Shown here: positions 1 through 64,000 of the stretch, one piece after another | How positions within the stretch are numbered: position 1 is the first letter of the stretch | Layout of the letters: each line of letters starts with the position of its first letter | Source of the DNA: an uncultured Planctomycetia bacterium | GTDB lineage: Bacteria > Omnitrophota > Gorgyraeia > 1-14-0-20-64-10 | Direction: 5' to 3' | DNA: 64,000 bases | Assembly (NCBI GenBank): GCA_964373295.1 | Contig: CAYJUA010000001.1 | Span: 4,608 to 68,607 of the forward strand | Made by a program: the position numbers and the translations under genes | Notes under the pieces: generated by a model | What the model was told of the DNA's origin: nothing | The model's input: only the letters and a program-made list of their open reading frames with translations | Databases searched by the model: none

Positions 1-506
1 CCGGCTCCGCCGCGATCGACCGCCGGCTCCGCTCCCTGCGGGCCCACGGCAGGCGGGAGGGGCTGGTCCAGGCGGAGCTGGGCCGCAACAGCCGACTGGA
101 TGAGCTCCAGGCCGCCGTGCTCCGGGTGAAGCTGGCGCGGCTCAGGGGGTGGGTCGCGCGGCGGCGGCGGCTGGCCCGCATTTACACGCGGGGGCTGTCC
201 GGCCTGCGCGGCGTGACATGCCCCGCGGAGGCGCCGGGCGCGGAGCACGCGTTCCATCTTTACGTGATCCGGTGCCGCGCGCGCCGGCGCCTGCAGAAGG
301 GCCTGGCGCGCAGGGGGATCGCCTCCCAGGTCTACTACCCGGTGCCGGTGCACCGCCAGCCGACGCACCGGGCGCGGTCGCGCGGCGCGCGCCTCCCTGA
401 AACCGACCGGGCCGCGCGGGAGGCGCTGGCCCTGCCGCTGTTCCCGGAGATGAGGGTGGAGGAGGTGCGGCGCGTCTGCCGCGCGGCGCGGGAGGCGCTG
501 CGCTAG
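1..506 (+). CDS. DegT/DnrJ/EryC1/StrS-family PLP-dependent sugar aminotransferase, C-terminal fragment (5' part outside window)
   Basis: Frame is open from the window edge to TGA 504-506. The translation (...[12 protein letters not shown]...[15 protein letters not shown]...[20 protein letters not shown]...) matches the conserved C-terminal blocks of DegT-type aminotransferases. Confidence 0.7.
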
Positions 507-1714
507 AGGCTGAGCTTGCGGGCGGCGAGGCCTGCGATCGTATCGCCGATCGCGAGCGAGGCGGTCGCGGCCGGGGAAGGGGTGTTGCAGACGTGGAGGG
601 CCCTCTCCCCCTGGATGATCCGGAAGTCGTCCAGGAGCGTCCCATCCGGGTCGACCGCCTGCGCCCGGACGCCGGCCCCCGCCGGGACCAGGTCACCCCG
701 TTCCAGGCAGGGCACCAGCCGCCGCGCCGAGCGCAGGAAGGCCGCCGCGCTGAGAGACCGCCAGCACTCCATCAGCCCCGTCCTCCAGTGACGGCCCGCC
801 ATCCGCCAGAAGCCAGGGTAGAGGGCCACCTCGGCTGCGTCCCGCAGGCTCACATCCGTTTTGCGGTACCCCTCCCGCTTGAGCGCCAGCACGGCGTTTG
901 GGCCCACCTCGACGCGGCCGTCCACGCGCCGGGAGAGGTGCACCCCCAGGAACGGGAAGCGGGGGTCCGGCACCGGGTAAATCAGGCCGCGCACCAGGGA
1001 CCGTTTGGAGGGGACCAGCTCGTAATATTCACCCCGGAAGGGAAGGATCCGCGTCGGGAGGAGGGCCCCGGAGGAGCGCGCCACCCGGTCGGCGTGCAGG
1101 CCCGCGCAATTGATAAGGAAGCGGGCGGAGAATTCGCCCCCGGTGGTTTCCAGCACCACCCCGCCCGGCACCGCGCGGCTGCGCAGGAGGCGGGTCCCGG
1201 TGAAGATCCGGACCCCCAGGCGGCGGGCTTCGGCGGCCATCTCCTCGGCGACCCGGCCGAAATCCACGCTCCAGACATGGGGGACATGGAGGGCGCGGAT
1301 CCCCGCGGCCGAGGGCTCGACCTCCCGCAGCTCTTCCGGGCTGAGGAGGCGCAGGTCCCGCACCCCGTTGGCCTTGCCCCGGTGGTAGAGCTCCTCGAGG
1401 CGGGCGATCTCAGCGGGCTCGATGGCGACAACCACTTTCCCACAGCGGCGAAGAGGGATGCCCCGCTCCTGGCAGAAGCCCACCATCCGCCGCCCTCCCC
1501 GGACGCAGAGCCCGGCCTTGAGGGAGCCCGGGCGGTAATAGATCCCCGAATGGATGACCCCGCTGTTGTGCCCGGTCTGGTGCGAGCCGGGGGCGCTCTC
1601 CTTCTCAAGCAGGGTGAGGCTGAGGCGCGGGAAATCGCGGGCGAGGGCGAGGGCGGCGGCGAGCCCGACAATCCCGCCCCCCACCACCGCCAGATCGGAC
1701 TCCTGAGTCGGCAT
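503..1714 (-). CDS. lhgO: FAD-dependent L-2-hydroxyglutarate oxidase/dehydrogenase-like oxidoreductase
   Basis: 403-aa ORF. N-terminal FAD dinucleotide-binding motif [19 protein letters not shown], plus the segment [23 protein letters not shown] that is typical of LhgO-family enzymes. It is the only convincing minus-strand gene and is convergent with the DegT fragment. Confidence 0.7.
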
Positions 1715-1765
1715 TCTCCCTTTCGTTTTTCCCTCGTATCATATAACATGAGGATTCAATCTCAA
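1715..1765. promoter_or_regulatory. Divergent intergenic region with an AT-rich island (tttcgttttt ... TATCATATAAC); candidate promoter/operator for lhgO and the UXS operon
   Basis: 51 bp between the divergent starts. The AT-rich 11-mer at about 1737-1747 stands out in GC-rich DNA. An AGGA Shine-Dalgarno motif lies about 11 nt before ATG 1766. Confidence 0.3.
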
Positions 1766-4108
1766 ATGCGGATCCTCATCACCGGGGGCGCCGGTTTCAT
1801 CGGCTCGCACCTCACCGAGCGTTTCCTCGCGGAGGGCCACGAGGTCCTCTGCGTGGACAACTTCATCACCGGCGCGGAGAAGAACCTTTCCGGGGCGGAC
1901 GGGAAGAGCTCCTTTCAGCTGGTCCGGCATGACATCAGCCGGCCGCTGGAGGTGGAAGGTTCGGTGGATTTCGTCCTCCATTTCGCGTCGCCCGCCAGCC
2001 CGCCGGACTACATGCGGTACCCCATCCAGACGATGAAGGTGGGCGCCCTGGGAACGCACAACGCCTTGGGGATCGCCAAGGCGAAGAAAGCGAAGTTCCT
2101 GCTGGCCTCCACCTCGGAGGTGTACGGGGACCCGGAGATCCACCCTCAGAAGGAGAGTTATTGGGGCCACGTGAACCCCGTGGGGCCGCGCGGGGTCTAC
2201 GACGAAGCCAAGCGGTTCGCCGAGGCGCTCACCATGGCGTACCACCGGGAGCACGAGGTGGACACCCGGATCGTCCGGATCTTCAACAGTATTCTTGCGG
2301 ATGAGACGGTGGTTCTCTTCAATGAGCGCAAGCTGCATCTGGAGCCCATCGCGGACTACGTGGCCGGTTTGGAGCGCCGTCTGGAGCTCGATCCGCCGAA
2401 GATTCTTGTTCCGTCCTTTGATCCCGAGACCTGCCGAGTGTCTTTGGCGGAAGTCAGCGCGGTCATCAAGCATCCCTGCCAAACCGAGTGCTTTCAGCTC
2501 CATCTTCGCTATGGCCGCAGCGTCAAGGTGACCGGCGATCATAGCGTCTTCACCTGCGATGAAAACGGTGCGCCGATCGCAATCCCTGTTCGTCAATTGC
2601 AGGTTGGCGATTACGTTGCGATCCCTGCAGCCTTGCCTGCCGTCGAAAATGACGTTGAACGCTTTCATCTGGGGGACGCTCTCATGCGAGCCCTACCCGA
2701 AGCTGAGCTGTGGGATTATGTCGTTCAGGCTCCCAGCCTCCGGGCAATCATCGACAGCCGAAGGGACGATCTGCACAGGATCCTTGAGGAAAGCGCGCGC
2801 CTTCAGGCAAAGCGGAGGAAAAACGCTCTGGGATGCGCCGCAAGAAAGTATCTGAAGCAGTCTTTTCTGCCGCTTTATGTCCTCAAGCGGTTGGGGATCG
2901 CTGTCCCCGAGGGGGGTCGGTTGCGGGTCTTCAAGTCGGGTGCGCACATCCGGCTGCCTGCGACGATTGAACTTACCGATGACCTTTTGTGGCTCATCGG
3001 CTTCTTCATCGCGGAAGGCGGCTTCCATTATTCGGCCGGGAAAAGCGCGTACATCTCGTTTTGCTCCAACGGCTACTTGCTTGACCGCGCCGCAAGCATC
3101 CTGCAGGGGTTGGGTTGCCACGTCGTTCGGGTCCCTCCAACTGAGAAAACAGGCCCTGCAGTGACGGCGCATTCCCGGCTTCTCCATCATTTGTTCAAAG
3201 ATGTTTTCGGGGTCGTCGGAGAGGGAAAGAGATTTCCAACATGGATTCTCCAGTTGCCGCTCTCCCGGCTGAAGCATGTCCTGGAAGGTTTCCGGGAAGG
3301 GGACGGCACCCACAGCGGGAAGAAAATGGGCAAGGAGCTTTGTTTCGATACGACCAGCGAGCCTCTAGCCCAGCAACTCCTGTATCTCTTGCTTCGGTTC
3401 GGAATCGTCGGTAGCTTCGGAAAGTACGGCACTACGTTCCGGAAAAAATATGGAGACCGACGGTTCCCGTTCTTCCGCGTGACCATCTGCGAGTTGGATA
3501 ATTTCGATGTTCTCGGTTGGGATCGAGGGGTTCGGCAAACACTTGATGCAAGACGGAAGGGCGACTTGGTGTGGTCCAGAGTGAAGCGGATTGAGCCTTG
3601 TGAACCGACGGGATTTGTCTACGACTTCTCCGTGCCGCAGAGGGAGAATTTTGTGGCTGGAAACGGCGTCTTCTGCCATAACACCTACGGTCCCCGGATG
3701 CGGGAGGAGGACGGCCGCGCCATTCCCAACTTCATCACCCAGGCGCTCGCGGGGAAGCCGGTGACGGTCTTCGGGGGCGGTTCCCAGACCCGGTCGTTCT
3801 GCTACATCTCGGACATGGTCGAGGGGATCGCGCGCCTGATGAAGAGCGATTTGCACGACCCGGTGAATCTGGGGAATCCCAATGAGATGACCCTTCTGGC
3901 CCTGGCGCGGTTCATTCTGCGGCTGAGCGGCAGCAAAAGCCTCATCGAGTTCCGCCCGCTGCCGGTGGACGACCCGAAGGTCCGGTGCCCGGACATTTCC
4001 CGCGCCCGGGAGGTGCTGCGCTGGAGGCCGGCTGTGCCGCTGGAGGAAGGGCTGCTGAAGACGGTCGAGTGGTTCCGCCAGCTTGACACCCGCTTAAAAT
4101 TTCGGTAA
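1766..4108 (+). CDS. UDP-glucuronate decarboxylase (UDP-xylose synthase)-like NAD-dependent epimerase/dehydratase, interrupted in-frame by an intein
   Basis: N-extein [16 protein letters not shown]...YDEAKR...RIVRIFN and C-extein [18 protein letters not shown]...GNPNEMTL... together give a contiguous UXS/ArnA-like SDR with the hallmark RIFNTYGPRM motif once the insert is removed. An alternative in-frame ATG lies at 1748. The AGGA RBS favours 1766. Confidence 0.85.
2288..3682 (+). mobile_element. Intein (465 aa) with LAGLIDADG homing-endonuclease domain, inserted between N and T of the RIFN|TYGPRM motif
   Basis: Starts with Ser1 ([11 protein letters not shown], block A). TxxH block B ([10 protein letters not shown]). 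Dodecapeptide-like blocks [14 protein letters not shown] and [14 protein letters not shown]. Block [18 protein letters not shown]. Terminal ...VFCHN followed by +1 Thr. In frame with no stops. Confidence 0.8.
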
Positions 4109-4112
4109 TGTT

Positions 4113-4131
4113 CATCCATTGAACATGGATG
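4113..4131 (+). terminator. Short hairpin (CATCCAT-tgaac-ATGGATG) 5 nt after the UXS stop
   Basis: 7-bp inverted repeat with a 5-nt loop seen directly in the sequence. The stem is AT-rich and there is no T-tract, so terminator function is doubtful. It could equally be a protein-binding site. Confidence 0.2.
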
Positions 4132-4182
4132 CCTGCGTGTACCCAACCCCCTGTCCCATCGTGAGCTAGTGGGGCCTGCCTG

Positions 4183-5574
4183 GTGAGGATCGAGGAGTAC
4201 CGGAGCCTTCAACTCCTCCACGAGCTCTCCGAGGATCCCGAAGTGACGCAGCGGGGTCTGGGCCGGAGGGTCGGCTTGGCCCTGGGGCTCATCAACGCCC
4301 ACCTGCACCGCCTGAGCACGCAGGGGCTCATCGAGATCCTGGATGGGAACAGGGGGCGCATCCGCTATCAGATCACGGCCGCCGGGGTGGAGGAGAAGAG
4401 CCACCTGATCGGGGAATACCTCGAATACTCCTTGCATTTCTACCGCGATCTCCGGCGTTTCCTGAGGGAGCGTCTTGTCCAGCTGGCGGGGCAAGGGGTG
4501 CAGCGGATCCTCCTGGTCGGGACGGGCGACCTGGCGGAGGTGGCCTATCTCACGCTGCAGGAAGTGGGCCTGGCCCTTGCCGGGGTGGTGGGGGAAGGAG
4601 AGGGCCGGAGGCAGACCTTCTTCAATCTCCCGGTCCGCGATCTCTCGGCGGCCGGCTCTTTGGAGTTCGACCATGTCATCGTGGCGGCCGAAAAATCCGA
4701 CGGCCGCCTCTCGCGGGAACTGGCCGCCCTGGGCATCCCGCAAAAGAGGGTGATTCTCCTTCCCCACGACCCCTCCTCCTTCGCCGGGCTGGGCCTCAAG
4801 GATTGGTTCGTGCCGAGCTCGGAGAATGGAAGACCTTTGCGTCCCTCGACCACGGATGTGGTGGTCCTCTGCGGCGGGAGGGGGACCCGCCTGGGCTCGC
4901 TGACGGCGGAGACGCCGAAACCGCTCCTCCCCGTGGGGGAGGAGCCGTTTCTCCTGCGCCTCATCGCCCGCCTGAAAAGGGAAGGGTTCACGCGGATCGT
5001 GCTGGCGGCCCACTACCGCCCCGACCAGTTCGAGGCGCTCCTCCAGGAACGGCGGGCCGAGCTCGCCGACGTGGAGCTGGTGGTTGAGCCGGAACCCCTG
5101 GGCACCGGCGGGGCGCTCCGGCACGCCGTGGAGCATGTGCTCAGCCCCGCGTTCGTGGTGCTCAACGGGGACACCTGGGTGCGGCAGCCGCTGGGCCCGG
5201 TGCTGGAGGAGCACGGCACGTTGGGGCGCCAGTTCACCGTGGTCGCGGTGCATTCCTCGCGGGTGGAGGGGGAGCCGCTGAAGAAGGGGGTCTGGCGGAT
5301 CGGGCCCCGGGGCGAGGTGCTGGGGTTCGAGACGCAGGATTCGGTGGCGAACGGATGGGTGAACGCGGGCTGCTACGTGCTGGACCGGGGCATGGTGCAG
5401 GCGTGGCCCGTGGGGTCGTACAGCTTGGAGGCGAACCTCCCGGCGCTCCTCAAGGGGCGAAGGAGCGGCGTGTTCTGCTCGGAGGGAAGGATGCTGGACA
5501 TCGGCATGCCGAGCACTTACGACCGGGCGGCGGCGGTCCTGGAATCCTACGGGTCGATGGAGGTCCTCGCGTGA
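4183..5574 (+). CDS. Three-domain protein: N-terminal winged-helix DNA-binding domain plus Rossmann-like domain (Rex-like arrangement) fused to a sugar-1-phosphate nucleotidyltransferase
   Basis: GTG start. N-terminal section (residues 1-95) looks like a wHTH. A GVQRILLVGTGDLAEVAYL Rossmann-type stretch follows. The C-terminal half has the nucleotidyltransferase signature VVVLCGGRGTRLGSLTAETPKPLLPVGEEPFL and later GWVNAGCYVL. It is a single uninterrupted ORF. Confidence 0.6.
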   Translation: MRIEEYRSLQLLHELSEDPEVTQRGLGRRVGLALGLINAHLHRLSTQGLIEILDGNRGRIRYQITAAGVEEKSHLIGEYLEYSLHFYRDLRRFLRERLVQLAGQGVQRILLVGTGDLAEVAYLTLQEVGLALAGVVGEGEGRRQTFFNLPVRDLSAAGSLEFDHVIVAAEKSDGRLSRELAALGIPQKRVILLPHDPSSFAGLGLKDWFVPSSENGRPLRPSTTDVVVLCGGRGTRLGSLTAETPKPLLPVGEEPFLLRLIARLKREGFTRIVLAAHYRPDQFEALLQERRAELADVELVVEPEPLGTGGALRHAVEHVLSPAFVVLNGDTWVRQPLGPVLEEHGTLGRQFTVVAVHSSRVEGEPLKKGVWRIGPRGEVLGFETQDSVANGWVNAGCYVLDRGMVQAWPVGSYSLEANLPALLKGRRSGVFCSEGRMLDIGMPSTYDRAAAVLESYGSMEVLA

Positions 5575-6731
5575 GCTTGGCCACGTCGGCCCCAGCGGAG
5601 GCCAAGCGGCCTTACCGGATCACGTTCGGGTACATCGAGGTGGGGGCGTCGGGGCGGCGCTGGTTGGAGGAGGCGCTGGACCGGAACTGGGTCTCTGAAG
5701 GCCCCAACGTCCAGCGGTTCGAGGAGCTCTTCGCGAAGCGGTTCGGATACCGGCAGGCGGTGGCGACCAGCTCCGGGACGGACGCCGGGATCGTGGCGAT
5801 GTCGGTGCTGATGGATCGCGGGGTGCAGCGGGGCGACGAGGTGATCACCCCGTCGCTGGCGTTCGTGGCCACGGGGAACTGCATCCTCGCGGCGGGGCTG
5901 ACCCCGAAGTTCGTGGACGTGGAGCTCGGGACCCTCAACATCGACCCGGCCCTCCTTGAGCGGGCGATCACGCCCCGGACGCGCGCCATCCAGGTGGTGC
6001 ACACGATGGGCAAGCCGTGCCGGATGGGCCCGATCCTGGAGGTCGCGCGGAGGCACAAGCTCGCCGTCATCGAGGACTGCTGCGAGGCGCATGGGGCGAC
6101 GCTCAACGGCCAGGTGGTCGGCTCCTTCGGGGAGATGGGGCTCTTCAGCTTCTACGTGGCGCACATCATCTGCAGCGGCGAGGGCGGGATGATCTCCACG
6201 GGCGATGCCGGCCTGGCGCTCCTTTGCCGGTCGGTGCGCAGCCACGGCCGCCGGGGCGGGCAGCTCTATTTCCACTTCGACCGGGTCGGTTACAACTCCA
6301 AGATGAACGACCTGGAGGCGGCCATCGGCCTCGAGGGGTTGGAGTTGTTCGACCGGACCTTCGGCATCCGCCGGCGGCATCTCCAGCGGCTCTGGGAGCG
6401 GCTGGCCCCTCTGGAGGACCGTCTGATCCTGTACCGCGACGGGCCGGGCGAGGTGACCTGCCCCCACGCCTTCCCGCTCGTGCTGCGCGACCCCCGGGCC
6501 TCCATCGAGGGGCTCTATCAGCACCTGGAGAGCCGGGGGATCCAGTGCAAGACGCTGTTCGGATCGCTGCCGGTTCAGCACGACTGCTTCAAGTTCCTCG
6601 GCTACCGCACGGGCAGCTTCCCCGTGGCGGAGCGGATCGGGCGGACCGGCCTTCATTTCGGCGTCCATCAGTATTTGACCGAAGGGGACATCCATTATGC
6701 TGCAGAATGCATCCGGTCCTACTTCAAGTAA
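5571..6731 (+). CDS. DegT/DnrJ/EryC1/StrS-family PLP-dependent sugar aminotransferase
   Basis: GTG start overlaps the upstream stop (GTGA). ...FEELFAKRFGYRQAVATSSGTDAGIVAM..., lysine-containing block FSFYVAHIICSGEGG, and C-terminal ...LPVAERIGRTGLHFGVHQYLTEGDI... are typical of DegT enzymes. Confidence 0.85.
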   Translation: MSLATSAPAEAKRPYRITFGYIEVGASGRRWLEEALDRNWVSEGPNVQRFEELFAKRFGYRQAVATSSGTDAGIVAMSVLMDRGVQRGDEVITPSLAFVATGNCILAAGLTPKFVDVELGTLNIDPALLERAITPRTRAIQVVHTMGKPCRMGPILEVARRHKLAVIEDCCEAHGATLNGQVVGSFGEMGLFSFYVAHIICSGEGGMISTGDAGLALLCRSVRSHGRRGGQLYFHFDRVGYNSKMNDLEAAIGLEGLELFDRTFGIRRRHLQRLWERLAPLEDRLILYRDGPGEVTCPHAFPLVLRDPRASIEGLYQHLESRGIQCKTLFGSLPVQHDCFKFLGYRTGSFPVAERIGRTGLHFGVHQYLTEGDIHYAAECIRSYFK

Positions 6732-8802
6732 GCCGCTGAAGACAGCCGAGGCGGCTCCCTTCGGAAACGGGGAGGGCCTGCGCCTCTACCGGAAGCTGAT
6801 CCTGTCCCGCCGGGCGGAGGAGAGGGTCCGCAGGGAATACCCCGGCGACGAGATGAAGACGCCGGTTCATCTGGGCGTCGGCCAGGAGGCGATCCCGGTC
6901 GGCGTTTGCTCTGTCCTTCCTCCCGGGACGCGGGCGTTCGGGACCTACCGGAACCACGCCCTGTACCTCTCCCTCACCGACGACGTGGATGGTTTCTTCG
7001 GGGAACTCTACGGCCGGGCCACGGGGCCGGGCAAGGGCAAAGCCGGCTCCATGCATTTGACTTATCCGGAGCGCGGCTTGATGGCCACCTCCGCGGTGGT
7101 CGGCACCACCCTCCCGCTTGCCGTCGGCGCGGCCCTGGCCAACGCCTACCGGAAGAGCCCCGCTTGGGTGGTGGCCTTCTTCGGGGATGGCGCGGCGGAG
7201 GAAGGCGCTTTCTGGGAAAGCCTCAATTTCGCCTGCCTGCGGCGCCTGCGGATCCTCTTCGTGTGCGAAGACAACGGATTGGCCATCCACACCTCAACCC
7301 CTCAGCGGCAGGGCTTCCGCTCGATCCCGGAGGCGGTGCAGGGGTTTGAATGCCATGTGGACAGCCAGGATGGGAGCGACCTCGCGGCGGTCGTCGCCTC
7401 CACCCGGCGGATGCTGGAGCGGATGGAGAGGGATCCCAAGCCCGGCTTCCTGCACTTCACCTATTTCCGCTTCCTCGAGCACGTGGGACCCCGGGAGGAT
7501 TTTGAGGCGGGATATCGGCGCCGCCCCACGCCGGAGGAGATGGAGCGCCTGGATCCCGTTTCCCGGTTCGAGAAGGCCCTTTGCCGGAACGGCTGCACCC
7601 CGGCGGACCTGCAGCGGGTCCAGTCGGAGGTGGACAGCCGGATCGACCGCGCGGTGCAGGGCGCCCGGACGGCCGCGTTCGCCCCGCCCGCCGAGCTGTA
7701 CACGGATCTCTTCGCCGAGGCGCAGCACGCCCAAGCCCGGCCCGATGCGCCCGAGATCCCGAGGGCGCAGATCTCCTTCCGGCAGGCCCTGACGCTGGCC
7801 CTGCGCAGGGAGATGGAGTCCGACCCGGAGGTTTTTGTTTTCGGGCTGGACGTGCCCGACCACAAGCGGATTTTCGGGAGCACGGCCGGGCTGGTGGAGC
7901 AGTTCGGACCGGAGCGCTGTTTCGGCACCCCTCTTTCGGAGGAGGCGATGACCGGGGTCGCGCTGGGCGCCGCCATCTCCGGCCTGCGCCCCGTCCATGT
8001 CCACATCCGGGCCGATTTCATGCTGCTGGCCATGAACCAGATCGTCAACATGATCTCGAACCTCCGCTACATGACCGGTGGGCGGCTCCGGATCCCCCTG
8101 GTCATCCGGGCGGTGATCGGGCGTGGCTGGGGCCAATCCGCGCAGCACAGCAAGACGCTCCACGGCATCCTCAGCCATTTCCCGGGGCTCAAGGTGGTGA
8201 TGCCATCGACCCCCCAGGACGCGTACAGCCTGCTCCGCTCCTCTGTCCGGGACGACAACCCGGTCATCTTCCTGGAGCACCGGTGGCTTTACGACGTCGT
8301 CGGCGAGGTGGACGAAGCCAAGGCCATCCCGCTGGGGCTCCCCGCCCTCCGGCGCCGCGGCGGAGCCCTGACGGTGGTCAGCACCTCCTGGATGACGGTG
8401 GAGGCCTTGAAGGCGGCGGAGGTCCTTTCCCGGAAGCAGGGGGTGGAGCTGGAGGTCGTGGATGTCCGGACCGTCTCGCCCCTGGACGTGGAGCCGATGG
8501 TGGAGTCGGTCCGGAAGACCCGCCACTGCATCGTGGCCGACTACGACTGGGCATTCTCGGGCTTCTCCGCGGAGCTGGCGGCGCAGATTGGCCATCGCTG
8601 CTTCGGGATCTTAAAGAAGCCGGTGGAACGGCTGGGGTTCGCCCATGTCCCGTGCCCGACGACGCGGCCGCTGGAAAACCTCTTTTACCCCTCCGCCGTC
8701 CACATCATCCGGACGGCCGAGAAGATGCTGGGCCTGTCCGAGCAGGACCTGTCGGGAGAATCGTTCTACAGCTATGAGCACAAGTTCAAGGGGCCCTTCT
8801 GA
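6697..8802 (+). CDS. Fused thiamine-diphosphate-dependent 2-oxoacid dehydrogenase E1 component (alpha and beta subunits in one 701-aa chain)
   Basis: Alpha part: LRLYRKLILSRRAEERV...GDGAAEEGAFWESLNFA (TPP-binding GDG motif). Beta part: ...FGLDVPDHKRIFGSTAGLVEQFGPERCFGTPLSEEAMTGVALGAAISGLRP...MPSTPQDAYSLL... The start overlaps the upstream gene by 35 nt, so a later start is possible. Confidence 0.8.
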   Translation: MLQNASGPTSSKPLKTAEAAPFGNGEGLRLYRKLILSRRAEERVRREYPGDEMKTPVHLGVGQEAIPVGVCSVLPPGTRAFGTYRNHALYLSLTDDVDGFFGELYGRATGPGKGKAGSMHLTYPERGLMATSAVVGTTLPLAVGAALANAYRKSPAWVVAFFGDGAAEEGAFWESLNFACLRRLRILFVCEDNGLAIHTSTPQRQGFRSIPEAVQGFECHVDSQDGSDLAAVVASTRRMLERMERDPKPGFLHFTYFRFLEHVGPREDFEAGYRRRPTPEEMERLDPVSRFEKALCRNGCTPADLQRVQSEVDSRIDRAVQGARTAAFAPPAELYTDLFAEAQHAQARPDAPEIPRAQISFRQALTLALRREMESDPEVFVFGLDVPDHKRIFGSTAGLVEQFGPERCFGTPLSEEAMTGVALGAAISGLRPVHVHIRADFMLLAMNQIVNMISNLRYMTGGRLRIPLVIRAVIGRGWGQSAQHSKTLHGILSHFPGLKVVMPSTPQDAYSLLRSSVRDDNPVIFLEHRWLYDVVGEVDEAKAIPLGLPALRRRGGALTVVSTSWMTVEALKAAEVLSRKQGVELEVVDVRTVSPLDVEPMVESVRKTRHCIVADYDWAFSGFSAELAAQIGHRCFGILKKPVERLGFAHVPCPTTRPLENLFYPSAVHIIRTAEKMLGLSEQDLSGESFYSYEHKFKGPF

Positions 8803-8815
8803 TGAGCTCCGATCC

Positions 8816-9781
8816 ATGAAGAGCATTTTCGTGCCGGGGCACACCGGTTTGGTGGGTTCGGCGCTGTGCCGGCGGTGGGCAGGCCGGCCGGGACTCCGGG
8901 TCATCACCGCGCCGCGGCGCGAGCTGGACCTGGCCGACTCCGCCGCGGTGAAAGGGTTCCTCCAGCGGGAGAAGCCGGAGGCGGTGGTGATCGCCGCCGG
9001 CAGGGTGGGCGGGATCCGGGCGAACGACTCGCGGCCGGCGGAGTTCATCCACGACAACCTGATGATCGAGGCGAATCTCATCCACGGGGCCTGGAAGGCG
9101 GGGATCCGCCTTCTCCTCAACTTCGGGAGCGGCTGCATGTACCCCCGGGAGTGCCCGCAGCCGATGGCTCCGGAGCACCTGATGTCAGGCCCGATGGAGC
9201 CGACCAGCGAGCCGTATTCCCTGGCGAAGCTGGCCGGCTGGATCCTGTGCCGGTCATACAACCGGCAGTACGGGACCCGGTATGTGACGGCGATCCCCTC
9301 CTCGGTGTACGGGCCGGGCGACAACTTCGATCCGGAAGCGGGGCATGTGCTCTCAGGGCTCCTGCGGAAGTTCCACGAGGCGAAGGAAGAGGGACGAGGG
9401 CACGTCACGCTCTGGGGCACGGGGAAGGCTCGCCGCGAGTTCATCTACGCGGATGACCTGGCCGAGGCCTGCGAGCTGCTCCTGGAAAAGCACCCGGGAG
9501 ACGAGCCCATCAACGTGGGCACGGGAGAGCCGGTGAGCATCCGGGAGCTGGCAGGGCTCATCGCGGAAGGGGTGGGTTTTAAAGGCAGGGTCGAGTGGGA
9601 TCCTTCCCGGCCCGATGGCGCTCCGGCCAAGCGGCTGGATTCCCGGCCGCTGCGGGCGATGGGGTGGTCTCCGCGGACGGGTTTAAGGGAAGGGCTGGAG
9701 AGGACGTACGCGTGGTTCCTGCAGAGTGCGGCCGGGAGCCCGGAAGGGCGGGCGGCCGCACAGGCGGGCGTTGAGAGGTGA
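8816..9781 (+). CDS. fcl: GDP-L-fucose synthase-like NDP-4-keto-6-deoxyhexose 3,5-epimerase/4-reductase
   Basis: MKSIFVPGHTGLVGSAL...RELDLADSAAV...FIHDNLMIEANLIHGAWKAGIRLL...PTSEPYSLAKLAG...YNRQYGTRY...VYGPGDNFDPEAGHVLSGLLRKFHEA...TLWGTGKARREFIYADDLAEA is colinear with Fcl/WcaG. The ORF start in the track lies upstream in junk. ATG 8816 is in frame and follows the E1 stop. Confidence 0.75.
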   Translation: MKSIFVPGHTGLVGSALCRRWAGRPGLRVITAPRRELDLADSAAVKGFLQREKPEAVVIAAGRVGGIRANDSRPAEFIHDNLMIEANLIHGAWKAGIRLLLNFGSGCMYPRECPQPMAPEHLMSGPMEPTSEPYSLAKLAGWILCRSYNRQYGTRYVTAIPSSVYGPGDNFDPEAGHVLSGLLRKFHEAKEEGRGHVTLWGTGKARREFIYADDLAEACELLLEKHPGDEPINVGTGEPVSIRELAGLIAEGVGFKGRVEWDPSRPDGAPAKRLDSRPLRAMGWSPRTGLREGLERTYAWFLQSAAGSPEGRAAAQAGVER

Positions 9782-9785
9782 CCGG

Positions 9786-10748
9786 ATGAGAGGATCCAAC
9801 GGACAGGCCGGCGGCTTCAAGGTCCTCGTCACCGGTGGTGCGGGATACATCGGATCCGTCCTCGTGCCGATGCTCCTCGAGGAGGGGCATCAGGTGACGG
9901 TGATGGACAACTTCATGTACGGGCAGACGTCGCTGCTGGACTGCTGCCACCGGGCGAACCTCGCGGTGGTGCGCGGCGACGCGCGGGACGAGCGGGTGGT
10001 GCGGCCCCTGGTTAGCCAAGCGGACGTGGTCCTGCCGCTGGCCTGCCTGACGGGGGCGCCGCTGTGCGAGAAGGATCCCGCGCAGGCCCGGCAGGTGAAC
10101 CTCGACGCCGTCCGCGCCGTCACGCAGTGGAAATCCCGCGGCCAGCGGATCATCTTCCCGACGACCAACAGCGGGTACGGGATCGGGCAGGATGGGATCC
10201 ACTGCACGGAGGAGACGCCCCTGCGGCCGATCTCCACGTACGGGCGCCTCAAGGTGGACGCCGAGAAGGCGGTCCTGGACGCGGGAAACAGCATCACCTT
10301 CCGCCTGGCCACGGCCTTCGGGATCAGCCCCCGGATGCGGCTGGACCTGCTGGTCAACGATTTCGTCTACCGGGCGGTAACGGACGGTTTCCTGGTGCTC
10401 TTCCAGGCGCATTTCAAGCGGAACTACATCCACGTCCGGGACATCGGCGGGGCCTTCCTCCATGCCATCGGCAGCTTCGACGCGATGAAGGGCCATGCCT
10501 ACAACGTGGGCTTGAGCGACGCGAACCTCTCCAAGCGGGAGCTCTGCGAGGAGATCAAGAAGCAGGTCCCGCGGTTCTACTTCATCGAGGCGGAGGTCGG
10601 GGAGGACCCCGACAAACGGAACTACATTGTCAGCAACGAGAAGATGGAGCGGACCGGCTTCAAGCCGGAGGTCTCCCTGCGGGAAGGCATCGCGGGGCTG
10701 ATCAAGGGCTATCAGGTGATTCGCCGGATGCAGTTCGCCAACGCGTAG
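9786..10748 (+). CDS. NAD-dependent sugar epimerase/dehydratase family protein
   Basis: FKVLVTGGAGYIGSVLVPMLLEEGHQVTVMDNF... Rossmann N-terminus. YxxxK region ISTYGRLKVDAEK. Confidence 0.75.
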   Translation: MRGSNGQAGGFKVLVTGGAGYIGSVLVPMLLEEGHQVTVMDNFMYGQTSLLDCCHRANLAVVRGDARDERVVRPLVSQADVVLPLACLTGAPLCEKDPAQARQVNLDAVRAVTQWKSRGQRIIFPTTNSGYGIGQDGIHCTEETPLRPISTYGRLKVDAEKAVLDAGNSITFRLATAFGISPRMRLDLLVNDFVYRAVTDGFLVLFQAHFKRNYIHVRDIGGAFLHAIGSFDAMKGHAYNVGLSDANLSKRELCEEIKKQVPRFYFIEAEVGEDPDKRNYIVSNEKMERTGFKPEVSLREGIAGLIKGYQVIRRMQFANA

Positions 10749-10757
10749 GAGGGGCCG

Positions 10758-11825
10758 ATGATCATCTGCCGGACGCCCTTCCGGATCTCCTTTTTCGGCG
10801 GCGGGACGGATTACCCCGCCTGGTACCGGGAGAACGGGGGGGCCACGCTGGTGACGACGATCAGCAAGTACTGCTACATCACCTGCCGCTGGCTGCCTCC
10901 TTTCTTCCAGCACCGCAGCCGGATTGTTTGGTCGAAGATCGAGCTGGTGCGGGAGACCGGGGAGATCGAGCACCCCGCGGTGCGTGAGGCGCTGCAGCAC
11001 CTCCACATTCGGCACGGGATCGAGATCCACCACGACGGCGACCTCCCGGCTCGAACCGGCCTGGGGTCGAGCTCCGCCTTCACGGTGGGCCTCCTTCACG
11101 CCCTCTACGGCCTGAAGGGGGTCATGCCGAGCAAGCGGCAGCTCGCGCTGGAGGCGATCCGCGTGGAGCAGGGGTGGCTCCAGGAGAATGTGGGGTGCCA
11201 GGACCAGGTGGCGGCGGCCTTCGGAGGCTTCAACCGGATCGATTTCGAGCGCAACGATGGGATCCAGGTTTCCCCGATCCTCTTGGATCCGGGTCGGCTG
11301 GTGGAGCTCCAGAGCCGCCTGATGCTTTACTACACGGGGATCTCGCGGACCGCTTCGGAAATCGCCGGCGAGCAGATCAAGGCGACTTCCCGCAAGAAGG
11401 AGGAGCTTCGGGCGATCTACGGGATGGTGGATGAGGCGGTGCGGATCCTGCAGAGCGGCGAGGATTTGAAGGCCTTCGGGCGGATTCTCCACGAAAGCTG
11501 GAAGCTCAAACGGTCGCTCACCCCGCGGATCTCGACCCCCATGATCGATCAGCTCTACGAAACCGCCCGGGCTGCGGGAGCCACCGGCGGGAAGATCCTG
11601 GGGGCCGGAGGCGGGGGGTTCCTGCTGCTCTTCGTCGAACCGGATCGCCAGCCGGAGGTCCGCGAGGCCCTGGGACAACTGCTGCACGTCCCGGTGCAGT
11701 TCGAGAGCTCTGGGAGCCGAATCATCTTCTATGACCCGGACGGCTACGATCCGGAGGAGGGGGTGGCGCAGCAGCAGCGAACGGGGAGTTCTCCGGAACA
11801 AGAAGGGATTTTGACCCCGGGATGA
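10758..11825 (+). CDS. GHMP-family sugar kinase (HddA / fucokinase-like)
   Basis: MIICRTPFRISFFGGGTDYPAWY N-terminus and GHMP motif PARTGLGSSSAFTVGLLHAL. Strong AGGAGG RBS upstream. Confidence 0.75.
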   Translation: MIICRTPFRISFFGGGTDYPAWYRENGGATLVTTISKYCYITCRWLPPFFQHRSRIVWSKIELVRETGEIEHPAVREALQHLHIRHGIEIHHDGDLPARTGLGSSSAFTVGLLHALYGLKGVMPSKRQLALEAIRVEQGWLQENVGCQDQVAAAFGGFNRIDFERNDGIQVSPILLDPGRLVELQSRLMLYYTGISRTASEIAGEQIKATSRKKEELRAIYGMVDEAVRILQSGEDLKAFGRILHESWKLKRSLTPRISTPMIDQLYETARAAGATGGKILGAGGGGFLLLFVEPDRQPEVREALGQLLHVPVQFESSGSRIIFYDPDGYDPEEGVAQQQRTGSSPEQEGILTPG

Positions 11826-12625
11826 CGGCGCTCTCTGGAGGGGCCCAAACGGTTGCCGCTGGGAGCGGGGTCGGGGCGACGCAGCGGCGTCTGAAGTACA
11901 CGATGCTGGTCATGACGCTCAACGAGATCGAGGGAATGAAGGTGATCATGCCCCGGGTGCGCGGGGAGTGGCTTGACCAGATCATCGTGGTGGACGGGGG
12001 CTCCTCCGACGGCACCATCGAGTGGGCCCGGGAGCGCGGCTATGAGGTCCATGTGCAGCAGCGTCCGGGTTTCCGAAGCGCCTACCAGGAGGTGTGGCCG
12101 AAGGTTTCCGGGGACGTGGTGATCTACTTCACACCCGATGGAAATACCGTGCCGGAGGCGATCCCACAGCTCATCGAGAAAATGGAGGAGGGATACGACC
12201 TCGTGATCGGGTCCCGCTACCTGGGCGACGCGAAGTCCCTGGATGACGACGCGGTGACCTCCTTCGGGAACTGGCTGTTTCGCACGCTGACCAATCTGCT
12301 GCTGAAGCCTCGGGGCTCTCCCCGGATGACCGATCCCATGATCATGTTCCGAGCGCACCGCAGGGACCTCCCCCATCGGCTGGGGCTGGATCGGCCGGAG
12401 CCGTTCGAGGGGCTCGAGCATCTCTTCAGGACCCGGGTGGACTGGATCCCCCTGATGAGCATGCGGGCCCTGAAATGGGGAGCCCGGTGGACCGAGATCC
12501 CGGCGGATGAACCGCCCCGGATCGGAGGGGAGAGGAAGCTCCAGATCCTCAAGTGGGGAGCGGTCTTCCTTCTTCAGCTCCTGCGGGAGGCGGTCTCGGG
12601 ATCCCGGAAAGCGCCGCTGGCCTAG
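11822..12625 (+). CDS. Family-2 glycosyltransferase (polyprenyl-phosphate sugar synthase / DPM-synthase-like)
   Basis: ATGA overlap with the kinase. MLVMTLNEIEG...VVDGGSSDGT...DLVIGSRYLGDAKS pattern of GT2 DPM1-like enzymes. Confidence 0.7.
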   Translation: MTALSGGAQTVAAGSGVGATQRRLKYTMLVMTLNEIEGMKVIMPRVRGEWLDQIIVVDGGSSDGTIEWARERGYEVHVQQRPGFRSAYQEVWPKVSGDVVIYFTPDGNTVPEAIPQLIEKMEEGYDLVIGSRYLGDAKSLDDDAVTSFGNWLFRTLTNLLLKPRGSPRMTDPMIMFRAHRRDLPHRLGLDRPEPFEGLEHLFRTRVDWIPLMSMRALKWGARWTEIPADEPPRIGGERKLQILKWGAVFLLQLLREAVSGSRKAPLA

Positions 12626-12645
12626 CGGAAGGCAGGAAGCTCCCC

Positions 12646-14949
12646 TTGTCCGCGTCCCGGCGGCGGGTCCTCCTTTACAGGGTTGTGCCTGCGGCATCGG
12701 TTCTCCTGTTCCTCGGCCTGCTGGCCCCCGCAGTCCGCGGCGCCGTCCCGGACACCGACCACTGGTGGATCCTCCCGACCTTTTCCCACTACGTGGAAGG
12801 GCAATCCGCCTCGGAGATCGCCTCTTTCCTCCTGAACCATTCCCCGAAATATTTCCGGCCGCCTCTGCTCAAGGGGCTGATCCTGTTTGTGGACGGCTTC
12901 CTGGGACTTCCGTTCCGCGCCTTCCCAGCAGCCGGCCTGCTGATCCACCTGCTCAACGCTGTCCTCCTGGCCCTCCTTTGTCGGAAGATGGGGATCTCCC
13001 TTCGGGCGGCGATCTCCAGCGGGGTCATCTTCCTGGCCCTCTTCATCCATTTCCACGGCTACCTCTGGCTTCCGGCGTCTCAGCACCCCTACTCGATCAC
13101 CACCACCCTGGCGGTGCTGTGGCTCTTCCTCCGGACGGAGGAACTCAGGCGCCGGGGCCGGCCCTGGAAAGGAACCTATGCCCTCACGGCGCTGGGGACC
13201 GCTGTGGGATCGCTCCAGCACTCTGGAATGATCGCGCTGGGCTCGATGGTCTGCCACGCGTGGGTGGCGCCGGGCTTAAGCGGGATCCAGCGGAGGGAAT
13301 TGTGCAGGCGCTGGCTGCCGGTCTGGGGGCTGTTCCTGATCTATCCTTTGTGGGCGATGGCCGCCTTCGGTGACAACACGGCGATCTCGGCCATCGAGAA
13401 GATCCCCCTTCCGCCGCTGGCCAAGACGGCGGCGCTGCTCCTGGCGGCGGCCGCCGGGCTGCTGCTGATCCGCTTCGCGGCGGGAATGAGGAGCCTGCGC
13501 AGGGGCTGGGTCGGCCTGGCCCTGGCTTTGGGGGTCTGGATTCTCCTGATGGCGCGGGACTTGCGGCAGGTTCTCCTGCCGTACAACGGGCTGGTCCCCT
13601 TCATGACGGTGCTGGGCTCTTTCCTGGACCCGATCCATTCCGCTCTGCGGATGGATTCCGTCGACCCCTACCATTACGCGCAGCCCCAGGTCTCCGTTTT
13701 CCTCCTCCTGCTCACCCTCGTTACCGCCGGGACGTTTACCCTGGCCTTCGCGCGGAGAAAGAGAGGCCTGGCGGTGTGGGGGGTGTGGTATGGGATCGCG
13801 CTGGCTTACTTGCTCCTCCATAAGCACGTCGCCTCCAGCATGCCGTTCCGGACGCAGTCCCGCTATTTTCTGTACCTCTCCCCCCTCTTCTCCGTGATGG
13901 CCGGGTGCGGGCTGGCCTATGCCGCCGCGGTTCTGGCGCGGGGCGCCAGGTGGAAGAGACGGGGGCGGGATGCGGCGCTGGCTCTCACGCTGGCCGCGCT
14001 GTGCGTGCCCAATCTCCTGGCGATCCGGTTGGCCTTGTTCCGCGGGAGGCTGGTCAACACCTACTTCGTCTACGACGATGTCCGCGCCGCGGCCCTGATC
14101 GCCAGCGACCTGAAAGGCGCGGGGGATGGGGAACCGGTCGCCGTGGAGGGGCTGACCTCCTTCTGGTTTCGGAAGAAGTGGAGCCGGCCGGTGGAGGGCG
14201 AGCGGATCGCTTTCGACAATTTTCGGAGGATCCTGAGGGACCGAATCGGCCGCTCCCATCCGCTGGAGCTCGCCGGGGAGGCCAGGTGGGGGAAGGGACG
14301 CGGGTACCGGATCGGCGGCGGCCAGGTCTTCGCGCCGGACGGCAGGCCGCTCGATCTGTTCCGGGAGGAGGTCCGGGTGGGGCTGGCGCTCCTACAGGAG
14401 GGGCGCAGGGAGGAGGCGAGACGCCGCTTCCTCGCGGGGGCCGCCCGGCGGCCCTTCCTGGTGAACTACGTCCTGGGGGAGAGAGGGCGGCTGTCCGACG
14501 CGGAGTGGATCACCGGCGGCCTGGATCTGCGGGACTGGGCCGAGTGGATGGGCCGGCGCTACCGGCGATGGAGCATTGCGCCGGCGGAAAAGTGGGAGGC
14601 GGTTTCCTCCCTGATACGCGCCGAACTTTCCGATTACCTGCTCTGCCTATCGGTGCTCGCTTTCCTGGAGGATCAGGGCGGGCGGCCAGAGGAAGCCAAG
14701 CGATGGCTCTGCCAAGTCTACCTGCTGGAGCGTGATCCGGAGCGGGCGGCGGAGCTCCTCCGCGGGGATCCGCGCGCGGGCGAATCGATCCTGCTTCAGG
14801 AATTCTCCGCGCGCTTCCTGGATCCGGAGTGGTTTCACAACCCGGCCCCGTGGCGGAGGAACGACTACGCGTTTGCCAGGTTCCTGGCCCGGGCTCTCTT
14901 TGGATTGGATCTGCGGTCCGGTTGGGACCGGCGGGCAGGGGCGGCGTGA
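12646..14949 (+). CDS. Large polytopic membrane protein with C-terminal soluble domain, GT-C-fold-like putative glycosyltransferase (tandem paralog A)
   Basis: About 11 predicted TM segments in the first ~480 aa. Acidic first-loop motif VPDTDHWWILPTFSHYVEG. The C-terminal domain is rich in Arg and Trp. The ORF track begins at 12553 but that overlaps the GT2 by 73 nt. TTG 12646 has a GGAAGG RBS and is proposed as the start. Confidence 0.5.
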   Translation: MSASRRRVLLYRVVPAASVLLFLGLLAPAVRGAVPDTDHWWILPTFSHYVEGQSASEIASFLLNHSPKYFRPPLLKGLILFVDGFLGLPFRAFPAAGLLIHLLNAVLLALLCRKMGISLRAAISSGVIFLALFIHFHGYLWLPASQHPYSITTTLAVLWLFLRTEELRRRGRPWKGTYALTALGTAVGSLQHSGMIALGSMVCHAWVAPGLSGIQRRELCRRWLPVWGLFLIYPLWAMAAFGDNTAISAIEKIPLPPLAKTAALLLAAAAGLLLIRFAAGMRSLRRGWVGLALALGVWILLMARDLRQVLLPYNGLVPFMTVLGSFLDPIHSALRMDSVDPYHYAQPQVSVFLLLLTLVTAGTFTLAFARRKRGLAVWGVWYGIALAYLLLHKHVASSMPFRTQSRYFLYLSPLFSVMAGCGLAYAAAVLARGARWKRRGRDAALALTLAALCVPNLLAIRLALFRGRLVNTYFVYDDVRAAALIASDLKGAGDGEPVAVEGLTSFWFRKKWSRPVEGERIAFDNFRRILRDRIGRSHPLELAGEARWGKGRGYRIGGGQVFAPDGRPLDLFREEVRVGLALLQEGRREEARRRFLAGAARRPFLVNYVLGERGRLSDAEWITGGLDLRDWAEWMGRRYRRWSIAPAEKWEAVSSLIRAELSDYLLCLSVLAFLEDQGGRPEEAKRWLCQVYLLERDPERAAELLRGDPRAGESILLQEFSARFLDPEWFHNPAPWRRNDYAFARFLARALFGLDLRSGWDRRAGAA

Positions 14950-17270
14950 AGATCGGCGCGCGGGGGTGGCTCCTGATCGCGTCGGTGGCCGCCTACTTTG
15001 CTGTCTTGTGGCCGGCGGCTCTGCGGATCGTCCCGGAGGACGACCTCTGGTGGATGCTGCCCACGATGTCGCACTATCTCGAGGGTCGGTCCCCGTGGGG
15101 AACCCTCCTCTTCCTCCTGGATACCCTGCCGGTGGGCTTTGCCCAGCCCACCCTGAAGCTCTTCCTGTACGCTGTCTCCCGGCTTTTTGGGCCGGAGGTG
15201 CGCTGGCTCCTCCTGGCTTCGATGGTGATCCAGGTCGGCAACGCAGCGCTCCTGGGCCTGCTGGCGCGGCAGTGGGGATTGAGCGTCCGGATCGCCGCCG
15301 TTTCAGCGGTGCTCTTCCTGTTCTTCTTCGGGCATTTCCACGCGGTCCTCTGGCCGACGGCCGCCCAGCACCTGTTGGCCGTGACCACCCTCCTGGCCCT
15401 GCTGAATCTCTATTTCTGGACGGAGGGGCGGGTCCGCGAGGGGAAATGGGGCGCGGCGGCGGGTTTCATCGGGGCGGGGGCGGCGGCCCTCGCGGCCTCG
15501 ATGCAGAGGAGCACCATCATCGCGCTGGCGGTGATGGCGGCGGACCTCGTCGCTTTTTCGCGGGACGCGGAGGAGCGGGCGGCGCGGTTCCGGCGCTGGT
15601 CCTGGATCTTCCTCCTGTACGCGCTCTATCCCATCGTGATGGTGACCTCCTCAGGGGATCCGGTGGTGACGGAAGGCCTGCGCAAGCTCTCGATACCGGA
15701 CTGGCTGAGGGGGCTGGTGGTGACGGATCCCCTCTTCCCCAACTCCATCCCGTGGGGGATCCGCGCGGCGATCCTGATCGGCTTTGTCCTGGGGGGTCTG
15801 GGGGCCGTCTGGGCGGTGTTGCGCGCCGCGCCGGGCCGCTGGCTGGACCGGACCGGCTGGCGGCCGTGGGCGGCGGTCGGGGCGGGCGTGCTCCTCCTGT
15901 GGTGTTGGAAGGACCATCGGCAGCTGCTGTTCCCCTACAGCGGTTCGGTGCCGTTCCTGGCTCCCTTCTCGCTCCTCCTGGACCCTCTCCGGGCGGCTTT
16001 CGAGATGGATTCGACGGAGCCCTACTACTACCTGGCCCCCCAGGTGAGCGCTGGGACCCTCCTGCTGGCGCTGGCGGCCATCGTCGCCTTTTGGAAAACC
16101 CACCTTCTCCGGAACCGGAAGCTGGCTTTGCTCTTCGTCTGGTACGTCGTCACCCTGGGGGTTACGCTCCATCAGGATTCCAGCCATCCGCTGCACACGC
16201 CGTCGCGCTACTTCATTTACCTTTCGCCGTTGGCGGCTATCGTGGTTTCCTGCGGCCTGGAGGATCTGGCCGGCTGGGCGGCCCGGGGGCGGAGGGAGCG
16301 CTGGCGCGAGATCGCGCTGTACGGGATGGCGGGGCTCTTGTGCGCGGCGAACCTGGCGGCCATCCGCGTGGCACTCTTCCGGGGGAGGCTGGTCAACGCG
16401 GTCCTCTTTTATGACGATTTTAGGACGGTCCGCCTCATCCAGGATGAAGCCCTTGAAACTCAGGCGGTTCGGGTGAGCGGCGTGGTGCCAATGCCGATCC
16501 GGGAGGTGTGGAGGGATTTCCCCCTTTCCGTCCCGCCGGATTACGACAACCTGCACGCTGCCGCGGCGGCTTTGGGATCGATCCCGCTGCGAGGAGGGGA
16601 AGGAGCGCCGCAAGGTCTTTCCGTGTACCGCCTGGAGGGCATGCGGGTGTTGAGCCCCCTGGGGCGCTCGATTGAGCCCTTCGACCAGCTGGTCCAGGGG
16701 GGGTGGAACAAGATTTCCAGTCGGGAGTTTCAGGAGGCGTCGGAGACGTTCTTGGACGCCGTGACCAGGCCCCCGTTCCTGGTGCGCTGGCTCACGGAGG
16801 GGATCCGCATCTCCGATCTGCGCTGGGTGACCGGCGGATCGGATCTCAACGATTGGCTGGAGCGGGTTGTGGACTCCCAAAGAGAGCCCGGTCAGCCTGA
16901 GCCCAAGAAGCTGACCCGCGTGAGGGAGCTTCTCCAGGCAGAGTTGGACGCTTACGCTCGGGCGTTGGTGCTTCTCGCTTACGCCCATCACCGCTGCGGG
17001 AGGGACGCCGAAAGCCGATACTGGCTCTCGCAGACTCAGCTCTTGGAGCGTGACCCGCGAGCGATTGTTCATGAAATGGACAAGCTTCCCAAAGGGAGAT
17101 TGTCTCCGGAGCTGATCTCTTTCCTGAACCGCATGGAGGATTCCCGCTTCCTTCCCGAGGCCCATGACGTGAAGAAGGAGGATTATGCGGCAGGCCGCTT
17201 CCTGGTCCGGCTGATCCTGGGATGGGACATCCGCTCGAGCTGGGACCGGCGTTTTTCAAAGACGCTGTGA
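14946..17270 (+). CDS. Large polytopic membrane protein, GT-C-fold-like putative glycosyltransferase (tandem paralog B of the preceding gene)
   Basis: Shares many colinear motifs with paralog A: DLWWMLPTMSHYLEG vs DHWWILPTFSHYVEG, FPYSGSVPFL vs LPYNGLVPFM, EMDSTEPYYYLAPQVS vs RMDSVDPYHYAQPQVS, SRYFIYLSPL vs SRYFLYLSPL, AIRVALFRGRLVN vs AIRLALFRGRLVN, and C-terminal SSWDRR vs SGWDRR. A GTG at 14946 overlaps the stop of paralog A (GTGA). The ORF track start 14829 would overlap by 121 nt. Confidence 0.5.
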   Translation: MKIGARGWLLIASVAAYFAVLWPAALRIVPEDDLWWMLPTMSHYLEGRSPWGTLLFLLDTLPVGFAQPTLKLFLYAVSRLFGPEVRWLLLASMVIQVGNAALLGLLARQWGLSVRIAAVSAVLFLFFFGHFHAVLWPTAAQHLLAVTTLLALLNLYFWTEGRVREGKWGAAAGFIGAGAAALAASMQRSTIIALAVMAADLVAFSRDAEERAARFRRWSWIFLLYALYPIVMVTSSGDPVVTEGLRKLSIPDWLRGLVVTDPLFPNSIPWGIRAAILIGFVLGGLGAVWAVLRAAPGRWLDRTGWRPWAAVGAGVLLLWCWKDHRQLLFPYSGSVPFLAPFSLLLDPLRAAFEMDSTEPYYYLAPQVSAGTLLLALAAIVAFWKTHLLRNRKLALLFVWYVVTLGVTLHQDSSHPLHTPSRYFIYLSPLAAIVVSCGLEDLAGWAARGRRERWREIALYGMAGLLCAANLAAIRVALFRGRLVNAVLFYDDFRTVRLIQDEALETQAVRVSGVVPMPIREVWRDFPLSVPPDYDNLHAAAAALGSIPLRGGEGAPQGLSVYRLEGMRVLSPLGRSIEPFDQLVQGGWNKISSREFQEASETFLDAVTRPPFLVRWLTEGIRISDLRWVTGGSDLNDWLERVVDSQREPGQPEPKKLTRVRELLQAELDAYARALVLLAYAHHRCGRDAESRYWLSQTQLLERDPRAIVHEMDKLPKGRLSPELISFLNRMEDSRFLPEAHDVKKEDYAAGRFLVRLILGWDIRSSWDRRFSKTL

Positions 17271-17319
17271 GCGGAACCTGTGTTATCATAACCCAATCCG
17301 ATAGGGAGGCTTACCCCTC
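17271..17319 (+). promoter_or_regulatory. AT-rich palindromic motif GTTATcATAAC and GGGAGG RBS upstream of the pseB-like gene
   Basis: The palindrome at about 17283-17293 resembles the TATCATATAAC element upstream of the UXS gene. GGGAGG lies about 9 nt before ATG 17320. Confidence 0.3.
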
Positions 17320-18330
17320 ATGATTCTCAAAGAGAAGGTGGTTCTGGTCACCGGAGGCACCGGTTCCTTTGGAAGGAAATTCACCGAGACCGTCCTGCGG
17401 GACCACTCTCCCAAGAAGCTGATCATCTTCAGCCGGGATGAGTGGAAACAGTCGGAGATGGCGCACCAGTTCAACGATCCCCGCGTGCGTTTTTTCCTGG
17501 GGGACGTGCGGGATAAGGACCGGCTGGAGCGGGCGTTCGACGGCGTTCAGGTGGTCGTGCACGCCGCGGCGCTGAAGCAGATCCCCACGGCGGAATACAA
17601 TCCGTTAGAGGTGATCAAAACCAATGTTCTGGGCGCGGCCAACGTGATCGACGCCGCCATCGACCGAGGGGTCGAGCAGGTGGTGGCCCTCTCGACCGAC
17701 AAGGCGGCCAACCCGATCAACCTCTACGGGGCCAGCAAGCTTTGCTCCGACAAGCTCTTCATCGCCGCCAACGTTTACTCGGGGCCCCACCGGGCCAAAT
17801 TCAGCGTGGTGCGCTATGGCAACGTGGTGGGCAGCCGGGGCAGCGTGATCCCCCTCTTCCTGAAGCGCCGGGAGACCGGCAGGATCCCCCTCACCGACCG
17901 GCGGATGACCCGTTTCTGGATCACCTTGGAGCAGGGGGTTCAGCTGGTTCTGCATGCCCTGGCGGGGATGCACGGCGGCGAGATCTTCGTCCCCAAAGTC
18001 CCCAGCATGACGCTGGTGGACCTGGCTGAGGCGATCGCGCCGGACTGCAAGCAGGAGATTGTGGGCATCCGTCCGGGAGAGAAGCTCCACGAGGTCATGA
18101 TCACCACCGATGACTCCCGCCGGACGGTGGAGATGCCTGAATTCTACGTCATCCAACCCGATTTTCCCGCGATCCATCCCGGTTCCAACTGGGAAGAGGG
18201 GAAACCGGTTCCTGCCGGTTTCTCCTACACCAGCGATTCCAACACGCAGTGGCTCAGCAAGGCGGAGCTGCTGAAGCTGGTCGGCCAGGTGGAAGGGGTT
18301 CTGCAGGAAGCGGGCAGGGATGGGGACTGA
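17320..18330 (+). CDS. pseB: UDP-N-acetylglucosamine 4,6-dehydratase (inverting), PseB/FlaA1/CapD-like
   Basis: MILKEKVVLVTGGTGSFGRKF...LIIFSRDEWKQSEM...YGASKLCSDKLF... is about 336 aa and colinear with PseB-type short-form dehydratases. Confidence 0.7.
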   Translation: MILKEKVVLVTGGTGSFGRKFTETVLRDHSPKKLIIFSRDEWKQSEMAHQFNDPRVRFFLGDVRDKDRLERAFDGVQVVVHAAALKQIPTAEYNPLEVIKTNVLGAANVIDAAIDRGVEQVVALSTDKAANPINLYGASKLCSDKLFIAANVYSGPHRAKFSVVRYGNVVGSRGSVIPLFLKRRETGRIPLTDRRMTRFWITLEQGVQLVLHALAGMHGGEIFVPKVPSMTLVDLAEAIAPDCKQEIVGIRPGEKLHEVMITTDDSRRTVEMPEFYVIQPDFPAIHPGSNWEEGKPVPAGFSYTSDSNTQWLSKAELLKLVGQVEGVLQEAGRDGD

Positions 18331-20017
18331 GGAATATTTTTATCAGCGCTTCCGCGACGGCGAGGCGCTGAGCTCCGCCGGGCCCCGGCTCACGACCGGG
18401 GGATCCGCCGCCGAGTTCCCGTCCCGCCCTGAGGGGCTTAAGATCCTCCTGATCAATGCTCCCATCCGGGAGTGGTCTTATCCCAACATCATGCCCATCG
18501 GGCATGGGTACGTGGCTTCCGTCGCCCTCATGGACGGGCACACCGTGGACGTGCTGGATCTCAACGCGGAGCGGCGGCGGCCGATGAAGCGCTCTCCCGA
18601 AGAGATCGCCCGGTGGATCGAAGAGCGGGTGGAGGCCAAGCTCAGCGCCCCCAAGCCGGAGGTCATCGGGCTGGGCGGGATCGTGACGCAGTACAGCCAC
18701 ATCCGGCGGATCTCGCGGATCTGCCGCTCGGTCTATCCCGACGTCTTCCAGGTGCTGGGCGGCGGGATCGGATCCTCCCTGCCGCTCTTCATGGTGAAGC
18801 GGATCGGCGTGGACGCGGTGGTCCAGGAGGAGGGGGAGGTGACCTTCTCGGAGCTGCTCCACCGGCTGGAGGCCGGCGCTCCCCTGGAGGGACTGAAAGG
18901 ATTGGCGTACCGGCGGCAGATTCGGCCCGGGGAATGGGACTACCGGGACAACGGCCTGCGGCCCTCGGTGAAGACCCGCGCCCTTGGCCTCGACGCCCTG
19001 CCGTGGCCGCACCGGGAGCCCTGGCCCCTGGACGACGTTTACAAGCTCAACCCCGTGGGCCACCTGAACTGGCGGACGAAATGGATCGACGGCTCTCCGG
19101 TCTGCGAAGGGCAATACTCGGAGTCGATGATCGCCTCGCGGGGGTGCCCTTACGCCGCCACCGCGTGCGATTACTGCTATGCCGCGTACCTCAGCAAGCA
19201 GTACCGCCTGCGCAGCCCCCAGGACATCGTTGACGAGATGGTTTTCCTCAAGGAGCGGTACGGGCTCACCTACATCCATTTCCTGGACGACCTGATGATG
19301 ACCGACTACCGCTGGGCGCTGGAGTTCTGCGCGGGGCTGCGCGAGCGCCGAAGGGATACCGGCTTCGAGGTCCTCTGGGGGGGCACCTGCCGGACGAACA
19401 TCGTGGCCGACGACGTGATCCGCGCGAAAAAGGAGGGGCGGCCGCACATGCTGGAACAGGCCTACGAGGTGGGAATGCGCCAAGCCGGCTACGGGGTGGA
19501 ATCGGCCAGCCCCACGATCCTCAAGTCCATCGATAAGAGCGGCCAAACCGTCGAGAAGATGGAGATCGCCATCTCCGAGACCAAGCGGATCATGGGGTAC
19601 GCCGACTGCTCCTTCATGATCGGCTCTCCGGGGGAAAGCCGGCAGACGGTGCAGGAGACGGTAGACTTCTGCCGGAAGGTGGGCTTAAAGCCGGAGGTAT
19701 TCTTCTTCACCACGGCCTATCCCGCCACGACCTTCTGGCAGGTGGCGCTGGACCGCGGGCTCATCGCCAAGGCGGTGACCGGCAAGGCAGGCCCGGCAGA
19801 CGAGGATACGGTCGAAGAATACCTGGTCCGGCTGGGGGAGCAGGGGGAAGAGGTCCGCACAAACTTCAGCGATCTGCCGGACGAAGAGGTGATCGACCTC
19901 TCCTGGTGGGCGATCAACGAGCTGGGCGCCCAGAACACGGTGCGGCACCCCCACACCGGAGAAGAGCAGCCGCTTCAGAAGGCCGCCGTCCGCGGGGCCA
20001 GCAGAGCCGACCTGTAG
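18320..20017 (+). CDS. B12-binding-domain radical SAM enzyme (class B), with an atypical Cys spacing
   Basis: N-terminal cobalamin-binding-like domain (LKILLINAPIREWSYPNIMPIGHGYVASVAL...). Radical-SAM core with ASRGCPYAATACDYCYAAY, which gives a CX7CX2C spacing instead of canonical CX3CX2C. Length 565 aa. Confidence 0.65.
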   Translation: MGTEEYFYQRFRDGEALSSAGPRLTTGGSAAEFPSRPEGLKILLINAPIREWSYPNIMPIGHGYVASVALMDGHTVDVLDLNAERRRPMKRSPEEIARWIEERVEAKLSAPKPEVIGLGGIVTQYSHIRRISRICRSVYPDVFQVLGGGIGSSLPLFMVKRIGVDAVVQEEGEVTFSELLHRLEAGAPLEGLKGLAYRRQIRPGEWDYRDNGLRPSVKTRALGLDALPWPHREPWPLDDVYKLNPVGHLNWRTKWIDGSPVCEGQYSESMIASRGCPYAATACDYCYAAYLSKQYRLRSPQDIVDEMVFLKERYGLTYIHFLDDLMMTDYRWALEFCAGLRERRRDTGFEVLWGGTCRTNIVADDVIRAKKEGRPHMLEQAYEVGMRQAGYGVESASPTILKSIDKSGQTVEKMEIAISETKRIMGYADCSFMIGSPGESRQTVQETVDFCRKVGLKPEVFFFTTAYPATTFWQVALDRGLIAKAVTGKAGPADEDTVEEYLVRLGEQGEEVRTNFSDLPDEEVIDLSWWAINELGAQNTVRHPHTGEEQPLQKAAVRGASRADL

Positions 20018-20028
20018 TGGCATTCGCG

Positions 20029-21033
20029 ATGAAGGCGCTGGTGCTGGGCTGCGGTTCAATCGGGTTGAGGCACGTGGGTCACCTGCGGGAGCTCGGGCTC
20101 TCCGACATCCAGGTGGCGGATCCGAGCCCCTCCGCGCGCGACAGGGTCAAGGCCCAGTTCGGCATCCGCGCGCTGGCCGACTCGGAGGAAGCCCTTTCCG
20201 CCCGGCCGGACGCTGTCCTGATCTGCACCCCCGCCGACACGCACATTCCATTGGTGGAAAAGGCGCTGGCTGCCGGCGCGGATGTTTTCGTGGAGAAGCC
20301 GCTCTCCACAAGCCTTCAGGGCAGCGAGGATCTCCTTCGGAAGGTCCGCGCAGACGGCCGTATCGTTCAGGTCGGCTACAACCTCCGCTACCACCCCGCG
20401 GTTCGGGCCACCAAGTCGATTCTGGAATCCGGCCGGCTCGGCCGGGTGGTGTCGGGCCATCTGGAGTTCGGGCTGTACCTGCCCAAGTGGTGGAACAACC
20501 GGGACTACCGGGCAAGCTACATGGCCAACCCCGACCTGGGCGGCGGCCTCCTGCTGGACGCCTCACATGAGATTGATCTCGTCCTCTTTTTCCTCGGTCA
20601 CGTGACCGAAGTGGCTGCTTACGGCGGTCAGCTGAGCAGCCTGGAGATCCGGGGGCTGGATGTCCTCAAGGCTCTTCTCTGGACGAAGGAGCAGGCCCTC
20701 GTTTCCGTGCACATGGACTGCGTGCAGCCGACGTACACCCGCAGCTTCGTGCTGATCGGAGAGGACGCGGCGCTGCGCTGGGATTGCCCCAACGGCAGGG
20801 CGGACGGCAGCGTGGGGCGGCTGCTCCTGTGCGGCCGAGGGTCGGACGGCTATGAGGCGGTGCCGATCGAGGGGAGCCCTTCGGAAACCTACGTCGGCGA
20901 GCTGCGGGATTTCCTGGCCTCCATCTCCAGCAAGAAGCCCCCGGCCATCGGTGTCGAATCGGGAATCGAGGTCCTCCGGGTGGCCACGGCGATCCAGGAA
21001 TCGATGCGGACCGGGACGTCGGTCCGACTCTGA
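20029..21033 (+). CDS. Gfo/Idh/MocA-family NAD(P)-dependent oxidoreductase
   Basis: MKALVLGCGSIGLRHVGHL...LICTPADTHIPLVEKALAAGADVFVEKPLS...GRIVQVGYNLRYHP architecture. Confidence 0.8.
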   Translation: MKALVLGCGSIGLRHVGHLRELGLSDIQVADPSPSARDRVKAQFGIRALADSEEALSARPDAVLICTPADTHIPLVEKALAAGADVFVEKPLSTSLQGSEDLLRKVRADGRIVQVGYNLRYHPAVRATKSILESGRLGRVVSGHLEFGLYLPKWWNNRDYRASYMANPDLGGGLLLDASHEIDLVLFFLGHVTEVAAYGGQLSSLEIRGLDVLKALLWTKEQALVSVHMDCVQPTYTRSFVLIGEDAALRWDCPNGRADGSVGRLLLCGRGSDGYEAVPIEGSPSETYVGELRDFLASISSKKPPAIGVESGIEVLRVATAIQESMRTGTSVRL

Positions 21034-23078
21034 TGCTGGCGGCGATCATCCAAGCGCGGATGGGCTCCTCCCGTTTCCCCGGAAAGACCTTGGCCGACGT
21101 GGAGGGCAAGCCGATGCTCGAGCGGTTTGTGGAGCGGGTCCGCCGCTCCCGCCGCATCGAGCAGGTGATCATCGCGACGACGACCGAGCCGAAGGATGAC
21201 CCGATCGTGGAATTCGCCCGGGCGCGGGGACTTCAATTCACGCGGGGCAGCGAGAGCGATGTGCTGGACCGCTTCTGCCGGGCCGCGGCCGAGCACGGCG
21301 TGGAGACCGTGGTGCGGGTGACCCCGGACTGCCCGCTCATCGACCCGGAGGTGATCGACCAGGTGATCGACCTGTTCCGTTCCGGCGGGTACGACTACGC
21401 CAGCAACACCCTGGGGCGGGGCTGCCCGGACGGGCTGGACGTGGAGGTCTTCTCCCGCGGCGCGCTGGAGAGGGCGCACCGGGAGGCGGGGCTCCCTTCA
21501 GAGCGAGAGCATGTGACCTCGTTCATGAAAAACTCAGGGCAGTTCCGCTTGGGCTGGCTGGAGATGCCGGAGCCGCTGGGCGCGTTCAAGTGGTCCGTGG
21601 ACCGCGAGGAGGATCTCGCTTTTGTCCGAGCCGTGTACAGGCGTCTCGATCGCCTCGACCGCTCCTTTGGCCATCGGGAGATCCTGCAGCTCTTGAAGGA
21701 GCACCCGGAGATGGAAGGGATCAACCGGAGCAGCGTCGTCAACGAGGGGTACTACCGCTCGATCCTGCAGGATCCCCTGATCCCGCCGCGGAAAGTTTCC
21801 CTCGAGCATGGCCGGGCGCTGAAGGAACGGGCGCTGGAGCGGATCCCCGGCTGCTCGCAGACCTTCAGCAAGGGCCCGACGCAGTTCGTGCAGGGAGCGG
21901 CACCCCCATTCGCCGTGCGGGGGAAGGGATGCCGCCTCTGGGATGCCGACGGCAATGAGTACCTCGACTGCGGCATGGCCCTGGGGGCGGTGATCCTGGG
22001 CTATTCGGACGAGGAGGTGAACGAAGCGGTCCGCGCCCAGCTGGGAGCGGGGACGATCTTCACCCTGCCGCACCCGCTGGAGGTGGAAGTCGCCGAGGCC
22101 CTCTGCGGGGCGTTCCCCTGGGCGGAGATGGCCCGCTTCGGGAAGAACGGATCGGATGTCACCTCCGGGGCGGTGCGCCTGGCCCGCGCCGTCACGGGCC
22201 GGGAGGTCATCGCCGCCTGCGGGTACCACGGCTGGCAGGACTGGTACATCGGCACCACGACCCGGGCGCGGGGGGTGCCGGAGTCGGTGAAGCGGCTCAC
22301 GGCTCCGTTCCAGTACAACCGGATCGAATCGCTGGAGCGGATCTTCGCGGAGCATCCGCGAAGCGTCGCCGCGGTGATCATGGAGCCGGTGGGGATCGCG
22401 GAGCCGGAGGGGGGATTCCTTTCGCGGGTGCGCGAGCTCTGCCGGCGGGAGGGGGCGCTGTTGATCTTCGACGAGGTTCTGACCGGCTTCCGGTTCGGTC
22501 TGGGAGGGGCTCAGAGCCGGTTTGGGGTCCAGCCGGACCTCTCGTGCGTGGGCAAGGCGGTGGCCAACGGCTTCCCGCTCTCGGCCATCGTGGGGCCGAG
22601 GGCGCTGCTCAAGGAGTTCGAGGAGATCTTCTTCTCCTTCACGTTCGGCGGGGAGACCCTGTCCCTCGCGGCGGCCAAGGCGACCCTCGCAAGAATCCAG
22701 AGGGACGACGTCGCGGGGCAGATCGGCCGGGAAGGGGAGAGGCTCCGGGACGGGTACAACGTCCTGGCCGGGCACCTGGGGCTGGAGAAGGTCACGCAGT
22801 GTGTGGGGATGGGGCCGCGCACGGTGGCGGAGTTCCACGGGAAGGATGAGAGGGGGTCGCTGGCGCTTAAATCCCTTTTCCAGCAGGAATGCATCCGCAG
22901 GGGCGTGCTGTTCACCGGCTACCACCTGCCTTCCTGGAGCCACGGGGAGGCGGAGGTGGACCAGATCCTGCATGTCTACCACTCCGCGATGCGGGTTCTG
23001 GAAGAAGCGGTGGAGAAAAACGACGTGGAAAACCGGCTTGTGGGCAAGCCGGTGGAGCCGGTCTTCCGGTCGGCCTGA
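21033..23078 (+). CDS. Bifunctional protein: N-terminal CMP-sugar (NeuA/PseF/SpsF-like) cytidylyltransferase domain fused to a class-III (GSA-aminomutase-like) PLP aminotransferase domain
   Basis: N-terminal domain: MLAAIIQARMGSSRFPGKTLADVEGKPML...VIIATT. C-terminal domain: ...GNEYLDCGMALGAVILGYSDEEVNEAV...GTIFTLPHPLEVEVAEAL...ACGYHGWQDWY...DEVLTGFRFG...SCVGKAVANGFPLSAIVG. Single 681-aa ORF. Confidence 0.75.
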   Translation: MLAAIIQARMGSSRFPGKTLADVEGKPMLERFVERVRRSRRIEQVIIATTTEPKDDPIVEFARARGLQFTRGSESDVLDRFCRAAAEHGVETVVRVTPDCPLIDPEVIDQVIDLFRSGGYDYASNTLGRGCPDGLDVEVFSRGALERAHREAGLPSEREHVTSFMKNSGQFRLGWLEMPEPLGAFKWSVDREEDLAFVRAVYRRLDRLDRSFGHREILQLLKEHPEMEGINRSSVVNEGYYRSILQDPLIPPRKVSLEHGRALKERALERIPGCSQTFSKGPTQFVQGAAPPFAVRGKGCRLWDADGNEYLDCGMALGAVILGYSDEEVNEAVRAQLGAGTIFTLPHPLEVEVAEALCGAFPWAEMARFGKNGSDVTSGAVRLARAVTGREVIAACGYHGWQDWYIGTTTRARGVPESVKRLTAPFQYNRIESLERIFAEHPRSVAAVIMEPVGIAEPEGGFLSRVRELCRREGALLIFDEVLTGFRFGLGGAQSRFGVQPDLSCVGKAVANGFPLSAIVGPRALLKEFEEIFFSFTFGGETLSLAAAKATLARIQRDDVAGQIGREGERLRDGYNVLAGHLGLEKVTQCVGMGPRTVAEFHGKDERGSLALKSLFQQECIRRGVLFTGYHLPSWSHGEAEVDQILHVYHSAMRVLEEAVEKNDVENRLVGKPVEPVFRSA

Positions 23079-23091
23079 CGCAGAGGGGGAG

Positions 23092-24258
23092 ATGGCGCGG
23101 GTCCTGTACATCTCGCAGGGATACAACACCCATGACCGCCGCTTTCTCGAGAAACTGACGCAGAGCGGGCATGAGATCTGGTTCCTGCCGTGCGGCAGCG
23201 ATCCCGTGCCGCTGGAATCCCGGCCGATCCCCCCGGGCGTCCGGCGGCTGCCGCCGCTGGCCGACGGAAAAGGCGGGGGGCCGCTCCGTGGATGGCTGAT
23301 TTCCTGGCGGCGGCTCCAGCGGCATCTCCGGGAGATCCGGCCGGACCTGGTGCACGCGGGGCCGGTCCAGTCGGGAGGTTTCCTGGCCGCCGCGGCCGGG
23401 GCCAGGCCGCTCATGGTGATGTCCTGGGGTTCGGACGTCCTGGTGGCGCCCCACCGCGGTCTTTGGCCCCGGTGGGTCACGCGGTTCACGCTCAAGCGAG
23501 CCGGGATGGTGGTGGCGGATTGCCGCGCGGTGAGCGAGCGGATCGCCGTCCTCGGTGGGATTGAGCCGGACAGGATCGTTCAGCTCCCGTTCGGGGTGGA
23601 TCTGGGCCGATTCTCCGGGGAGGCGCCTGCCGCGGGGCTCCGCGGACGGCTGGGGTGGGAGCGGTGCCGGGTGATCTTAAGCACACGCTCCTTCGAGCCG
23701 GGGCGGGGGGCCGAGGTTTTTCTCTCGGCGGTGGAGCGGGTCCTGCGGGGGATGCCGGACGTTCGAGTCCTGATGCTCGGGGATGGGACGCTCCGCCCGC
23801 GTGTCGAGGCGCTTGTGAAGCAGACGGGGCTGGGTCCCCGTGTCCACCTGGCCGGCCAGGTCCCCAACGATCGGATGGCCGGTTACTTCCGGGAGGCGGA
23901 CCTCTACGTGAGCGCCAGCGAGAGCGACGGAACGTCGATCAGCCTGCTGGAGGCGATGGCCTGCGGGCTCGCCGTGGTGGTGCCGGACGCTTTCGGGAAC
24001 CGGGAGTGGGTGACGCCCGGGGTCAACGGCTGGAGATACCCCGTCGGCGATGCTGAGGCGCTGGCCCGCTGCGTCCGCGAGGCGCTGGCTGACCCCGGGC
24101 GGCGGCAGGCGATGGGCGAGGCCAACCGGGCGCTCGTCTCGGAACAGGCGGATTGGAACAGGAACTTCGGGCGTCTTCTTCAGGGGTATGACCGGCTGCT
24201 GACCGCAGCCTCTGCGAACGGAGAGGGAGGCAACGGTGGCTCGATTCAAGATCGGTAA
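23092..24258 (+). CDS. GT4-family (GT-B) glycosyltransferase
   Basis: C-terminal GT4 signature ...DLYVSASESDGTSISLLEAMACGLAVVVPDAFGNREWV... Confidence 0.8.
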   Translation: MARVLYISQGYNTHDRRFLEKLTQSGHEIWFLPCGSDPVPLESRPIPPGVRRLPPLADGKGGGPLRGWLISWRRLQRHLREIRPDLVHAGPVQSGGFLAAAAGARPLMVMSWGSDVLVAPHRGLWPRWVTRFTLKRAGMVVADCRAVSERIAVLGGIEPDRIVQLPFGVDLGRFSGEAPAAGLRGRLGWERCRVILSTRSFEPGRGAEVFLSAVERVLRGMPDVRVLMLGDGTLRPRVEALVKQTGLGPRVHLAGQVPNDRMAGYFREADLYVSASESDGTSISLLEAMACGLAVVVPDAFGNREWVTPGVNGWRYPVGDAEALARCVREALADPGRRQAMGEANRALVSEQADWNRNFGRLLQGYDRLLTAASANGEGGNGGSIQDR

Positions 24259-25342
24259 GCGATGGGTGGGAGATGGGGAGCCGACTTATTTCGTCGCCGA
24301 TATCTCGGCCAACCACGACGGCCGGCTGGAGCGAGCGCTGGAACTGATTCGGTTGGCGAAGGAGGCCGGGGCCGACGGAGCGAAGTTCCAGCACTTCCGG
24401 GCGTCCAAGATCGTAAGCCGCCACGGCTTCGAGTCCCTGGGGAGGCAGCTCTCCCACCAGTCCTCCTGGAAGAAAAACGTCTACCAGGTCTACGAGGAGG
24501 CGTCGCTGCCGTGGGAGTGGACGCCGAAGCTCAAGGCCTGCTGCGGAGAGGTCGGGATCGACTTCTTCTCCGCCCCCTACGACCTGGAGGCGGTGGAGAT
24601 GCTCTCCCCGCACGTGCCGGTCTGGAAGATCGGCTCCGGCGACGTCACCTGGCCGGAGATCTTGGAGAAGATCGCAAGCCAGGGCCAGCCGGTGATCCTG
24701 GCCACGGGCGCCTCCTCCCTGGAGGAGGTCCGGCGCGCCGTGCGGATCATCCTGAATCACGACCGGGATCTGGGGCTGATGCAGTGCAATACCAACTACA
24801 CCGGAAGCCCGGACAACTTCGACCACCTGCACCTGAACGTTCTGCAGACCTACCGAAAGGAATTCCCCGAGGCGGTGCTGGGGCTCTCCGACCACACCCG
24901 CGGCCCCAGCGCGATCCTCGGCGCGGTGGCCCTGGGGGCGCGGATCATCGAGCGCCACTTCACGGATGACAACCGAAGGGAAGGGCCGGACCACCCGTTC
25001 TCCACAACGCCCAAGGAATGGCGCGAGATGGTAGATCGGACGCGGGAGCTCGAGCGCTCCCTGGGCGGAAGCGAGAAGACCGTGGCGGAGAACGAGCAGG
25101 AGACGGTGGTGGTGCAGCGGCGCTGCCTGCGGGCGGCCCGGGACCTGCCGGCGGGACACCTCCTCCGGCGGGAAGAGATCGAGGCCCTGCGGCCCTCACC
25201 GCCCGCCGCGGTCCAGCCGTATGAGCTGGAAGAGCTGATCGGTTCCTTCGTGGTTTCCCCGATGCAGGCGGGCGAGGATTTCACGTGGGCCAAGGTGCGG
25301 CGCCGGATGAGGGGGGCCGTCCCCGCGGCGGTGAACCGATGA
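24236..25342 (+). CDS. NeuB/PseI/LegI-family nonulosonic (sialic-acid-like) acid synthase with C-terminal SAF domain
   Basis: MARFKIGKRWVGDGEPTYFVADISANHDGRLERALELIRLAKEAGADGAKFQHF... is the hallmark N-terminus of the NeuB family. C-terminal SAF-like region ...FTWAKV... Confidence 0.85.
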   Translation: MARFKIGKRWVGDGEPTYFVADISANHDGRLERALELIRLAKEAGADGAKFQHFRASKIVSRHGFESLGRQLSHQSSWKKNVYQVYEEASLPWEWTPKLKACCGEVGIDFFSAPYDLEAVEMLSPHVPVWKIGSGDVTWPEILEKIASQGQPVILATGASSLEEVRRAVRIILNHDRDLGLMQCNTNYTGSPDNFDHLHLNVLQTYRKEFPEAVLGLSDHTRGPSAILGAVALGARIIERHFTDDNRREGPDHPFSTTPKEWREMVDRTRELERSLGGSEKTVAENEQETVVVQRRCLRAARDLPAGHLLRREEIEALRPSPPAAVQPYELEELIGSFVVSPMQAGEDFTWAKVRRRMRGAVPAAVNR

Positions 25343-25932
25343 AGAGCCCCTTCCTGGTCGGGAAGAAGTGCTACCTGCGGCCGTTCGAGGAGTCGGACCT
25401 GCACGACGACTACGCCGCCTGGTTCAATGATCCGGCCATCACGCGGTACCTGGGGATGGGAAAATTCCCGGTCAGCCGGGAGGGCCTGCGCCTGTCGCTG
25501 GACCGGTTCCGAAACTCCACGAGCGACATCCTCCTGGCGATCATCGACGCCAAGACCGAAACCCACATCGGCAACGTGGCTCTGAACCGGATCAACTGGG
25601 TGCACCGGACCGCGGACACCGGCCTCGTGATCGGGCGCAAGGAATTCTGGGGGAAAGGGTACGCGACCGAGGCCTGGGCGTTGCTGGTGCGCTACGCGTT
25701 CGACACCCTCAACCTCCACAAGGTGATCGCCACGGTGGTGGGCGGCCACGACAGCAGCCAGGCGGCGCTGGAGAGGATCGGTTTCAAGGTGGAGGGGAGA
25801 TGCCGGGAGGAATTCTACGTGGACGGGGAGTACCACGACTACATCCGGCTGGGGCTGCTCCGGGGCGATCTCGCGCCGAAGCCGGTGAACGGAGAGAAGG
25901 CGGCCGCCGCCAACTCTAAGAGGGGACGGTGA
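25339..25932 (+). CDS. GNAT-family N-acetyltransferase (PseH/RimL-like)
   Basis: ATGA overlap with the synthase. ...HIGNVALNRINWVHRTADTGLVIGRKEFWGKGYATEAWALLVRYAFDTLNLHKV... is an acetyl-CoA-binding GNAT core. Confidence 0.75.
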   Translation: MKSPFLVGKKCYLRPFEESDLHDDYAAWFNDPAITRYLGMGKFPVSREGLRLSLDRFRNSTSDILLAIIDAKTETHIGNVALNRINWVHRTADTGLVIGRKEFWGKGYATEAWALLVRYAFDTLNLHKVIATVVGGHDSSQAALERIGFKVEGRCREEFYVDGEYHDYIRLGLLRGDLAPKPVNGEKAAAANSKRGR

Positions 25933-27956
25933 CCCGCGAGGTCTTCTTCGAGACGATCACCCGCGGCCATCGCCCGCTCGTGGCCTGGTACCTGGCGCGG
26001 GGTTGGCGGGTCCGCGTGTTCGACTTCAGCTGCCGGTTGAAGTCCATGGCGTGGATGAGGCCGCTCCTCTTCGAGGGCCGTGTGGAACGGGTCTATGTCC
26101 ACATCAATTCAAGGGCCGACGGGCTGGCGATCGATGCGGCGGAATTGCTCTTCCACCGGTTCGCCGGTCATCGGCTCATCCGGCGGATGGGGGCGATCTT
26201 CGGGCGCGAGGAAAGCGAGCCGGTCTTCAAGCATGCGCTGGTCGAGAGCCTGTCGAGGTATTTCTTCTGCCGCCTCTACCTGGAAGAGCGCCTCCGGTCT
26301 GGGGGGGCCGCGGCCCGGGTGGAGTTCGTCCCGGATTCTTACCGGCGATGGGACCGCCTGCTGGAGGAGTGGTGCCGGACGCGCGGGATCGGCGGCATCG
26401 CCGCCGTCCGGATCCCGCCGCTGCCTGCTCTCGGGTCGGAATGGCTGGGGGCGTGGGGTCGGCGCGCTCAACAGCTTCCGCGGTATCTCTCGGCCGGAAT
26501 CCTCGCGCTGGCGGCGGGCGTTCTGCGCGTTTTGCGGCGCGGGTGGAGGTCGGAGCCGCCGGTCGCCTGCACCTACCTGTACGCGATCGACTCCAAATTC
26601 CAGACGAAGTTTGAAGGGGGCCGCCGGTTCGATTTCCTCCTCGATGGGGAGCGGATCACGCGGGAGAACACCCTCTTCCTGGTCCATCCCTCCGTGGAGG
26701 GCCCCTGGCTTGAGCAGACGCGACGGGAGGGGTGCCGGGTCCTGCTCCGTTCCGAATGCCAGGGGTTGAAGGGGTTCCTTCACCATCCGCCGAGGGGGAT
26801 CCCCGTGGGGGCGGCGCTGCGGGCGGTGGGAACGGGGCTGGCGAGGATCGGGGCGCCGGAATGGCTGCATGCGGCGGCGACGACGGGTCTGGGGATCCTG
26901 ACGCGGGAGCTCAACACCCTGGAAAGGGTCCGGTTTTCCCACTACATCTACTCCAGCCAGTACCGGCTGACTCCCCGCTGGCGGAACATCCTGATCCGAA
27001 GGGCGGGGGGGCAAAGCTGGTGGTTCGCCTACTCCAACGGCGGGGGGCACCTCTACCGGCAGCACGGGCCCTTCGGAGGGGACGGCGATTTTGGGGGGCG
27101 GCACCGGTTCTGGGCACACGAGAACGCGGACCATTTCGTCTCTCCCTCCGCGGCGTTGGTCGAGTACCATCGCTCTCACCACCAGAGGATCCGGCATTAC
27201 CACGATGTGGGGAACATCTGGTCCGAGCAGATCCTGGCGATGGGATCCTCCCTGAACGTTGAGCAGGTCCGGGCGGAATGGTTCGGGCCGCGCGCCCGGG
27301 GAAAGAAGGTGATCGCCTGGTTCGACACCACCTTCGTGGAAGCGCCCAACTCCCCCAGCACGATCACGGAGGCCATCCGGTCGTACCGGGACCTCCTGCG
27401 CCTGGTTTCGGAGGACGAGCGGATCTGCGCGGTGATCAAGCCGTCGAAGGACGAGGGCTATTTCGTGGGGGAGGGGCCGGATCGCCAGTGGGCGATCCCG
27501 CGCCTGGGCCACGGCCTGATGGAGGTCTGGAGGGAGATGAGGAGTCAGCCGGGGATCCGCTTCCTGCCGGACAGCGCCGACCCGACTGTGGTGGTCGCCG
27601 CGAGCGACCTGACCGTGACGTTCCACGTCTCCTCGGTGAGCGCCGAGGCCCTCGGCGCCCGGCGGCGGGGCATCTGGTACGAGCCGGGAGAACGCTGGCG
27701 GGACACGCCGATGGGCAGGGAGCCGCTCCTGGCTGCCCACGGCTACGCGGAGCTCAAGGCCCTGGTGGAGAAGCTACTCTTCGAGATGAGCGACACGGCG
27801 TACGAGGTTTTTCTGGAGGAGCGGGTTCGGGGCCGGGTGGAGACTTGGATGGATGGAAAGGGATTGACCCGGTTCCGGGACCTGCTGGCGGGCGGGGCAG
27901 CCGCGGATCGGAGCGTGAGGGAGACGGCGCGATGGGCGATCTCGGCGGCACGCTGA
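25929..27956 (+). CDS. Hypothetical 675-aa protein, possibly a TagF-like/GT-B-fold glycosyl- or phosphotransferase
   Basis: No clear signature. The C-terminal third (KKVIAWFDTTFVEAPNS ... VVVAASDLTVTFHVSSVSAEALGARRRGIWY) loosely matches the xAPTW ... ITDYSS arrangement of the TagF family. It sits directly after the nonulosonate genes. Confidence 0.35.
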   Translation: MTREVFFETITRGHRPLVAWYLARGWRVRVFDFSCRLKSMAWMRPLLFEGRVERVYVHINSRADGLAIDAAELLFHRFAGHRLIRRMGAIFGREESEPVFKHALVESLSRYFFCRLYLEERLRSGGAAARVEFVPDSYRRWDRLLEEWCRTRGIGGIAAVRIPPLPALGSEWLGAWGRRAQQLPRYLSAGILALAAGVLRVLRRGWRSEPPVACTYLYAIDSKFQTKFEGGRRFDFLLDGERITRENTLFLVHPSVEGPWLEQTRREGCRVLLRSECQGLKGFLHHPPRGIPVGAALRAVGTGLARIGAPEWLHAAATTGLGILTRELNTLERVRFSHYIYSSQYRLTPRWRNILIRRAGGQSWWFAYSNGGGHLYRQHGPFGGDGDFGGRHRFWAHENADHFVSPSAALVEYHRSHHQRIRHYHDVGNIWSEQILAMGSSLNVEQVRAEWFGPRARGKKVIAWFDTTFVEAPNSPSTITEAIRSYRDLLRLVSEDERICAVIKPSKDEGYFVGEGPDRQWAIPRLGHGLMEVWREMRSQPGIRFLPDSADPTVVVAASDLTVTFHVSSVSAEALGARRRGIWYEPGERWRDTPMGREPLLAAHGYAELKALVEKLLFEMSDTAYEVFLEERVRGRVETWMDGKGLTRFRDLLAGGAAADRSVRETARWAISAAR

Positions 27957-29125
27957 CGCGGAGGTTGGGCAGGCTGGCGCGGGAGGTGGCCGGCGGGGCC
28001 AAGGGCATTGCGTACACGGATGAAGGCAATCGCTCCATCGTGCGGCTGAACTATCGCTCCTACCTGCGGGACCCGCATCTGCTCCGGCTTTTCACCGAGT
28101 ACCAGGCCACAGGAAACTTCACGGGACACCTCTGCGATCTCTCCCCGGAGGATGCGGAGATGGTCCGGGAGATCCGAGAGGGGCTCCGGGCTCTGCGGAA
28201 GGCCCAGGGCGACCGGGGGTACGCCGCCGGCCCCATGTGGGCGAAGTGGAACGACCGGATGCTGGGGGCCGCCCTGGCGGCCGACCCGCGCCTGTACAAC
28301 CACATCGGCGCGCTCAATTACAAGAGCTTCGAGCCGCAGGCGCTGAGCCTGGAGGCGGTGATCCTGGAGGTCCTCCGCACCCTGGTTCTCCATGACTATT
28401 TCCGGGAGAGAACGCAGGATTTCGGCGGGCTGTTCACCGGTTTGAACAGCCGGCACTTCACGCTGGAAGGGTGCCGGCTCAACGCCGGCCTGCGGGCCAT
28501 CGAGGAGAAGCTGCTCCTGGAGCCGGTTTTGGCCCGCGCGAGGGAGAGGGGCGGCAGGCCCCGCGTGCTGGAGATCGGCGCGGGGAGCGGCCAGCTGGCG
28601 AACCTGCTTTGCCGGGGGGGGGCCCGGATGGTGGTGATCGACCTGCCCGGCATGCACGCCCGGGCGCCGTACTTCCTCTACAAGAGTTCCGGACTTCGGG
28701 TCTGCACCTATTCCCGTTTCCTCTCTTTGGACAGGGATCTGGAGGGGGCGCTGGAGCGTTACGACGTGGTCTACCTGCCCCCCTGGGAGAAGGAGGCGCT
28801 GGCCCCGCTCCGGTTCGATCTGGGGGTGAACGTCCATTCGCTTGGCGAGATGAGCGTCGGGGAGGTGCGGGGCTACCTGGCGCTGGTGCGGGAGAGCTGC
28901 GGCCATTTCTTCTCGATCAACACGAGCACGCGGGACCTGGACCCCCGCAAACAGCCGGGCTATTCGGAGAACGGGACTCTCTTTCAGGAGGTGGGGCTCG
29001 GGATGAAGCTGGTCGCGACGGGAACCCCGCTCTTCGACACGGCGTTCCAGAAGACAGCCCACTACGGGTACGCCCTCTATCAGCGGGCGCAGGCGGCGGG
29101 GAACGGAGGGGGAACGTCGGGATGA
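27932..29125 (+). CDS. Class-I SAM-dependent methyltransferase (sugar O-methyltransferase-like)
   Basis: SAM-binding motif RVLEIGAGSGQLANLL...VVIDLPGM in the C-terminal half. The start overlaps the upstream gene by 25 nt. Confidence 0.6.
   Translation: MGDLGGTLTRRLGRLAREVAGGAKGIAYTDEGNRSIVRLNYRSYLRDPHLLRLFTEYQATGNFTGHLCDLSPEDAEMVREIREGLRALRKAQGDRGYAAGPMWAKWNDRMLGAALAADPRLYNHIGALNYKSFEPQALSLEAVILEVLRTLVLHDYFRERTQDFGGLFTGLNSRHFTLEGCRLNAGLRAIEEKLLLEPVLARARERGGRPRVLEIGAGSGQLANLLCRGGARMVVIDLPGMHARAPYFLYKSSGLRVCTYSRFLSLDRDLEGALERYDVVYLPPWEKEALAPLRFDLGVNVHSLGEMSVGEVRGYLALVRESCGHFFSINTSTRDLDPRKQPGYSENGTLFQEVGLGMKLVATGTPLFDTAFQKTAHYGYALYQRAQAAGNGGGTSG
28614..28622 (+). repeat. Poly-G tract (G9) inside the methyltransferase CDS
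   Basis: ...tgccGGGGGGGGGcccgg... encodes CRGGA. Coordinates are +/-1. Confidence 0.5.
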
Positions 29126-30936
29126 AGCGGACGGGCCTGAAAGCCCTTGGGGTGCTTATCGCCCCGTATCGATGGTGGATGCTGCTTCTTTTGTCAGCGT
29201 CGCTTGCCGTCAGTCTGTTGGAAGGCCTGCACGTCGCCGCTTTCTTCCCGGTTTTTCAGACTCTCTTGGGCGAAAAGGCTGGAGCGCCGGTTGGGCTCCT
29301 GCAATGGATGACGGATTGGGTCGCTGGACTCCCGCTCAGAGATCCGATTGCGGGAGCCACGCTGTTTCTCCTGGCCATCACGGTGCTGCGCTGCCTGATG
29401 ATCCTGGCGTACGACGCCCTGCTTGCCCGGGTGAGCGGGCACGTGCATGACGACCTGAAAAATCGCCTGATGCACCGGCTCGCCGGGTCCGCTTATTCCT
29501 TCTTTCTGGATCACAAGCAAGGAGAGCTGCTTTACACGCTTTACTTCGGGACCAGCCGGGTGGGGACGCTCACCCAGAAGGTGTCAAAGCTGGTGTCGGA
29601 GGCGCTGATGGTCAGCGGGATCGCGGTCCTCCTTTTCATCTCGATGCGGGAAGCGACGGTCCTGTTGGCGCTGATGGGGCTTGTCTACTACGGATTGACG
29701 CGCCGGCTTTCGTCAAAAATCTCTTACCATGTGGGCCGGATGCGCGTGGCCTCCGGCGCGGAACAGACCTCCATTGCCAACGAGTTTCTGACCGGCATCC
29801 GGCAGATCATGGCTTTCGGGACGCAGCCGGCGTGGCTGGGGAGTTTCCGTAGGGAGAGCACCCGCTTCCGGGACCTTTACGTGAAGGACTCCATCTGGTT
29901 GAGCATCCCCAAGGTGCTGCTGGAGTTCTTCGTGATCTCCTTTCTTGTGGGGGTGGTTCTGCTCCTGCGCATCCGGAACCCCGGGTTCCTTTCGAGTCAC
30001 CTGGCGCTCTTTGCCCTGTTCGCCGTGGGAGTGATGCGGATTCTGCCTTCCCTGTCCCTGCTCGGGCATTTGATGATGGAAATTTCCGGGCTGATCCCGG
30101 ACGCGGAGGCGGTCCACCGGCTCCTGACCCAGCCGCTCCCGGCCCATCGGGGGGGGAGCCGTCCCTTTCGGCCGATGAGGCGGGAGATCGCGTTGGAGGG
30201 GGTCCACTTCGGTTATCCCGGCAGAGAGCCTCTCTTCCAGGGCCTGCAGACCACTTTTCCCAGGGGAAAGGTGACCGGCATCGTGGGAACCTCCGGCAGC
30301 GGCAAGAGCACTCTGGCTCACCTGCTCCTGGGGCTCTTGGAGCCGGCGAGGGGCCGGATCCTGGTGGACGGAGTGGAGCTGCGGGAATATCCGTTGGAGG
30401 AATGGAGAAAGCGGATCGGCTTCGTCAGCCAGGAGATGTTTGCCTTCCACGCTTCCATCGCGGACAACATCCGGTTCGGCCGGAAGGGGTATCCCGATGA
30501 GCGCGTCCGGAGGGCGGCGGAACTGGCGAAGGCCCATTCCTTCATTCAGGAGCTTCCCCATGGATACGAGACGGTGGTCGGCGAGCGGGGGATGAAGATC
30601 TCGGGCGGACAGCAGCAGAGGATCGCCATCGCGCGGGCGGCGCTCCACGACCCGGAGATCCTGATCTTCGATGAGGCCACCAGCTTCCTTGATACAGAGT
30701 CGGAGCGTCTCGTCCAGGAGGCGATCGAATCGGTCTCCCGGGAACGGACCGTGATCCTGATCGCGCATCGGCTCTCGACGGTGAGGAACGCGGACCAAAT
30801 CCTGGTGATGGAACGGGGCAGGATCGCGGAGGAGGGGACCCACGAGGAGCTTCTCCGGTTCACTGGGATCTATCACCGGCTGGTGGCCTCGGCAGGGCTC
30901 CAGGCCGAACCCCAGGTGGCGGAGGGAACCCGATGA
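29122..30936 (+). CDS. ABC transporter, fused permease/ATP-binding protein (MsbA-type exporter)
   Basis: Six-TM N-terminal half. C-terminal NBD with Walker A GTSGSGKST, ABC signature ISGGQQQRIAIARAAL and Walker B ILIFDEATS. Confidence 0.85.
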   Translation: MKRTGLKALGVLIAPYRWWMLLLLSASLAVSLLEGLHVAAFFPVFQTLLGEKAGAPVGLLQWMTDWVAGLPLRDPIAGATLFLLAITVLRCLMILAYDALLARVSGHVHDDLKNRLMHRLAGSAYSFFLDHKQGELLYTLYFGTSRVGTLTQKVSKLVSEALMVSGIAVLLFISMREATVLLALMGLVYYGLTRRLSSKISYHVGRMRVASGAEQTSIANEFLTGIRQIMAFGTQPAWLGSFRRESTRFRDLYVKDSIWLSIPKVLLEFFVISFLVGVVLLLRIRNPGFLSSHLALFALFAVGVMRILPSLSLLGHLMMEISGLIPDAEAVHRLLTQPLPAHRGGSRPFRPMRREIALEGVHFGYPGREPLFQGLQTTFPRGKVTGIVGTSGSGKSTLAHLLLGLLEPARGRILVDGVELREYPLEEWRKRIGFVSQEMFAFHASIADNIRFGRKGYPDERVRRAAELAKAHSFIQELPHGYETVVGERGMKISGGQQQRIAIARAALHDPEILIFDEATSFLDTESERLVQEAIESVSRERTVILIAHRLSTVRNADQILVMERGRIAEEGTHEELLRFTGIYHRLVASAGLQAEPQVAEGTR

Positions 30937-31880
30937 GGTCCCGCGCGCTGGTGACCGGCGCCTGCGGCCTCCTCGGGGCCCATCTCGTGGAGCTGCTTTC
31001 CCGGCAGCACCGGGTGACGGGGACCGACCGGCATCCCTGGTGGGGCGACCGGCCCGCGGCCGTGGTGCCCGGGGACCTCACGGACGCGGCCTTCGTCCGA
31101 AAATTCGTGCGGGATACGGCGCCGGACCTGCTGCTCCACTGCGCGGCGATGACCGATGTGGAAGGGTGCGAGCAGGCGCCCTCGCGGGCGCGCGCGGTGA
31201 ACGTGGAGGCCACGCGCCGGCTCGCCCAGGAGGCGGGGAAGGAATGCCTCTTCGTCTACATCTCCACCGACGCGGTCTTCTCCGGTGAGAAGCCGTTCTG
31301 GAGGGAGGAGGATCCAGCGGAACCCCTCTCCGTTTACGCCCGCTCGAAGCTGGAGGGGGAGAAGGCCGCGCGGGAGACGGCCCCGAGGCGCCTGATGATC
31401 CGGACCAACTTCTACGGGTGGGGCTCCGGCCGGAAGGCCACGTTCGGGGAATGGATGTACAGCTCTTTGAAGGAGGGAAGGCCGATCACGCTGTTTGGCG
31501 ACGTCTATTTCAGCCCGATCGACGTGAGCGACCTGGCGGAGCGGATCGGCCTGCTCATTGCCTTGGGGAAGACGGGCCTGTTCCACCTGGGCGGAGCGGA
31601 TCGGGTGTCGAAGGCGGAGTTTGGATTGAAGATGGCGGAGCGGGCCGGGTTCCCGTCGGGCCGGGCGAAGATCGGCTCGGTGGAAAGGTCTCCCCTGCGG
31701 GCTCCACGGGCCAAGGACACCTCGCTGGACAGCTCCCGGTTCCGTCGGGAAACCGGTGCCGCGCTCCCCGACTGCCGGGCCGGCCTGGAGCGGTTCCTGC
31801 GGGAGAGGGGGACGCCCTTGAGCGCCCGTTTCGCAGCGGAATCGCAGCTCTTGAGCGCGGCGGGGAGGGCCGCTCGCTGA
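30933..31880 (+). CDS. dTDP-4-dehydrorhamnose reductase (RmlD)-like NAD(P)-dependent sugar reductase
   Basis: MRSRALVTGACGLLGAHLVELL...ISTDAVFSGEKPFWREEDPAEPLSVYARSKLEGE pattern of the RmlD family. Confidence 0.7.
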   Translation: MRSRALVTGACGLLGAHLVELLSRQHRVTGTDRHPWWGDRPAAVVPGDLTDAAFVRKFVRDTAPDLLLHCAAMTDVEGCEQAPSRARAVNVEATRRLAQEAGKECLFVYISTDAVFSGEKPFWREEDPAEPLSVYARSKLEGEKAARETAPRRLMIRTNFYGWGSGRKATFGEWMYSSLKEGRPITLFGDVYFSPIDVSDLAERIGLLIALGKTGLFHLGGADRVSKAEFGLKMAERAGFPSGRAKIGSVERSPLRAPRAKDTSLDSSRFRRETGAALPDCRAGLERFLRERGTPLSARFAAESQLLSAAGRAAR

Positions 31881-31888
31881 ACGCGCGG

Positions 31889-32722
31889 GTGACGGTGCTG
31901 ATGGCGGTGTACAACGACGCCGGCTACCTGCCGACGGCGGTGGAGAGCATCCTGGGGCAGGGCTACGGGGATTTCCGCTTCCTGATCCTGGACGACTGCT
32001 CGACCGACCGGACGCCGGAGCTCCTGCGCTCCTACGGCCGGGCCGATCCGCGGGTCGAGGTGGTCCGGCTGGAGCGCAACGTGGGCCAGACGGCAGCGCT
32101 CAACATCGGCCTGCGCCGGGCGGAGACTCCCTGGATCGCCCGGATGGACGCGGACGACTACTCCGCCCCGGACCGCCTGGAGCGGCAGATGAAGGCGCTG
32201 GAAGAAACCCCCGATGTCGCCTGCCTCGGGACGGCTGCCTGGGAATTCCGCGAGGACCCCGGGCAGAGGGACAGCATCGTCCGGAGACCCCCAGAGCACG
32301 GGGAGATCCGCCGCGCCGCCCTCTTGGGGGCGGGGATGATCCACGGCACCATCGTGGTGCGGCGGGAAGAGCTCCTGAGCTGCGGCGGGTACGATGAGCG
32401 GTACCGCTACGCCTCCGACCGAGAGATGTTCATCCGGCTTTTCCAGAAGGTGAAGGGGCGCAACCTTTCCGAGCCCCTGATGGGCCTGCGCCGGAACCCG
32501 GGCCAGGATTCTTACTCCCTGCGCGCGGCCGACGAATACATCGACATCTACCTGCGCCTCCTCAAGGCGGATGGGTTCCCGGTCGAGGAAAAGCGCGTCC
32601 TGCGGGACAGCCTGGCCTACAGCTACCTATTCCGGGCCCGCTGCCACCAGGCCGCCGGGAGGTGGGGGCACTGGATGACCGACGTGGCCCGAGCGCTGTG
32701 GACCCGGGGGACACCGCGATGA
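31889..32722 (+). CDS. Family-2 glycosyltransferase
   Basis: VTVLMAVYNDAGYLPTAVESILGQGYGDFRFLILDDCSTDRT...IARMDADD is the classic GT2 N-terminus (DxD). Confidence 0.75.
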   Translation: MTVLMAVYNDAGYLPTAVESILGQGYGDFRFLILDDCSTDRTPELLRSYGRADPRVEVVRLERNVGQTAALNIGLRRAETPWIARMDADDYSAPDRLERQMKALEETPDVACLGTAAWEFREDPGQRDSIVRRPPEHGEIRRAALLGAGMIHGTIVVRREELLSCGGYDERYRYASDREMFIRLFQKVKGRNLSEPLMGLRRNPGQDSYSLRAADEYIDIYLRLLKADGFPVEEKRVLRDSLAYSYLFRARCHQAAGRWGHWMTDVARALWTRGTPR

Positions 32723-34302
32723 TCCTGGCCGCCCCCTCCATCCCAAGGCAGGCCCCTCCCCGCGATCTCTCCCCCCTGCGCCGGCTGTTCGCCGCCATCG
32801 GCCGGGTGCGGCGGGCGGTCCCGGACCCGGTCCTGGCCTGCGTGCCGTGGATGCAGGTGAAGCACCCGCTGGTCCCGGCCCAGGAAGATTTCATGGAGAA
32901 GGGAACGCTGGGAGGGCGGATCTCCGGTATCCAGGCGGCGGGCCGGCTTCTCCTTGCGCTGGCCTATGCCGTCTATCTGTCGCTGCGGATCCTCCAGGTG
33001 AAGGCCGCTTGGGGAAAGAGACTCCGCGCCCTGCGCGCGGCTCGCTTTGATCTCGTGGCAAAAAGCTGGGGCATCGGAAACCTGCCGGGGGGAGGGAGCG
33101 GAAGCGAGGACTTCTACCTGGGGGACCTCCAGGGCAGGGTGGGGGCGGAGGGGGCTTCCCTCCTGGTCCTTTTCGGGGACCCGAACGGACAGAGCTGGAA
33201 GATTCCGGCGCCGTCCCCTCCCGCCGGATGGAGTGGAGCCCGGCTCTGCGAGCTGGCCCTTGTCCCGGCCTGGGCGCCGCTGACGATTCCCTTTCGGCAG
33301 GCGCGCCTGTCGCTGCGTCTGCGCTCCCTGAGCCGGTCCAGCGGGGACCCCCTTGTCCGGGAAGTGGCCGCCCGAGCCGCCGGGGACGTCCTGTCGCGCC
33401 GGATCCTCCACAACGCGCTCTACCTCTGGGTCGGCTCCGTGTCGGCCCGCCTTTGGAGGCCCAAGGGGTGGATCTCGCTCTACGAGGGGAACAGCTGGGA
33501 GCAGTGCCTCTGGAAGGGGGCCAAGTCGGTCCTGCCGGAGTGCCGGACCATCGGCTACCAGCACACGATCCTGCTCCGGCACAACCTCTCCCTCCTGGAC
33601 CCGGAAGGATCCCGGTTCAATGAGCGGCCCGACCTCCTCCTGTGCCTTGGGCCCCGGACCCGCGAGCTGATGGCGCCAGGCCACCCCGAATCTTTCCCCC
33701 TTCTTTTCGGGAGCTTCCGTGCCCCCCGCGGGGGCCAAGCCGCAGGGGTTCCGCGCCCGGAGCGGCGGACCGTCCTGGTCGTTCCGGAGGGTTACCCCTG
33801 GGAGGGGAGGATCCTCTTGGAGTGCGCGATCCGCGCCGCCCGCCTGCGCCCGGATTGGAGGTTCATCCTCCGCTGCCATCCGGTCCTTCCCTTTGAGAGG
33901 ATCCGCGGCCTCCTCCAAGAGGCGCCGGAGCGCCTCTCCAACGTGGAGGTTTCCCGCACACGCTCCCTCCAGGAGGACCTGGCGAGCTCCTCCGTCCTCC
34001 TCTACCGGGGCTCCTCGGTAGTCCTGTACGCCCTGCTGGACGGCCTGAAGCCGGTCTATGTCGAGGATCCCCGCGCCCAGGAGGTGGACCCTCTCTTCGA
34101 GCTGGCACGGTGGCGGGAACGCGTGGGCTCGGCGGAGGAGCTCTCCGCCGTCCTGGGGGAATACGGCGCCGCCGCGGAGCCCCAGGAGGGGTGGGACGAG
34201 GCGGCCCGCTACGTCCGGGAGTACGTGCTCCCGGTCACCGCGGAAAACGTCCGGGCGCTCCTCCGTTCGGTCGAGCGCAGCGATGCGGGGAACAAGGCAT
34301 GA
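32719..34302 (+). CDS. Hypothetical 527-aa protein, possible GT-B/TagF-like transferase
   Basis: ATGA overlap. No strong signature. Segments RRTVLVVPEGYPWEGR and SSVLLYRGSSVVLYALLDGLKPVYV resemble the TagF-type C-terminal domain. Confidence 0.3.
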   Translation: MILAAPSIPRQAPPRDLSPLRRLFAAIGRVRRAVPDPVLACVPWMQVKHPLVPAQEDFMEKGTLGGRISGIQAAGRLLLALAYAVYLSLRILQVKAAWGKRLRALRAARFDLVAKSWGIGNLPGGGSGSEDFYLGDLQGRVGAEGASLLVLFGDPNGQSWKIPAPSPPAGWSGARLCELALVPAWAPLTIPFRQARLSLRLRSLSRSSGDPLVREVAARAAGDVLSRRILHNALYLWVGSVSARLWRPKGWISLYEGNSWEQCLWKGAKSVLPECRTIGYQHTILLRHNLSLLDPEGSRFNERPDLLLCLGPRTRELMAPGHPESFPLLFGSFRAPRGGQAAGVPRPERRTVLVVPEGYPWEGRILLECAIRAARLRPDWRFILRCHPVLPFERIRGLLQEAPERLSNVEVSRTRSLQEDLASSSVLLYRGSSVVLYALLDGLKPVYVEDPRAQEVDPLFELARWRERVGSAEELSAVLGEYGAAAEPQEGWDEAARYVREYVLPVTAENVRALLRSVERSDAGNKA

Positions 34303-35324
34303 GGTGCCTCATCTTCGGCTATGGCTACATGGGCAAGATTCGCTGGCAGGCGCTGCGCAGGCACCCCGTGGTCCGGCGGGTCACCGTCGTGGACCCGGAG
34401 CTTGCCGCTTCCCCGCCGGAGCTGGAGGGGGCGCTCCTTCCACCCGGCGCCGAGATCCCCTGGGAGGAGACCGACGCGGTCTTTGTCTGCACGCCGAACC
34501 ACGTGACGGCTTCCCTCTGCGCCGAGGGGCTGCGCCGCTGCGGACGGGTCTTCTGCGAGAAGCCCCCGGGTCGCGGGTGGGAAGAGTTCCAGCAGATCGC
34601 GGAGGCGGCGCAAAACACTCCCGGACACACGTTGGTGTTCGGATTCAACCACCGCCTTCATCCCTCCATCCAGGCGGCAAAGGCCTGGGTGGGCCAGGGC
34701 GGGCTCGGGGAGATCCTCTACATCAAAGGAACCTACGGCAAGTCGGGAGGGCTAAGGTACCGGGACAGTTGGCGGAACAAGGTGGAGATCTCCGGGGGCG
34801 GGATCCTCCTGGACCAGGGGATCCACATGCTCGACCTCTTCTGCCTGTTCCTTGGCCCCCTGGAGGTGAGCGAGGCGATCCTCCGCGATTCCTTCTGGGG
34901 TTGCGGGGTGGAGGATAACGCCTTCGTCCTTCTGCGCTCCGCGGAGGGGGGCATCCCGGCGTTCCTCCATTCCTCAGCGACCCTCTGGAAGCATACCTTC
35001 CGGCTGGAGATCGGCTGCCGGGACGGCTACCTCGCGGCCGCGGGGCTTCTGTCGCAAAGCGGCAGCTACGGGCGCGAGCAGCTGGTGATCGGCCGGCGGC
35101 AGTTCGAGGATGAGGCGATGGCGCTGGGCAACCCCCGGGAGGAGGTCATCCATTTCGACCGGGACGTTTCATGGGACCAGGAGATCAACGAGTTCCTCCT
35201 GGCCGCCCAGGAGGGCCGCCCCGCCACGCACGGCACCCTGGAGGACGCCCGGAGGGTCATGGAGGTCGTCCGGGACGTGTACGCGCTGGAAAGGCAACAG
35301 GCCACCGCCGGAAGGAAGCCCTGA
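34299..35324 (+). CDS. Gfo/Idh/MocA-family oxidoreductase
   Basis: MRCLIFGYGYMGKIRWQAL...VFVCTPNHVTASLCAEGLRRCGRVFCEKPPG... architecture. Confidence 0.75.
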   Translation: MRCLIFGYGYMGKIRWQALRRHPVVRRVTVVDPELAASPPELEGALLPPGAEIPWEETDAVFVCTPNHVTASLCAEGLRRCGRVFCEKPPGRGWEEFQQIAEAAQNTPGHTLVFGFNHRLHPSIQAAKAWVGQGGLGEILYIKGTYGKSGGLRYRDSWRNKVEISGGGILLDQGIHMLDLFCLFLGPLEVSEAILRDSFWGCGVEDNAFVLLRSAEGGIPAFLHSSATLWKHTFRLEIGCRDGYLAAAGLLSQSGSYGREQLVIGRRQFEDEAMALGNPREEVIHFDRDVSWDQEINEFLLAAQEGRPATHGTLEDARRVMEVVRDVYALERQQATAGRKP

Positions 35325-36298
35325 TGCGGACGATACAGACGCAGACGACATTCCCCCTCTCCTCCGTGAAACCGCTGGAGGGGGTGGCCCAGTACCGGAA
35401 AAGCTGCCTGGCGGCGACCCGGAAAGCGTGCAGGCAGGGGACGCGGCGCAGGGATCGGTCCCCGGTGACGGGCAGCCCCCTGGAAAGGATCGGGGAGATC
35501 GAGGGGATGGGATACTCCCGCTGTCCCGATACCGGATCCCTCTTTCTATCCGAGGCGCCTGAGTGGAAGGAGTGGGCAGCCCTCCTGCGGGAGGTGGCGC
35601 GGTTCCGGCGCTCGCCGGAGGCGTTCCACCTGGACCTGGCCCCTTCGCGCGTTGAAAACGTCCACCGGCCCAAGTTAGAATGGGTGCAGGAGACCCTCCG
35701 GCTTCAGGAATTGGACCGTCCCCGCGTCATCGAGGTGGTCACTCCCCCGAGCGAGCTCTTCCCATTCCTGCGGGAGAGCGGCTCCTTCTCCGAGGTCCAC
35801 AGCATGGACGAGATGGAGATGATCCACGGGGCGGGCGAGGGTCCCAGCGGAGGCCAAACCCAGGCGGCGCTCCTTTTTGAGTCGCTGGACCGGGTGGATG
35901 ACCCGGAGGGGCTTCTGGGCAAGGTGGCGGGCCGGCTGCAGCGGGGCGGCCTGCTCTTCATCACGGGGCTCGTGGCCTCGGGCTTCGACCTGGCGGTTCT
36001 GGGCCTGCGAAGCCTCTACCTGTACCCGCCGGACCGGGCCAATTGCTTTTCGCTGGAGGGCCTGAAGCGCCTCCTCGAGCGGCATGGTTTTTCGCTCCTC
36101 GAGGTGAGCACACCCGGGGTTCTGGACGTGCAGATCGTCCAGGAGCACCGGCGCCTGGACCCCGCGCTGGAGCTGTCGGCGTTCGAACGGGAGATCCTCT
36201 CGGCGCCGGCCGAGGCGCAGGCGGCTTTCCAATCCTTCCTGCAGGAGTGGGGCTGGAGCTCGTTCGCCCGCATCGTGGCGAGGAAAACGCAGTCATGA
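35324..36298 (+). CDS. Methyltransferase-fold protein with degenerate SAM motif and remnants of an N-terminal Zn-ribbon (possibly non-catalytic)
   Basis: TGATG overlap. N-terminal ...SPVTGSPL...YSRCPDTGSLF resembles the Zn-binding domain of TylC3-type methyltransferases but has lost most of the Cys residues. The expected glycine-rich motif I is replaced by RVIEVVTPPSE. Confidence 0.35.
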   Translation: MRTIQTQTTFPLSSVKPLEGVAQYRKSCLAATRKACRQGTRRRDRSPVTGSPLERIGEIEGMGYSRCPDTGSLFLSEAPEWKEWAALLREVARFRRSPEAFHLDLAPSRVENVHRPKLEWVQETLRLQELDRPRVIEVVTPPSELFPFLRESGSFSEVHSMDEMEMIHGAGEGPSGGQTQAALLFESLDRVDDPEGLLGKVAGRLQRGGLLFITGLVASGFDLAVLGLRSLYLYPPDRANCFSLEGLKRLLERHGFSLLEVSTPGVLDVQIVQEHRRLDPALELSAFEREILSAPAEAQAAFQSFLQEWGWSSFARIVARKTQS

Positions 36299-36930
36299 AG
36301 AGCGAGCCTTCGGCGGAATTTCTGCGCACCTACTTCCGGCAGGCGGCGGAGATCGCCTCCCGCATCGACATCGGGACGCTGGACCGGATGGTCGAGCGGC
36401 TGCGCCGCCTCCGGGAGGAGGGCGGGCGGCTGTTCCTGATCGGCGTGGGGGGCAGCGCCGGGAACTGCAGCCACGCGGTGAACGACTTCCGAAAACTCGA
36501 CGGGATCGAGGCTTATTCACCCGTGGACAATGTGTCCGAGCTCACCGCCCGCACCAACGACGAAGGATGGGACACCGTCTTCGCCGCGTGGCTCCGGACC
36601 AGCCGGCTGGGCCCGAAGGATGCCGTGCTGGTCCTGTCGGTGGGGGGGGGGAGCCGCGAGCGGAACATCAGCGCGAACCTCGTCGCCGCCGTTGACGAGG
36701 CCAAGGCCCGCGGCGCCGACGTCCTGGGCATCGTGGGGAGGGACGGGGGCCACACCAAGAAGCGGGGGGACATCGTGCTGGTGATCCCCACGGCCGACGC
36801 GGCCCTTGTCACCCCGCATACCGAGGCGTTCCAGGCGGTGGTCTGGCATGGCCTGGTGTGCGACCCGCGCCTCATGCTCCAGGGAAACAAGTGGGAGACC
36901 ACCGTGACAGCTCCGGGTCAGCCTGCATGA
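36295..36930 (+). CDS. gmhA: SIS-domain sugar-phosphate isomerase (GmhA-like sedoheptulose-7-phosphate isomerase)
   Basis: ...EEGGRLFLIGVGGSAGNCSHAVNDF...VLVLSVGGGSRERNISANLVAAVDEAKARGADVLGIVGRDGG... is a single SIS domain of about 211 aa. Confidence 0.65.
   Translation: MKSEPSAEFLRTYFRQAAEIASRIDIGTLDRMVERLRRLREEGGRLFLIGVGGSAGNCSHAVNDFRKLDGIEAYSPVDNVSELTARTNDEGWDTVFAAWLRTSRLGPKDAVLVLSVGGGSRERNISANLVAAVDEAKARGADVLGIVGRDGGHTKKRGDIVLVIPTADAALVTPHTEAFQAVVWHGLVCDPRLMLQGNKWETTVTAPGQPA
36642..36651 (+). repeat. Poly-G tract (G10) inside the gmhA-like CDS
   Basis: ...tcggtGGGGGGGGGGagc... encodes SVGGGS. It is the longest homopolymer noticed in the window. Coordinates are +/-1. Confidence 0.5.
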
Positions 36931-37802
36931 GCGGGTCAATCCTCCAGGCAGAGACGGCCGCGGCGCAGGCTTCGGACCGCTGGTACATCGACTGGCAGGC
37001 CCAAGGGCACGCGGCCCTTTTCGACAGCCGGGCAGGGCTGTCGGACCTGCGGCTCCGCGTCCAGATGGAGTCCTTCAATGACGTGAGGCTTCTCCGGGAG
37101 CGGTTGGACCGGTCCCGCTCGGTCCGCCTGCTGGAGGTCGGCTGCGCCACCGGCGAGTTCTACCGGTACCTTCGCAACAGCTTTCCCCGCGTGCAGTACT
37201 GGGGCATGGACATCTCCCGCCCAGCGCTCGCCCGCGCCCGGGAGAAGTACCCCCAAGGCAAGTTCTTCGAGTGCGATGAGCGATCCCGTGTCCGAGAGAA
37301 CCTGCGCCGGGCGGAGGAGGAGCTTGTCCCCGAGCTCCTCTATTCGAAAGACGTCCTGCACCACCAGACCGACCCCTGGGGCTTCCTGAAACAGCTCCTG
37401 GAGATCCCTTCCGAAGCGCTGATCCTGCGCACCCGCACCCGCGACACGGGCGCCACGGTGCTCGACCCGGACCTCTCCTGCCAGTACCACTACCAGGGCT
37501 GGATGCCCTACATCGTGCTGAACCTGCAGGAGCTGGTGGAGAGGATCCAGGCGTCCGCCCCCGCGGCCGAGGTCGTGGTCCTGCGGCACCGCAGGGTGCT
37601 GGGCGGAAGGGAGAACCGGTTCCTCCCGAAGGAGTGCTACCAGCCGGAGACGGGGACCGCGGAAACCGCGGTGGGCGTATTCCTGAAGAGCGGGCGGCCG
37701 GGCGCCGTCTGCGTTGAGGACCGGCAGGACTCGAACCCCTCGTATCCCCTCTGGGAGCGGGTCCGGGCGGCCACGGCGCGGTGGGCGGGGAGACGGCATT
37801 GA
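36927..37802 (+). CDS. Class-I SAM-dependent methyltransferase
   Basis: Motif I VRLLEVGCATGEFYRYL and motif II-like YWGMDIS. Confidence 0.7.
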   Translation: MSGSILQAETAAAQASDRWYIDWQAQGHAALFDSRAGLSDLRLRVQMESFNDVRLLRERLDRSRSVRLLEVGCATGEFYRYLRNSFPRVQYWGMDISRPALARAREKYPQGKFFECDERSRVRENLRRAEEELVPELLYSKDVLHHQTDPWGFLKQLLEIPSEALILRTRTRDTGATVLDPDLSCQYHYQGWMPYIVLNLQELVERIQASAPAAEVVVLRHRRVLGGRENRFLPKECYQPETGTAETAVGVFLKSGRPGAVCVEDRQDSNPSYPLWERVRAATARWAGRRH

Positions 37803-39010
37803 GGCGAATTCACTTCGTCCTGGCGGCGAACAACTCCAGCAGCCAGACCCGGGTCACGGTCGAATACGCCAACGAGCTTGCCCGGCGAGGCTGCGAGGTC
37901 ACGGTCTCCGTGCCCCGCTTTGACTTCTTCGACTTCGTGCTCTGGCGGCTGCGCAGGGAGATCGCGCTCGGGCGAAGCCGCCCCCAGCTGTGGCGGCAGT
38001 GGCTCTCGTGGCTCATCCTGCCGGGTCTTCGCTCGCTGGTGTTCAGCCGGCGCTGGATCGGCCAGACGGACCACCGGCTGAACCCCCGGATCCGGGTGCG
38101 CCGGTACGCCTTCCGACCCGGCAGGGGAAACATGCCGGATGCCGACGTGATCCTCGCCTTCCAATGCTATCTCCTCCCCCATCTCATCGGCCTTCCACCC
38201 GGCAAGGGCAGGGTGATCGGGAGCATCCGGCTGGATTACCGGGCGGGAACCGCCGATCCTGTGGAGGAGGTCGCGCAGTGGCGGGAATTCTGCAACTCCT
38301 TCTACCAGCGGTTGAACGTGCCCCTCTTCGCCGTGAGCCGCAGGGTAAAGGAGTCGGCCGTGGAGATGGGGATCGCCGTGGGTGCGGTGATCCAGAACGG
38401 GATCAACATGTCAGAGTTCAGGGACGGCGGCCGCCGCGGCGGCGCGCGTCTTCTCCAGGTCACCCTGTTCACCCATGACCATCCCCAGAAGGGGCAGGAC
38501 TTCGGCTGCGCCGCCCTCCGCCGGATCCGGGAACGCGTCGGAACGCGGCCTGACATCCGCTTCTCCTCGGTGGGCGGAAGCGTCAAGCCCCAGCACCGGG
38601 ACCTCTTCGACCACCATTACGGTTACTTGACCGGCGCCGACTACGTCCGGATGTTCCAGACAACGGACATCTTCATCTTCCCCAGCCAGTATGAGGGGTT
38701 TCCCGCGGTGCCGCTGGAGGCGATGGCATGCGGGTGCGCGCTGGCGACCACGCAGGTCTCGGGCGTCGAGGAGTACGCCGTCCATGGGAAGAACAGCATG
38801 CTCTGCCTCCCCCACGAGGTGGACCGGATGGCGGATCACGTGCTCGCCCTGATCGCCGACGAACGCCTGCGGGATTCGCTCCGGGAAGAGGGGGTCCGAT
38901 CGGCGGCGGAGTATTCCTGGGAAAAGGCGGCGGACCGGCTGTTGGCCTTCCTCGAGGAGCAGGCGACCGCCGGCCGACGCGCCGAGGAGCCGGGGGTGCT
39001 TGTCTCGTGA
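37781..39010 (+). CDS. GT4-family (GT-B) glycosyltransferase
   Basis: C-terminal ...DIFIFPSQYEGFPAVPLEAMACGCALATTQVSGVEEYAVHGKNSML is the GT4 EX7E-type signature. The start is uncertain: GTG 37781 from the track, or TTG 37799. Confidence 0.75.
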   Translation: MGGETALRRIHFVLAANNSSSQTRVTVEYANELARRGCEVTVSVPRFDFFDFVLWRLRREIALGRSRPQLWRQWLSWLILPGLRSLVFSRRWIGQTDHRLNPRIRVRRYAFRPGRGNMPDADVILAFQCYLLPHLIGLPPGKGRVIGSIRLDYRAGTADPVEEVAQWREFCNSFYQRLNVPLFAVSRRVKESAVEMGIAVGAVIQNGINMSEFRDGGRRGGARLLQVTLFTHDHPQKGQDFGCAALRRIRERVGTRPDIRFSSVGGSVKPQHRDLFDHHYGYLTGADYVRMFQTTDIFIFPSQYEGFPAVPLEAMACGCALATTQVSGVEEYAVHGKNSMLCLPHEVDRMADHVLALIADERLRDSLREEGVRSAAEYSWEKAADRLLAFLEEQATAGRRAEEPGVLVS

Positions 39011-39807
39011 ACAACCTGCGCGCGAGGATGCGGGCGCGCGCCCCGGTGTTCGGAGCCTGGACCTCCCTGGGACACCCTTCGATCACCGAGATCTTCGCCC
39101 GGATGGGGGTGGACTTCGTCGGGATCGACATCGAGCACAGCACGATCAGCCAAGAGCAGGCGCAGCGGATCATCGCCGCGGCGCAGGCAGGCGGGACCCG
39201 CTGCCTGCCGCGTGTCGCCTCCCACAACGTGGAGCAGATCCGCAGGGTCCTGGACTCGGGGGCGGACGGCGTGATCGTCCCCAACGTCGGCTCCCTGGCC
39301 GAGGTCAAGCGGCTCGTCGAGTGGGCCAAGTACCCGCCGGAGGGCAAGCGCAGCTACGGGGTGGCCCGGGCGCAGGGCTACGGGTTCGACTTCGGCGAAT
39401 ACGTCACGGAATGGAACCATCGCTCGCCGCTCATCGTCCAGATCGAGTCGGCCGCCGGGGTCGAGCATGTCGAGGAGATCGTGGGCCACCCCGAGGTGGA
39501 TGGGGCGATGGTGGGGCCCTACGACATCTCCGGCTCGCTGGGCATCCCCGGCCAGCTCGAGCACCCGAAGGTGCGCGCCGCGTGCCAGCAGGTGATCGAG
39601 GCCTGCCGGCGGCTGGGCAAGGCCTGCGGCACGCAGCTTGTGGAGCCCAACTCGGGAAGGGTGGCCGATGCCCTGGGGGCCGGCTACACCTTCATCGTCC
39701 TCTCCTCGGATCTCTTCCTCCTCTGGAAATGGTGCGACGCGATGAGGCGCGTGGTGGAGGAGCATCGCCGCTCCGCGGCGGACCGGGTGGGCGGCCGTGA
39801 GCCCTGA
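39007..39807 (+). CDS. HpcH/HpaI-family class-II (pyruvate-dependent) aldolase
   Basis: ...VFGAWTSLGHPSITEIFARMGVDFVGIDIEHSTIS...CLPRVASHNVEQIRRVLDSGADGVIVPNV...KYPPEGKRSYG...IVQIES... is colinear with 2-keto-3-deoxy-sugar-acid aldolases of the HpcH family. Alternative start at ATG 39028. Confidence 0.8.
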   Translation: MNNLRARMRARAPVFGAWTSLGHPSITEIFARMGVDFVGIDIEHSTISQEQAQRIIAAAQAGGTRCLPRVASHNVEQIRRVLDSGADGVIVPNVGSLAEVKRLVEWAKYPPEGKRSYGVARAQGYGFDFGEYVTEWNHRSPLIVQIESAAGVEHVEEIVGHPEVDGAMVGPYDISGSLGIPGQLEHPKVRAACQQVIEACRRLGKACGTQLVEPNSGRVADALGAGYTFIVLSSDLFLLWKWCDAMRRVVEEHRRSAADRVGGREP

Positions 39808-40459
39808 GGCGGGAGTGTCCGCCCTGGAAGAGATCCTGGCGCGCGCGCGCGTCCTCTTCTTTGATTTCGATGGGACGCTGGTGGACTCCAACCGCATCAA
39901 ATGGGCGGCCTTCGAGAGCTGCTTCTCCGGTTTCCCGGAGCATCTGGAGGAGATCATGGCCTACTGCCGGGGCAACAGCCACACCACGCGGCTGGAGAAG
40001 TTCCGGTGGGTGTACGAGCGGATACTGGGCCTCCCCTATACCCGGCGGGTGGAGGAGCGCCTGAGCCGCCAGTTTGAGGGAGCCACCACGGAGCGGATCA
40101 TCCGGGCGCCGGAGATCCCCGGCGCGGAGGCGTTCCTGCGCGCGCAGGGGGTCTCCCGGACGCTGGGGCTGATCTCCTCCACCCCGCACGATATCCTCCT
40201 CCGAATACTCTCCGGCCGGGGCTGGAAGGGGTATTTCCAGGTCATTCGCGGAGCGCCGGTGGACAAGCGGGCCTTCCTTGAGGAATACCAGCGGGAGAGC
40301 GGGTTCCGGCCCGGAGATGGGATTTTCTTCGGCGACACGCCGGAAGACCGCGACGCCGCCGGGGGAGCCGGCTGGCCCTTCGTGGCGGTTCACCCTCTGC
40401 CGGCAACGGATGGAGGAATGGGGATCTCCGATTACCAGGAGGCCTGGGCGCGTGGCTGA
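39797..40459 (+). CDS. HAD-superfamily hydrolase (phosphatase, subfamily IA-like)
   Basis: Motif I VLFFDFDGTLVDS and a C-terminal motif around GIFFGDTPEDRDAA. Confidence 0.7.
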   Translation: MSPEAGVSALEEILARARVLFFDFDGTLVDSNRIKWAAFESCFSGFPEHLEEIMAYCRGNSHTTRLEKFRWVYERILGLPYTRRVEERLSRQFEGATTERIIRAPEIPGAEAFLRAQGVSRTLGLISSTPHDILLRILSGRGWKGYFQVIRGAPVDKRAFLEEYQRESGFRPGDGIFFGDTPEDRDAAGGAGWPFVAVHPLPATDGGMGISDYQEAWARG

Positions 40460-40460
40460 T

Positions 40461-41753
40461 ATGCAGATGGAAACGGTTCTCCTCCAAGGCTGGGAAAAAC
40501 GAGTTCGGCGGATCGAGCGCTGCCGGATCTGCGGGAACCCTTCCTTCGAGCCGGTCATCGACCTGGGCGTTCAGGCGCTGGCCTCCCTCTTCGACGACGG
40601 GCGGGCCCACAACCGGCTGGATGCGCCAATCCCCCTGGACGTGGTTCGCTGCAGCTCGAGGGGCAACCCCAATGCCTGCGGGTTCGTGCAGCTGCGCCAT
40701 ACCGTGCCCCCGGAGCTCATGTTCCGCGACTATGGGTACCGCTCCGGGATCAACACGACGATGCGGACGCACCTCCAAAACCTGGCGCGCGAGATCGAAT
40801 CCAAGATCCACCTCGGGCCAGGGGACATCCTCCTGGACATCGGGGCCAATGACGGCACCCTCCTCTCCGCCTACCGTTCCGCAGGAGTCCACCGCGTGGG
40901 GTTCGAACCCTCGGATGTTCGTCCGACAGGACCCGGGCACAACATCCAATACATCCCCACCTTCTTCCAGGTTGGGGAGTTCAGGAAGGCGCTGCCCGGG
41001 AAGAGGGCGCGCGTGGTCACCAGCATCGCCATGTTCTACGACGTCGACGACCCAATGGAGTTCTGCCGGGACGTGGCCCGAATCCTCGCGGCTGACGGGC
41101 TCTGGGTCATCGAGATGGGCTATTGGGGCGACGTGCTCGACAACGCCGGCTTCGACTCGATCTGTCACGAGCATCTCGGCTACTACACCCTCTCGTCTCT
41201 GCGCTGGCTCTGCGAGTGGACAGGGTTTGAGTTCTTCGACGTCTCGTTCAACTCCTCCAACGGCGGAAGCGTTCGCGCCTACCTGGTTCGCCGAGGATCG
41301 CCGCGGCCCATCCCGCCGGAGAACCGGGCCCGGATCGAATCGGCCCTCTGGAAGGAGCGGAGGTACACTGCCTCCCGCCGGCACGAAGAGTTCCGCGCCA
41401 AGGCCGGGGCGGTCCGCGCCGGCCTGCGGGGGATCCTGGAGGAGGCCCGCCGGGCAGGGAAGAGCGTGTACGGGTATGGGGCCTCCACGAAAGGGAACGT
41501 CCTTCTTCAGTACTGCGGGATCGGGCCGGCGGAAATCCGGGCGATCGCGGACCGCAACCCGGCCAAGCGGGGCCGGTGGACCCCCGGCAGCCGGATCCCC
41601 ATCTGCTCCGAGGAGGAGATGAGGGCCGCGAGGCCGGACCTGCTCCTCATTCTCCCCTGGCACTTCACCAGCGAGTTTTTGGAAAGGGAAGGGGCTCTCC
41701 GGGCCTCTGGGACGCGCTTCATCGTCCCGTTCCCGGAGCCGAGGATCCTCTGA
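40461..41753 (+). CDS. NDP-sugar C-methyltransferase (TylC3/EvaC-like; Zn-ribbon + class-I MTase + C-methyltransferase C-terminal domain)
   Basis: N-terminal CRICGNP...VVRCSSRGNPNACGFVQL Zn-ribbon. SAM motif ILLDIGANDGTLL. Characteristic C-terminal domain ...VYGYGASTKGNVLLQYCGI... Confidence 0.75.
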   Translation: MQMETVLLQGWEKRVRRIERCRICGNPSFEPVIDLGVQALASLFDDGRAHNRLDAPIPLDVVRCSSRGNPNACGFVQLRHTVPPELMFRDYGYRSGINTTMRTHLQNLAREIESKIHLGPGDILLDIGANDGTLLSAYRSAGVHRVGFEPSDVRPTGPGHNIQYIPTFFQVGEFRKALPGKRARVVTSIAMFYDVDDPMEFCRDVARILAADGLWVIEMGYWGDVLDNAGFDSICHEHLGYYTLSSLRWLCEWTGFEFFDVSFNSSNGGSVRAYLVRRGSPRPIPPENRARIESALWKERRYTASRRHEEFRAKAGAVRAGLRGILEEARRAGKSVYGYGASTKGNVLLQYCGIGPAEIRAIADRNPAKRGRWTPGSRIPICSEEEMRAARPDLLLILPWHFTSEFLEREGALRASGTRFIVPFPEPRIL

Positions 41754-42505
41754 TGCCGTCCCGGGCCCTCCTCATCATCCCAACCTACAACGAGGCGGGA
41801 AACATCACGCATCTGATCTCCGAAATCTTGGAGCAGGGGACGGGTCTCGACATCCTCATCATTGACGACAGCTCCCCGGACGGCACGGCCGCCCTGGCGG
41901 AGCGCCTGGCGGAACGCGCCCCCATCACGGTGATCCGGCGGGAGGGGAAGCTGGGCATCGGCTCCGCGCACAAGCGGGGGTTCCAGTACGCGCTCGACCG
42001 GGGCTACGAGTGGGCGCTCACTATGGACGCGGACTTCTCTCACTCTCCCCGCTACCTGCGCGATCTCCTCGAGGCCTCGCGCTGCGCGGACGTCGCCGTC
42101 GGGTCCCGGTACATCCCGGGCGGAGGGCTCTTCGGGTGGGGCGCCTTCCGGCTGCTGCTCACGCACACGGCCCACTGGCTCACCACGCACGTCCTCCGGG
42201 TGCCGTACGACTGCACCGGCGGGTTCCGGCTTTATCACGCCGATGTCCTCCGGGCGATCGATTTCCAGCGAATCCGTTCCGAAGGATACGCCTTCCTCAT
42301 CGAGATGATCTTCCAGGTCTCCCGGAGCGGTTTCCAGGTCCGGGAGGTGCCCATCGTGATCAACTCCCGCCACAAGGGGGTCTCCAAGATATCCCGCTAC
42401 GAGATCTTCAAGGCGGTGAAGACGCTCCTCCGCCTGAGCTTCTCGTACCACCCCCCCGCCGTCCGCCCTGCGGTCCCCCGCGCACGGGTCGAGATGCCGG
42501 TCTGA
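41753..42505 (+). CDS. Family-2 glycosyltransferase (dolichyl/polyprenyl-phosphate sugar synthase-like)
   Basis: ALLIIPTYNEAGNITHLISEIL...ILIIDDSSPDGT...WALTMDADFSH...GSRYIPGGG... is colinear with DPM1/GtrB-type enzymes. Confidence 0.8.
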   Translation: MPSRALLIIPTYNEAGNITHLISEILEQGTGLDILIIDDSSPDGTAALAERLAERAPITVIRREGKLGIGSAHKRGFQYALDRGYEWALTMDADFSHSPRYLRDLLEASRCADVAVGSRYIPGGGLFGWGAFRLLLTHTAHWLTTHVLRVPYDCTGGFRLYHADVLRAIDFQRIRSEGYAFLIEMIFQVSRSGFQVREVPIVINSRHKGVSKISRYEIFKAVKTLLRLSFSYHPPAVRPAVPRARVEMPV

Positions 42506-42518
42506 AGATCCGGCCGAC

Positions 42519-43217
42519 ATGGACTGGAACCTCTACTGGGCGAAGGCGCAGGGCATCCAGCGGAAGAAGGGCCTCTACGAGGTCATCGCCAAGTTCTACC
42601 GTGACCAGATCATCTCCCGCTCGGCGGCCCGGCTCCTTTCCCGCTACTTCCCCGATGAGCAGGGCCGGCGCTACCTCCACGCCGGCTGCGGAAGCGGCGG
42701 CTCGGACTGGCGCATCTCGCTGGGCCGGCCCCGGTTCCACTTCCTCGACATCGCGTCGGTGGCGCTCGCCCTGCACCGCCGGCAGCCCATTCGGTTGAAG
42801 CGCCACTACTCCGGTGGGGACATCTTCCGGCTCCCGTACCGCGACGCCAGCATGGACGGGATCTTCAACTTCGGCGTCATGGAGCATTTCACGGAGGAGG
42901 AGATCGGGCGGATCCTGGCGGAGTTCCGCCGGGTCCTGGACGCCCGCGGGCGGGTCGTCCTTTTCTGGCCTCCGGATTTCGGTCTTTCCGTCATCGCCCT
43001 CGCCTTCTTTCTCGGGGTGGTCAACCGTTTCCGGCGCGAGCCGCTGAAGCTCTACCCGGATGAGATCTCCCGGATCAAGTCGTTCCGGTGGGCCCGGGAG
43101 CTGATGGAGGGGAACGGTTTCCGCGTCCTGCGGCTCGAGTTCGGGCCGGGGGACCTCTTCACCTACGTGGCCGTGGCAGCCGAGAAGGCGCCGGCCAACG
43201 GGAACGGCGCCTCATGA
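42519..43217 (+). CDS. Class-I SAM-dependent methyltransferase
   Basis: Motif I RYLHAGCGSGGSDW and motif ...MDGIFNFGVMEHF... Confidence 0.7.
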   Translation: MDWNLYWAKAQGIQRKKGLYEVIAKFYRDQIISRSAARLLSRYFPDEQGRRYLHAGCGSGGSDWRISLGRPRFHFLDIASVALALHRRQPIRLKRHYSGGDIFRLPYRDASMDGIFNFGVMEHFTEEEIGRILAEFRRVLDARGRVVLFWPPDFGLSVIALAFFLGVVNRFRREPLKLYPDEISRIKSFRWARELMEGNGFRVLRLEFGPGDLFTYVAVAAEKAPANGNGAS

Positions 43218-44518
43218 TCACTTGGCGCAAGGTCTTCTGGGCGGCGGTGGTGGCTTACACGGCGGCGCACCTGGGCTACTCGGTGGTCCGGTACAACATC
43301 TTTTCGGGGCTGGCCAGCGGCGACTTCAACCGCGTCTACCAGGAAGCGACCAACTGGGCCCGCTCAAGCACCTACTCCCCGGACGCCGGGGTCTGGCACC
43401 CGCCCTTCTATTACTGGTTCCTCCTCCACCTGGACAAGGCCGTGGGGGGGCAGCAGCGGCTGGCCCACGCCCTCTATTTCTCGCAGTTCCTCCTGTTCCC
43501 CCTGGCCGTGCACGCGATGGTGAAGGCCGCCCGGCTTGAGAAGCGGCCCGCGGCGATGCTGTACATGGCCGCGGCGGCCCTCACGGTCAACTTCCAGCCG
43601 TTCCTGGAGACGCTCGCCCAGCACAAGGTGGAGGGGATCGAGTTTTTCCTCATCGCCCTGGCCGTTCTCTGGTACCGCCAGGGAAGGGACCTCCTCTGCG
43701 GGGCGGCGGTGATGCTCGCCGCGAACCTCAAGTACCTGCCGGGGATCCTGATCCTTTTCTTTCTGGTGAAGAGGCAGTGGCGGGTGCTCCTCGGGATGCT
43801 CCTCATGGAGGGGGCCATCGTGCTCCTGCTCGCCCACAGCTACGGGCTCGAGGTCCTGCGCTTCGCGCTGATCCAGCACCCTGCGGACCTCCTTTTCTCC
43901 CACAGGCACGAGGGGACCTTCCCGCTGGCCAGCGTGGAGATGCAAACCCTGGCGGGAACGGTCAACCGGCTGCTGGCCCGTCCTGACCCGGCCTACGGCT
44001 TCATGTACTACATCGAGACCGAAAACTACATGCCGGTCTCCCGCCCCGCGTTGGCGCAGGGAATCGCCGGCGCCCTGCGCCTCCTGCTCATCGGCGTCTG
44101 GGTCTTCTTCATCCGGAGGGGCATCCCGGTCCGAGAGAGAGAGCGGGCCTGGCCCCGGCTGCTCCTGGAGCTTTCCTTCACGCTGGTGATGCTCCTGATG
44201 ATCTCCCAGCTGGCGCGGGTCCACTATGGGATCCTCCTGCTCCCGGCCTTCGTGGCCGTGGGCCTGCTCCTGTATCAATGGAGGTGCCGCTTTCGGCCTC
44301 TGGAGCGATGGCTTTTCCTCGCCGCCTATGGCTTAAGCGCCATGCTTATCCCTGGAGGCTTCCTTAATAAGCTGCCTCCCGCGCCCTTGTGGGGGAGCAG
44401 CTACTCCGACCTGTACCTCTGGGCGTCCCTGCCGTTCATCGGGTACGTCCTGCTCGGCGCCTGCATCCTCCTCTGCGCCCGGCGGCTAAGGGCCGCTCCG
44501 CCCGGGAAGTCCTCATGA
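43214..44518 (+). CDS. Polytopic membrane protein, GT87/DUF2029-like putative GT-C glycosyltransferase
   Basis: About 10 predicted TM segments. First loop has GLASGDFNRVYQ and VWHPPFYYWFLL, reminiscent of mannosyltransferase-type GT-C proteins. Confidence 0.45.
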   Translation: MITWRKVFWAAVVAYTAAHLGYSVVRYNIFSGLASGDFNRVYQEATNWARSSTYSPDAGVWHPPFYYWFLLHLDKAVGGQQRLAHALYFSQFLLFPLAVHAMVKAARLEKRPAAMLYMAAAALTVNFQPFLETLAQHKVEGIEFFLIALAVLWYRQGRDLLCGAAVMLAANLKYLPGILILFFLVKRQWRVLLGMLLMEGAIVLLLAHSYGLEVLRFALIQHPADLLFSHRHEGTFPLASVEMQTLAGTVNRLLARPDPAYGFMYYIETENYMPVSRPALAQGIAGALRLLLIGVWVFFIRRGIPVRERERAWPRLLLELSFTLVMLLMISQLARVHYGILLLPAFVAVGLLLYQWRCRFRPLERWLFLAAYGLSAMLIPGGFLNKLPPAPLWGSSYSDLYLWASLPFIGYVLLGACILLCARRLRAAPPGKSS

Positions 44519-45444
44519 GCGGGGCTGTGGGCCAACCTCTCTCGGGGGAAGAGACCGGGCAGAGGATCGCCTTCCCGTGCCCCCTCTGCGGCAGGACGGA
44601 TCTGAAGGTGCTCTACCCGGACACGCTCGGCCAAGAGATGCCGCGCTTCGGGTACGATTTCACGCCGGAGCACACACGGACCTACCGGGTCGTCCTCTGC
44701 CGCCCCTGCCGGCACGCCTTCTGCTCCCCGAGACCCGCGCGCCTGTGGGCGGAATACGCGGAGGTGGAGGACCCTGCCTACCTGGAGCGGCAGGAGGACC
44801 GGATCGCCACCGCTGGCCAGGTGCTCTCGCGCCTCCAACGCTTCGCCCCGTCGGGACGCCTCCTGGACATCGGCTGCGCCACCGGCGATTTCCTCGCCGT
44901 CGCCCGCGAGAACTACCAGGTCGAGGGCTTGGAGCTCTCCGCTTGGGCTGCCGCGATCGCCCGGCGCCGCGGCCTCACCCTCCATGAAACCGACCTGGCC
45001 GGCTTTCACCCCAACGCTCCCTTCGACCTGCTGACCCTGTGGGGAGTGATCGAGCATTTCGAGGACCCGGCGCGGGAGGTGCGCACGATGTCCCGCCTGG
45101 TCCGCCCCGGGGGCCTCGTCTGCCTCTGGACCGGAGACCGGGAGGCCTGGCTGGCCCGGCTGCTGGAGCGGCGGTGGTGGTATATTCAGGGTCAGCACCT
45201 CCAGGTCTTCAGCCGGGCCTCGCTGGAGAAGGTCTTCCGGGACGCCGGCTTCGAGACGCTTTGGGTTGGCCGGTACCCCTGCGTCATGACGATGCGCTCC
45301 ATCGCGAAGTCCCTACGGAGGTACCCGCTGCTGGGATCGGCCACCGCACGGCTGCTGGGCTCGGGGCCGCTGGCATCCCGGTCGGTCACGCTGACCCTGC
45401 CGGGCGAGATGTTCGCAGTCTTCAGGAGGAAAACGTCATCGTGA
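44515..45444 (+). CDS. Class-I SAM-dependent methyltransferase with N-terminal Zn-ribbon
   Basis: CPLCG...CRPCRHAFC Zn-ribbon. SAM motif RLLDIGCATGDFL... Confidence 0.7.
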   Translation: MSGAVGQPLSGEETGQRIAFPCPLCGRTDLKVLYPDTLGQEMPRFGYDFTPEHTRTYRVVLCRPCRHAFCSPRPARLWAEYAEVEDPAYLERQEDRIATAGQVLSRLQRFAPSGRLLDIGCATGDFLAVARENYQVEGLELSAWAAAIARRRGLTLHETDLAGFHPNAPFDLLTLWGVIEHFEDPAREVRTMSRLVRPGGLVCLWTGDREAWLARLLERRWWYIQGQHLQVFSRASLEKVFRDAGFETLWVGRYPCVMTMRSIAKSLRRYPLLGSATARLLGSGPLASRSVTLTLPGEMFAVFRRKTSS

Positions 45445-45581
45445 ATCTGCCGTTGGCCTACATGAACCCCGGCGCGGGGAGCCTCCTGCTCCAGCTGATC
45501 CTGATGGGGACGGCCGGCCTCTTCCTGGCGGGTAAGTCCCTCTGGCACTCCTTCCGATCGCTCTGTTCGCGCAAGAAGTAG
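45441..45581 (+). CDS. Small hydrophobic ORF (46 aa, one predicted TM helix); may instead be the displaced 5' end of the next gene
   Basis: GTGA overlap with the upstream stop. Peptide VNLPLAYMNPGAGSLLLQLILMGTAGLFLAGKSLWHSFRSLCSRKK. See the finding on a possible frameshift. Confidence 0.25.
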   Translation: MNLPLAYMNPGAGSLLLQLILMGTAGLFLAGKSLWHSFRSLCSRKK

Positions 45582-45733
45582 ATTCTCTGGCAGGGGAGCT
45601 GGACGAGCTGCGCCGCTTCCACCGGAATGGGAGCTGGCTGCGGCAGGCGCTGGTCTTCTACTCGGAGACGGCCGGTTACTACCCCTGCTTCCGGCCGGTC
45701 CTCCGCGCCCTCCAGCAGCGCTCGCGGGAGGAG

Positions 45734-46711
45734 ATGGGCTACATCACCTCCGACCCCGCCGACCCGCTGCGGTCCTCCGCGCCGGAAGGCCTGCGGGTGT
45801 TCTGGTTCCGGCGCCTCCTCCCCTTCGTGATCCAGTTCCTCCGCGCGCCAGCCCTGGTTATGACGACGACCGACCTCCACCGCTTCCACCTCCGCCGCTC
45901 CGTCTTCCCCGTGAACCACGTCTACCTGTTCCACGCGCTGGTGAGCACCCACATGATCTATCGCTTCGGCGCCTTCGACCATTACGACACGATCCTCTGC
46001 GGCGGCCCCCACCACGTGCGGGAGATCCGCCGGGCCGAGGAGCTTTACCGGCTCCGGCCCAAGCGCCTGCTCGAGGCAGGCTACCCCCACCTGGACGAAC
46101 TGGCGGATGCCCACCGGCGCCGGCTCGGGCGCCCGCGGGAGGGAAAGGGGACCGTTCTCATCGCGCCCTCCTGGGGGGCGGCGAACATCCTGGAGTCCTG
46201 CGAACCCCGCCTGACCCAGGCCCTTTCCGGGGCGGGGTACCGGGTGATCGTCCGACCGCATCCGGAGTTCTGCAGGAGAAACCCTGATCGGATCGCCCAA
46301 CTTTCAAAAATTCTCGCTTCGAAGGGGGGGGTCATGGACATGGACTACGGCTCCGAGGAATCGCTCCACGCCGCCGACCTGCTGATCACCGATTGGTCCG
46401 GGATCGCGATGGAATACGCCTTCGCCACCGAGAGGCCGGTGCTGTTCCTGGACGTCCTGCGGAAAGTCAATAACCCCAGGTACGAGGAGCTGGGGATCCC
46501 TTCCCTGGAGGCCGAGATCCGGGAAAGGATCGGGCAGGTGGTTTCTCCTGTGGAGGTCGAGCGGATCCCCGGCCGTGCCGAACAGATGCTGCGGGAGGGC
46601 CCGGACTACCGGCCGCGCATCGTTGAGGAGCGCGCCCGACGCCTCTTCAACGCAGGATCCTCCGCCGCGGCCTGCGCCGACTTCCTCCTTGAACTCCGCC
46701 GGCCCGTCTGA
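45734..46711 (+). CDS. TagB/TagF-family (CDP-alcohol phosphotransferase-type, GT-B) protein. The annotated start is probably too far downstream
   Basis: ...KGTVLIAPSWGAANI... and ...ADLLITDWSGIAMEYAFATERPVLFLD... match the TagF catalytic domain. The frame stays open upstream to 45536 and there encodes ALVFYSETAGYYPCFRPVL, a conserved TagF N-terminal motif, but without an ATG, GTG or TTG. Confidence 0.65.
   Translation: MGYITSDPADPLRSSAPEGLRVFWFRRLLPFVIQFLRAPALVMTTTDLHRFHLRRSVFPVNHVYLFHALVSTHMIYRFGAFDHYDTILCGGPHHVREIRRAEELYRLRPKRLLEAGYPHLDELADAHRRRLGRPREGKGTVLIAPSWGAANILESCEPRLTQALSGAGYRVIVRPHPEFCRRNPDRIAQLSKILASKGGVMDMDYGSEESLHAADLLITDWSGIAMEYAFATERPVLFLDVLRKVNNPRYEELGIPSLEAEIRERIGQVVSPVEVERIPGRAEQMLREGPDYRPRIVEERARRLFNAGSSAAACADFLLELRRPV
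46324..46331 (+). repeat. Poly-G tract (G8) inside the TagF-like CDS
   Basis: ...cgaagGGGGGGGGtcatgg... encodes SKGGV. Coordinates are +/-1. Confidence 0.45.
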
Positions 46712-46754
46712 TAGCATGGCTGTCAACTGATAGCTGACAGGTGAACCCCTGCCC
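46709..46754 (+). promoter_or_regulatory. Candidate operator: direct repeat TGATAGC (x2) interleaved with the inverted repeat CTGTCA-n9-TGACAG, immediately upstream of the XRE-HTH nucleotidyltransferase gene
   Basis: tgatagcatggCTGTCAactgatagcTGACAGgtgaa read directly from the sequence. AGGTGA Shine-Dalgarno about 12 nt before GTG 46755. Confidence 0.3.
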
Positions 46755-47924
46755 GTGAAAAGCTCCGCCAAAAAAACCAACGGATCCCGGCCCACGAACG
46801 GCTCCCGGAAGCCCTTCGGGAGTGTGGTCCGCTCCCTCCGCAAAAAGGCCAACTTGAGCCTCCGCGAGATGGCCCGCCGGACGGGGATCACCGCCTCGTA
46901 CCTCAGCGACATCGAGGCCCTCCACCGGCGGCCGCCTTCCAAGGAGGTCATCCAGCGGTTGGCCGCCGAACTGCGCGTCGCCCCGGAGGGGCTGTTCGAC
47001 CTGGCGGGGCTGGACGGCGACCGGATCCCCCCGGACGTCCCCGACATCATCAAATGGAGGCCGGAGTCGGTCTCCCTCCTGCGGGCCATCCGGCACCACC
47101 AATCCTCCTCGCAGCAGATTCGGGACCTCACCCGCCGGGTGGGCGGGGCGGAGGTGCGGGCCCTGATCCTGGCGGCGGGGATGGGCACGCGGCTGAAAGA
47201 ATACACGCAGGACCTCCCCAAGTGCATGGCCGTGGTGCTCAACGGCAAACCGCTCATCGAGATCCAGATGGATACCCTCCGAGCCTGCGGGATCAGCGAC
47301 ATCTCGATCGTCCGGGGGTACAGAGCCGAGAAGATGCGGTTTCCGGAGGTGCGCTGCTACCACAACCCCGACTATGCGCGCACCAACATCCTCGCCTCCC
47401 TATTCAGCGCCGAGGAGGCGCTCGATGGTGACGTGATCGTCTCCTATTCCGACATCTGGTACGAGACCGCCGTGGTGAAGCGGCTCCTCCGGTGCGAGAA
47501 GGACATCGCCATCGGCGTGGACATCGACTGGAAGGAGTATTACCTGGGCCGGAAGGACCACCCCATCGAGGAGGCCGAGAACGTCATCCTCGACAGCGAC
47601 AACCGCGTGGTGAAGATCGGCAAGATCGCCGCTGAGAAGGCGGAGGTCCACGGCGAGTTCATCGGGATGATGAAGCTCACCCGCCGGGGCTGCGAGCTGC
47701 TCCGGCGCCACTACCACCGGGCGAAGGCGGCGCACGAGGGCAAGCCGTTCCAGCGGGCCGCCCGCTTCGAGGAGGCGTACCTGACCGACCTCCTCCAGGA
47801 GATGGCGGACCTCGGGGTGCCGATCCACGGCGAGATCATCGGCTCCGGCTGGAAGGAGATCGACACCGTGGAGGATCTCCAGAAGGCGATCGCTGTTTTC
47901 CATCAGAAGGAGACGCTTTCATGA
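46755..47924 (+). CDS. XRE-family HTH domain fused to a sugar/alcohol-phosphate nucleotidyltransferase (LicC/cytidylyltransferase-like)
   Basis: GTG start. HTH SLREMARRTGITASYLSDIE. Nucleotidyltransferase signature RALILAAGMGTRLKEYTQDLPKCMAVVLNGKPLIE. C-terminal ...HGEIIGSGWKEIDTVEDL. An A7 run sits at codons 6-7. Confidence 0.75.
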   Translation: MKSSAKKTNGSRPTNGSRKPFGSVVRSLRKKANLSLREMARRTGITASYLSDIEALHRRPPSKEVIQRLAAELRVAPEGLFDLAGLDGDRIPPDVPDIIKWRPESVSLLRAIRHHQSSSQQIRDLTRRVGGAEVRALILAAGMGTRLKEYTQDLPKCMAVVLNGKPLIEIQMDTLRACGISDISIVRGYRAEKMRFPEVRCYHNPDYARTNILASLFSAEEALDGDVIVSYSDIWYETAVVKRLLRCEKDIAIGVDIDWKEYYLGRKDHPIEEAENVILDSDNRVVKIGKIAAEKAEVHGEFIGMMKLTRRGCELLRRHYHRAKAAHEGKPFQRAARFEEAYLTDLLQEMADLGVPIHGEIIGSGWKEIDTVEDLQKAIAVFHQKETLS

Positions 47925-48640
47925 TGCAGTCCCAGAATGTTGTCCAGCAGGCCCTCTACAAGAGTCACGGAACCCTGATCCATGCCTGGCGCAACGAAGT
48001 CAAGCACACCTTCGAGATGGTTTCCCGGGACACCGGCATCCCGGTCGAGCGCCTCCGCTCCCTCGAGGCGGGAATGGAGAAGCCCTCCTGGGAGGAGCTG
48101 GAGCTCCTGGCCAGGCAATTCACCGTGAGCGTCCGGGACCTCCTCCCCTTTGAGAACGACCTCGACCGCGGCATGAAGTTCCTGAGGAACCGGGACGCCC
48201 GCGCCTTTGACCAAAAGAGAGCGGGGCAGCTGCAGTACACCTATTGGGAGAGGGTGATGACCTCCGCGATCCCGGGGATCAAGCCGGTCGAACTGCTCCT
48301 CCATCTGAACCGGAGGGAGGAGGTCGTCATGAACCGCGGGCATTTCTTCCATCAGTACACGCAGGTCCTCCACGGCGGGCCTGTGGCCTATCTGTGGGAG
48401 TGGAAGGGCGCCACGCATGAGGATGTCTTCGAGGAAGGGGACTCCTGGCTGATCCCCGGTTTCGTCCCCCACGGCTTCTACTCTCCCGATGCGCAGCGGC
48501 CCGGGCAGATCCTGGCGATCACCTTCGGCCAAAACCTCACCGGGGACGCGCGCCAGGAGCTGGCCCTCCTCGGACGGGAGAACGCCTCTCGGATCGTCTC
48601 CGATGACCAGGACTACTACCCCCAGGAGGGGCGGAAGTGA
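47921..48640 (+). CDS. XRE-like HTH domain fused to a single metal-binding cupin domain (HppE-like architecture; could also be a cupin-sensor regulator)
   Basis: ATGA overlap. HTH TFEMVSRDTGIPVERLRSLEAG. Cupin motifs NRGHFFHQYTQVLHG and GDSWLIPGFVPHGF with conserved His residues. Confidence 0.7.
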   Translation: MMQSQNVVQQALYKSHGTLIHAWRNEVKHTFEMVSRDTGIPVERLRSLEAGMEKPSWEELELLARQFTVSVRDLLPFENDLDRGMKFLRNRDARAFDQKRAGQLQYTYWERVMTSAIPGIKPVELLLHLNRREEVVMNRGHFFHQYTQVLHGGPVAYLWEWKGATHEDVFEEGDSWLIPGFVPHGFYSPDAQRPGQILAITFGQNLTGDARQELALLGRENASRIVSDDQDYYPQEGRK

Positions 48641-48644
48641 GTCG

Positions 48645-50342
48645 ATGACCGAGCGGGCGTCTTCCTTAAGAAAGCGCCTCCGATCCGGGAAGATCGTCCG
48701 GGCCATGGGAGCCCACAATGGGCTGGGGGCCCGACTCATCGAGCGGACCGGCTTCGACGCCGTCTGGGCCAGTGGCTTGGAGATCTCCACCGCCTACGGC
48801 GTGCCCGATGCCAACATCCTCACCATGACGGAAAATCTCGATGCCGCCCGGGCGATCCACGAGGCGACGGCGCTGCCGATCATCTGCGACTGCGACACCG
48901 GCTACGGCAACGCTTCCAACGTCCGCCACATGGTCCGCCGCTACGAGGCGGCGGGGCTGGCGGCCATCGTCATCGAGGACAAGATCTTCCCCAAGGTCAA
49001 CAGCTTCATCCCGGACGGACAGGAGCTGGCCCCCGTGGGCGAGTTCATGGGGCGAATCCGGGCGGCCAAGGCCACCCAACGCAACCCGGATTTCATGGTC
49101 TTCGCGCGGGTGGAAGCGCTGATTGCCGGCTGGGGCCTCGAGGAGGCGATGCGCCGCGCCAATGCCTACGTGGATGCCGGCGCCGACGGGATCGTGATTC
49201 ACTCGAAGGCTTCTTCTCCCGAAGAGGTGCTTGCCTTCGCCCGGAGCTGGAAGCGGCCCGTGCCCCTCGTGGCGATCCCGACCACCTACTACCAAATCAC
49301 GGCCGAGGAGCTGCAGCGGGCAGGCTTCTCCATGGTGATCTACGCCAACCATGGCCTCCGGGCGGCGATCCGCGCGATGGAATCCACCTTCCGCGAGATC
49401 CAGCGGACCGGGACGACCCTGGGAGTGGAGGGAAAGATCGCCACCCTGAAAGAGGTCTTCGAGCTCCAGGGGATGAAGGACCTCAAGGAGGACGAAAAGC
49501 GCTTCTCCGGCGAAGAGCCGATCCGGGTGGTGATCCCCGCGGCCCGCGACCACCGGAGGCAGACGGACCTCTGGGAGCTGCTCCCTGACAAGCCTCTCTG
49601 CATGCTGGAGATGGGAGGGAAGACCCTCCTCGACCGGCAGATGGAGCTTCTCCGCTCGGTGGGTGCCGCCGACATCCACGTGGTCGGCGGCTATCTCCAC
49701 GAGCGGATCAAGGCGGAGGGGGCCCACGTCCTCTTCAACCCGGACTACGCCCGGTACCACTGCGCCCAGTCGATCCTCTTCGCCAAGGAGCACCTCCAGG
49801 GAAGGACCCTGCTGGTCTATTCCGATGTCCTGTTCGACCGACAGATCCTGGAGCGCCTCGTGGAGAGCCCCCACCCCATCACCCTCGTCATCGACCGGGC
49901 CTACCAGACCCTTCCCCTGCGCGAGAAGTCGCTGGACCTCGTTGCGGTGGATGCGGTCGGCGAGGCGGCGGGGCGTCGGCTGCGCATGAACCTGTTCAAG
50001 CCGATCCGGCAGATCGGGAAAGGCGTCGTCCAGCGGCCCACGCACGAGTTCATCGGAGTCGCTTTCCTCCGCGACAACGGAGCCGAGGAGCTCAAGCGCG
50101 CCTGGGAGGAGGCGCTGGCCGAGTTCCGCGGCAAGCCGTTCCATGAAGCGCGCAGCGTGGAGGAGGCTGACCTCACGGACCTGCTCCAGCACATGATCCG
50201 CCGGGGCACCCCCGTCTTCGGGATGGAGATCGAGCACGGCTGGTCCGAGATCCATTCGCGGGACGACTACGATCGGGTGCGGCAGCATTTTCAGAAGCCG
50301 GCCATGGCGCTGGCCGGCGGGAGAAGCCTTTCGCCGCGCTGA
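48645..50342 (+). CDS. Phosphoenolpyruvate phosphomutase (Ppm) fused to a C-terminal nucleotidyltransferase-like domain with a degenerate active-site loop
   Basis: Ppm N-terminus LRKRLRSGKIVRAMGAHNGLGARLIERTGFDAVWASGLE and signature AIVIEDKIFPKVNSF. The C-terminal about 250 aa is a paralog of the 46755 nucleotidyltransferase domain (LTDLLQHMIRRGTPVFGMEIEHGWSEI vs LTDLLQEMADLGVPIHGEIIGSGWKEI), but the glycine-rich loop is VVIPAARDHRRQ instead of LAAGxGTRL. Confidence 0.85.
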   Translation: MTERASSLRKRLRSGKIVRAMGAHNGLGARLIERTGFDAVWASGLEISTAYGVPDANILTMTENLDAARAIHEATALPIICDCDTGYGNASNVRHMVRRYEAAGLAAIVIEDKIFPKVNSFIPDGQELAPVGEFMGRIRAAKATQRNPDFMVFARVEALIAGWGLEEAMRRANAYVDAGADGIVIHSKASSPEEVLAFARSWKRPVPLVAIPTTYYQITAEELQRAGFSMVIYANHGLRAAIRAMESTFREIQRTGTTLGVEGKIATLKEVFELQGMKDLKEDEKRFSGEEPIRVVIPAARDHRRQTDLWELLPDKPLCMLEMGGKTLLDRQMELLRSVGAADIHVVGGYLHERIKAEGAHVLFNPDYARYHCAQSILFAKEHLQGRTLLVYSDVLFDRQILERLVESPHPITLVIDRAYQTLPLREKSLDLVAVDAVGEAAGRRLRMNLFKPIRQIGKGVVQRPTHEFIGVAFLRDNGAEELKRAWEEALAEFRGKPFHEARSVEEADLTDLLQHMIRRGTPVFGMEIEHGWSEIHSRDDYDRVRQHFQKPAMALAGGRSLSPR

Positions 50343-50350
50343 AAGCAGCC

Positions 50351-51484
50351 ATGACCTTGCCGGCCCCATACTGGAACCCGACCCGGCGGCTGATCGCCGA
50401 GGGAGCGCTCGCCCGGATCGGCGAGGCGGCCGGAGAATACCGGCCCAAGAAGATCCTCCTGGTCCTGGGCCGTTCCTCTTTCCGCGGGTCCGCCCATGAC
50501 CGCGCCCTGCGGGACGCCCTCACGGGTTTCCAGGTGGAGGAGTCCAATCCGGTGCAGCACAGCCCCAGCATCGCCTTCATCCAGGAAATGTGGAACGCCC
50601 TGAAGGGGAGGGGCATCGATCTCGTGGTCGGGGTGGGAGGGGGGAGCGTGATCGACTGCGCGAAAGCGATCCGGATCCTTCTCACGCAGGGAGAGGGCAC
50701 CTTGGAGGATTACGCCGAGAAGCGCCGTGCGTTCCGGAAGCCGGGGCTGCCGTTCATCGCCGTGCCCACCACCGCCGGAACCGGCAGCGAGGTGACGCCC
50801 TACTCCTCCCTGCAGACCGCGGCGCACCAGAAGATCAGTCTGACGCACCCCTGGCTTTTCCCGGAGCTGGCGCTCATCGACCCCCTGCTCACCCACTCGA
50901 TGCCCCGCTACGTCACCGCCTGCACGGCGTTGGACGCCCTGGCGCAGGCGATCGAGTCCTTCTGGTCCGTCCACCACACGCCGTTCTCCGAGACGCATTC
51001 GATCCGCGCCATCACCTTGATCCTGGAGAACCTGCCCGTGGTCCTGCGGGAGCCGGGGAACGCCCCTGCCAGGTTCGCCATGTCGGTGGCGAGCTGCGAG
51101 GCAGGGCTGGCGATCACGCAGACCCGCACCACGGCGGTCCACGCCGTTTCCTATCCCCTGACCACCTTCTTCGACATCCCCCACGGCCACGCCTGCGCCC
51201 TCACGCTCCCCTCCTTCATCCGGTACAACGGCACGGCGCTGGAGCCCGTCCGGGGAGTCGTCCTCTGGAGGGCGCTGGGGTGCAGCTCCTGGGAGGAGGC
51301 GGCGCGGCGGGTCGAGCACCTGATGGACGAAGCGGGCGTCGAGCGTTCCCTGCGCAAGATGGGACTGGACGAGAAAGGGATCCAGACGGTGATCGACCAC
51401 GGGTTCCGCTCGGACCGCGTGGTGAACAACCCCCGGGAAGTCACTCAGGAGGCGCTGCGTGAAATCCTCGAAAAGATCTACTGA
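50351..51484 (+). CDS. Iron-containing (group III) alcohol dehydrogenase, phosphonoacetaldehyde-reductase (PhpC/FomC)-like by context
   Basis: ...DLVVGVGGGSVIDCAKAI...PFIAVPTTAGTGSEVTPYSS... and His-rich metal site ...AVHAVSYPLTTFFDIPHGHACAL... are typical of the Fe-ADH family. Confidence 0.8.
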   Translation: MTLPAPYWNPTRRLIAEGALARIGEAAGEYRPKKILLVLGRSSFRGSAHDRALRDALTGFQVEESNPVQHSPSIAFIQEMWNALKGRGIDLVVGVGGGSVIDCAKAIRILLTQGEGTLEDYAEKRRAFRKPGLPFIAVPTTAGTGSEVTPYSSLQTAAHQKISLTHPWLFPELALIDPLLTHSMPRYVTACTALDALAQAIESFWSVHHTPFSETHSIRAITLILENLPVVLREPGNAPARFAMSVASCEAGLAITQTRTTAVHAVSYPLTTFFDIPHGHACALTLPSFIRYNGTALEPVRGVVLWRALGCSSWEEAARRVEHLMDEAGVERSLRKMGLDEKGIQTVIDHGFRSDRVVNNPREVTQEALREILEKIY

Positions 51485-53123
51485 CGCGGCGGGCATGGCC
51501 CCCCCGGACCTCTTCTGGGCGGCGTGGGGCGCCACCACGCTGCTCGTCCAGATCCCGCTGAGCGGGATGATCCTGCAGGACCCCCAATCCCTCCTGCTCG
51601 GCGTCTGGAACCTGAAAACCCTGGCGCTGTTTTGCGCGGTGACCTTCCTGGGCCTCCCCCTTGCGGTGGGGGCCGCCTGGGCCGCGGCGGCCAGGGTCTC
51701 CACGCGCTGGGCCTGCCTCCTCCTGGCGGTTGGGATCGCCTATGTCCTGACGATGCAGATCAATTTCCATTACCTCCAGGTCCGCTTCTTCGATATGGCT
51801 TGGCGCCGCATGGCGGAAGTGGTGCTGTTCGGTGTCGGCGCCGCAGCCTGCTGGGCGGGACGGAGAGGGCTCACCCGGCTTCTCAAGGTCTGCGCCGGGC
51901 TGAGCGCCGCGGTCTGCCTCCTTTTCGCCTTCCAGGCCTGGCCCTCCTCCTCGGGAAAGGCCTCCCCGGCGGATGAGGCTCCTCAGACGCAGGATTCCCC
52001 ATCGGCGGAATTCCCGGTTTTCTTCCTGACCTTCGAGAAGCTCTGCGCCTCGTACGTGGCGGATGAGCAGGGCCGCGTCGTCGCCGACCGGCTGCCCAAC
52101 CTGGCGAAGTTCGCCTCGGAGGCCGACGACTATCCGGAAACCCACGCCAACTGCACGGCCACGGTTTACTCTCTGAAGACCCTCTATTCCGGCAGAGTGA
52201 CCACGCGCGCGAAGGACTGGGCCCGCCGCCCGAACCTGAGGGACATCGTGGGCGCGAACCGCAAGGTCGTGATGCAGCTGGACCTTCTGACAAACTACTG
52301 CGACCCCGAGCGCAACGTCTGCCTGAGGGCGATCGGATTGGAAGGGATCCGCGGGGTGGACCTCATCGCAGGCTGGTACAAAACGTACGTGCTCACGATC
52401 CTGCCGGATCCGCTGGAGCTGCGCCTGACCCTGCGGGGTTGGAACTTCAACCCCTGGACGGACCTGTGGATCCGCGAGGAGGAGGGGTTGGCTCCGGGAG
52501 AGGAAGTACACCACCGGGTAGGCCGCCGGCAATTCCAGCGCCTCCGCGAGGAAATCCAGCGGCAGGGGAATGCCCCGAACCTCTACCTCATGCACAATTT
52601 CATCTCCGACACGCCCGAGGTGAAGGCTTCCGGCCTGTCTGGAAAGCACTGGGAACGGTACGCGGAGGAGCTGGACGGGGCGCGCCGCAACCTGGCCGTC
52701 TTCGATGAGGAACTGGGGAAGTTCTTCGATTTCCTCAAGGAGAAGGGCCTTTACGACCGGTCGCTGATCGTGGTCACCACCGACACCGGATACGACTACG
52801 ATTCGCGGCGGGTCCTGGGCGACGCGGAGCTGCCCCCTTCGCGCGACCTCACGCGGATCTTCTTCGCGCTCAAGCGCCCCGGCCAGAAAGAGGGAAGGGT
52901 CTTCCGCTCGTCCCTGCGGCATGTGGACGTTCTGCCGACCCTGCTCGCCCACTTGGGCATCGATCCCAAACCCTACGGGTTCGAGGGGGTCCCGGTCACG
53001 GACCCTTCCGAGCAGGCCACGCTGCGGGAGCGCCCGCTGGATTTCATGCTGACCTCCGAGCAGGCCGGCGTGCTGCGCTATCGGATGGACCAGCCGCAGG
53101 GCGGCATGCGGAGGGTCCGGTAG
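51459..53123 (+). CDS. Membrane-anchored alkaline-phosphatase-superfamily (sulfatase/LtaS/EptA-like) transferase
   Basis: About 5 N-terminal TM segments. The soluble domain has ...[13 protein letters not shown]..., ...[17 protein letters not shown]... and ...[16 protein letters not shown]..., which are characteristic of sulfatase-fold phospho-headgroup transferases. The track start overlaps the ADH by 26 nt. An in-frame ATG at 51495 is an alternative. Confidence 0.6.
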
Positions 53124-53127
53124 CGCG

Positions 53128-54177
53128 ATGAACATCCTGGTCACCGGGAGCAGCGGCCTGATCGGCTCGGAAGCGGTGGAGTACTTCGACAAGCGCGGGC
53201 ACACCGTTCACGGCGTTGACAACAACATGCGGATGGAGTTCTTCGGGCCGGGAGGGGACACCCGCTGGAACCTGCGGCGGCTGCGGGCCTCCTGCAGGCG
53301 TTTTCAGCACCACGAGCTGGACATCCGCGACCGGGCGGGGGTCCTGCGGCTCTTCGGGGAGGTCCTCATCGATTGGGTGATCCACTGCGCAGCCCAGCCG
53401 TCCCACGATCTGGCCAAGCAGCGGCCCCTGGACGACTTCGACGTCAACGCGGTCGGGACCATCAACCTGTTGGAAGCGACCCGCCGGCACGCGCCGGAAG
53501 CGGTCTTCTGCCTGCTCAGCACGAACAAGGTCTACGGGGACGCACCGAACAAGCTCCCCCTCAAGGAGGAGCCGACCCGCTGGGACTACGCCGACCCCAA
53601 ACAGGCTCACGGCGTGGACGAGCGTTGCCGGCTGGACTTCTCCACCCACAGCGTCTTCGGCGCCAGCAAGGCGGCCGCCGACCTGATGACCCAGGAGTAC
53701 GCCCGCACGTTCGGGATGAAGACCGGCGTTTTCCGGGGGGGATGCCTGACCGGGCCCCAGCATTCGGGCGTGGAGCTGCATGGGTTCCTTTCGTACCTCG
53801 TCAAGGTCGTGAAGAGCGGGACTCCCTACCGGATCTATGGCTACAAGGGCAAGCAGGTCAGGGACCAGATCCACAGCTTCGATGTGATCCGCGCCCTCGA
53901 GGAGTTCGCCGACAATCCCCGCCCGGGCGAGGTCTACAACATCGGAGGGGGGCGGGGCAACAGCCTTTCCATCCTGGAGGCCATCGACACGGCGGAGCGT
54001 CTGACCGGCAGGAAGTTCGAATACGAGTACGTGGAGACGCCAAGGGTCGGCGACCACATCTGCTACATCACCGATTTCCGGAAGCTGCAGTCCCACTATC
54101 CCAACTGGGAGATCACGAGAAGCCTGCTCTCGATTTGGGAGGAGATGATGGAGGCCGTCCCGTGCGCGTCACGCTGA
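53128..54177 (+). CDS. NAD-dependent epimerase/dehydratase, CDP-paratose-2-epimerase-like
   Basis: [52 protein letters not shown]... is the pattern of the RfbE/CDP-tyvelose epimerase subgroup. Confidence 0.7.
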
Positions 54178-55703
54178 TCCACCCACCGCAGTTCGTCGCC
54201 TACGGGAACCAGGTCTCCACCATCGCGATGCCCCCCCTGGGGCTCGCTTACCTGGCCAGCAGCCTGAGGGAAGCGGGCCACCCGGTGTCGCTGGTGGACG
54301 GCTTCGGCGATGGGCTGGACCGGCAGACGCCGTTCGGCCACGGGTCGGTCTACCTCTGGGGGCTTCCGGACGAGGAGATCGTTTCCCGGATCCCGCGAGA
54401 CACCGAGGTGATCGGGGTCGGCCAGATGTTCTCCTCGGGCTGGCTTTCCGTCCGGATCCTCCTGAAGAAGATCAAAGAGGCTTTTCCCTCGGTGCCCCTC
54501 CTCCTGGGCGGAGAGCACGCCTCCGGCCTGCCGGCGATGTGCTTCTCGCAGAGCCCCATCGACCTGCTGGTCCAGGGGGAAGGGGAGGAGACCCTCGTGG
54601 AGCTGGTGGGGAAGCTGGCTTCGGGAGATCCGGTTGAGGCGGTCCCCGGGGTCGGCTACCGCAAGGACGGACGGATGATGCTGAACCCCAGGCGGAACCG
54701 GATTCGCAACGTGAACGACATACCCTGGCCGGCCTGGGATCTCGTAGACCTGGAGGGCTACATCCGGGTGAACTGCCCCCACGGCATCGCGCGCGGGCGC
54801 TTCATCCCCATGCTGGCGACCCGGGGATGCCCGTTTCAGTGCACCTTCTGCACCAGCCCTCAGATGTGGACCCAGCTTTGGATCGCGCGCGACGTCAAAG
54901 GCGTGGTCGACGAGATCGAGCATTACGTCCGCGAGTACCGGATCCAGGACATCCAGTTCGAGGACCTCACCGCGATCGTGCGGAGGGACTGGATCGTCGA
55001 GTTCTGTCGGGAGATCCTGAGAAGAGGGCTCGAGATCACTTTCCAGCTTCCCTCCGGGACCCGCAGCGAAGCGGTGGACAAGGAGGTGGCGGCCCTGATG
55101 AAGCAGGCCGGCTGCCCGGAGTTCTCCTTCGCCCCGGAGTCCGGGGACGAGGAGACCCTGAAGATCATCAAGAAGCAGGTCAACCTGAAGAAGATGTTTG
55201 CCTCTGCGCGCGACGCGATCCGAGCCGGGATCGGCGTCTCCTGCTTCTTCATCATTGGATTTCCCCACGAGCGCTGGAAGCACATCCTCAACACCTACGG
55301 GGCCCTGGTTCGGTGCGCCGTCATGGGGATCAAGACGGTCAGCGTCAACGTCTTCTCGCCGGAGCCCTCCACGCGCCTGTTCAACGAGCTGCTGGAGCAG
55401 AAGAAGATCCAGCTGGACGATCCCTTCCTCTGGTCGCTGTTTGATTTCCCCGCGTTCGGCCGGAAGAAGACGTCGTTCAACGACCGGTTCAGCGACGTCC
55501 AGATCACGGCGATTTCGGTCGGCGGGATGTTCCTTTTCTACGCGATCCGCTACCTCCTGCGCCCCCACCTGCTCATCGGGGTCCTCCGGGAGACGTTTGG
55601 GGAGACCCCCCACAACGACAACCGGCTGGGGAAATACCTCCGCGCGATGCGGAAGGAACTCATCCGCTCGCTCAAGTTCAAGTTCCGGCGGGCGGTGGCG
55701 TAA
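54162..55703 (+). CDS. B12-binding-domain radical SAM enzyme (class B; Fom3/GenK-type C-methyltransferase candidate)
   Basis: GTG start overlapping the epimerase by 16 nt. B12-like N-terminal domain. Canonical cluster motif [17 protein letters not shown]. About 514 aa. Confidence 0.8.
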
Positions 55704-55704
55704 C

Positions 55705-56427
55705 ATGTATCCCCGGGAACGGCTCGAATACGAGCGGCAGGTTTGGAAGCGGAAACCCTCGCTGAGGATCCTGAAGGCGGACTATTATGCCCAAGTCCGC
55801 GACCACCTCCCTCCCGGGGGAAGGAAGGTGGTCGAGCTGGGCTCCGGCTGCGGGGGCCTGAAGGAGTCGATCCCCGGGGTGATCCAGACCGACATCTTTC
55901 CTACCCCCTGGGTGGATGTGGTGACCGCAGCTGAGCGGCTGCCGTTCGCCGACGGGTCGGTGGACGGGCTGATCGGACTCGATGTGCTGCACCACCTGGA
56001 GGAGCCGCTCCGGTTCTTCCGAGAAGCGGCGCGGGTGCTGCAGGCCGGCGGACGGCTGATCCTGATCGACCCCTACGTGAGCCTGGGCTCCTGGATCCCG
56101 TGGCATTACCTCCACCACGAGGCCTGCTTGATGCGGGAACCCTACAGCCTGGCCGGCCGGTTCGAGCGCGAGAACAACGCCCGGGCCACGCTGTGGTTTG
56201 ACGGCAACCGCGCCCGCACCGAAGCCCTGATCCGGCCCTTGCGCCTCCAGACGATGAAAACCTTCGACCTGTTTTATTACCCCCTCACCGGCGGGTTCCG
56301 GCCGTGGTCCTTGATCCCTCCCGGGTTCGCCCGCGGGCTGCTGCGGGCGGACCGCTGGCTCGGGAACTGGCTCGGCCGGTGGCTCGGCTATCGGATGCTT
56401 CTGGTCTTTGAAAAGGCTCCGGTATGA
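55705..56427 (+). CDS. Class-I SAM-dependent methyltransferase
   Basis: Motif I KVVELGSGCGGL and motif ...VDGLIGLDVLHHLEEP...GGRLILIDP. Confidence 0.7.
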   Translation: MYPRERLEYERQVWKRKPSLRILKADYYAQVRDHLPPGGRKVVELGSGCGGLKESIPGVIQTDIFPTPWVDVVTAAERLPFADGSVDGLIGLDVLHHLEEPLRFFREAARVLQAGGRLILIDPYVSLGSWIPWHYLHHEACLMREPYSLAGRFERENNARATLWFDGNRARTEALIRPLRLQTMKTFDLFYYPLTGGFRPWSLIPPGFARGLLRADRWLGNWLGRWLGYRMLLVFEKAPV

Positions 56428-57941
56428 GCCGACAGGCCCACCACGAGCGGATCCGGCGGCATTTCGACTCCATCGCGCCCGCTTACCTCCGCTGGAAGGG
56501 TGTGAACGCCTACTACAACAACCAGCTGATCCGCTGGTGCCGCTCCCGGGTCCCGCCGGGGCGGAGGATCCTGGACCTCGGGTGCGGGCGGGGAGACACC
56601 CTCGCGGCGCTCGAGCCCCGGGAAGGGACCGGCATCGACCTCAGCGGAGAGATGATCCGCCGAGCCGCCGTCGACCACCCGGCCTTCGATTTCGAGGAGA
56701 CCCGGATCGAGGAGTTCGAGCCGCGGAGGGAATACGACGTGGTCCTGTGCGTCAACACGCTCGAGTACACGTGGGACATCAGCGCCGTGCTGGACAAGAT
56801 CCACGCCTGTCTGCGCGACAACGGCCGGGTCCTCATCGCCACCGGGAACCCCCTCTGGTCCCCCATCTTCCACCTGGCCAGCTCCTGGGGGCTCCGGATG
56901 CCGGAATGCACGCGCCTGTTCATCACCAACAAGGACCTGGAGAACATGCTGGCCCTGCACGGGTTCGACGTGGTGGACTCCCGGATGGCGCTGCCCCTCC
57001 CGAAATTCATCCCCCTCCTGACCCCTCTTGTGAACTGGCTCCTCCCCCGGATCCCGCTCCTGAACCTGCTCTGCTCGACCCAGCTGATCACCGCCCGGAA
57101 GATCCCGCCGGTCCGAAAGGACTACTCGGTGTCGATCATCGTCCCCTGCCACAACGAGGCGGGCAACGTTGAGCGCTGTGTGCGGGAGACGAGGAGGCTG
57201 GGGCTGCGGACCGAGCTGATCTTCGTGGACGACGGATCCACCGATGGGACCGCGCAGGCGGTCCGGCCGGAGATGAACCCCGGTCTGGAGGTGAAGGTCG
57301 TCCGCTACACGCCCAACCGCGGCAAGGGCCGCGCCGTCCAGGCAGGCATCGAAGCGGCCACAGGGGACATCGTCATGATCGTGGACGCGGATCTCACCAC
57401 CCATCCCGCGGAGCTGGGCCCCCTCTACGAGGCCTTCGCATCGGGCCACGCCGAATTCGTCAACTGCACCCGCTTCGTCTATCCTCGGGAGCGCAACTCC
57501 ATGCGGATGGCCAACTACATCGGCAACAAGCTGTTCGCCATCTGGGTGAGCCTCGTGATGGAGGCGAGGGTGAGCGACACCCTCTGCGGGACGAAGGCGA
57601 TGTTCCGGTGGGACTACGACCACATGGCGATGGGCCGGGACCGGTGGGGGGATTACGACCTGCTGTTCGGCGCGGCCCAGCAGCGCCTGGTGATCCGCGA
57701 ACTGCCGGTCCACTACCAGGGGCGGCGGGCGGGCCAATCCAAGATGAAGACCCTCCGGCACACGCTCAACCTGTTCCGAATGTGCTGGCATGGGTTCTGG
57801 CAGGTGAAGACGCTCCGTCCGCTGCCACCGGCCCGCCGCCGGAAGCCCTTGCCCGCGCGCGGACCGGGGCAGGATCTCGCGGGCGCGCCGCGCGAAGCCG
57901 CGCCCTCAGCGCCCATCCTGGAAGGCGGGGAAGAGGGATGA
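56424..57941 (+). CDS. Bifunctional SAM-dependent methyltransferase (N-terminal) / family-2 glycosyltransferase (C-terminal)
   Basis: ATGA overlap. MTase motif RILDLGCGRGDTL. GT2 part SVSIIVPCHNEAGNVERCV...LIFVDDGSTDGT...IVMIVDADL. Confidence 0.75.
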   Translation: MSRQAHHERIRRHFDSIAPAYLRWKGVNAYYNNQLIRWCRSRVPPGRRILDLGCGRGDTLAALEPREGTGIDLSGEMIRRAAVDHPAFDFEETRIEEFEPRREYDVVLCVNTLEYTWDISAVLDKIHACLRDNGRVLIATGNPLWSPIFHLASSWGLRMPECTRLFITNKDLENMLALHGFDVVDSRMALPLPKFIPLLTPLVNWLLPRIPLLNLLCSTQLITARKIPPVRKDYSVSIIVPCHNEAGNVERCVRETRRLGLRTELIFVDDGSTDGTAQAVRPEMNPGLEVKVVRYTPNRGKGRAVQAGIEAATGDIVMIVDADLTTHPAELGPLYEAFASGHAEFVNCTRFVYPRERNSMRMANYIGNKLFAIWVSLVMEARVSDTLCGTKAMFRWDYDHMAMGRDRWGDYDLLFGAAQQRLVIRELPVHYQGRRAGQSKMKTLRHTLNLFRMCWHGFWQVKTLRPLPPARRRKPLPARGPGQDLAGAPREAAPSAPILEGGEEG

Positions 57942-58759
57942 GCAGCCTCGCGGAAGGCGGTTTTGTTCAGAGTGCCCTCCTCCGGACGTACCGCGCAGCC
58001 GTTGACACGGGCCTGCTGAAGAGCCGGGTCGGGGTGCCTCTCTACGAATGGGGCTATGGATGGTACAAGGCGCGTGTGGAGGCCCCGTGGCTGCGCCTCC
58101 TGCGCCCCTTCGTCCGGCCGGGGAGTACGGCGGTGGACGTGGGCGCGAACATCGGGTTTTTCAGCCAGCCCTTCGCGCGCTGGGTGGGCTCGGAGGGGCG
58201 CGTCGTCGCCATCGAGCCGGAGCCGGCCAATTTCGAACGGCTCCGCCGCCGGATGCGCCGCGGGATGGAGGAGGGCCGGGTTTTTCTTCACCGGGCGGCG
58301 GCCGCCGAGCGGGGGGGAGAAACCTTCCTGACGCTCAACCCTTACCACCCTGGAGACCACCGCCTCGGAGATTCGGGCATCCGGGTGCGCGCCGTGACGC
58401 TGGACGCCCTGCTGGATCAGACCCCGTCGCCCCCTGTTTCCTTGATCAAGATCGACGTCCAGGGCGCGGAGACGAGGGTCATCGCCGGGGCTCGGCACAT
58501 TCTTGCGGAATCCCGCCCGGCGCTGTGCGTGGAGGTGGACGACTCGGCGCTCCGGCAGCAGGGAAGCAGCTGCTCGGAATTGGCGCGGATCCTGCAGGCC
58601 CTGGGCTATCGGGCCCGCAGGCTGCGTCCCGGATCCCTCTCGGATCCGCTGGAGCCCGAAGAGGCGATCGCTCCGATGTCGCGCAGCGGGACCTACGCGG
58701 ATTTCCTGTTCCTCCGGGACGGGGATCCCGGGAGGGGCGGGGAGGGGCGTGCCGAATGA
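57938..58759 (+). CDS. FkbM-family methyltransferase
   Basis: ...GSTAVDVGANIGFFSQPFA...VVAIEPEPANFERL...LIKIDVQGAETRVIAGA... is the pattern of FkbM-type O-methyltransferases. Confidence 0.7.
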   Translation: MSSLAEGGFVQSALLRTYRAAVDTGLLKSRVGVPLYEWGYGWYKARVEAPWLRLLRPFVRPGSTAVDVGANIGFFSQPFARWVGSEGRVVAIEPEPANFERLRRRMRRGMEEGRVFLHRAAAAERGGETFLTLNPYHPGDHRLGDSGIRVRAVTLDALLDQTPSPPVSLIKIDVQGAETRVIAGARHILAESRPALCVEVDDSALRQQGSSCSELARILQALGYRARRLRPGSLSDPLEPEEAIAPMSRSGTYADFLFLRDGDPGRGGEGRAE

Positions 58760-60288
58760 AGCAAGCGCAAGGGATCCTTCTTCCTGTTCTGGCGGTGGTC
58801 GGCCTGAACCTCCTGGCCCACTTCCTCCCCTTTGAGCGGGCGGCGTGGTCCGGCGACGACTTCCAGTACCTGGCGGTCTCTTCCTGGCAGGCCCGGTGGG
58901 ACCTGGTGCGGGACCATCTGACGACGGCGCTCCGGCGGCCTCTCGAGGTCTCGCACCAGGTCCTCCACTGGGGGATCGGGGAAAACCAGCTGCTCTGGGT
59001 GGCGCCTCTTTTCCTGGCCGCAAGCCTGTTCGCGGTGTCGGTCTATTTCGTGATGCGGGAACTGCTCGGCGACCCCCGGCTGAGCCTGGCCTGCGCGATG
59101 CTCTACGTGCTTCTTCCCAACAAAGCGCAGCTTTACAGCTACGTCGCTTACACGCACATCAACGCCGTCTACACCTTCACGGCGGCAAGCCTGGCCTTTT
59201 TTCTGGCCTACCTCAGGACGTCGCGGCGGACCTGGCTCTGGGCCTCGCTGGCCTGCTACACGCTCACCCTCTTCTGGTACGAGCTGGGCTTCTTCCTTCC
59301 CCTTGTGCTGGCCGCGACGGCGGCTCTGTACGGCAAAAAGAAGATGGGGGCCTGTCTCTTCTTCCTCCTGCCCATCCTCCTCAACGTGCTCTGGAGAGCC
59401 GGCGTTCTCCTGGGACAGGACTTCCTTCTAAAGCCTGAATGGGTGGGGGGAACCGCGTTGTGGCCGAAGTTCATCGACGGGGCGGGGAGCCTCTATTTCG
59501 GGCGGCAGATGCTGAAGTTCCTCCTTTACGGCCTGGGCCGTTTTCCTTCCATGGATCTGCCCTGGCTGGCGGCCTTGACGGCGGCCGATGCCCTGGTCCT
59601 CGGGGGGATGTATCGGTGGCTTCGGAAAAAACCGCTGCCGCCGGTCCCCGGGAGGGCGCTGGGCGTCGCGGCCGCGGCGTGGATTTTCCTGATGATCCCC
59701 GCCGCCATGGGGCACGGGATCCTGGACCGGCACACCGGCCTGTCCTCCATCGGTTTCGCCGTCTTTCTTGCGGCGGCCGCCCGCTTCGCCACCGGCTCCC
59801 GGCCCGTCCTTCTGGCGGCCTTCCTGACCCTGCTTTCCGGCGTGGGCCTGGTCGTCTGCCAGACGACGGCCTGGAACCAGGTCGTTTCCTGCCGGATCAA
59901 CCACGCGGTCCTGGAAACGCTGCGGGAGAAGAGGCAGGCCCTCGGCTCCCTCCGCCGCACGGGTTTGGTTCTCATCGACCAGTACAGTTTCTCTGAAAAA
60001 ATCCCTTACACCTGGGTGAAGGACCCCCACAATCACCTCGATACCTATTGGGGGGTGGGGGGGATGGCGGGGGAAGGGTACGGGGGATATGTTTCCTGGG
60101 TCGCCGGGAAGAGAAAGCGCGTGGAGATCGTCCGGTCCCCGATCCGGGCGGAAGGGAGTGCGCTCACCTTCGAAGCCTACAACCCCGGCACCTATCAATT
60201 CGATCGGAGATCCGTTCCTCGGAAGGGGACGCTCCTGATCGACTACGCGGCGGTCTACCCGCGCGGCTTTCACCAGGGGAAGAGATGA
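58756..60288 (+). CDS. Polytopic membrane protein, GT-C-fold-like putative glycosyltransferase
   Basis: About 11 predicted TM segments. First loop has the acidic motif ERAAWSGDDFQYLAV. No recognisable soluble catalytic domain. Confidence 0.45.
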   Translation: MKQAQGILLPVLAVVGLNLLAHFLPFERAAWSGDDFQYLAVSSWQARWDLVRDHLTTALRRPLEVSHQVLHWGIGENQLLWVAPLFLAASLFAVSVYFVMRELLGDPRLSLACAMLYVLLPNKAQLYSYVAYTHINAVYTFTAASLAFFLAYLRTSRRTWLWASLACYTLTLFWYELGFFLPLVLAATAALYGKKKMGACLFFLLPILLNVLWRAGVLLGQDFLLKPEWVGGTALWPKFIDGAGSLYFGRQMLKFLLYGLGRFPSMDLPWLAALTAADALVLGGMYRWLRKKPLPPVPGRALGVAAAAWIFLMIPAAMGHGILDRHTGLSSIGFAVFLAAAARFATGSRPVLLAAFLTLLSGVGLVVCQTTAWNQVVSCRINHAVLETLREKRQALGSLRRTGLVLIDQYSFSEKIPYTWVKDPHNHLDTYWGVGGMAGEGYGGYVSWVAGKRKRVEIVRSPIRAEGSALTFEAYNPGTYQFDRRSVPRKGTLLIDYAAVYPRGFHQGKR

Positions 60289-61046
60289 GAACCGCTGAGC
60301 AGGGCTTCGACCTGCGGGGGAAGACCGCCGTGGTCATCGGGGGGGCCGGCCACCTCTGCTCCGTGCTGGCCGGGGCCATGCAGGGGCGCGGTATGAAGGT
60401 GGCGGTGCTGGACCCCCTCCCCCCCGGCAGGGTGCCGGGAGACCGGAGGGCGGGGGAGCTCTACCTGCAGTGCGACGTTACGTCCAAGCCCCGACTCGCC
60501 CAATGCCGGGAGCGGATCCTCCGGCGCTTCGGCAGGGTTGACGTCCTGCTCAACGGGGCCGGCGCCAATGCCCCCACGCCGTTTTTTAAAATCACGCCGC
60601 AGGAGATCCGCCGGATCATGGGCGCGCACGTAGAAGGGCTCATCTACAGCTGCCAGGTTTTCGGCGAGACCATGCTCCGGCAGAGGTCGGGCAGCATCAT
60701 CAACTTCGCGTCGGTCTCCGCAGGCCCGCCGCTGTCCAAGGCCTTCGTCTATTCAGCGGCCAAGTCGGGGGTCGTCAGTCTCACGCAGAACCTGGCCCGG
60801 GAATGGGCGCCGTACAACGTGCGGGTGAACGCCCTCAAGCCCGGCTTTTTCCCCACGGAGTGGAGCATGAAGCATTTCATCGACAAGGGCAGGAAGGCGG
60901 ACATCTTCCGACACACCCCCATGCGCCGGTTTGGCCGTCCCGAAGAGCTCGTCGGGGCGGTCCTGTGGCTCGCCTCGGATTCGGCCGGCTTCGTGACCGG
61001 ATCGGTGGTGACGGTGGACGGCGGTTTCACCGCCATGACCCTATGA
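60285..61046 (+). CDS. Short-chain dehydrogenase/reductase (SDR) family oxidoreductase
   Basis: TAVVIGGAGHLCSVLA glycine-rich motif. Catalytic YSAAKSG (YxxxK). Confidence 0.8.
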   Translation: MRTAEQGFDLRGKTAVVIGGAGHLCSVLAGAMQGRGMKVAVLDPLPPGRVPGDRRAGELYLQCDVTSKPRLAQCRERILRRFGRVDVLLNGAGANAPTPFFKITPQEIRRIMGAHVEGLIYSCQVFGETMLRQRSGSIINFASVSAGPPLSKAFVYSAAKSGVVSLTQNLAREWAPYNVRVNALKPGFFPTEWSMKHFIDKGRKADIFRHTPMRRFGRPEELVGAVLWLASDSAGFVTGSVVTVDGGFTAMTL

Positions 61047-61795
61047 GAAACGGCGCGCTGCGCGTCGCAGTCACGGGCGGCAACCGGGGAATCGGGCGGG
61101 CCATCGCGGAGCTGTTCCAGAGCCGGGGCCACCGGGTGGCGGTCTGCTCCCGCTCGCCGCGGGGTCCCCGCCTGCCCAAGGGAATCCTCCATTTCCGGCT
61201 CGATGCCGGCCGGCGGGAGCAGGCCCGGCTCTTCCTCCGCGGAGCGAGAAAACGTCTGGGGGGCCTGGACGTGATCATCAATTCGGCCGGCACCTCGTTG
61301 TGGAGAGCCCTGCCGGACGTGGACGAGCGGTTCGTGGAGGAGATGTTCCGATCGAACCTGCTCAGCGCCCTCTGGACCTGCGCGGAGGGGGCCCGGTTCC
61401 TGAAGCGGGGCGGGGTGATCCTCAACGTCTCGAGCCTTGCCGGCAAGCGGGGGAGCGCCAACAACAGCGTCTACTGCGCCGCCAAGTTCGCATTGAACGG
61501 CGTCACCCAGGCGCTGGCCAAGGAGCTCGGCCCCCAGGGTGTCCGGGTGAATGCCGTCTGCCCGGTGTACGTGAAGACGCGTCGCATCCTGCGCTCCCTT
61601 TCCGATCCCGCCTCGCCGGCCGGAGGCAAGGGCGTGGAGCGGTACCTGGCGCAGTTCGCCTCCGGCCAGACCGCGCTCGGGCGCCTCCCCACGGACAGGG
61701 AGGTCGCGGAGGTGGCCTACTTTTTAGCCAGCCCCGCCGCGGCCGCCGTGACCGGCCAGTGCCTGAACGTCGACTGCGGGGCACTGCCTCAGTAG
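61043..61795 (+). CDS. Short-chain dehydrogenase/reductase (SDR) family oxidoreductase
   Basis: VAVTGGNRGIGRAIAE glycine-rich motif. YCAAKFAL catalytic motif. Confidence 0.8.
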   Translation: MRNGALRVAVTGGNRGIGRAIAELFQSRGHRVAVCSRSPRGPRLPKGILHFRLDAGRREQARLFLRGARKRLGGLDVIINSAGTSLWRALPDVDERFVEEMFRSNLLSALWTCAEGARFLKRGGVILNVSSLAGKRGSANNSVYCAAKFALNGVTQALAKELGPQGVRVNAVCPVYVKTRRILRSLSDPASPAGGKGVERYLAQFASGQTALGRLPTDREVAEVAYFLASPAAAAVTGQCLNVDCGALPQ

Positions 61796-61807
61796 GGGGA
61801 TTCCAGC

Positions 61808-62587
61808 ATGCCCGACATCAGGATTGCAGCGATTATTCCAGCCCGGATGGCCTCCCGCCGTTTCCCCGGGAAACCCCTCCTCAAGATCGAGGGGCTTCCG
61901 ATGGTGGAGCACGTCCGACGGAGGGCCTGCCTCTGCCGCGGTTTTTCCGAGGTGGCGGTGGCCACCTGCGACGAGGAGATCGCGCGGGCCGTCAGGGGCT
62001 TCGGAGGCCAGGTGGTGATGACCTCCCCCGACCACCCTGCGGCCACGGACCGGGTGGCCGAGGCGGCCCGGAAGATCGACTGCACCCACGTCGTCAACGT
62101 GCAGGGGGACGAGGTGCTCGTCCTGCCGGCCGACCTGGAGCGGATGGCGCGGGGGATTCGATCGGAGCCGGACGCGCCGGCGTGGAACGCCATGGCGCAC
62201 GTGGAGCGGGCAGGTGAGCTGTCCGACCCATCCGTCGTCAAGTGCGGCGTCTCCGTCTCCAGCCGGATCCTGTTCTGCGCGCGGGACCTCTCCCATCTTG
62301 CGGGGACGTTGAAGGCCCCGTGGGAAGGGGTGCGCAGGATCCTGGGGATCCTGGGCTACCGGAAGGATTTCCTCGAACGCTACCTCACGATGGGGCGGAC
62401 CCCCCTGGAGAGGGCCGAATCGATCGACCAGTTCAGGATCCTCGAGCACGATGTCCCGCTCCGGGGAATCCTCTTCCACAAGGGATACCTGGGGATCAAT
62501 GAGAGCAGGGAGCTGCCGGTGGTCCGATGCTTCCTGGAGAAGGACCCGCTCCAGCAGGCGGTCCTCCAGGATGTCCTGGCCGGATGA
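61808..62587 (+). CDS. KdsB/NeuA-family 3-deoxy-2-ulosonate (CMP-Kdo / CMP-nonulosonate) cytidylyltransferase
   Basis: MPDIRIAAIIPARMASRRFPGKPLLKIEGLPMVEHV...VVNVQGDEVL... is colinear with CMP-Kdo synthetase. Confidence 0.8.
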   Translation: MPDIRIAAIIPARMASRRFPGKPLLKIEGLPMVEHVRRRACLCRGFSEVAVATCDEEIARAVRGFGGQVVMTSPDHPAATDRVAEAARKIDCTHVVNVQGDEVLVLPADLERMARGIRSEPDAPAWNAMAHVERAGELSDPSVVKCGVSVSSRILFCARDLSHLAGTLKAPWEGVRRILGILGYRKDFLERYLTMGRTPLERAESIDQFRILEHDVPLRGILFHKGYLGINESRELPVVRCFLEKDPLQQAVLQDVLAG

Positions 62588-63507
62588 GCGCGCCCCGCGT
62601 CTACATCGCCCTCCAGAGCTTCTGCGAGTGGGATGATCAGCCGCTCGACCTCCTCCGCGAGGCGGGGATCGAAATCCGGAGGAACACCCTCGGCCGTCGG
62701 CTGCGCCGGGAAGAGGTGGCCGCCGCCCTCGGCGACAGCGACGCCGTCCTCGCCGGGGTGGAGCCGTACGACGCGCAGATCCTCTGCGCCCTCCCCCACC
62801 TGCGCTGCATCAGCCGCTGCGGGGTGGGGACCGATTCGATCGACCTCGAGGCGGCCCGCAGCCGGAAGGTCGCGGTGCTGACCACGGCGGAGGAGGCGGC
62901 CGAACCGGTCGCCCAGCTGACCGCCGCGATGATCCTGGCGCTGGCGAGGAACATTCCCCAGCATGTTCGGGAGATGGCCGTGGGGGAGTGGAAGAAGCAG
63001 ACCGGGCACCTGCTCTCGGAATGGAAGATCGGCTTGGTCGGCTTCGGCAGGATCGGGCAGGCGGTGGAGCGCTGCCTGCGGCCGTTCGGGCCCGCGGTGC
63101 TCGTCCACGACCCCCAGATGGACGCCTCCAAGTTGCCGCCGGGGATCCGGGCGTGCATCCTGGAGGAGCTGCTGGGGGAGTCCGACCTGGTTTCGCTCCA
63201 TGCCGCCCGACGGGCGGAGCAGGGGGTCCTCCTGGGGGCCCCGGAGATCGCCCGCATGAAGAGAGGCAGCCGCCTCGTCAACACGGCGCGCGGCTACCTG
63301 CTCGATGAGAAGGCGCTGGCCGCGGCGCTGGAGTCGGGCCACCTTTCCGCCGCCGCCCTCGATGTCTTCCAGGAAGAGCCGTACACCGGGCCGCTGGGCC
63401 GGCTGCCCCAGGTCCTCCTGACTCCCCATGTGGCCACGCTGACCGAGTCCTCCCGCGCGGCGATGGAGCTCCGGGCGGTGCGCAACCTCCTGGAGTTCCT
63501 CCAATGA
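62584..63507 (+). CDS. D-isomer-specific 2-hydroxyacid dehydrogenase family NAD-dependent oxidoreductase
   Basis: KIGLVGFGRIGQAVERCL NAD motif. ...LVNTARGYLLDEKALAAAL... and ...LTPHVATLTE... Confidence 0.8.
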   Translation: MSAPRVYIALQSFCEWDDQPLDLLREAGIEIRRNTLGRRLRREEVAAALGDSDAVLAGVEPYDAQILCALPHLRCISRCGVGTDSIDLEAARSRKVAVLTTAEEAAEPVAQLTAAMILALARNIPQHVREMAVGEWKKQTGHLLSEWKIGLVGFGRIGQAVERCLRPFGPAVLVHDPQMDASKLPPGIRACILEELLGESDLVSLHAARRAEQGVLLGAPEIARMKRGSRLVNTARGYLLDEKALAAALESGHLSAAALDVFQEEPYTGPLGRLPQVLLTPHVATLTESSRAAMELRAVRNLLEFLQ

Positions 63508-64000
63508 GCCCGGCCGTCTCGGTCGTGGTCATCGCCTACAACAAGGCCGATACCATCGGACCGGCCATCGAGTCGGTCCTCCGCCAGACCTACACCGACT
63601 ACGAGCTCCTGGTCGTGGACGACGGCTCCACCGACAATACCGCCGGGGTGGTGGGCCGGTACGGGACGCGGGTGCGGTGCCTCCCCAAGGAGAACGGCGG
63701 GACCGGCTCCGCGCGGAACCTGGGGATCGCACAGGCGAAAGGGAAGTACGTCGCCCTGCTGGATGGGGACGATCTGTGGCTGCCGGGCAAGCTGGAGCGG
63801 CAGATGGCCGCGTTCGAGCGGGAGCCGGGGATCCTCGCGGCGCAGTGCAGCGCCTACCTCGTGGATGAGCGGCTCCGCGTCTTCGACCTGCGGGTCTGCC
63901 GGCCGGAGCGGGACACACTGAAGGATTTCCTCCTGTTCCGGAACCTGCCGGCTTTCTCCTCCACCGTCGTGGTGCGCCGGGAAGCCCTCGATGCCGTGGG
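63504..64000 (+). CDS. Family-2 glycosyltransferase, N-terminal fragment (3' end outside window)
   Basis: MSPAVSVVVIAYNKADTIGPAIESVLRQTYTDYELLVVDDGSTDNT...YVALLDGDDLW is the classic GT2 N-terminus. Open to the window edge. Confidence 0.75.
   Translation, partial: MSPAVSVVVIAYNKADTIGPAIESVLRQTYTDYELLVVDDGSTDNTAGVVGRYGTRVRCLPKENGGTGSARNLGIAQAKGKYVALLDGDDLWLPGKLERQMAAFEREPGILAAQCSAYLVDERLRVFDLRVCRPERDTLKDFLLFRNLPAFSSTVVVRREALDAV

Follow-up and report, generated by a model that had tools for sequence, protein, structure and literature searches.

Where does the product of the TagF-like gene begin? In the window, i.e. the whole stretch of 64,000 nucleotides analysed here, the public annotation calls this gene from ATG 45734, in agreement with a preliminary description of the DNA. 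As that description had also stated, the frame is open further upstream, and we traced it from 45536 to the stop at 46711, which gives a 391-codon extended frame. Inspection of the codons in 45536–45733 found no in-frame ATG, GTG or TTG, the first being ATG 45734. The only near-cognate codons 5′ of residue E21 were CTG 45542, ATC 45557, CTG 45563, and CTG 45587 (residues are numbered along the extended frame). The features of the region are as follows.

45441..45581, + strand: small ORF of 46 aa (VNLPLAYMNPGAGSLLLQLILMGTAGLFLAGKSLWHSFRSLCSRKK, then stop), GTG start, TAG stop; YMNPGxGS motif, one TM helix, basic tail
45533..45535, + strand: TAA closing the TagF-like frame upstream; GGG TAA in the window, orthologous codons GTG GAA in the relative L001
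45536..45581, + strand: TagF frame open but overlapping the small ORF, 46 nt; GC3 0.87 in the small-ORF frame versus 0.53 in the TagF frame
45542..45544, + strand: candidate start CTG, as named in the preliminary description; −18 codons from E21; SD-like GGCGGGU, dG −6.0, spacing 7
45563..45565, + strand: candidate start CTG; −11 codons from E21; without SD (dG −1.5)
45587..45589, + strand: preferred candidate start CTG; −3 codons from E21; 5 nt past the small-ORF TAG (45579–81)
45596..45733, + strand: conserved N-terminal coding region E21–E66, absent from the public call; alignment A1, AlphaFold model, GC3, third-position excess versus the relative L003
45734..46711, + strand: TagF-like ORF as publicly called (P0001, 325 aa); PF04464 match, Foldseek TagF match

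Our best explanation, which as a whole we hold to have slightly better than an even chance, is an intact TagF-like gene, separate from the small ORF, that uses a near-cognate start and is probably coupled to the small ORF. The real product would then start upstream of E21 (45596) and comprise roughly 375–390 aa rather than 325 aa.

The conserved N-terminus lies upstream of the public call

The homologues support the upstream coding region. They number 475, are mostly 370–420 aa long, and span 88–99% of the extended frame. Alignment A1 (27 sequences) shows no variation at E21, F41, Y42, and E44, four residues located 5′ of Met67, whose own column is occupied by V/I/L/M. The claim that a conserved N-terminus is encoded 5′ of any canonical start is thus confirmed by both the homologue alignment and the invariant residues. 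The nucleotide sequence carries a coding signature as well. For 45584–45733, the TagF frame has a GC3 of 0.92, as compared with 0.87 for the called gene, and the differences between the window and its closest relative, L003, are distributed over the codon positions as 8/7/14, i.e. with a third-position excess, including 7 synonymous changes in 27 codons.

The AlphaFold model of the extended protein (pLDDT 90.1, pTM 0.88) places strand 1 at residues 39–43 (LVFYS; 45650–45664), followed by G47 and helix 1 at residues 46–62 (45671–45721). Both elements belong to the first Rossmann-like domain, and strand 2 begins with Met67. Most of the predicted N-terminal helix is also encoded by 45596..45733. 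Since strand 1 and helix 1 fall upstream of Met67, the public 325-aa call is truncated, being ~50–60 residues short. The stretch 45536..45581 differs from this region. Comparison with L001, made codon by codon by hand, showed synonymous or conservative changes in the small-ORF frame and radical ones in the TagF frame (L>R, L>D, F>D). Judging from this pattern and the GC3 values, the conserved enzyme probably does not extend into the overlap.

Assignment to the TagF family is based on profile and structure matches. With PF04464 (Glyphos_transf), the protein scored 49.8 bits, where the gathering cutoff is 22.1 (E 3.3e-13); the match extends over residues 167–304 and profile positions 149–291 of 367. 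The top five Foldseek PDB matches are TagF (3L7I–3L7M; E ~1e-12, TM 0.56–0.61), and the TagF-like capsule polymerases 8qoy and 8a0m were matched too. A profile search of PDB sequences with the family alignment found no TagF, only a chance match at E 0.84. The preliminary description had equated the upstream stretch with the N-terminal ILFESFxG block of TagB/TagF. Because the Pfam match is partial and the PDB profile search found no TagF, this putative equivalence would be one of fold, carried by strand 1 and helix 1; in sequence, the stretch matches its own subfamily only. Alignment A1 also contains five invariant His residues (H133, H139, H149, H159, and H242).

The small transmembrane ORF and its junction with the TagF-like gene

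The small ORF occupies frame 0 and the TagF-like gene frame 2. Our reading of 45441..45581 confirms the single TM helix, the different frame and the overlap that had been described, the last amounting to 46 nt (45536–45581). [quoted passage not shown] The GC3 of the ORF is 0.94, and it is present in the public annotation as P0121. No match for it was found in Pfam or NCBIfam. A homology search with the 46-aa sequence gave only 5 matches, which we attribute to the size of the database, and led to the loci L115, L116, and L117.

The order methyltransferase, small ORF, TagF-like gene, HTH-nucleotidyltransferase is conserved among relatives, and a PEP mutase lies ≤3 kb away in 38 of the 122 related loci. 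The small ORF is kept as a separate ORF in 13 loci. In the closest relatives (L001, L003, L004, L007, L085, L116, L117, and L121), it is separate and ends in ...RKK-stop or similarly. The TagF frame relative to it is variable, being −1 in the window, L001, L116, and L117, 0 in L003, and +1 in L004, L007, and L121. In L117, the TTG start overlaps the small-ORF stop (TTGA, −4 nt). The start follows that stop by 12 nt in L085, 13 nt in L004, L007, and L121, and 21 nt in L003. Two of the 119 homologues, P0013 and P0056, are natural TM–TagF fusions, and a conceptual fusion of the small ORF with the TagF-like frame is colinear with P0013 (43% identity over 150 aa). The natural fusions imply that the small protein and the enzyme probably work together; on this sequence evidence, the small ORF probably encodes a membrane anchor that partners the TagF-like enzyme.

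A canonical start is absent, without any other lesion, in three of ~116 related loci, namely the window, L116, and L120, which lie on separate branches of a neighbour-joining tree. L116 (55% aa identity) has no canonical start before strand 1 and carries a CTG 5 nt past the small-ORF stop. L120 has CTG where its orthologue L004 has TTG, with GGAAGGGG upstream (dG −8.4, spacing 9), and the 65 open upstream codons contain no canonical start codon. L116 and L120 are each represented by a single contig from a single sample, and the metagenome and genome scans returned no relative above 55% identity. Three further loci were considered and rejected. A strict filter also flagged L101 and L108 as start-less, but these come from a subgroup whose N-terminal linker is shorter, and they possess their own starts. 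The case of L070 is different: an in-frame TAG, 7 codons past the ATG, is all that deprives it of a usable start.

Candidate start codons

Non-canonical initiation is the best supported of the three options that the preliminary description had left (a frameshift, a pseudogene, and a start at a CTG near 45542). The particular codon fared less well, being one of several candidates. We prefer CTG 45587, with CTG 45563 and CTG 45542 as alternatives. CTG 45587 lies −23 codons from F41, inside the usual start range of the family (modal −25), and L116 shares its geometry (TAG, 5 nt, CTG). Its SD is weak (AAGAAG, dG −1.9). At the aligned position of CTG 45563, L001 has TTG and L116 has CTG. CTG 45542 sits 40 nt before the end of the small-ORF stop codon.

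CTG is very common in this 67% GC genome and accounts for 8 of the 66 upstream codons, so the presence of CTG 45587 is not significant by itself. The CTG at −3 was rejected as proof of a start: family members conserve Leu/Phe at this position, and in L001, whose junction is likewise 14 nt long, the codon is TGC. Since Leu is conserved at this place for structural reasons, conservation of the codon does not prove a start function. SD scoring was ambiguous, the best SD-like sites preceding CTG 45608 and ATG 45734 (~1 nt spacing); a start at CTG 45608 would remove the invariant E21.

Alternative explanations

The strongest competitor is a start-loss allele or young pseudogene, in which the enzyme is produced in negligible amounts or only an inactive 325-aa fragment is made from ATG 45734, the upstream homology being a recent relic. 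We consider this unlikely, though it deserves to be taken seriously. It accords with the missing canonical start in 45536–45733 and with the strong SD-like GGGAGGAG just before ATG 45734 (dG −10.3). Decay is also known in the family, as seen in L070. Near-cognate codons are very weak in E. coli, where CUG initiates at only ~0.02–3% of AUG (bioRxiv 10.1101/063800), and CUG is discriminated against as a start (PMC11497404). On the other hand, the 391 codons show no other lesion, all invariant residues are kept, GC3 is 0.92, and the remainder of the gene cluster is intact. The same state occurs in two diverged, otherwise intact orthologues (L116 and L120). The SD-like site is only ~1 nt from ATG 45734, and in the AlphaFold model a product from Met67 would be devoid of strand 1 and helix 1. 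The earlier suggestion of a recent pseudogene is thus consistent with the absent start and weakened by the intact frame and the recurrence in L116 and L120.

The preliminary description had also considered a frameshift. A −1 shift in 45536–45581, programmed or at the stop codon, would fuse the TM peptide to the TagF-like domain and give a single membrane-anchored enzyme. The natural fusions P0013 and P0056, the colinearity of the conceptual fusion with P0013, and the −1 relation in the window, L001, L116, and L117 all point in this direction. The small ORF moreover ends with Lys codons (AAG AAG TAG), and Lys AAG is a codon prone to frameshifting elsewhere, for instance in dnaX and B. subtilis cdd. 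Reading of the frame-0 codons in 45537–45581 (TCC CTC TGG CAC TCC TTC CGA TCG CTC TGT TCG CGC AAG AAG TAG) revealed no X_XXY_YYZ heptamer, however. The RNA fold was no more stable than that of shuffled sequence (z = −0.29), and an Rfam search across the junction gave no match. Because the small ORF of L116 ends in AAA CGA TAG, the −1 loci have no common slippery site. Frameshifting is not a family trait either, since L003 (frame 0) and L004, L007, and L121 (frame +1) have their own starts, and RKK-stop is conserved as the terminus of the small ORF. A programmed −1 frameshift gene of the dnaX or IS-element type would be expected to have a slippery heptamer within the overlap, a downstream stimulatory structure, and a shift conserved in relatives; the first two were not found at this junction, the frames of the relatives are 0, +1, and −1, and most relatives except L116 have canonical starts. 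We therefore regard a frameshift as highly improbable, although the natural fusions speak for the pairing that it presupposes. Least probable of all, and very unlikely, is a sequence error or minority variant, where the true genome would have a fusing indel or a base creating a canonical start. The assembly is apparently of the metagenome type, with P0001 found on two contigs, one of 118 kb (NCBI) and one of 3.5 kb (Logan). The Logan contig (L084) is, however, an independent assembly from a different pipeline and is identical over 44061–47536 except for one SNP at 44305. Homopolymer runs, the typical places of indel errors, are absent from the overlap, and L116 is an independent instance of the same junction geometry.

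Proposed mechanism and relation to known systems

We return to the near-cognate start and its probable coupling to the small ORF. Since this lineage carries no ATG, GTG or TTG where the family usually starts, initiation must use a near-cognate codon. Ribosomes finishing the small TM ORF may help initiation through translational coupling or termination–reinitiation, and the preferred reinitiation site would be CTG 45587, 5 nt past the TAG. According to the positive-inside rule, the small protein would be oriented N-out, C-in, and in a putative complex it probably anchors the soluble GT-B-fold enzyme on the cytoplasmic side of the membrane. The acceptor may be a glycan or a lipid, to which the enzyme would transfer a phosphonyl or phospho-alcohol group; this group would be CMP-activated and presumably made by the products of the neighbouring PEP-mutase and nucleotidyltransferase genes. 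More tentatively, canonical starts might be dispensable in one clade of phosphonate-cluster TagF-like genes, with CUG reinitiation after the anchor ORF fixing the anchor:enzyme ratio. This broader idea is doubtful, but it would explain why starts were lost without gene decay in at least three separate events, those of the window, L116, and L120.

The locus resembles known near-cognate-start genes, such as E. coli infC and pcnB (AUU) and the rare annotated CTG cases, in having a conserved N-terminus without ATG/GTG/TTG and a near-cognate codon at the expected position. The infC AUU start is conserved and autoregulatory. Here, by contrast, the state is scattered over three of ~116 loci on separate branches with no evident regulatory logic, and the codon used is a candidate. 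Translationally coupled pairs (Huber et al. 2019, 2023; PMC6728339, PMC10666635) are likewise co-directional, and the junctions across our relatives range from −4 to +21 nt. As in such pairs, the downstream gene often has a weak start (TTG/GTG) and a poor or mis-spaced SD, and, judging from the natural fusions, the two ORFs plausibly encode two subunits of the same complex. The overlap typical of such pairs (ATGA or TGATG) is missing at the window's junction. Termination–reinitiation is reported to work at −8..+10 nt, and gene pairs of this kind to be enriched for subunits of complexes (PMC10666635). The window's junction would fall in this range, at +5, if the candidate CTG 45587 is the start. 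L117 (−4) lies within it, and the +12 to +13 of L004, L007, L121, and L085 is a borderline case. CUG reinitiation is not documented in these two papers (PMC6728339, PMC10666635).

TagF/TarF glycerophosphotransferases, e.g. S. epidermidis TagF, share the GT-B-like fold of two Rossmann-like domains with our protein. They differ from it in sequence (identity ~14–16%) and in context, which is phosphonate (PEP mutase) biosynthesis here rather than teichoic acid; here, the enzyme also has a 46-aa TM peptide as its dedicated partner. LicD-type phosphotransferases of the PntC/Lic pathways (PMC6697681) have the same proposed role, the transfer of a CMP-activated head group to a cell-surface glycan, and are encoded beside a Ppm-nucleotidyltransferase, but their protein family and fold are unrelated. 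Rice et al. 2019 names LicD-like enzymes and glycosyltransferases, not TagF-like enzymes (PMC6697681).

Implications

The TagF-like subfamily is uncharacterised but widespread (Omnitrophota, Dehalococcoidia, Woesearchaeota, and many others), often beside PEP mutase, and the small TM ORF represents an unannotated conserved family that either adjoins the enzyme or is fused to it. For tests of phosphonyl-transferase activity, expression from ATG 45734 would probably give an insoluble or inactive protein. A construct starting at 45587 or earlier would be better, with the 46-aa partner co-expressed or fused as in P0013. Canonical starts have been lost repeatedly, and CTG occupies the orthologous position; near-cognate initiation or coupling can thus be tested on a natural example beyond the model organisms. 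If true, CUG reinitiation here would provide a naturally occurring instance of an efficient bacterial process of this kind. Gene callers limited to ATG/GTG/TTG silently truncate such genes; the calls for P0001, P0126, and L116 are all truncated.

Reading frame and coding content of the TagF-like gene

Re-reading of the frames confirmed that the public call of the TagF-like gene (P0001) is wrong, being too short. This truncation has practical consequences for work on the candidate phosphonyl-transferase. Every element observed in the preliminary description (the open frame lacking a start, the call from ATG 45734, and the overlapping small ORF) was correct.

Features of the junction
45441–45581, forward strand: small ORF, GTG to TAG, frame 0, encoding VNLPLAYMNPGAGSLLLQLILMGTAGLFLAGKSLWHSFRSLCSRKK
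45533–45535, forward strand: TAA closing the TagF-like frame (frame 2) upstream
45536–46711, forward strand: TagF-like frame, open to the stop at 46711, 391 codons
45542 (CTG), 45557 (ATC), 45563 (CTG), 45587 (CTG), forward strand: near-cognate codons 5' of the first invariant residue
45734–46711, forward strand: public call P0001, from ATG, 325 aa

Scanning of the TagF-like frame from 45536 to 45733 found no in-frame ATG, GTG, or TTG. The open part of this frame and the small ORF share 46 nt.

The stretch upstream of Met67 (the codon of ATG 45734) belongs to the protein, according to homologues, alignment, predicted structure, and coding signature. A search with the 391-codon translation yielded 475 homologues, nearly all of 370–420 aa and with a query coverage of 88–99%; P0001 alone covers 83%. 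In a 27-sequence alignment, E21, F41, Y42, and E44 were invariant, R27 and G54 were almost invariant, and all six lie 5' of Met67, whose own column simply holds V/I/L/M. The AlphaFold model, which was confident (pLDDT 90.1, pTM 0.88), showed an N-terminal helix (residues 6–29), strand 1 (39–43, LVFYS), helix 1 (46–62), and strand 2 (67–71). According to this model, a product starting at Met67 would miss the first strand–helix unit of the N-terminal Rossmann-like domain. The frame 2 GC3 was 0.92 across 45584–45733, whereas the called gene has 0.87. In comparison with the closest relative, differences were concentrated at third codon positions (8/7/14 over the three positions), and 7 of 27 codons carried synonymous changes.

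Small ORF and operon context in relatives

The order methyltransferase, small ORF, TagF-like gene, and HTH-nucleotidyltransferase, with a PEP mutase nearby, was conserved in the related loci L001, L003, and L116 (59%, 66%, and 55% identity, respectively), L117, L121, and the Omnitrophota MAG loci L004 and L007. In each of these, the small ORF was separately terminated, 46–48 aa long, and carried a YMNPGxGS motif; it ended in RKK/RKR-stop in all except L117 (GGKKKG-stop). Relative to the TagF-like gene, it lay in frame 0 in L003 and L085, in frame +1 in L004, L007, and L121, and in frame −1 in the window, L001, L116, and L117. The TagF-like starts of the relatives are close to the small-ORF stop.

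TagF-like starts relative to the small-ORF stop
L117: TTG, overlapping the stop (TTGA)
L004: TTG, 13 nt past the stop
L007 and L121: ATG, 13 nt past the stop
L085: GTG, 12 nt past the stop
L003: GTG, 21 nt past the stop

The same TM motif was fused in frame to the enzyme in 2 of 119 homologues (P0013 and P0056). The conceptual fusion of the window was colinear with P0013 (43% identity over 150 aa), its linker being 9 residues longer. We read the gene pair as a putative two-subunit module of membrane anchor and enzyme, occasionally fused, rather than as a frameshifted fusion gene.

The stop of the methyltransferase ORF listed at window 44389–45444 and the small-ORF start (45441) share the sequence GTGA. 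Translation of the methyltransferase probably begins inside this listed ORF, at an ATG (MSGAVGQ...) close to the GT87 stop at 44518, and the operon appears to be tightly coupled throughout. The small TM ORF has its closest homologue at L115:780–1090 (ENA ERZ27276474; 81% identity, 58 aa, longer tail); this homologue lies directly 5' of a PEP mutase (start overlapped by 1 nt), not of a TagF-like gene. Therefore, the small protein is tied to the phosphonate cluster as such.

Rarity of the missing start

Our survey took in about 116 independent related loci, drawn from genome and metagenome collections. In nearly all of them, an ATG, GTG, or TTG stood 2–25 codons 5' of the E21 position, and the modal start lay 25 codons before F41. 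Weak start codons were common in the family: of 111 loci, 31 probably start with TTG and 15 with GTG. Several relatives (L007, L121) have only 0–1 nt between the SD and the ATG. The few exceptions were the window (and its duplicate L084), L116, L120, and L070, the last of which is a different case with a normal ATG.

L116 contains 52 open codons 5' of E21, none of them a canonical start; such a codon first occurs after strand 1 (GTG 2481). The window and L116 both have a CTG 5 nt past the small-ORF stop (TAG-attct-CTG-gca-ggg-GAG and TAG-gctcc-CTG-gcc-gcc-GAG, respectively). L120 (Logan SRR22388198, 880–945) has no small ORF. Its CTG (CTG CTC TCT TTT TTT CGG GAA) sits exactly at the TTG start of L004 (TTG CGC TCT TTT TTT CGG GAA) and is preceded by GGAAGGGG (ΔG −8.4, spacing 9); the 65 open codons before it include no canonical start. 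The called gene instead begins at a TTG eight codons past E21, which truncates the protein (P0126, 361 aa).

In a neighbour-joining tree, the window was sister to L003, L116 was basal to the Omnitrophota-like clade, and L120 fell inside that clade. Since the three start-less genes lie on separate branches, the state has originated or been tolerated on at least three occasions.

In L070 (Rhodospirillaceae MAG PBPM01000009.1, 2920–3030), the frame opens with a good SD and an ATG and meets an in-frame TAG 7 codons on, after which the conserved protein resumes in the same frame (MFDGLRR-stop-LAAWGN...). Possible explanations are a nonsense pseudogene, sequencing error, and read-through.

Candidate start codons

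From sequence features, we rank the candidate starts 45587 > 45542 ≈ 45563. CTG 45587, shared with L116, follows the small-ORF stop by 5 nt. This distance falls in the range of −8 to +10 nt at which termination–reinitiation works (PMC10666635), and the resulting N-terminus is in the family's normal range. Counting against this codon are its weak SD (AAGAAG, ΔG −1.9), the conservation of Leu at its position, and the TGC found there in L001. CTG 45563 aligned to a TTG in L001 and has no SD. CTG 45542, proposed in the preliminary description, does have an SD-like site (GGCGGGU, ΔG −6.0, spacing 7), but it falls within the small ORF, 40 nt before its end, where composition and substitutions track the small-ORF frame (GC3 0.87 versus 0.53 in the TagF frame) and where the TagF frame differs from L001 by radical changes.

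Initiation at CUG in E. coli reaches only about 0.02–3% of the AUG level (10.1101/063800), and CUG is actively discriminated against (PMC11497404). Therefore, without compensation by coupling or by initiation properties particular to the lineage, expression would be low.

Alternative explanations

The leading explanation, which we consider somewhat probable, is that a near-cognate codon starts translation of the TagF-like gene, in probable coupling with the small anchor ORF. Both non-canonical starts and coupled translation are known phenomena, and this junction is a variation on them. A start-loss allele is a rather unlikely alternative, as the repeated occurrence of the start-less state in otherwise intact genes argues for function and not decay. 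A small share of the probability goes to none of the four explanations considered.

Programmed or stop-associated −1 frameshifting, which would produce the anchor–enzyme fusion raised in the preliminary description, is improbable. Neither an X_XXY_YYZ heptamer nor a run of A or T occurs in the overlap, RNA around and 3' of the junction was no more stable than shuffled sequence (z = −0.29), and Rfam gave no match there. Three loci share the same 14-nt junction, but their small-ORF ends differ (AAG AAG TAG in the window and L001, AAA CGA TAG in L116). The separate small ORF of the relatives and its variable frame likewise left the fusion unsupported. A sequence error is also improbable, given that an independent Logan assembly (L084, run ERR3478686, 3476 nt) matched window 44061–47536 with one substitution (44305) and no gap, and that the overlap has no homopolymer runs.

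Fold, family and function

The best Foldseek PDB matches were TagF (3L7I–3L7M), with other GT-B enzymes and TagF-like capsule polymerases ranking next. The TagB/TagF motif ILFESFxG assigned earlier is plausible by fold, but sequence comparison did not recover it: the Pfam alignment was confined to residues 167–304, and a profile search of PDB sequences did not find TagF. Together, the Pfam match and the predicted fold identify a putative TagF-like phosphotransferase.

The neighbouring genes encode a PEP mutase–nucleotidyltransferase fusion, an HTH-nucleotidyltransferase, an Fe-alcohol dehydrogenase, methyltransferases, and a GT87 glycosyltransferase. Of 122 related loci from many phyla, 38 have a PEP mutase no more than 3 kb away. 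Based on the family, these neighbours, and this linkage, it is reasonable to infer a candidate transferase for a CMP-activated phosphonate. Known phosphonate tailoring involves CMP activation by PntC and LicD-like transferases (PMC6697681); TagF-like enzymes are not mentioned in this source.

The PEP mutase (window 48489–50342) is fused to an NTP_transf_3 domain in a PntC-like arrangement, and the second nucleotidyltransferase (46755–47924) carries an N-terminal Xre-type HTH. As listed, the PEP mutase ORF shares about 150 nt with the preceding gene; judging from L115 (MDRSAALRERL), translation probably begins at the internal Met of MTERASSLRKRL. The subfamily is spread over very distant lineages, including Omnitrophota, Dehalococcoidia, Latescibacterota, Woesearchaeota, Nanoarchaeota, Myxococcota, Planctomycetota, and CPR (loci L004–L083). 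Several members are named 'YidC/Oxa1 family membrane protein insertase' in the JGI annotation, which appears to be a propagated misannotation.

Follow-up and report, generated by a model that had tools for sequence, protein, structure and literature searches.

Polysaccharides that carry phosphonates are already on record. Nitrosopumilus possesses a methylphosphonate-modified exopolysaccharide, with nucleotidyltransferase (NTase) and sulfatase genes in the gene neighbourhood, and MPnS neighbourhoods with NTase and arylsulfatase genes have been read as making methylphosphonate esters on exopolysaccharide (PMC9381506). In Glycomyces and Stackebrandtia, going by two papers that cite the original work, the phosphonoglycans carry 2-hydroxyethylphosphonate, or 2-HEP (Yu et al. 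2014, J Bacteriol 196:1768, cited in PMC8942020 and PMC8931226). The preliminary description of the locus considered here held that a glycan bearing a fosfomycin-pathway phosphonate was undescribed, which in view of these precedents is too strong; what appear to be new are a half-size oxygenase and a layout lacking phosphonopyruvate decarboxylase (Ppd).

The locus lies in a window of 64 kb, that is, the whole stretch of DNA that was analysed. Every gene listed in the preliminary description is present at the coordinates given there, on the + strand and with a third-position GC as high as in real genes; the products starting at 45734, 47921, 50351, and 54162 match the database gene calls exactly. 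The genes do form a set for adding a carbon-phosphorus compound to a sugar polymer of the cell surface, and the idea of a phosphonate module inside a glycan locus stands. A PEP mutase (Ppm) that is true by profile, an iron alcohol dehydrogenase (Fe-ADH) of phosphonate type, an NTase, and candidate TagF-like and LtaS-like transferases were all found. We consider it somewhat probable that 45442..53123 is a head-group cassette, by which a small phosphonate would be made, CMP-activated, and attached to the polysaccharide of the surrounding 60-kb glycan operon. The label of a fosfomycin-type toolkit survives only in part: the gene set is real and co-occurring, but the HppE identity of the cupin, the Fom3 equivalence of the radical-SAM enzyme, and the Fom1 domain order are not supported.

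The co-occurrence of the cassette genes is not chance. The same order recurs elsewhere: over 30 independent loci, spread across several phyla, have the pair of NTase and cupin genes, mostly with Ppm and Fe-ADH too, usually in the order NTase, oxygenase, Ppm-NTase, Ppd, and Fe-ADH. The NTase is immediately upstream of the oxygenase in every locus having upstream sequence (33/33), the oxygenase is followed by the Ppm-NTase in about 20 loci, and Ppd and Fe-ADH come next in 11 of the 15 that reach far enough. Next to the cassette, genes of TagF-like and sulfatase-like type are found repeatedly. Five loci (L016, L017, L027, L038, and L045) possess the NTase, oxygenase, and ADH with no Ppm or Ppd within 10 kb; the supply genes can, therefore, be unlinked. 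A Nitrospinia MAG has the same core followed by a CDP-alcohol phosphatidyltransferase, a layout that fits a CMP-activated head group being handed to different acceptors.

The protein encoded at 47921..48640 (239 aa) was assigned by PDB profile search, Foldseek, residue table, and tree to the non-haem-iron oxygenases of the MPnS/HEPD/HppE superfamily, with a single HTH-cupin module. Judged from its sequence, it is an uncharacterised half-length relative of MPnS and not fosfomycin epoxidase-like. The best match in both sequence and fold is MPnS of Nitrosopumilus maritimus (6b9s/6b9t), where a Ppm-Ppd-Pdh-MPnS cluster serves a methylphosphonate-esterified exopolysaccharide; the profile search gave E=2e-52 for MPnS (6b9s), 4e-37 for the class-II HEPD of Streptomyces albus (SaHEPD, 6b9r), 2.5e-13 for Psf4, and 1.6e-11 for HppE. 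MPnS differs in having two modules (~450 aa), and identity to it is only ~26-28%. The AlphaFold model of the window's oxygenase is moderate (pLDDT 70.8).

The family to which this oxygenase belongs consists of ~160 proteins, at least 63% identical and found only in assemblies of uncultured organisms (MAGs), which are annotated at source as 'XRE family transcriptional regulator'. One might, therefore, take the protein for an XRE-family regulator of the operon, its cupin domain acting as a sensor, and the weak Pfam matches to HTH_3 and HTH_31, which are below threshold, as well as the XRE-cupin regulator 1y9q at rank 41 of the fold search, point the same way. The cupin half is detected solely via structure and PDB comparison. 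Against such a role, ranks 1-40 of the Foldseek search are all enzymes (MPnS, HEPD, HppE, Psf4, or PhpD), the enzymes' iron ligands and their four phosphonate-binding residues do not vary in the family, and identity of at least 63% across phyla, together with a fixed place in biosynthetic operons near Ppm, is atypical for a local regulator. We regard a regulator as highly improbable.

The iron site of the oxygenase is 2-His-1-Gln (H141, Q145, and H184), and the residues expected to bind 2-HEP are K28, R100, Y108, and N138. All of these are invariant across 28 family members and align with the substrate and iron ligands common to all MPnS, HEPD, and HppE representatives, save for the ligand type at the Gln position, which is Glu in HppE. 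The cupin had been taken for an HppE/Fom4-type epoxidase, and HppE/Fom4 and Psf4 (1zz6, 5u55) do share with it the single HTH-cupin module, similar size, the same fold, the Lys/Arg/Tyr/Asn set, and two His. This identity was rejected, as the iron ligand is Gln and not the Glu of HppE/Psf4, and the match to MPnS is ~40 orders of magnitude better (1e-52 vs ~1e-11 to 1e-13).

In the literature, the markers of MPnS are Phe and Ile in addition to the 2-His-1-Gln triad (PMC11978286). The product-determinant positions of the window's oxygenase are Tyr157 and Ile178; across the family, Ile178 is invariant and position 157 is Tyr or Phe. With MPnS it shares the triad, the Lys/Arg/Tyr/Asn substrate residues, and Ile at the 184-equivalent position, but has Tyr where MPnS has Phe162. 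With class-II HEPD it shares the triad, the substrate residues, and Tyr at the 163-equivalent position, and differs in its single module, in its invariant Ile versus the Gly184 of the SaHEPD type, and in the absence of a phosphinothricin-type small-molecule cluster. The pairing of Tyr157 with Ile178 occurs in none of the two-module representatives compared in the residue table. Because Ile178 is invariant, we lean, weakly, toward methylphosphonate as the product, at slightly better than an even chance, with hydroxymethylphosphonate a tentative second; the uncertainty arises since Tyr157 is the HEPD-type residue.

The oxygenase would bind 2-HEP through its Lys/Arg/Tyr/Asn residues and its 2-His-1-Gln Fe(II) site, as do MPnS and class-II HEPD, and O2-dependent cleavage between C1 and C2 would then yield either methylphosphonate and CO2 (MPnS-like) or hydroxymethylphosphonate and formate (HEPD-like). 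Being half-size, it probably functions, like HppE, as a homo-oligomer in which each module has its own active site. It may also be that the enzyme acts on CMP-2-HEP and not on free 2-HEP.

The locus also resembles the phosphonoglycan cluster of Glycomyces, a pepM-containing glycan cluster with a 2-HEP-pathway phosphonate on exopolysaccharide as summarised in the citing papers (PMC8942020, PMC8931226). It differs in that an MPnS/HEPD-type oxygenase is central, which suggests that the head group is processed beyond 2-HEP. It is unlikely, though worth weighing, that 2-HEP itself is installed, as in Glycomyces and Stackebrandtia, with the oxygenase only diverting or trimming part of the pool or acting on a polymer-bound residue. 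Those 2-HEP exopolysaccharides are, in the citing papers' account, the one chemically characterised precedent for a glycan cluster with Ppm and Fe-ADH (PMC8942020, PMC8931226), but the oxygenase is the most conserved cassette protein (63-85% identity across phyla vs 53-58% for Ppm and 47-53% for ADH), and its constant coupling to the NTase indicates a central and not an accessory role. The window also holds many O-methyltransferases, a further resemblance to that precedent; Yu and colleagues are said to have reported partly O-methylated sugars.

The product of 48645..50342 is a fusion, with a PEP mutase in the first ~290 residues and a diverged NTase-like domain in the last ~220, as the preliminary description had recognised. 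The profile comparison that it proposed gives 335.2 bits to TIGR02320 (cutoff 319.55), the match to PDB 5unc has E=5e-109, and the motifs EDKIFPKVNS and CDCDTGYG are present, as is the peptide AIVIEDKIFPKVNSF, with an NTP_transf_3-like domain behind. By these measures the protein is a true PEP mutase, and its Ppm domain would convert PEP to phosphonopyruvate. The proposed likeness to Fom1 was not upheld: the order here is Ppm-NTase, the reverse of Fom1 with its N-terminal cytidylyltransferase, and in the fused domain IPAARDHRRQ replaces the canonical G-x-G-x-R loop, a variant (IPAAxDH(R/Q)) conserved in six Ppm-NTase fusions. Fusion to PF12804 is found in about a third of Ppm enzymes (PMC6697681). 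As with PntC/LicC-type cytidylyltransferases, the Ppm-PF12804 fusions of Rice et al. 2019, and Fom1, the window has a Ppm fused to PF12804 and a stand-alone NTase within two genes, both common in phosphonate clusters.

The stand-alone NTase (46755..47924) is intact, as had been claimed, with a Pfam NTP_transf_3 domain and the canonical motif LILAAGMGTRL...LPK. It also has an N-terminal XRE-type HTH (HTH_3), which the preliminary description lacked and which sets it apart from PntC/LicC and Fom1. It ends in a 4-bp overlap between its stop and the start of the oxygenase. This translationally coupled enzyme is, by analogy with PntC, LicC, and Fom1, the proposed maker of the CMP conjugate of the oxygenase product.

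The Fe-ADH (50351..51484) is a group-III enzyme (Pfam Fe-ADH and ADH_Fe_C) that is conserved in the cassette loci. The earlier assignment to the phosphonate type agrees with its best NCBIfam match, the phosphonate-associated equivalog TIGR03405 (Phn_Fe-ADH), although at 244 bits it is below the cutoff of 424. From family and synteny, it is the proposed phosphonoacetaldehyde reductase that would make 2-HEP.

The step between Ppm and Fe-ADH is the weakest. Ppd is not encoded in the 64-kb window (best tblastn E=0.68; best profile E=1.1), whereas most relatives encode it between Ppm and ADH. The Ppm reaction does not run forward without a sink (PMC8942020), and Ppd is presumed to act in trans, converting phosphonopyruvate to phosphonoacetaldehyde. 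Four independent loci retain the layout without Ppd. Within the window's Ppd-less sub-clade, dN/dS is 0.09-0.31 for all cassette genes, indicating purifying selection. The preliminary description had placed CMP-activated 2-HEP or 2-hydroxypropylphosphonate on a glycan; a CMP-activated 2-HEP-derived phosphonate installed on polysaccharide is still the most economical reading, but the pathway as drawn needs the Ppd that the window lacks.

The sub-clade might instead bypass phosphonoacetaldehyde, with another enzyme, for example, the PGDH-like 2-hydroxyacid dehydrogenase at 62527..63507 (VlpB-like), turning phosphonopyruvate into phosphonolactate and a C3 phosphonate or derivative serving as head group. 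The absence of Ppd from four independent loci under selection is in keeping with this, the window and L006 both combine the Ppd-less variant with a PGDH-like 2-Hacid_dh, and the VlpB route is known as a branch that does without Ppd (PMC8942020). We find this quite unlikely. The active site of the oxygenase is identical in Ppd-plus and Ppd-less variants, which argues for the same substrate, and the Fe-ADH would have no obvious role. In the window, the 2-Hacid_dh is 12 kb off, beside a KdsB-type cytidylyltransferase, SDRs, an HpcH aldolase, and a HAD protein, which look like a keto-deoxy-ulosonic-acid sugar pathway.

Compared with the MPnS locus, then, the window shares Ppm, Fe-ADH, nucleotidyltransferase, and sulfatase-like genes (PMC9381506), and differs in lacking Ppd and in being bacterial, high-GC, and within a much larger glycan operon. 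Compared with fosfomycin systems, it lacks Fom2 and FomD, and its oxygenase is independent of a Fom3-type methylase.

This last point concerns the genes downstream of the cassette. The gene at 54162..55703 had been described as Fom3-like; it does encode a class-B radical-SAM enzyme (Pfam B12-binding and Radical_SAM, motif CPFQCTFC), but the likeness to Fom3 is one of enzyme class only. Following fosfomycin-like logic, CMP-2-HEP would be made by an NTase, C-methylated by the radical-SAM enzyme to CMP-2-hydroxypropylphosphonate, and oxidised by an HppE-like cupin before or after transfer to the glycan. In the window and in L019, the radical-SAM gene shares the operon and lies 1 kb past the downstream end of the cassette, the enzyme's best NCBIfam matches after BchE include phosphonate-pathway B12-rSAM P-methyltransferases (far below their cutoffs), and the oxygenase is of the same superfamily as HppE. 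We nonetheless judge this pathway very unlikely. An ortholog of the radical-SAM enzyme occurs only in the window and L019 among 40-odd cupin-bearing loci, and the oxygenase therefore does not depend on its methylation. It has >3,000 homologs; homologs 51-56% identical adjoin a methyltransferase-GT2 fusion or NeuB/glycan genes, and the surroundings contain no phosphonate genes. It is translationally coupled to a sugar epimerase/dehydratase and not to a phosphonate gene, and neither a FomD-type hydrolase nor Ppd is present in the window; the Gln ligand and the far better match to MPnS, given above, also speak against it.

For the radical-SAM enzyme, methylation of a sugar or glycan is the probable function, and 53128..57941 (the SDR, radical-SAM, and methyltransferase genes, all on the + strand) are a glycan-tailoring module separate from the cassette. 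The SDR sugar epimerase/dehydratase (53128..54177; Pfam Epimerase, 143 bits) overlaps the radical-SAM start by 16 bp, and its ortholog in L019 is 89% identical and likewise adjoins the radical-SAM gene. There follow a SAM-dependent methyltransferase of ~240 aa (55705..56427; Methyltransf_11), with 69% identity to its L019 ortholog, and a methyltransferase-GT2 fusion (56424..57941; Glycos_transf_2 and Methyltransf_23); Nitrospina gracilis has the same fusion after its radical-SAM homolog. The gene at 18320..20017, once considered a second copy of the radical-SAM enzyme, is of the same class but only 25% identical, and is not a copy.

Two transferases had been placed on either side of the module, and both genes are there. 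The TagF-like CDP-alcohol-type phosphotransferase (45734..46711; Pfam Glyphos_transf, 50.4 bits, cutoff 22) is the candidate CMP-phosphonate transferase, which would release CMP as it passes the phosphonyl group to a hydroxyl of the glycan; TagF transfers from CDP-glycerol in like manner. Its orthologs adjoin the cassette in L005, L006, L008, L020, L027, and L037. The second (51459..53123) is a membrane-anchored LtaS/sulfatase-like protein of the alkaline-phosphatase superfamily, with about four hydrophobic segments within its first 160 residues, 24.7 bits to Pfam Sulfatase (just under the cutoff of 25), and a match to PDB LtaS (E=5.7e-9) covering the C-terminal part of the sulfatase fold only. 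Orthologs occur in L006, L008, L019, and L020. It may also take part in the transfer, possibly as a second, extracytoplasmic transferase or esterase, a role that is uncertain.

The start of the TagF-like gene deserves attention. In-frame homology to the N-termini of relatives runs upstream of 45734 to ~45584, with no ATG, GTG, or TTG there, so that the conserved N-terminal ~50 residues have no canonical start. Directly before this gene is a small ORF (45442..45581, + strand) of 46 hydrophobic amino acids, with a GTG start and AGGAGG upstream, which in tblastn is 47-69% identical to 47-aa ORFs of L005 and L006 (E=1e-15 to 2e-19).

The 239-aa product of 47921..48640 (+), in which Pfam and NCBIfam searches find only a weak HTH match, belongs by sequence and predicted fold to the superfamily of HTH-cupin Fe(II) oxygenases that comprises methylphosphonate synthase (MPnS), 2-hydroxyethylphosphonate dioxygenase (HEPD), and the fosfomycin epoxidase HppE. 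Compared with PDB sequences twice, as a single sequence and as a family profile, it matched MPnS (6b9s) at 3e-43 and 2e-52, the HEPD of S. albus (SaHEPD, 6b9r) at 2e-35 and 4e-37, the epoxidase Psf4 at 6e-12 and 2.5e-13, and HppE at 2e-4 and 1.6e-11, respectively. Since it aligns to each half of 6b9s and the ~450-aa enzymes separately, it is a single HTH-cupin module, whereas MPnS (~450 aa) consists of two tandem modules, as does HEPD. The AlphaFold (AF2) model (pLDDT 70.8 overall, 80-93 in the cupin core) has helices at residues 14-67 and a beta-barrel at 95-202, that is, the N-terminal helical HTH-like domain and C-terminal cupin barrel of the superfamily. In a Foldseek search with this model, ranks 1-40 were all taken by MPnS, HEPD, HppE, Psf4, and PhpD, and the first ordinary XRE-cupin regulator came only at rank 41.

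An alignment of 28 family members shows no variation at seven residues (K28, R100, Y108, N138, H141, Q145, and H184). A joint alignment of this half-size family with 35 two-module representatives, MPnS, SaHEPD, HppE, and Psf4 matches these columns to the Lys/Arg/Tyr/Asn phosphonate-binding residues and the iron ligands shared by the four named enzymes. For the third iron ligand the family shares the Gln of MPnS and class-II HEPD, whereas HppE, Psf4, and the HppE-like representatives have Glu there. HppE, likewise a single module, has an iron site of two His and one Glu (Glu142 in S. wedmorensis). The protein had initially been likened to HppE/Fom4, and this remains apt for its single, HppE-sized HTH-cupin module, but the iron site is of the MPnS type; on this ligand, and on a score far weaker than that to MPnS, HppE itself is rejected. 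A neighbor-joining tree of the joint alignment, built without support values and therefore not used for ancestry, has HppE on one side of the single-module clades and the two-module enzymes on the other.

Born and co-workers reportedly set out, in 2017, the residue logic for methylphosphonate synthesis. The markers, as a later paper gives them (PMC11978286, citing Born et al. 2017), are the 2-His-1-Gln triad with Phe162 and Ile184 beside the Gln. In the joint alignment this Phe/Ile pair splits the two-module representatives cleanly into a Phe/Ile group and a Tyr/Gly group. The half-size family always has Ile178, with Tyr or Phe at position 157; members other than the window protein (P0046, P0095, P0119, and P0120) have Phe and Ile, and some half-size members bear all the published MPnS markers. 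The window oxygenase itself combines Tyr157 with Ile178, a pairing that occurs in no two-module representative of the joint alignment. Class-II HEPDs have a 2-His-1-Gln site with Tyr163 and Gly184 (SaHEPD numbering); the window enzyme has the Tyr, but the Gly column, which is Gly in 14/14 Tyr-type two-module representatives of the joint alignment, is an invariant Ile, which sets it apart from class-II HEPD. Within the scheme proposed below we favor methylphosphonate as the predicted product, with a chance slightly above even, and give hydroxymethylphosphonate a real but clearly smaller one. The putative MPnS activity would convert 2-hydroxyethylphosphonate (2-HEP) to methylphosphonate and CO2.

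A database search returned 163 relatives of the oxygenase, nearly all 232-245 aa long and 63-85% identical, whose annotation, if present, reads XRE regulator or hypothetical protein. In an exhaustive search of 50%-identity representatives the family formed one cluster; next in rank came two-module proteins (up to 336 bits) and a small number of further single-module clades. Carriers make up 11 of 185,579 species-representative genomes (a set that does not include the genome of the window); all are MAGs, from Omnitrophota, Planctomycetia, Nitrospinia, Actinomycetota, and Gammaproteobacteria. A metagenome scan added 23 loci, TARA contigs among them, and literature searches of limited coverage found no description of short MPnS/HEPD/HppE-like enzymes.

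The gene order around the oxygenase is conserved. A nucleotidyltransferase (NTase) gene lies directly upstream in all 33 loci having upstream sequence, and a fusion of PEP mutase (Ppm) to an NTase-like domain lies downstream in ~20. Of the 15 loci that reach past this fusion, 11 encode phosphonopyruvate decarboxylase (Ppd) and an iron-dependent alcohol dehydrogenase (Fe-ADH), and in four, namely the window, L006 (Omnitrophota nzgw286, GCA_023248095.1), L008 (Planctomycetia), and L019, the fusion is followed directly by Fe-ADH, without Ppd. These four form the window's sub-clade, with oxygenases at least 76% identical, and have in common a TagF-like gene, a sulfatase-like gene, and SDRs, with a KdsB-type cytidylyltransferase and a PGDH-like dehydrogenase where the contig is long enough (window and L006). 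A third class of loci (L016, L017, L027, L038, and L045) has NTase, oxygenase, and Fe-ADH and no Ppm or Ppd within 10 kb. Gene order across the locus classes thus marks NTase, oxygenase, and Fe-ADH as the conserved unit, and these three genes behave as a portable module that would lead from phosphonoacetaldehyde to an activated head group for varied transferases.

Individual loci add some detail. In the Nitrospinia locus L017 (9130..13457 of MAG contig JAJDAT010000016.1) the order is NTase, half-size oxygenase, a 283-aa protein, Fe-ADH, and a CDP-alcohol phosphatidyltransferase; the last suggests a lipid acceptor and a phosphonolipid whose head group comes from 2-HEP oxidation. In L001 (14730..16012), which contains Ppd, the genes after Fe-ADH encode a NUDIX hydrolase and a cytidylate kinase, which could serve in CMP recycling or CMP-phosphonate editing, and L016 has ORFs of like size at the matching positions. 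L003 and L020 are two cassette copies in one MAG (GCA_040960315.1), with oxygenases 65% and 74% identical to that of the window, and each adjoins a non-B12 radical-SAM protein (~480-494 aa) on the opposite strand.

In the window, all the genes listed in the preliminary description were found where it had placed them, and four products are identical to database gene calls. Its identification of a PEP mutase in 48645..50342 (+), which has a C-terminal NTP_transf_3-like domain, is upheld: the sequence EDKIFPKVNS is present, TIGR02320 scores 335.2 bits (cutoff 319.55), and the competing profiles all score lower (phosphonopyruvate hydrolase, Pphn_pyruv_hyd, 296 with a cutoff of 374; methylisocitrate lyase, prpB, 194; CPEP mutase 112). 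The motif EDK(X)5NS sets Ppm apart from the remaining isocitrate-lyase superfamily (PMC6697681), the match to the PDB Ppm 5unc has E=5e-109, and by sequence this is a genuine PEP mutase. The likeness to Fom1, on the other hand, does not hold. In Fom1 an N-terminal CyTase domain precedes a C-terminal Ppm domain (PMC6697681); here Ppm comes first, and its NTase-like partner is without the G-x-G-x-R loop. Fusions of Ppm to PF12804 are common, making up about one-third of Ppm enzymes (PMC6697681). In the fused domain (~49680..50342, +) the loop is replaced by IPAAxDH(R/Q)xQ, and the usual Lys position is variable. Because this variant loop is kept in six fusions from different phyla, with and without Ppd, we read the domain as a diverged paralog under selection; it is possibly not a conventional cytidylyltransferase, and its function may be non-standard or regulatory. 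The second NTase, an XRE-type HTH fused to the enzyme (46755..47924, +), is intact as originally described, with the canonical LAAGxGxRL...PK signature. Another such fusion, a winged-HTH/MarR-type domain joined to a sugar-1-phosphate nucleotidyltransferase, occupies 4183..5574 (+).

One enzyme of the canonical Ppm-Ppd-ADH pathway is missing. A ThDP-type Ppd (TPP_enzyme_N/C) was not found among the annotated ORFs of the 64-kb window, nor by tblastn of five cassette Ppds against it (best E=0.68), nor with a profile of five cassette Ppds against all its six-frame ORFs (best E=1.1). The gap between the Ppm-NTase and Fe-ADH genes is only 8 bp, which leaves no Ppd pseudogene remnant, and decay of the cassette is ruled out by dN/dS values of 0.09-0.31 for every gene of the Ppd-less cassette, comparing the window with L005, L006, and L019. 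Ppd is encoded in ~83% of Ppm neighborhoods, and PalB-, FrbC-, and VlpB-type enzymes are recognized alternatives (PMC8942020). The sole candidate of that kind in the window, and a minor rival as a Ppd substitute, is the PGDH-like 2-Hacid_dh at 62527..63507 (+); it is grouped with a KdsB-type cytidylyltransferase, two SDRs, an HpcH-type keto-deoxy-acid aldolase, and a HAD protein, and with these neighbors looks like part of a keto-deoxy-ulosonic-acid sugar pathway. Two further candidates were set aside: the ThDP-dependent E1 alpha-beta fusion at 6697..8802, which is 41 kb away beside DegT and sugar-nucleotide genes and resembles a C2-branch sugar enzyme, and the HpcH/HpaI aldolase at 38728..39807, which would be expected to cleave C3-P instead of releasing C1 and which we assign, together with HAD, KdsB-like, and SDR genes, to an ulosonic-acid pathway. 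Most likely, we assume, Ppd is encoded elsewhere; we prefer this because cassettes with and without Ppd do not differ in the active site of the oxygenase and because other loci have unlinked supply genes. A Ppd-less layout that is under selection raises the question of what pulls the unfavorable Ppm reaction forward.

The Fe-ADH class of 50351..51484 (+), a candidate phosphonoacetaldehyde reductase (PhpC/FomC), is clear, with Fe-ADH and ADH_Fe_C well over cutoff; its best NCBIfam match is the phosphonate-associated TIGR03405, at 243.8 bits under the cutoff of 423.7. The TagF-like domain of 45734..46711 (+) is likewise confirmed (Glyphos_transf 50.4 bits against 22.1, spanning profile positions 149-291 of 367). 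A CMP-phosphonate is the formal analog of CDP-glycerol, the TagF donor, and by that analogy the protein is a plausible transferase for CMP-phosphonate. The membrane protein of 51459..53123 (+) has TM-like segments and a partial sulfatase/LtaS domain; the sulfatase match (24.7 bits, cutoff 25) is limited to the C-terminal third of the fold, LtaS matches at E=5.7e-9, likewise only in its C-terminal part, and the sequence is too divergent for assignment.

Directly upstream of the TagF-like gene, at 45442..45581 (+), is a conserved hydrophobic small ORF of 46 aa with its own AGGAGG and homologs in L005 (7465-7608) and L006 (7508-7651). Right behind its stop codon the TagF-like frame is open (45533..45734, +), with ~50 codons upstream of the annotated ATG at 45734 that are homologous to the N-termini of relatives; this stretch has no ATG, GTG, or TTG in frame and offers only CTG (45587 and 45599) and ATC (45557). 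Either translation starts at a non-canonical codon or by coupling, or the protein has lost part of its N-terminus.

Downstream of an SDR sugar epimerase/dehydratase (53128..54177, +) lies the B12-binding radical-SAM enzyme 54162..55703 (+), which had been compared to Fom3. The B12-binding and radical-SAM class is right (PF02310 and PF04055, with CPFQCTFC, a CxxxCxxC motif, at residue 223), but these are features of the class and are not specific to Fom3, and orthology to Fom3 or an obligate association with a phosphonate pathway that forms CMP-2-HEP is not upheld by gene context. The enzyme's family numbers more than 3,000 proteins of ~510 aa. In the cultured Nitrospina gracilis, a 51% identical homolog precedes the same methyltransferase-GT2 fusion (56424..57941, + in the window, after a methyltransferase at 55705..56427, +) with no phosphonate genes near, and a 56% identical homolog sits amid NeuB, GT2, epimerase, and GNAT genes. 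Orthologs are confined to the window and L019 among 40-odd cassette loci and are translationally coupled in both to the SDR gene, and the best NCBIfam matches (BchE and the Sden_1168 P-methyltransferase) are far under their cutoffs. On this context the Fom3 reading is rejected; a Fom3-like role is biochemically conceivable but finds no specific support, and the evidence favors one in glycan tailoring. The supposed second copy, 18320..20017, is only 25% identical, has the spacing CPYAATACDYC in place of CxxxCxxC, and lies inside a nonulosonic-acid module.

Taken together, we infer that the locus adds a small phosphonate to a polysaccharide, a scheme in which we have somewhat better than even confidence. 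Ppm would convert PEP to phosphonopyruvate, a Ppd not encoded in the window would yield phosphonoacetaldehyde, and Fe-ADH would reduce this to 2-HEP; the single-module oxygenase would then form methylphosphonate or hydroxymethylphosphonate, the canonical NTase would make the CMP conjugate, and the TagF-like and/or LtaS-like protein would transfer it to a glycan as an ester. The enzyme families, conserved active sites, gene order, and purifying selection behind this scheme are observed; each catalytic step, the product, the donor for the transferases, and the acceptor are predicted. Of the fosfomycin-type phosphonate-glycan locus first proposed, what stands is a phosphonoglycan locus whose general type is already known; the fosfomycin-like pathway does not. 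Nor can such a glycan be called new, because phosphonoglycans bearing 2-HEP and methylphosphonate, Ppm-NTase fusions, and MPnS neighborhoods with NTase and sulfatase genes have all been described. Within the literature and databases searched, what appear undescribed are the single-module MPnS/HEPD-type family, its obligate NTase coupling, and the selected Ppd-less layout. Our fuller proposal, that the 239-aa protein founds a family of single-module, HppE-sized MPnS (or of hydroxymethylphosphonate-forming dioxygenases) and that the window's sub-clade reaches the substrate without a canonical Ppd, is tentative and somewhat less likely than not. The family could represent an ancestral type of MPnS/HEPD that works as a homo-oligomer, and it may reveal the origin of the two-module enzymes; an enzyme of HppE size whose iron site is of the MPnS type is also a minimal scaffold for the choice among methylphosphonate, hydroxymethylphosphonate, and epoxide.

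Methylphosphonate is a proposed precursor of aerobic methane in oxic waters, and its producers have been inventoried through full-length MPnS sequences and the His/His/Gln and Phe/Ile markers. A half-size family mis-annotated as XRE regulators would escape such surveys. A recent survey of groundwater detected C-P-lyase expression widely and MPnS in only three samples, and raised the question of where methylphosphonate originates (PMC11978286). Half-size relatives in groundwater Omnitrophota and Planctomycetia, a Nitrospinia MAG, and TARA contigs could be a missing source. If they are active, these uncultured groundwater and marine bacteria would be an unrecognized source of methylphosphonate esters on glycans and lipids, and a methylphosphonate synthase among them would bear on the open question of methylphosphonate sources in groundwater and ocean.

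Nearly the whole window (GC ~67%) is a single + strand operon of glycan genes, running from ~4.2 kb to past 64 kb, with glycosyltransferases, numerous methyltransferases, an ABC exporter, a GT87, and large multi-TM proteins without a Pfam match. The gene at 4183..5574 is followed by a DegT aminotransferase and the single-polypeptide pyruvate-dehydrogenase E1 alpha-beta fusion, which probably adds a two-carbon branch to a sugar. The nonulosonic-acid module (17320..27956, +) comprises a PseB-like dehydratase, a GFO/IDH/MocA oxidoreductase, a CTP_transf_3-aminotransferase fusion (CMP-transferase/aminotransferase), a GT4, NeuB, and a GNAT. Two stretches, 38728..41753 and 60321..63507 (+), encode an HpcH/HpaI-type aldolase, a HAD phosphatase, a TylC3-type sugar C-methyltransferase, two SDRs, the KdsB-type cytidylyltransferase (NF003952 above cutoff), and the PGDH-like dehydrogenase; the set looks like a pathway to a CMP-activated, possibly C-methylated, keto-deoxy-ulosonic acid and, as in L006 too, accompanies the Ppd-less form of the cassette. 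Five large ORFs of 546-813 aa have no Pfam match (12553..17270, 25929..27956, 32662..34302, and 58048..60288, +): three, with 5-8 hydrophobic segments, may be polymerases, flippases, or GT-C-like enzymes, and the remaining two are soluble proteins. At 593..4108 (+), a GDP-mannose-dehydratase/epimerase-like ORF is split by an intein bearing a homing-endonuclease domain of the LAGLIDADG type (Intein_splicing 77 bits, LAGLIDADG_3 44 bits), which coincides with the sole low-GC stretch of the window (0.59 at 2001-4000).

Follow-up and report, generated by a model that had tools for sequence, protein, structure and literature searches.

A predicted single-repeat iron oxygenase related to MPnS and HEPD in a phosphonate operon of an uncultured bacterium

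Organization of the locus

We analyzed a 64-kb stretch of DNA (64,000 nucleotides; hereafter, the window) from an uncultured bacterium, in which an ORF on the forward strand, running from an ATG start to a TGA stop, encodes a 239-aa protein with a helix-turn-helix (HTH)-like region followed by a cupin (hereafter, the cupin protein). The ORF is a genuine gene, given that its codon-position GC content (0.65/0.38/0.87) is what real genes in this window (67% GC) typically show, that its homologues form more than 160 clusters, and that a phmmer search of the PDB retrieves a match at 3e-43. The neighboring genes named in the original prediction, namely, a PEP mutase (PepM)-nucleotidyltransferase (NT) fusion, an Fe-dependent alcohol dehydrogenase (Fe-ADH), a B12-rSAM protein and a further NT, are all present. 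The repeat and genes immediately surrounding the ORF are as follows:

45734..46711, forward strand: TagF-like CDP-glycerol glycerophosphotransferase homologue, candidate CMP-phosphonate transferase (Pfam Glyphos_transf, 2e-13)
46720..46740, no strand assigned: inverted repeat CTGTCA-N9-TGACAG, candidate operator for the HTH-NT gene (repeat scan)
46755..47924, forward strand: XRE HTH fused to a LicC/PntC-like NT, probably a cytidylyltransferase (HTH-NT; Pfam HTH_3, 4e-12; NTP_transf_3, 9e-14)
47921..48640, forward strand: single-repeat HEPD/MPnS-like cupin oxygenase, 239 aa, as predicted from the ORF, PDB phmmer, AF2 model, Foldseek and family alignment
48645..50342, forward strand: PEP mutase with a C-terminal NT domain (PepM-NT; TIGR02320, 2e-100; PDB 5unc, 8e-109)
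50351..51484, forward strand: Fe-ADH, phosphonoacetaldehyde reductase-like (Pfam Fe-ADH; NCBIfam TIGR03405)
51459..53123, forward strand: protein with a hydrophobic N-terminal half and a sulfatase/LtaS-like C-terminal domain, candidate phosphonyl transferase (weak Pfam Sulfatase; NCBIfam LtaS, 7e-9)

The cupin gene belongs to an operon made up of the cytidylyltransferase, cupin, PepM-cytidylyltransferase and Fe-ADH genes, in which it is translationally coupled: its start overlaps the stop of the HTH-NT gene by 4 nt (ATGA), and the ATG of the PepM-NT gene lies 4 nt after its own stop. The PDB matches of the HTH-NT protein include LicC (1jyk, 3e-15) and PntC (6pd1), and the PepM-NT translation contains the motif EDKIFPKVNS, fitting the published criterion. 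The best NCBIfam match of the Fe-ADH is TIGR03405 (Phn_Fe-ADH, 2e-72), below the equivalog cut-off. Judging from its translation, the N-terminal half of the sulfatase/LtaS-like protein apparently spans the membrane.

The core of this operon, in the order NT, cupin, PepM-NT, phosphonopyruvate decarboxylase (Ppd, in some loci) and Fe-ADH, is conserved across loci in metagenome-assembled genomes from Omnitrophota, Planctomycetia, Actinomycetota, Gammaproteobacteria and Nitrospinia, with the NT gene always directly upstream of the cupin gene. PepM, Ppd and ADH genes are adjacent in loci L001, L004, L012 and L014; at the locus analyzed here, PepM and Fe-ADH adjoin each other. Searches of the 64-kb window with tblastn and a Ppd profile identified no Ppd, so that the route to 2-hydroxyethylphosphonate (2-HEP) is incomplete there unless Ppd is encoded elsewhere. 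The TagF-like gene is kept upstream in the two most similar loci, L007 and L017 (with a faint match to that family in L018), and the same two loci retain the sulfatase/LtaS-like gene after the ADH gene; in related loci, a NUDIX hydrolase and a cytidylate kinase are additionally encoded. A second half-size lineage (P0129) and a two-repeat sister (P0121) adjoin NT and sulfatase-like or TagF-like genes. Published MPnS neighborhoods contain NT, sulfatase and glycosyltransferase genes.

Domain architecture and relationship to known enzymes

The architecture of the cupin protein is indeed like that of (S)-2-hydroxypropylphosphonate epoxidase (HppE), as originally predicted, with an HTH-like alpha domain followed by one cupin. 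The HTH string that had been quoted (TFEMVSRDTGIPVERLRSLEAG) is present at residues 30-51, and the two cupin motif strings are found at residues 140-144 (G-H-F-F-H) and 179-185 (P-G-F-V-P-H-G). Three regions can be delineated:

47960..48145, forward strand: N-terminal HTH-like alpha domain, residues 14-75 (AF2 helices, sub-threshold HTH_3)
48194..48529, forward strand: cupin barrel, residues 92-203, with R100, Y108, N138, H141, Q145, Y157, I178 and H184 (nine model strands, MPnS mapping)
48530..48637, forward strand: C-terminal tail, residues 204-239 (HMMER alignment to MPnS residues 257-454)

Pfam recognizes these domains weakly, with 19.4 bits for HTH_3 (cut-off 23), 18.6 bits for HTH_31 (cut-off 27), a likewise weak HTH_26 match, and 13.4 bits for Cupin_2 (cut-off 27.2). 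The AF2 model, of moderate confidence (pLDDT 80.5, falling below 65 in the C-terminal tail), consists of five N-terminal helices (residues 14-27, 31-38, 42-49, 57-67 and 71-74) and a beta-barrel of nine strands. The tail is similar both to the linker between the repeats of MPnS and to the C-terminal tail of that enzyme; within it, Y232 aligns with MPnS W449, and neither Y232 nor Y233 varies across the family alignment.

In PDB phmmer searches, the strongest matches were to methylphosphonate synthase (MPnS; 3e-43) and the 2-hydroxyethylphosphonate dioxygenase (HEPD) of Streptomyces albus (2e-35), compared with 6e-12 for Psf4 HppE, 2e-4 for Streptomyces HppE and an E-value of 0.065 for PhpD, a class I HEPD; thus, HppE, to which the original prediction pointed as the model, is not the nearest relative. 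Both repeats of the ~450-aa MPnS are matched by the cupin protein (76 and 73 bits), which makes it a single-repeat member of the superfamily, and the repeat 1 score for S. albus HEPD is 84 bits. In a neighbor-joining tree, the half-size family forms a deep branch of its own, outside the MPnS clade. When the AF2 model was compared with known structures using Foldseek, all of the top 40 matches were to MPnS, HppE, HEPD or Psf4 (6e-16 to 1e-9), those to HppE having a TM-score of 0.80-0.82 when normalized to the length of HppE, and the first regulator (1y9q) appeared only at rank 41 (TM 0.34); the best structural match is thus not a cupin-sensor regulator.

Active-site residues and specificity markers

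All nine markers of MPnS have counterparts in the cupin protein in our alignment: K28, R100, Y108, N138 and H141 correspond to MPnS K28, R102, Y110, N145 and H148, and Q145, Y157, I178 and H184 correspond to Q152, F162, I184 and H190. This mapping makes Gln the third metal ligand and the triad 2-His-1-Gln, in keeping with the His-x3-(Glu/Gln) plus distal His pattern of the superfamily; the predicted ligands are encoded at two sites:

48341..48355, forward strand: codons H141-Q145 (H-F-F-H-Q), with two predicted Fe ligands, aligned with MPnS H148/Q152
48470..48472, forward strand: H184 codon, third predicted Fe ligand, aligned with MPnS H190

The third ligand, whose loss would have spoken against an enzyme, is therefore kept in the form of Gln145, the residue type also used by MPnS and S. 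albus HEPD, and the triad is not the 2-His-1-Glu arrangement of HppE. The original reading of the first cupin motif was correct in that its His residues are retained; however, the ligands in this motif are H141 and Q145, and H144 corresponds to H151 of MPnS, which is not a ligand. The substrate-binding Lys and Tyr are conserved as K28 and Y108.

Eight of the nine markers are invariant in all 33 family members aligned, the exception being position 157, with Tyr in 28 and Phe in 5. The K-R-Y-N-H...H set occurs in nearly every catalytic repeat of the superfamily, with second repeats being degenerate. In the alpha domain, H21, W23, R24 and K28 are invariant, and conservation in the would-be recognition helix (42-49) is limited to R44, L45 and E49.

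Only positions 162 and 184 (MPnS numbering) cleanly separate the MPnS and HEPD groups, and position 151 leans weakly towards MPnS: His, the equivalent of H144, is present at this position in 37 of the 42 MPnS-type sequences versus 3 of the 17 class II HEPD-type sequences. Position 184 is Ile in the cupin protein and Gly in each of the 17 class II HEPD-type sequences. PhpD-type representatives have A/G/S, G and A at three marker columns, compared with Ile178 and Gln145 in the cupin protein; the class I HEPD pattern (Glu six residues before the distal His, no Gln at 152) is absent from it, and HppE-size representatives all have Glu in place of its Gln145. The specificity markers of the cupin protein are thus mixed, with Ile in the MPnS state and Tyr in the HEPD state. 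Because Tyr157 is the class II HEPD state, the published rules place the protein in neither group. Among the features that strictly define MPnS, the triad and Ile184 are present, whereas Phe162 and the two-repeat, ~450-aa organization with a degenerate second repeat are not. The marker criteria that we used (H148, Q152, F162, I/V184 and H190) were taken from Supplementary Table S2 of Lockwood et al. 2022 and are restated in a 2025 ISME J paper. One family member, P0095 from locus L004, has Phe at position 157 and so agrees with all of these criteria, within the same operon.

Proposed function and alternative explanations

Taken together, these observations lead us to propose, with a probability of roughly 60%, that the cupin protein is a single-repeat, mononuclear Fe(II)/O2-dependent oxygenase that cleaves 2-HEP oxidatively; the product, probably methylphosphonate, would then receive CMP as an activating group and be transferred to a glycan. 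That the substrate is free 2-HEP seems quite probable, and methylphosphonate is slightly favored over hydroxymethylphosphonate as the product. By analogy with the characterized enzymes, a homo-oligomer would reproduce the pseudo-dimer of the two-repeat enzymes, the iron would be held by His141, Gln145 and His184, and 2-HEP would act as a chelator, binding the iron with its hydroxyl group and with one oxygen of the phosphonate. Lys28, Arg100, Tyr108 and Asn138 would bind the remaining oxygens of the phosphonate, with Lys28 probably supplied by the partner subunit and Y232 likewise presumed to act in trans. Activation of O2 would then lead to cleavage of the C1-C2 bond of 2-HEP, most likely yielding methylphosphonate and CO2, a product favored because Ile178, an MPnS marker, stands behind the Gln ligand, and because some orthologues carry the MPnS signature in full. 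The neighboring LicC-like NT would activate this product, a CMP ester being the probable form, and the TagF-like and LtaS/sulfatase-like transferases could attach it to a glycan built by the surrounding genes, with the order of these downstream steps being conjectural. Many host lineages, such as groundwater Omnitrophota, are generally regarded as anaerobes, which is awkward for an O2-dependent enzyme.

As an HEPD, the protein would convert 2-HEP to hydroxymethylphosphonate and formate, and hydroxymethylphosphonate would be the compound activated and attached. Although unlikely, this reading draws support from the facts that Tyr157, present in most of the family, corresponds to Tyr163 of S. 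albus HEPD, that the score of repeat 1 is slightly higher for this HEPD than for MPnS, and that the family is not nested within the MPnS clade. It is, however, difficult to reconcile with the invariant Ile178 in place of the Gly of class II, with the Glu ligand that class I enzymes carry at the position matching SvHEPD E176, with the MPnS leaning of H144, and with the five orthologues in which Phe157 completes the MPnS signature in the same operon. The oxygenase might also act on CMP-2-HEP, formed by the PepM-fused, Fom1-like NT domain, to yield CMP-methylphosphonate. The invariable location of the cupin gene immediately downstream of the NT gene, to which it is translationally coupled, is compatible with this scheme, as is the second NT domain borne by PepM: the role of two separate NTs leaves room for a CMP-linked intermediate, and the NUDIX hydrolase and cytidylate kinase of the related loci point to CMP-ester chemistry. 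One could further speculate that a single-repeat enzyme has a more open active site. Nevertheless, this scheme appears rather improbable. Lys, Arg, Tyr and Asn touch the free phosphonate in the structures of HppE, HEPD and MPnS; all four are invariant here, and the sequence bears no sign of an added nucleotide pocket. Because K28, R100, Y108 and N138 are all conserved, the glycan- or CMP-bound substrate initially envisaged is not indicated.

A pathway resembling fosfomycin biosynthesis, in which the B12-rSAM enzyme would methylate 2-HEP or CMP-2-HEP to 2-hydroxypropylphosphonate and the cupin protein would epoxidize or oxidize the product, is suggested by the single-repeat architecture, by the Foldseek TM-scores against HppE, and by the presence in the window of both a B12-rSAM gene (54165-55703) and a PepM-NT fusion as in Fom1. 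We consider it very improbable: by phmmer, the similarity to MPnS exceeds that to HppE by at least 30 orders of magnitude, and HppE-type sequences, in addition to their uniform Glu at the Gln145 position, have Met/Val and Leu/Ile/Val at two neighboring markers. Moreover, the fosfomycin-like logic of the neighborhood breaks down at the family level, given that the B12-rSAM gene lies inside a block (53128-60048) that is missing from L007 and L017, and that the portions fetched of the other homologous loci showed no B12-rSAM either. The closest NCBIfam models for the B12-rSAM protein, BchE and the Sden_1168 family, score well short of the cut-off, and no Fom3-specific match was obtained. With Gln replacing Glu and the B12-rSAM not conserved, we rejected an HppE/fosfomycin-like pathway for the family. 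The original prediction had also left open that the protein is the regulator of the module. On this reading, it would be a phosphonate-sensing repressor of the module belonging to the XRE-cupin transcription factors. XRE-cupin repressors are a common family, exemplified by PsdR and PauR of Pseudomonas, the databases label members of the half-size family accordingly, and HTH_3, HTH_31 and HTH_26 give weak matches. These matches fall below the Pfam cut-offs, however, and the recognition-helix region is poorly kept while helix 1 and all catalytic residues of the oxygenase are invariant; the closest regulator structure ranks far behind the enzymes, and the 4-nt overlap leaves no intergenic region upstream of the cupin gene. 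The regulator reading, hardly credible in the face of the Pfam scores, conservation pattern, fold matches and operon structure, was likewise rejected, and, with the third ligand kept and enzymes as the best structural matches, the ORF almost certainly encodes an iron oxygenase.

A regulator might instead be found next to it. The palindrome that had been assigned to the region upstream of the cupin gene precedes the HTH-NT gene, ending 15 nt before its start, and a comparable repeat is present in all six loci with an HTH-bearing NT but, in the same scan, near the start in none of the six loci where the NT lacks an HTH. The HTH-NT protein, which combines a canonical XRE HTH with an NT, is the better candidate regulator. 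A consensus promoter scan of 45500-51600 detected no promoter-like site reaching the threshold.

The half-size family and the sources of methylphosphonate

Members of the more than 160 clusters of homologues share 64-85% identity, are all about 235-243 aa long (with relatives as a whole spanning 232-250 aa), and are annotated as "XRE family transcriptional regulator", a label explained by the HTH-then-cupin order and similar size of the XRE-cupin repressors. This functional label is wrong for more than 160 protein clusters. Our literature searches found neither a characterized member of this family nor any description of an MPnS or HEPD of half size.

The methane formed in oxygenated water is accepted to derive from methylphosphonate, for which MPnS is the only genetic marker in use. 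Studies of freshwater and groundwater have described abundant C-P lyase but little or no mpnS: the gene was not found in the Flathead Lake study, and in a groundwater study, MPnS turned up in just three samples, and the authors of that study raised a geological source as a possibility. A conserved half-size family with an MPnS-like active site, encoded in 2-HEP operons of MAGs from groundwater and freshwater, could explain part of this gap and would change how methylphosphonate surveys are done. We tentatively suggest, at somewhat less than even odds, that the single-repeat family is a functional methylphosphonate synthase unseen by surveys, a hidden source of methylphosphonate, and the unduplicated form behind the two-repeat enzymes. 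If so, the surveys would miss it through KEGG K18049, full-length reference sets, the strict Phe/Ile rule and the XRE labels. The hidden source would reside in groundwater and freshwater Omnitrophota, Planctomycetota, Verrucomicrobiota and Nitrospinia, and would by extension be a hidden source of oxic methane, and the two-repeat enzymes would have arisen from the unduplicated form, apparently more than once. Of interest to enzymology are the family's natural Tyr/Ile hybrid at the two residues reported to determine whether methylphosphonate or hydroxymethylphosphonate is made, and its proposed minimal, homo-oligomeric scaffold linking HppE to the two-repeat enzymes.

Comparison with known systems

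The XRE-cupin repressors (PsdR, PauR; PDB 1Y9Q) resemble the cupin protein in domain order and size, but have a canonical HTH_3, are usually transcribed alone beside their target operon, lack the set of phosphonate- and iron-binding residues, and show low structural similarity to it (TM 0.34). HppE/Fom4/Psf4 (PDB 1ZZ8, 5U55) are the only characterized single-repeat members of the superfamily and, as here, combine an alpha domain with one cupin; HppE is a homo-oligomer in which the alpha domain supplies the Lys. It differs in its 2-His-1-Glu triad, its length of 190-198 aa, the lack of the C-terminal tail and much lower sequence similarity, and in the Streptomyces pathway, it needs the partners Fom3 and FomD, which are not conserved at the half-size-family loci.

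Class I HEPD (PhpD, PDB 3G7D) shares the fold and the substrate-binding residues with the cupin protein, which lacks the Glu ligand of this class. With class II HEPD (S. albus, PDB 6B9R), it has in common the fold, the substrate-binding residues, the position of the Gln ligand and the Tyr at 162, but it carries Ile instead of the class-defining Gly. Compared with both classes, it has a single repeat and is encoded in a cell-surface glycan context rather than in an antibiotic cluster.

The closest known system is MPnS (EC 1.13.11.73) of Nitrosopumilus maritimus (PDB 6B9S/6B9T), the best match in both sequence (3e-43) and fold. The two share the 2-His-1-Gln triad with Ile behind the Gln, the Lys/Arg/Tyr/Asn set, a C-terminal aromatic residue (Y232, aligned with W449), and a neighborhood with PepM, Fe-ADH, NT, sulfatase-like and glycosyltransferase genes. 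The cupin protein is half as long, with one repeat instead of two, so that every subunit would be catalytic, shows ~26-30% identity, belongs to a separate deep branch, and, like most of its family, has Tyr in place of Phe at position 162. While MPnS is known from marine Thaumarchaeota and SAR11, the half-size family comes from uncultured groundwater and freshwater bacteria.

Sequence and structural affinities of the cupin protein

The protein encoded by the ORF at 47921-48640 (+) is a member of an oxygenase superfamily and retains every ligand and substrate-binding position; its gene lies in a conserved operon for 2-hydroxyethylphosphonate (2-HEP). The ORF starts with ATG and encodes 239 aa, and its codon-position GC content (0.65/0.38/0.87) is typical of genuine genes in the window (67% GC). 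The HTH-like string and the two cupin motifs reported in the original prediction are all present, and Pfam recognizes both domains weakly (HTH_3, 19.4 bits, cut-off 23; Cupin_2, 13.4 bits, cut-off 27.2); an NCBIfam scan of the protein returned no relevant model. Among all PDB sequences, the best match was methylphosphonate synthase (MPnS; 6b9s, 3e-43); the values for the 2-HEP dioxygenase (HEPD) of S. albus (6b9r), the epoxidase HppE of Pseudomonas (Psf4) and Streptomyces HppE were 2e-35, 6e-12 and 2e-4, respectively, and XRE regulators matched at 0.01 or worse, over the HTH only. An AF2 model (pLDDT 80.5), based on 33 homologues, consists of five helices followed by the barrel. Its top 40 Foldseek matches in the PDB are all MPnS, HppE, S. 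albus HEPD, Psf4 or the class I HEPD PhpD, and the first regulator, 1y9q, appears at rank 41 (TM 0.34). Each half of the 457-aa MPnS aligns separately with the 239 residues of the target (76 and 73 bits), so that the target is one repeat of an enzyme normally composed of two.

Residues were mapped with HMMER alignments and with 210 repeat segments, collected in an exhaustive search and aligned with MAFFT. Target residues K28, R100, Y108, N138, H141, Q145, Y157, I178 and H184 correspond to MPnS K28, R102, Y110, N145, H148, Q152, F162, I184 and H190, respectively, and therefore, the third metal ligand is predicted to be Gln, yielding a 2-His-1-Gln triad as in MPnS and S. albus HEPD, whereas all HppE-size sequences carry Glu at this position. 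H144, earlier regarded as a potential ligand, lines up with H151 of MPnS, which is not a ligand. Among the 210 segments, nearly every first (catalytic) repeat carries the K-R-Y-N-H...H pattern, which has degenerated in second repeats. HppE has nothing equivalent to the last 36 residues of the target; these resemble the C-terminal tail of MPnS (GRENxxR...WF/YY...P), with Y232 aligned to W449, a residue that presumably packs at the MPnS active site. Judging from the sequence, the target is predicted to work like MPnS or HEPD.

A family of half-size proteins

More than 160 clusters (90% identity) of proteins of ~232-250 aa match the target at 64-85% identity, and those members that carry a name in databases are called “XRE family transcriptional regulator” or hypothetical. 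An alignment of 33 diverse members has 65 invariant columns, including all mapped active-site residues except position 157, which is Tyr in 28 and Phe in 5. In the N-domain, helix 1 (H21, W23, R24, K28) is invariant, and conservation in the would-be DNA-reading helix (42-49) is limited to R44, L45 and E49, a pattern opposite to that expected for a DNA-binding protein. A literature search found no description of a half-size MPnS/HEPD-like family; specialist work may exist beyond it.

When 1.84 billion representatives were scanned exhaustively with HMMER, only 234 relatives emerged, among which the target family forms a single cluster at 50% identity. The next relative is P0121, a 447-aa protein with two repeats and 42% identity; most of the remaining relatives are two-repeat proteins of 440-470 aa, and further half-size lineages are few (P0123, P0129 and P0168), besides an HppE-size group. 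In a rough NJ distance tree rooted with HppE, the target and P0121 occupy their own deep branch, apart from the clades of MPnS/class II HEPD and of PhpD and from the other half-size clade. The degenerate second repeat of P0121, which has lost both His ligands, is closest to members of the target family (104 and 91 bits) and to its own first repeat (75 bits), and less close to other enzymes' second repeats (at most 69 bits). This suggests that tandem duplication occurred separately in the P0121/target lineage and that the half-size form did not arise by truncation. P0121, encoded in loci L019 and L020, is likewise annotated as an XRE regulator.

Genomic context

The PEP mutase, Fe-ADH, B12-rSAM and upstream nucleotidyltransferase (NT) genes named in the original prediction are all present, among the following features:

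38728-40459 and 60048-63507, genes shared with L017 (~3300-5500 and 13200-15630): GarL/HpaI-like class II aldolase (putative in L017), HAD phosphatase, two SDRs (one in L017), KdsB-like cytidylyltransferase and D-2-hydroxyacid dehydrogenase
46720-46740, inverted repeat CTGTCA-N9-TGACAG
46755-47924, HTH plus NT gene upstream of the cupin gene, matching LicC and PntC
48645-50342, PEP mutase (PepM) fused to an NT domain, with the EDKxxxxxNS motif (TIGR02320, 2e-100; PDB 5unc, 8e-109)
50351-51484, Fe-ADH, best match a phosphonate-cluster Fe-ADH model
53128-60048, block with NAD epimerase/dehydratase, B12-rSAM, methyltransferases and an MT-GT2 fusion
~54165-55703, B12-rSAM

The cupin start overlaps the NT stop (ATGA), PepM starts 4 nt past the cupin stop, and there is no space for an operator at the cupin gene. 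A scan of 45500-51600 detected no promoter-like site and one +-strand terminator-like site (50460-50472), within the number expected by chance.

The comparison covered loci in metagenomes, from groundwater and elsewhere, and in MAGs of Omnitrophota (4), Planctomycetia (2), Actinomycetota, Gammaproteobacteria and Nitrospinia. An NT gene lies directly upstream of the cupin gene wherever the upstream flank was recovered, and in eight loci the next gene after the cupin is PepM-NT, succeeded in L001, L004, L012 and L014 by phosphonopyruvate decarboxylase (Ppd) and then Fe-ADH. In four related loci (L001, 14730-16012; L008, L014 and L015), NUDIX hydrolase and cytidylate kinase genes come right after the phosphonate genes, an arrangement that recalls CMP-phosphonate hydrolysis of the FomD type and the recycling of CMP; this pair is absent from the window. 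The gene set of the homologous loci is the canonical 2-HEP route with CMP-type activation. P0129, from another half-size lineage, and P0121 also adjoin NT and TagF-like or phosphodiesterase/sulfatase-like genes, and the neighbourhoods published for MPnS are composed in the same way.

In the window and in the two closest loci, L007 and L017, the order is TagF-like, HTH-NT, cupin, PepM-NT, ADH, sulfatase-like. The block at 53128-60048 is missing from L007 and L017, and thus, the B12-rSAM is not a conserved partner of the cupin. The best NCBIfam matches of the rSAM, BchE and the Sden_1168 family (putative P-methyltransferases), are both far below cut-off. Within the same block, the first ~245 codons of the ORF at 58048-60288 (746 aa) are Arg/Gly/Pro-rich and non-coding in appearance, and the gene probably starts near 58783 (MKQAQGILLPVL...); the product from there is, by eye, hydrophobic and apparently polytopic, with no Pfam or NCBIfam match. 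The stretch 57941-58780 carries no assigned gene. The 554-aa protein at 51459-53123, conserved directly after Fe-ADH in L007 and L017, combines a hydrophobic, apparently multi-pass N-terminal half (by eye) with a C-terminal LtaS/sulfatase-like domain and is a candidate for phosphonyl transfer to glycan. The gene set shared with L017 resembles a pathway leading to a CMP-activated 3-deoxy-ulosonic acid; its D-2-hydroxyacid dehydrogenase and the phosphonopyruvate reductase VlpB fall into one Pfam family.

The NT upstream of the cupin occurs in two forms, only one of which carries a canonical XRE HTH. An inverted repeat lies 15-60 nt before the NT start in all six loci with the HTH (the window, L001, L007, L008, L013 and L017; GTTCGC...GCGAAC outside the window), in most cases preceded by -35/-10-like hexamers (by eye), and the same scan found none near the NT start in the six without it (L004, L010-L012, L015 and L016). 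Because the repeat accompanies only the HTH form, the fusion may combine enzymatic activity with autoregulation of the operon.

Probable reaction and product

By analogy with characterized enzymes, Fe(II) would be held by H141, Q145 and H184, 2-HEP would bind in a bidentate manner, and O2-dependent C1-C2 cleavage would follow, with K28 and the tail supplied in trans by homo-oligomerization. Cytidylylation of the product would come next, and then its transfer to the glycan built by the many surrounding glycosyl- and methyltransferases. Some of the host phyla are generally regarded as anaerobic, which fits poorly with an O2-dependent enzyme.

The published markers are F162 with I/V184 for MPnS and I/Y162 with E/G184 for HEPD (Lockwood et al. 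2022, Suppl. Table S2), and Phe and Ile are “required for methylphosphonate synthesis” (2025 ISME J paper). The Tyr and Ile of the target form a hybrid seen in no other representative cluster of the 210-segment alignment. We favor methylphosphonate as the product, with a probability of roughly 0.55, because Ile178 is invariant, five orthologues with Phe, including P0095 in the same operon (L004), carry the complete MPnS signature, and H144 matches the MPnS-typical His151 (37 of 42 MPnS-type vs 3 of 17 HEPD-II sequences). Hydroxymethylphosphonate, to which the HEPD-type Tyr would point, is a serious if rather unlikely alternative. Against a 2-HEP route to either compound stands the lack of any Ppd in the window (1-64000), although PepM and Fe-ADH are adjacent; none was found in the fetched parts of L007, L017, L008, L015 and L016 either, where these genes are also adjacent. 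The pull on the PepM equilibrium in the window would have to come from something other than a local Ppd. Action on a CMP-linked substrate, with which the two nucleotidyltransferases and the NUDIX hydrolase and cytidylate kinase of related loci would agree, seems improbable.

Freshwater and groundwater studies report C-P lyase with little or no mpnS. If methylphosphonate is indeed the product, the mislabelled half-size MPnS-like family, concentrated in groundwater/freshwater MAGs, becomes a candidate, open to testing, for the missing methylphosphonate source. The family also offers a natural experiment on the pair of residues that determine product specificity.

Comparison with known systems

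The target has none of the tested features of XRE-cupin regulators, and this identity was rejected given the oxygenase matches of the fold, the sub-cut-off HTH, the conservation pattern of the N-domain and the lack of operator space. Its single-repeat build is shared with HppE, but the Glu ligand and the Fom3 partnership are not; with Gln in place of Glu and no conserved B12-rSAM, the HppE identity was rejected as well, at the level of the family. It differs from class I HEPD in lacking the Glu ligand, from class II HEPD in lacking Gly184, and from strict MPnS in lacking Phe162 and the two-repeat chain.
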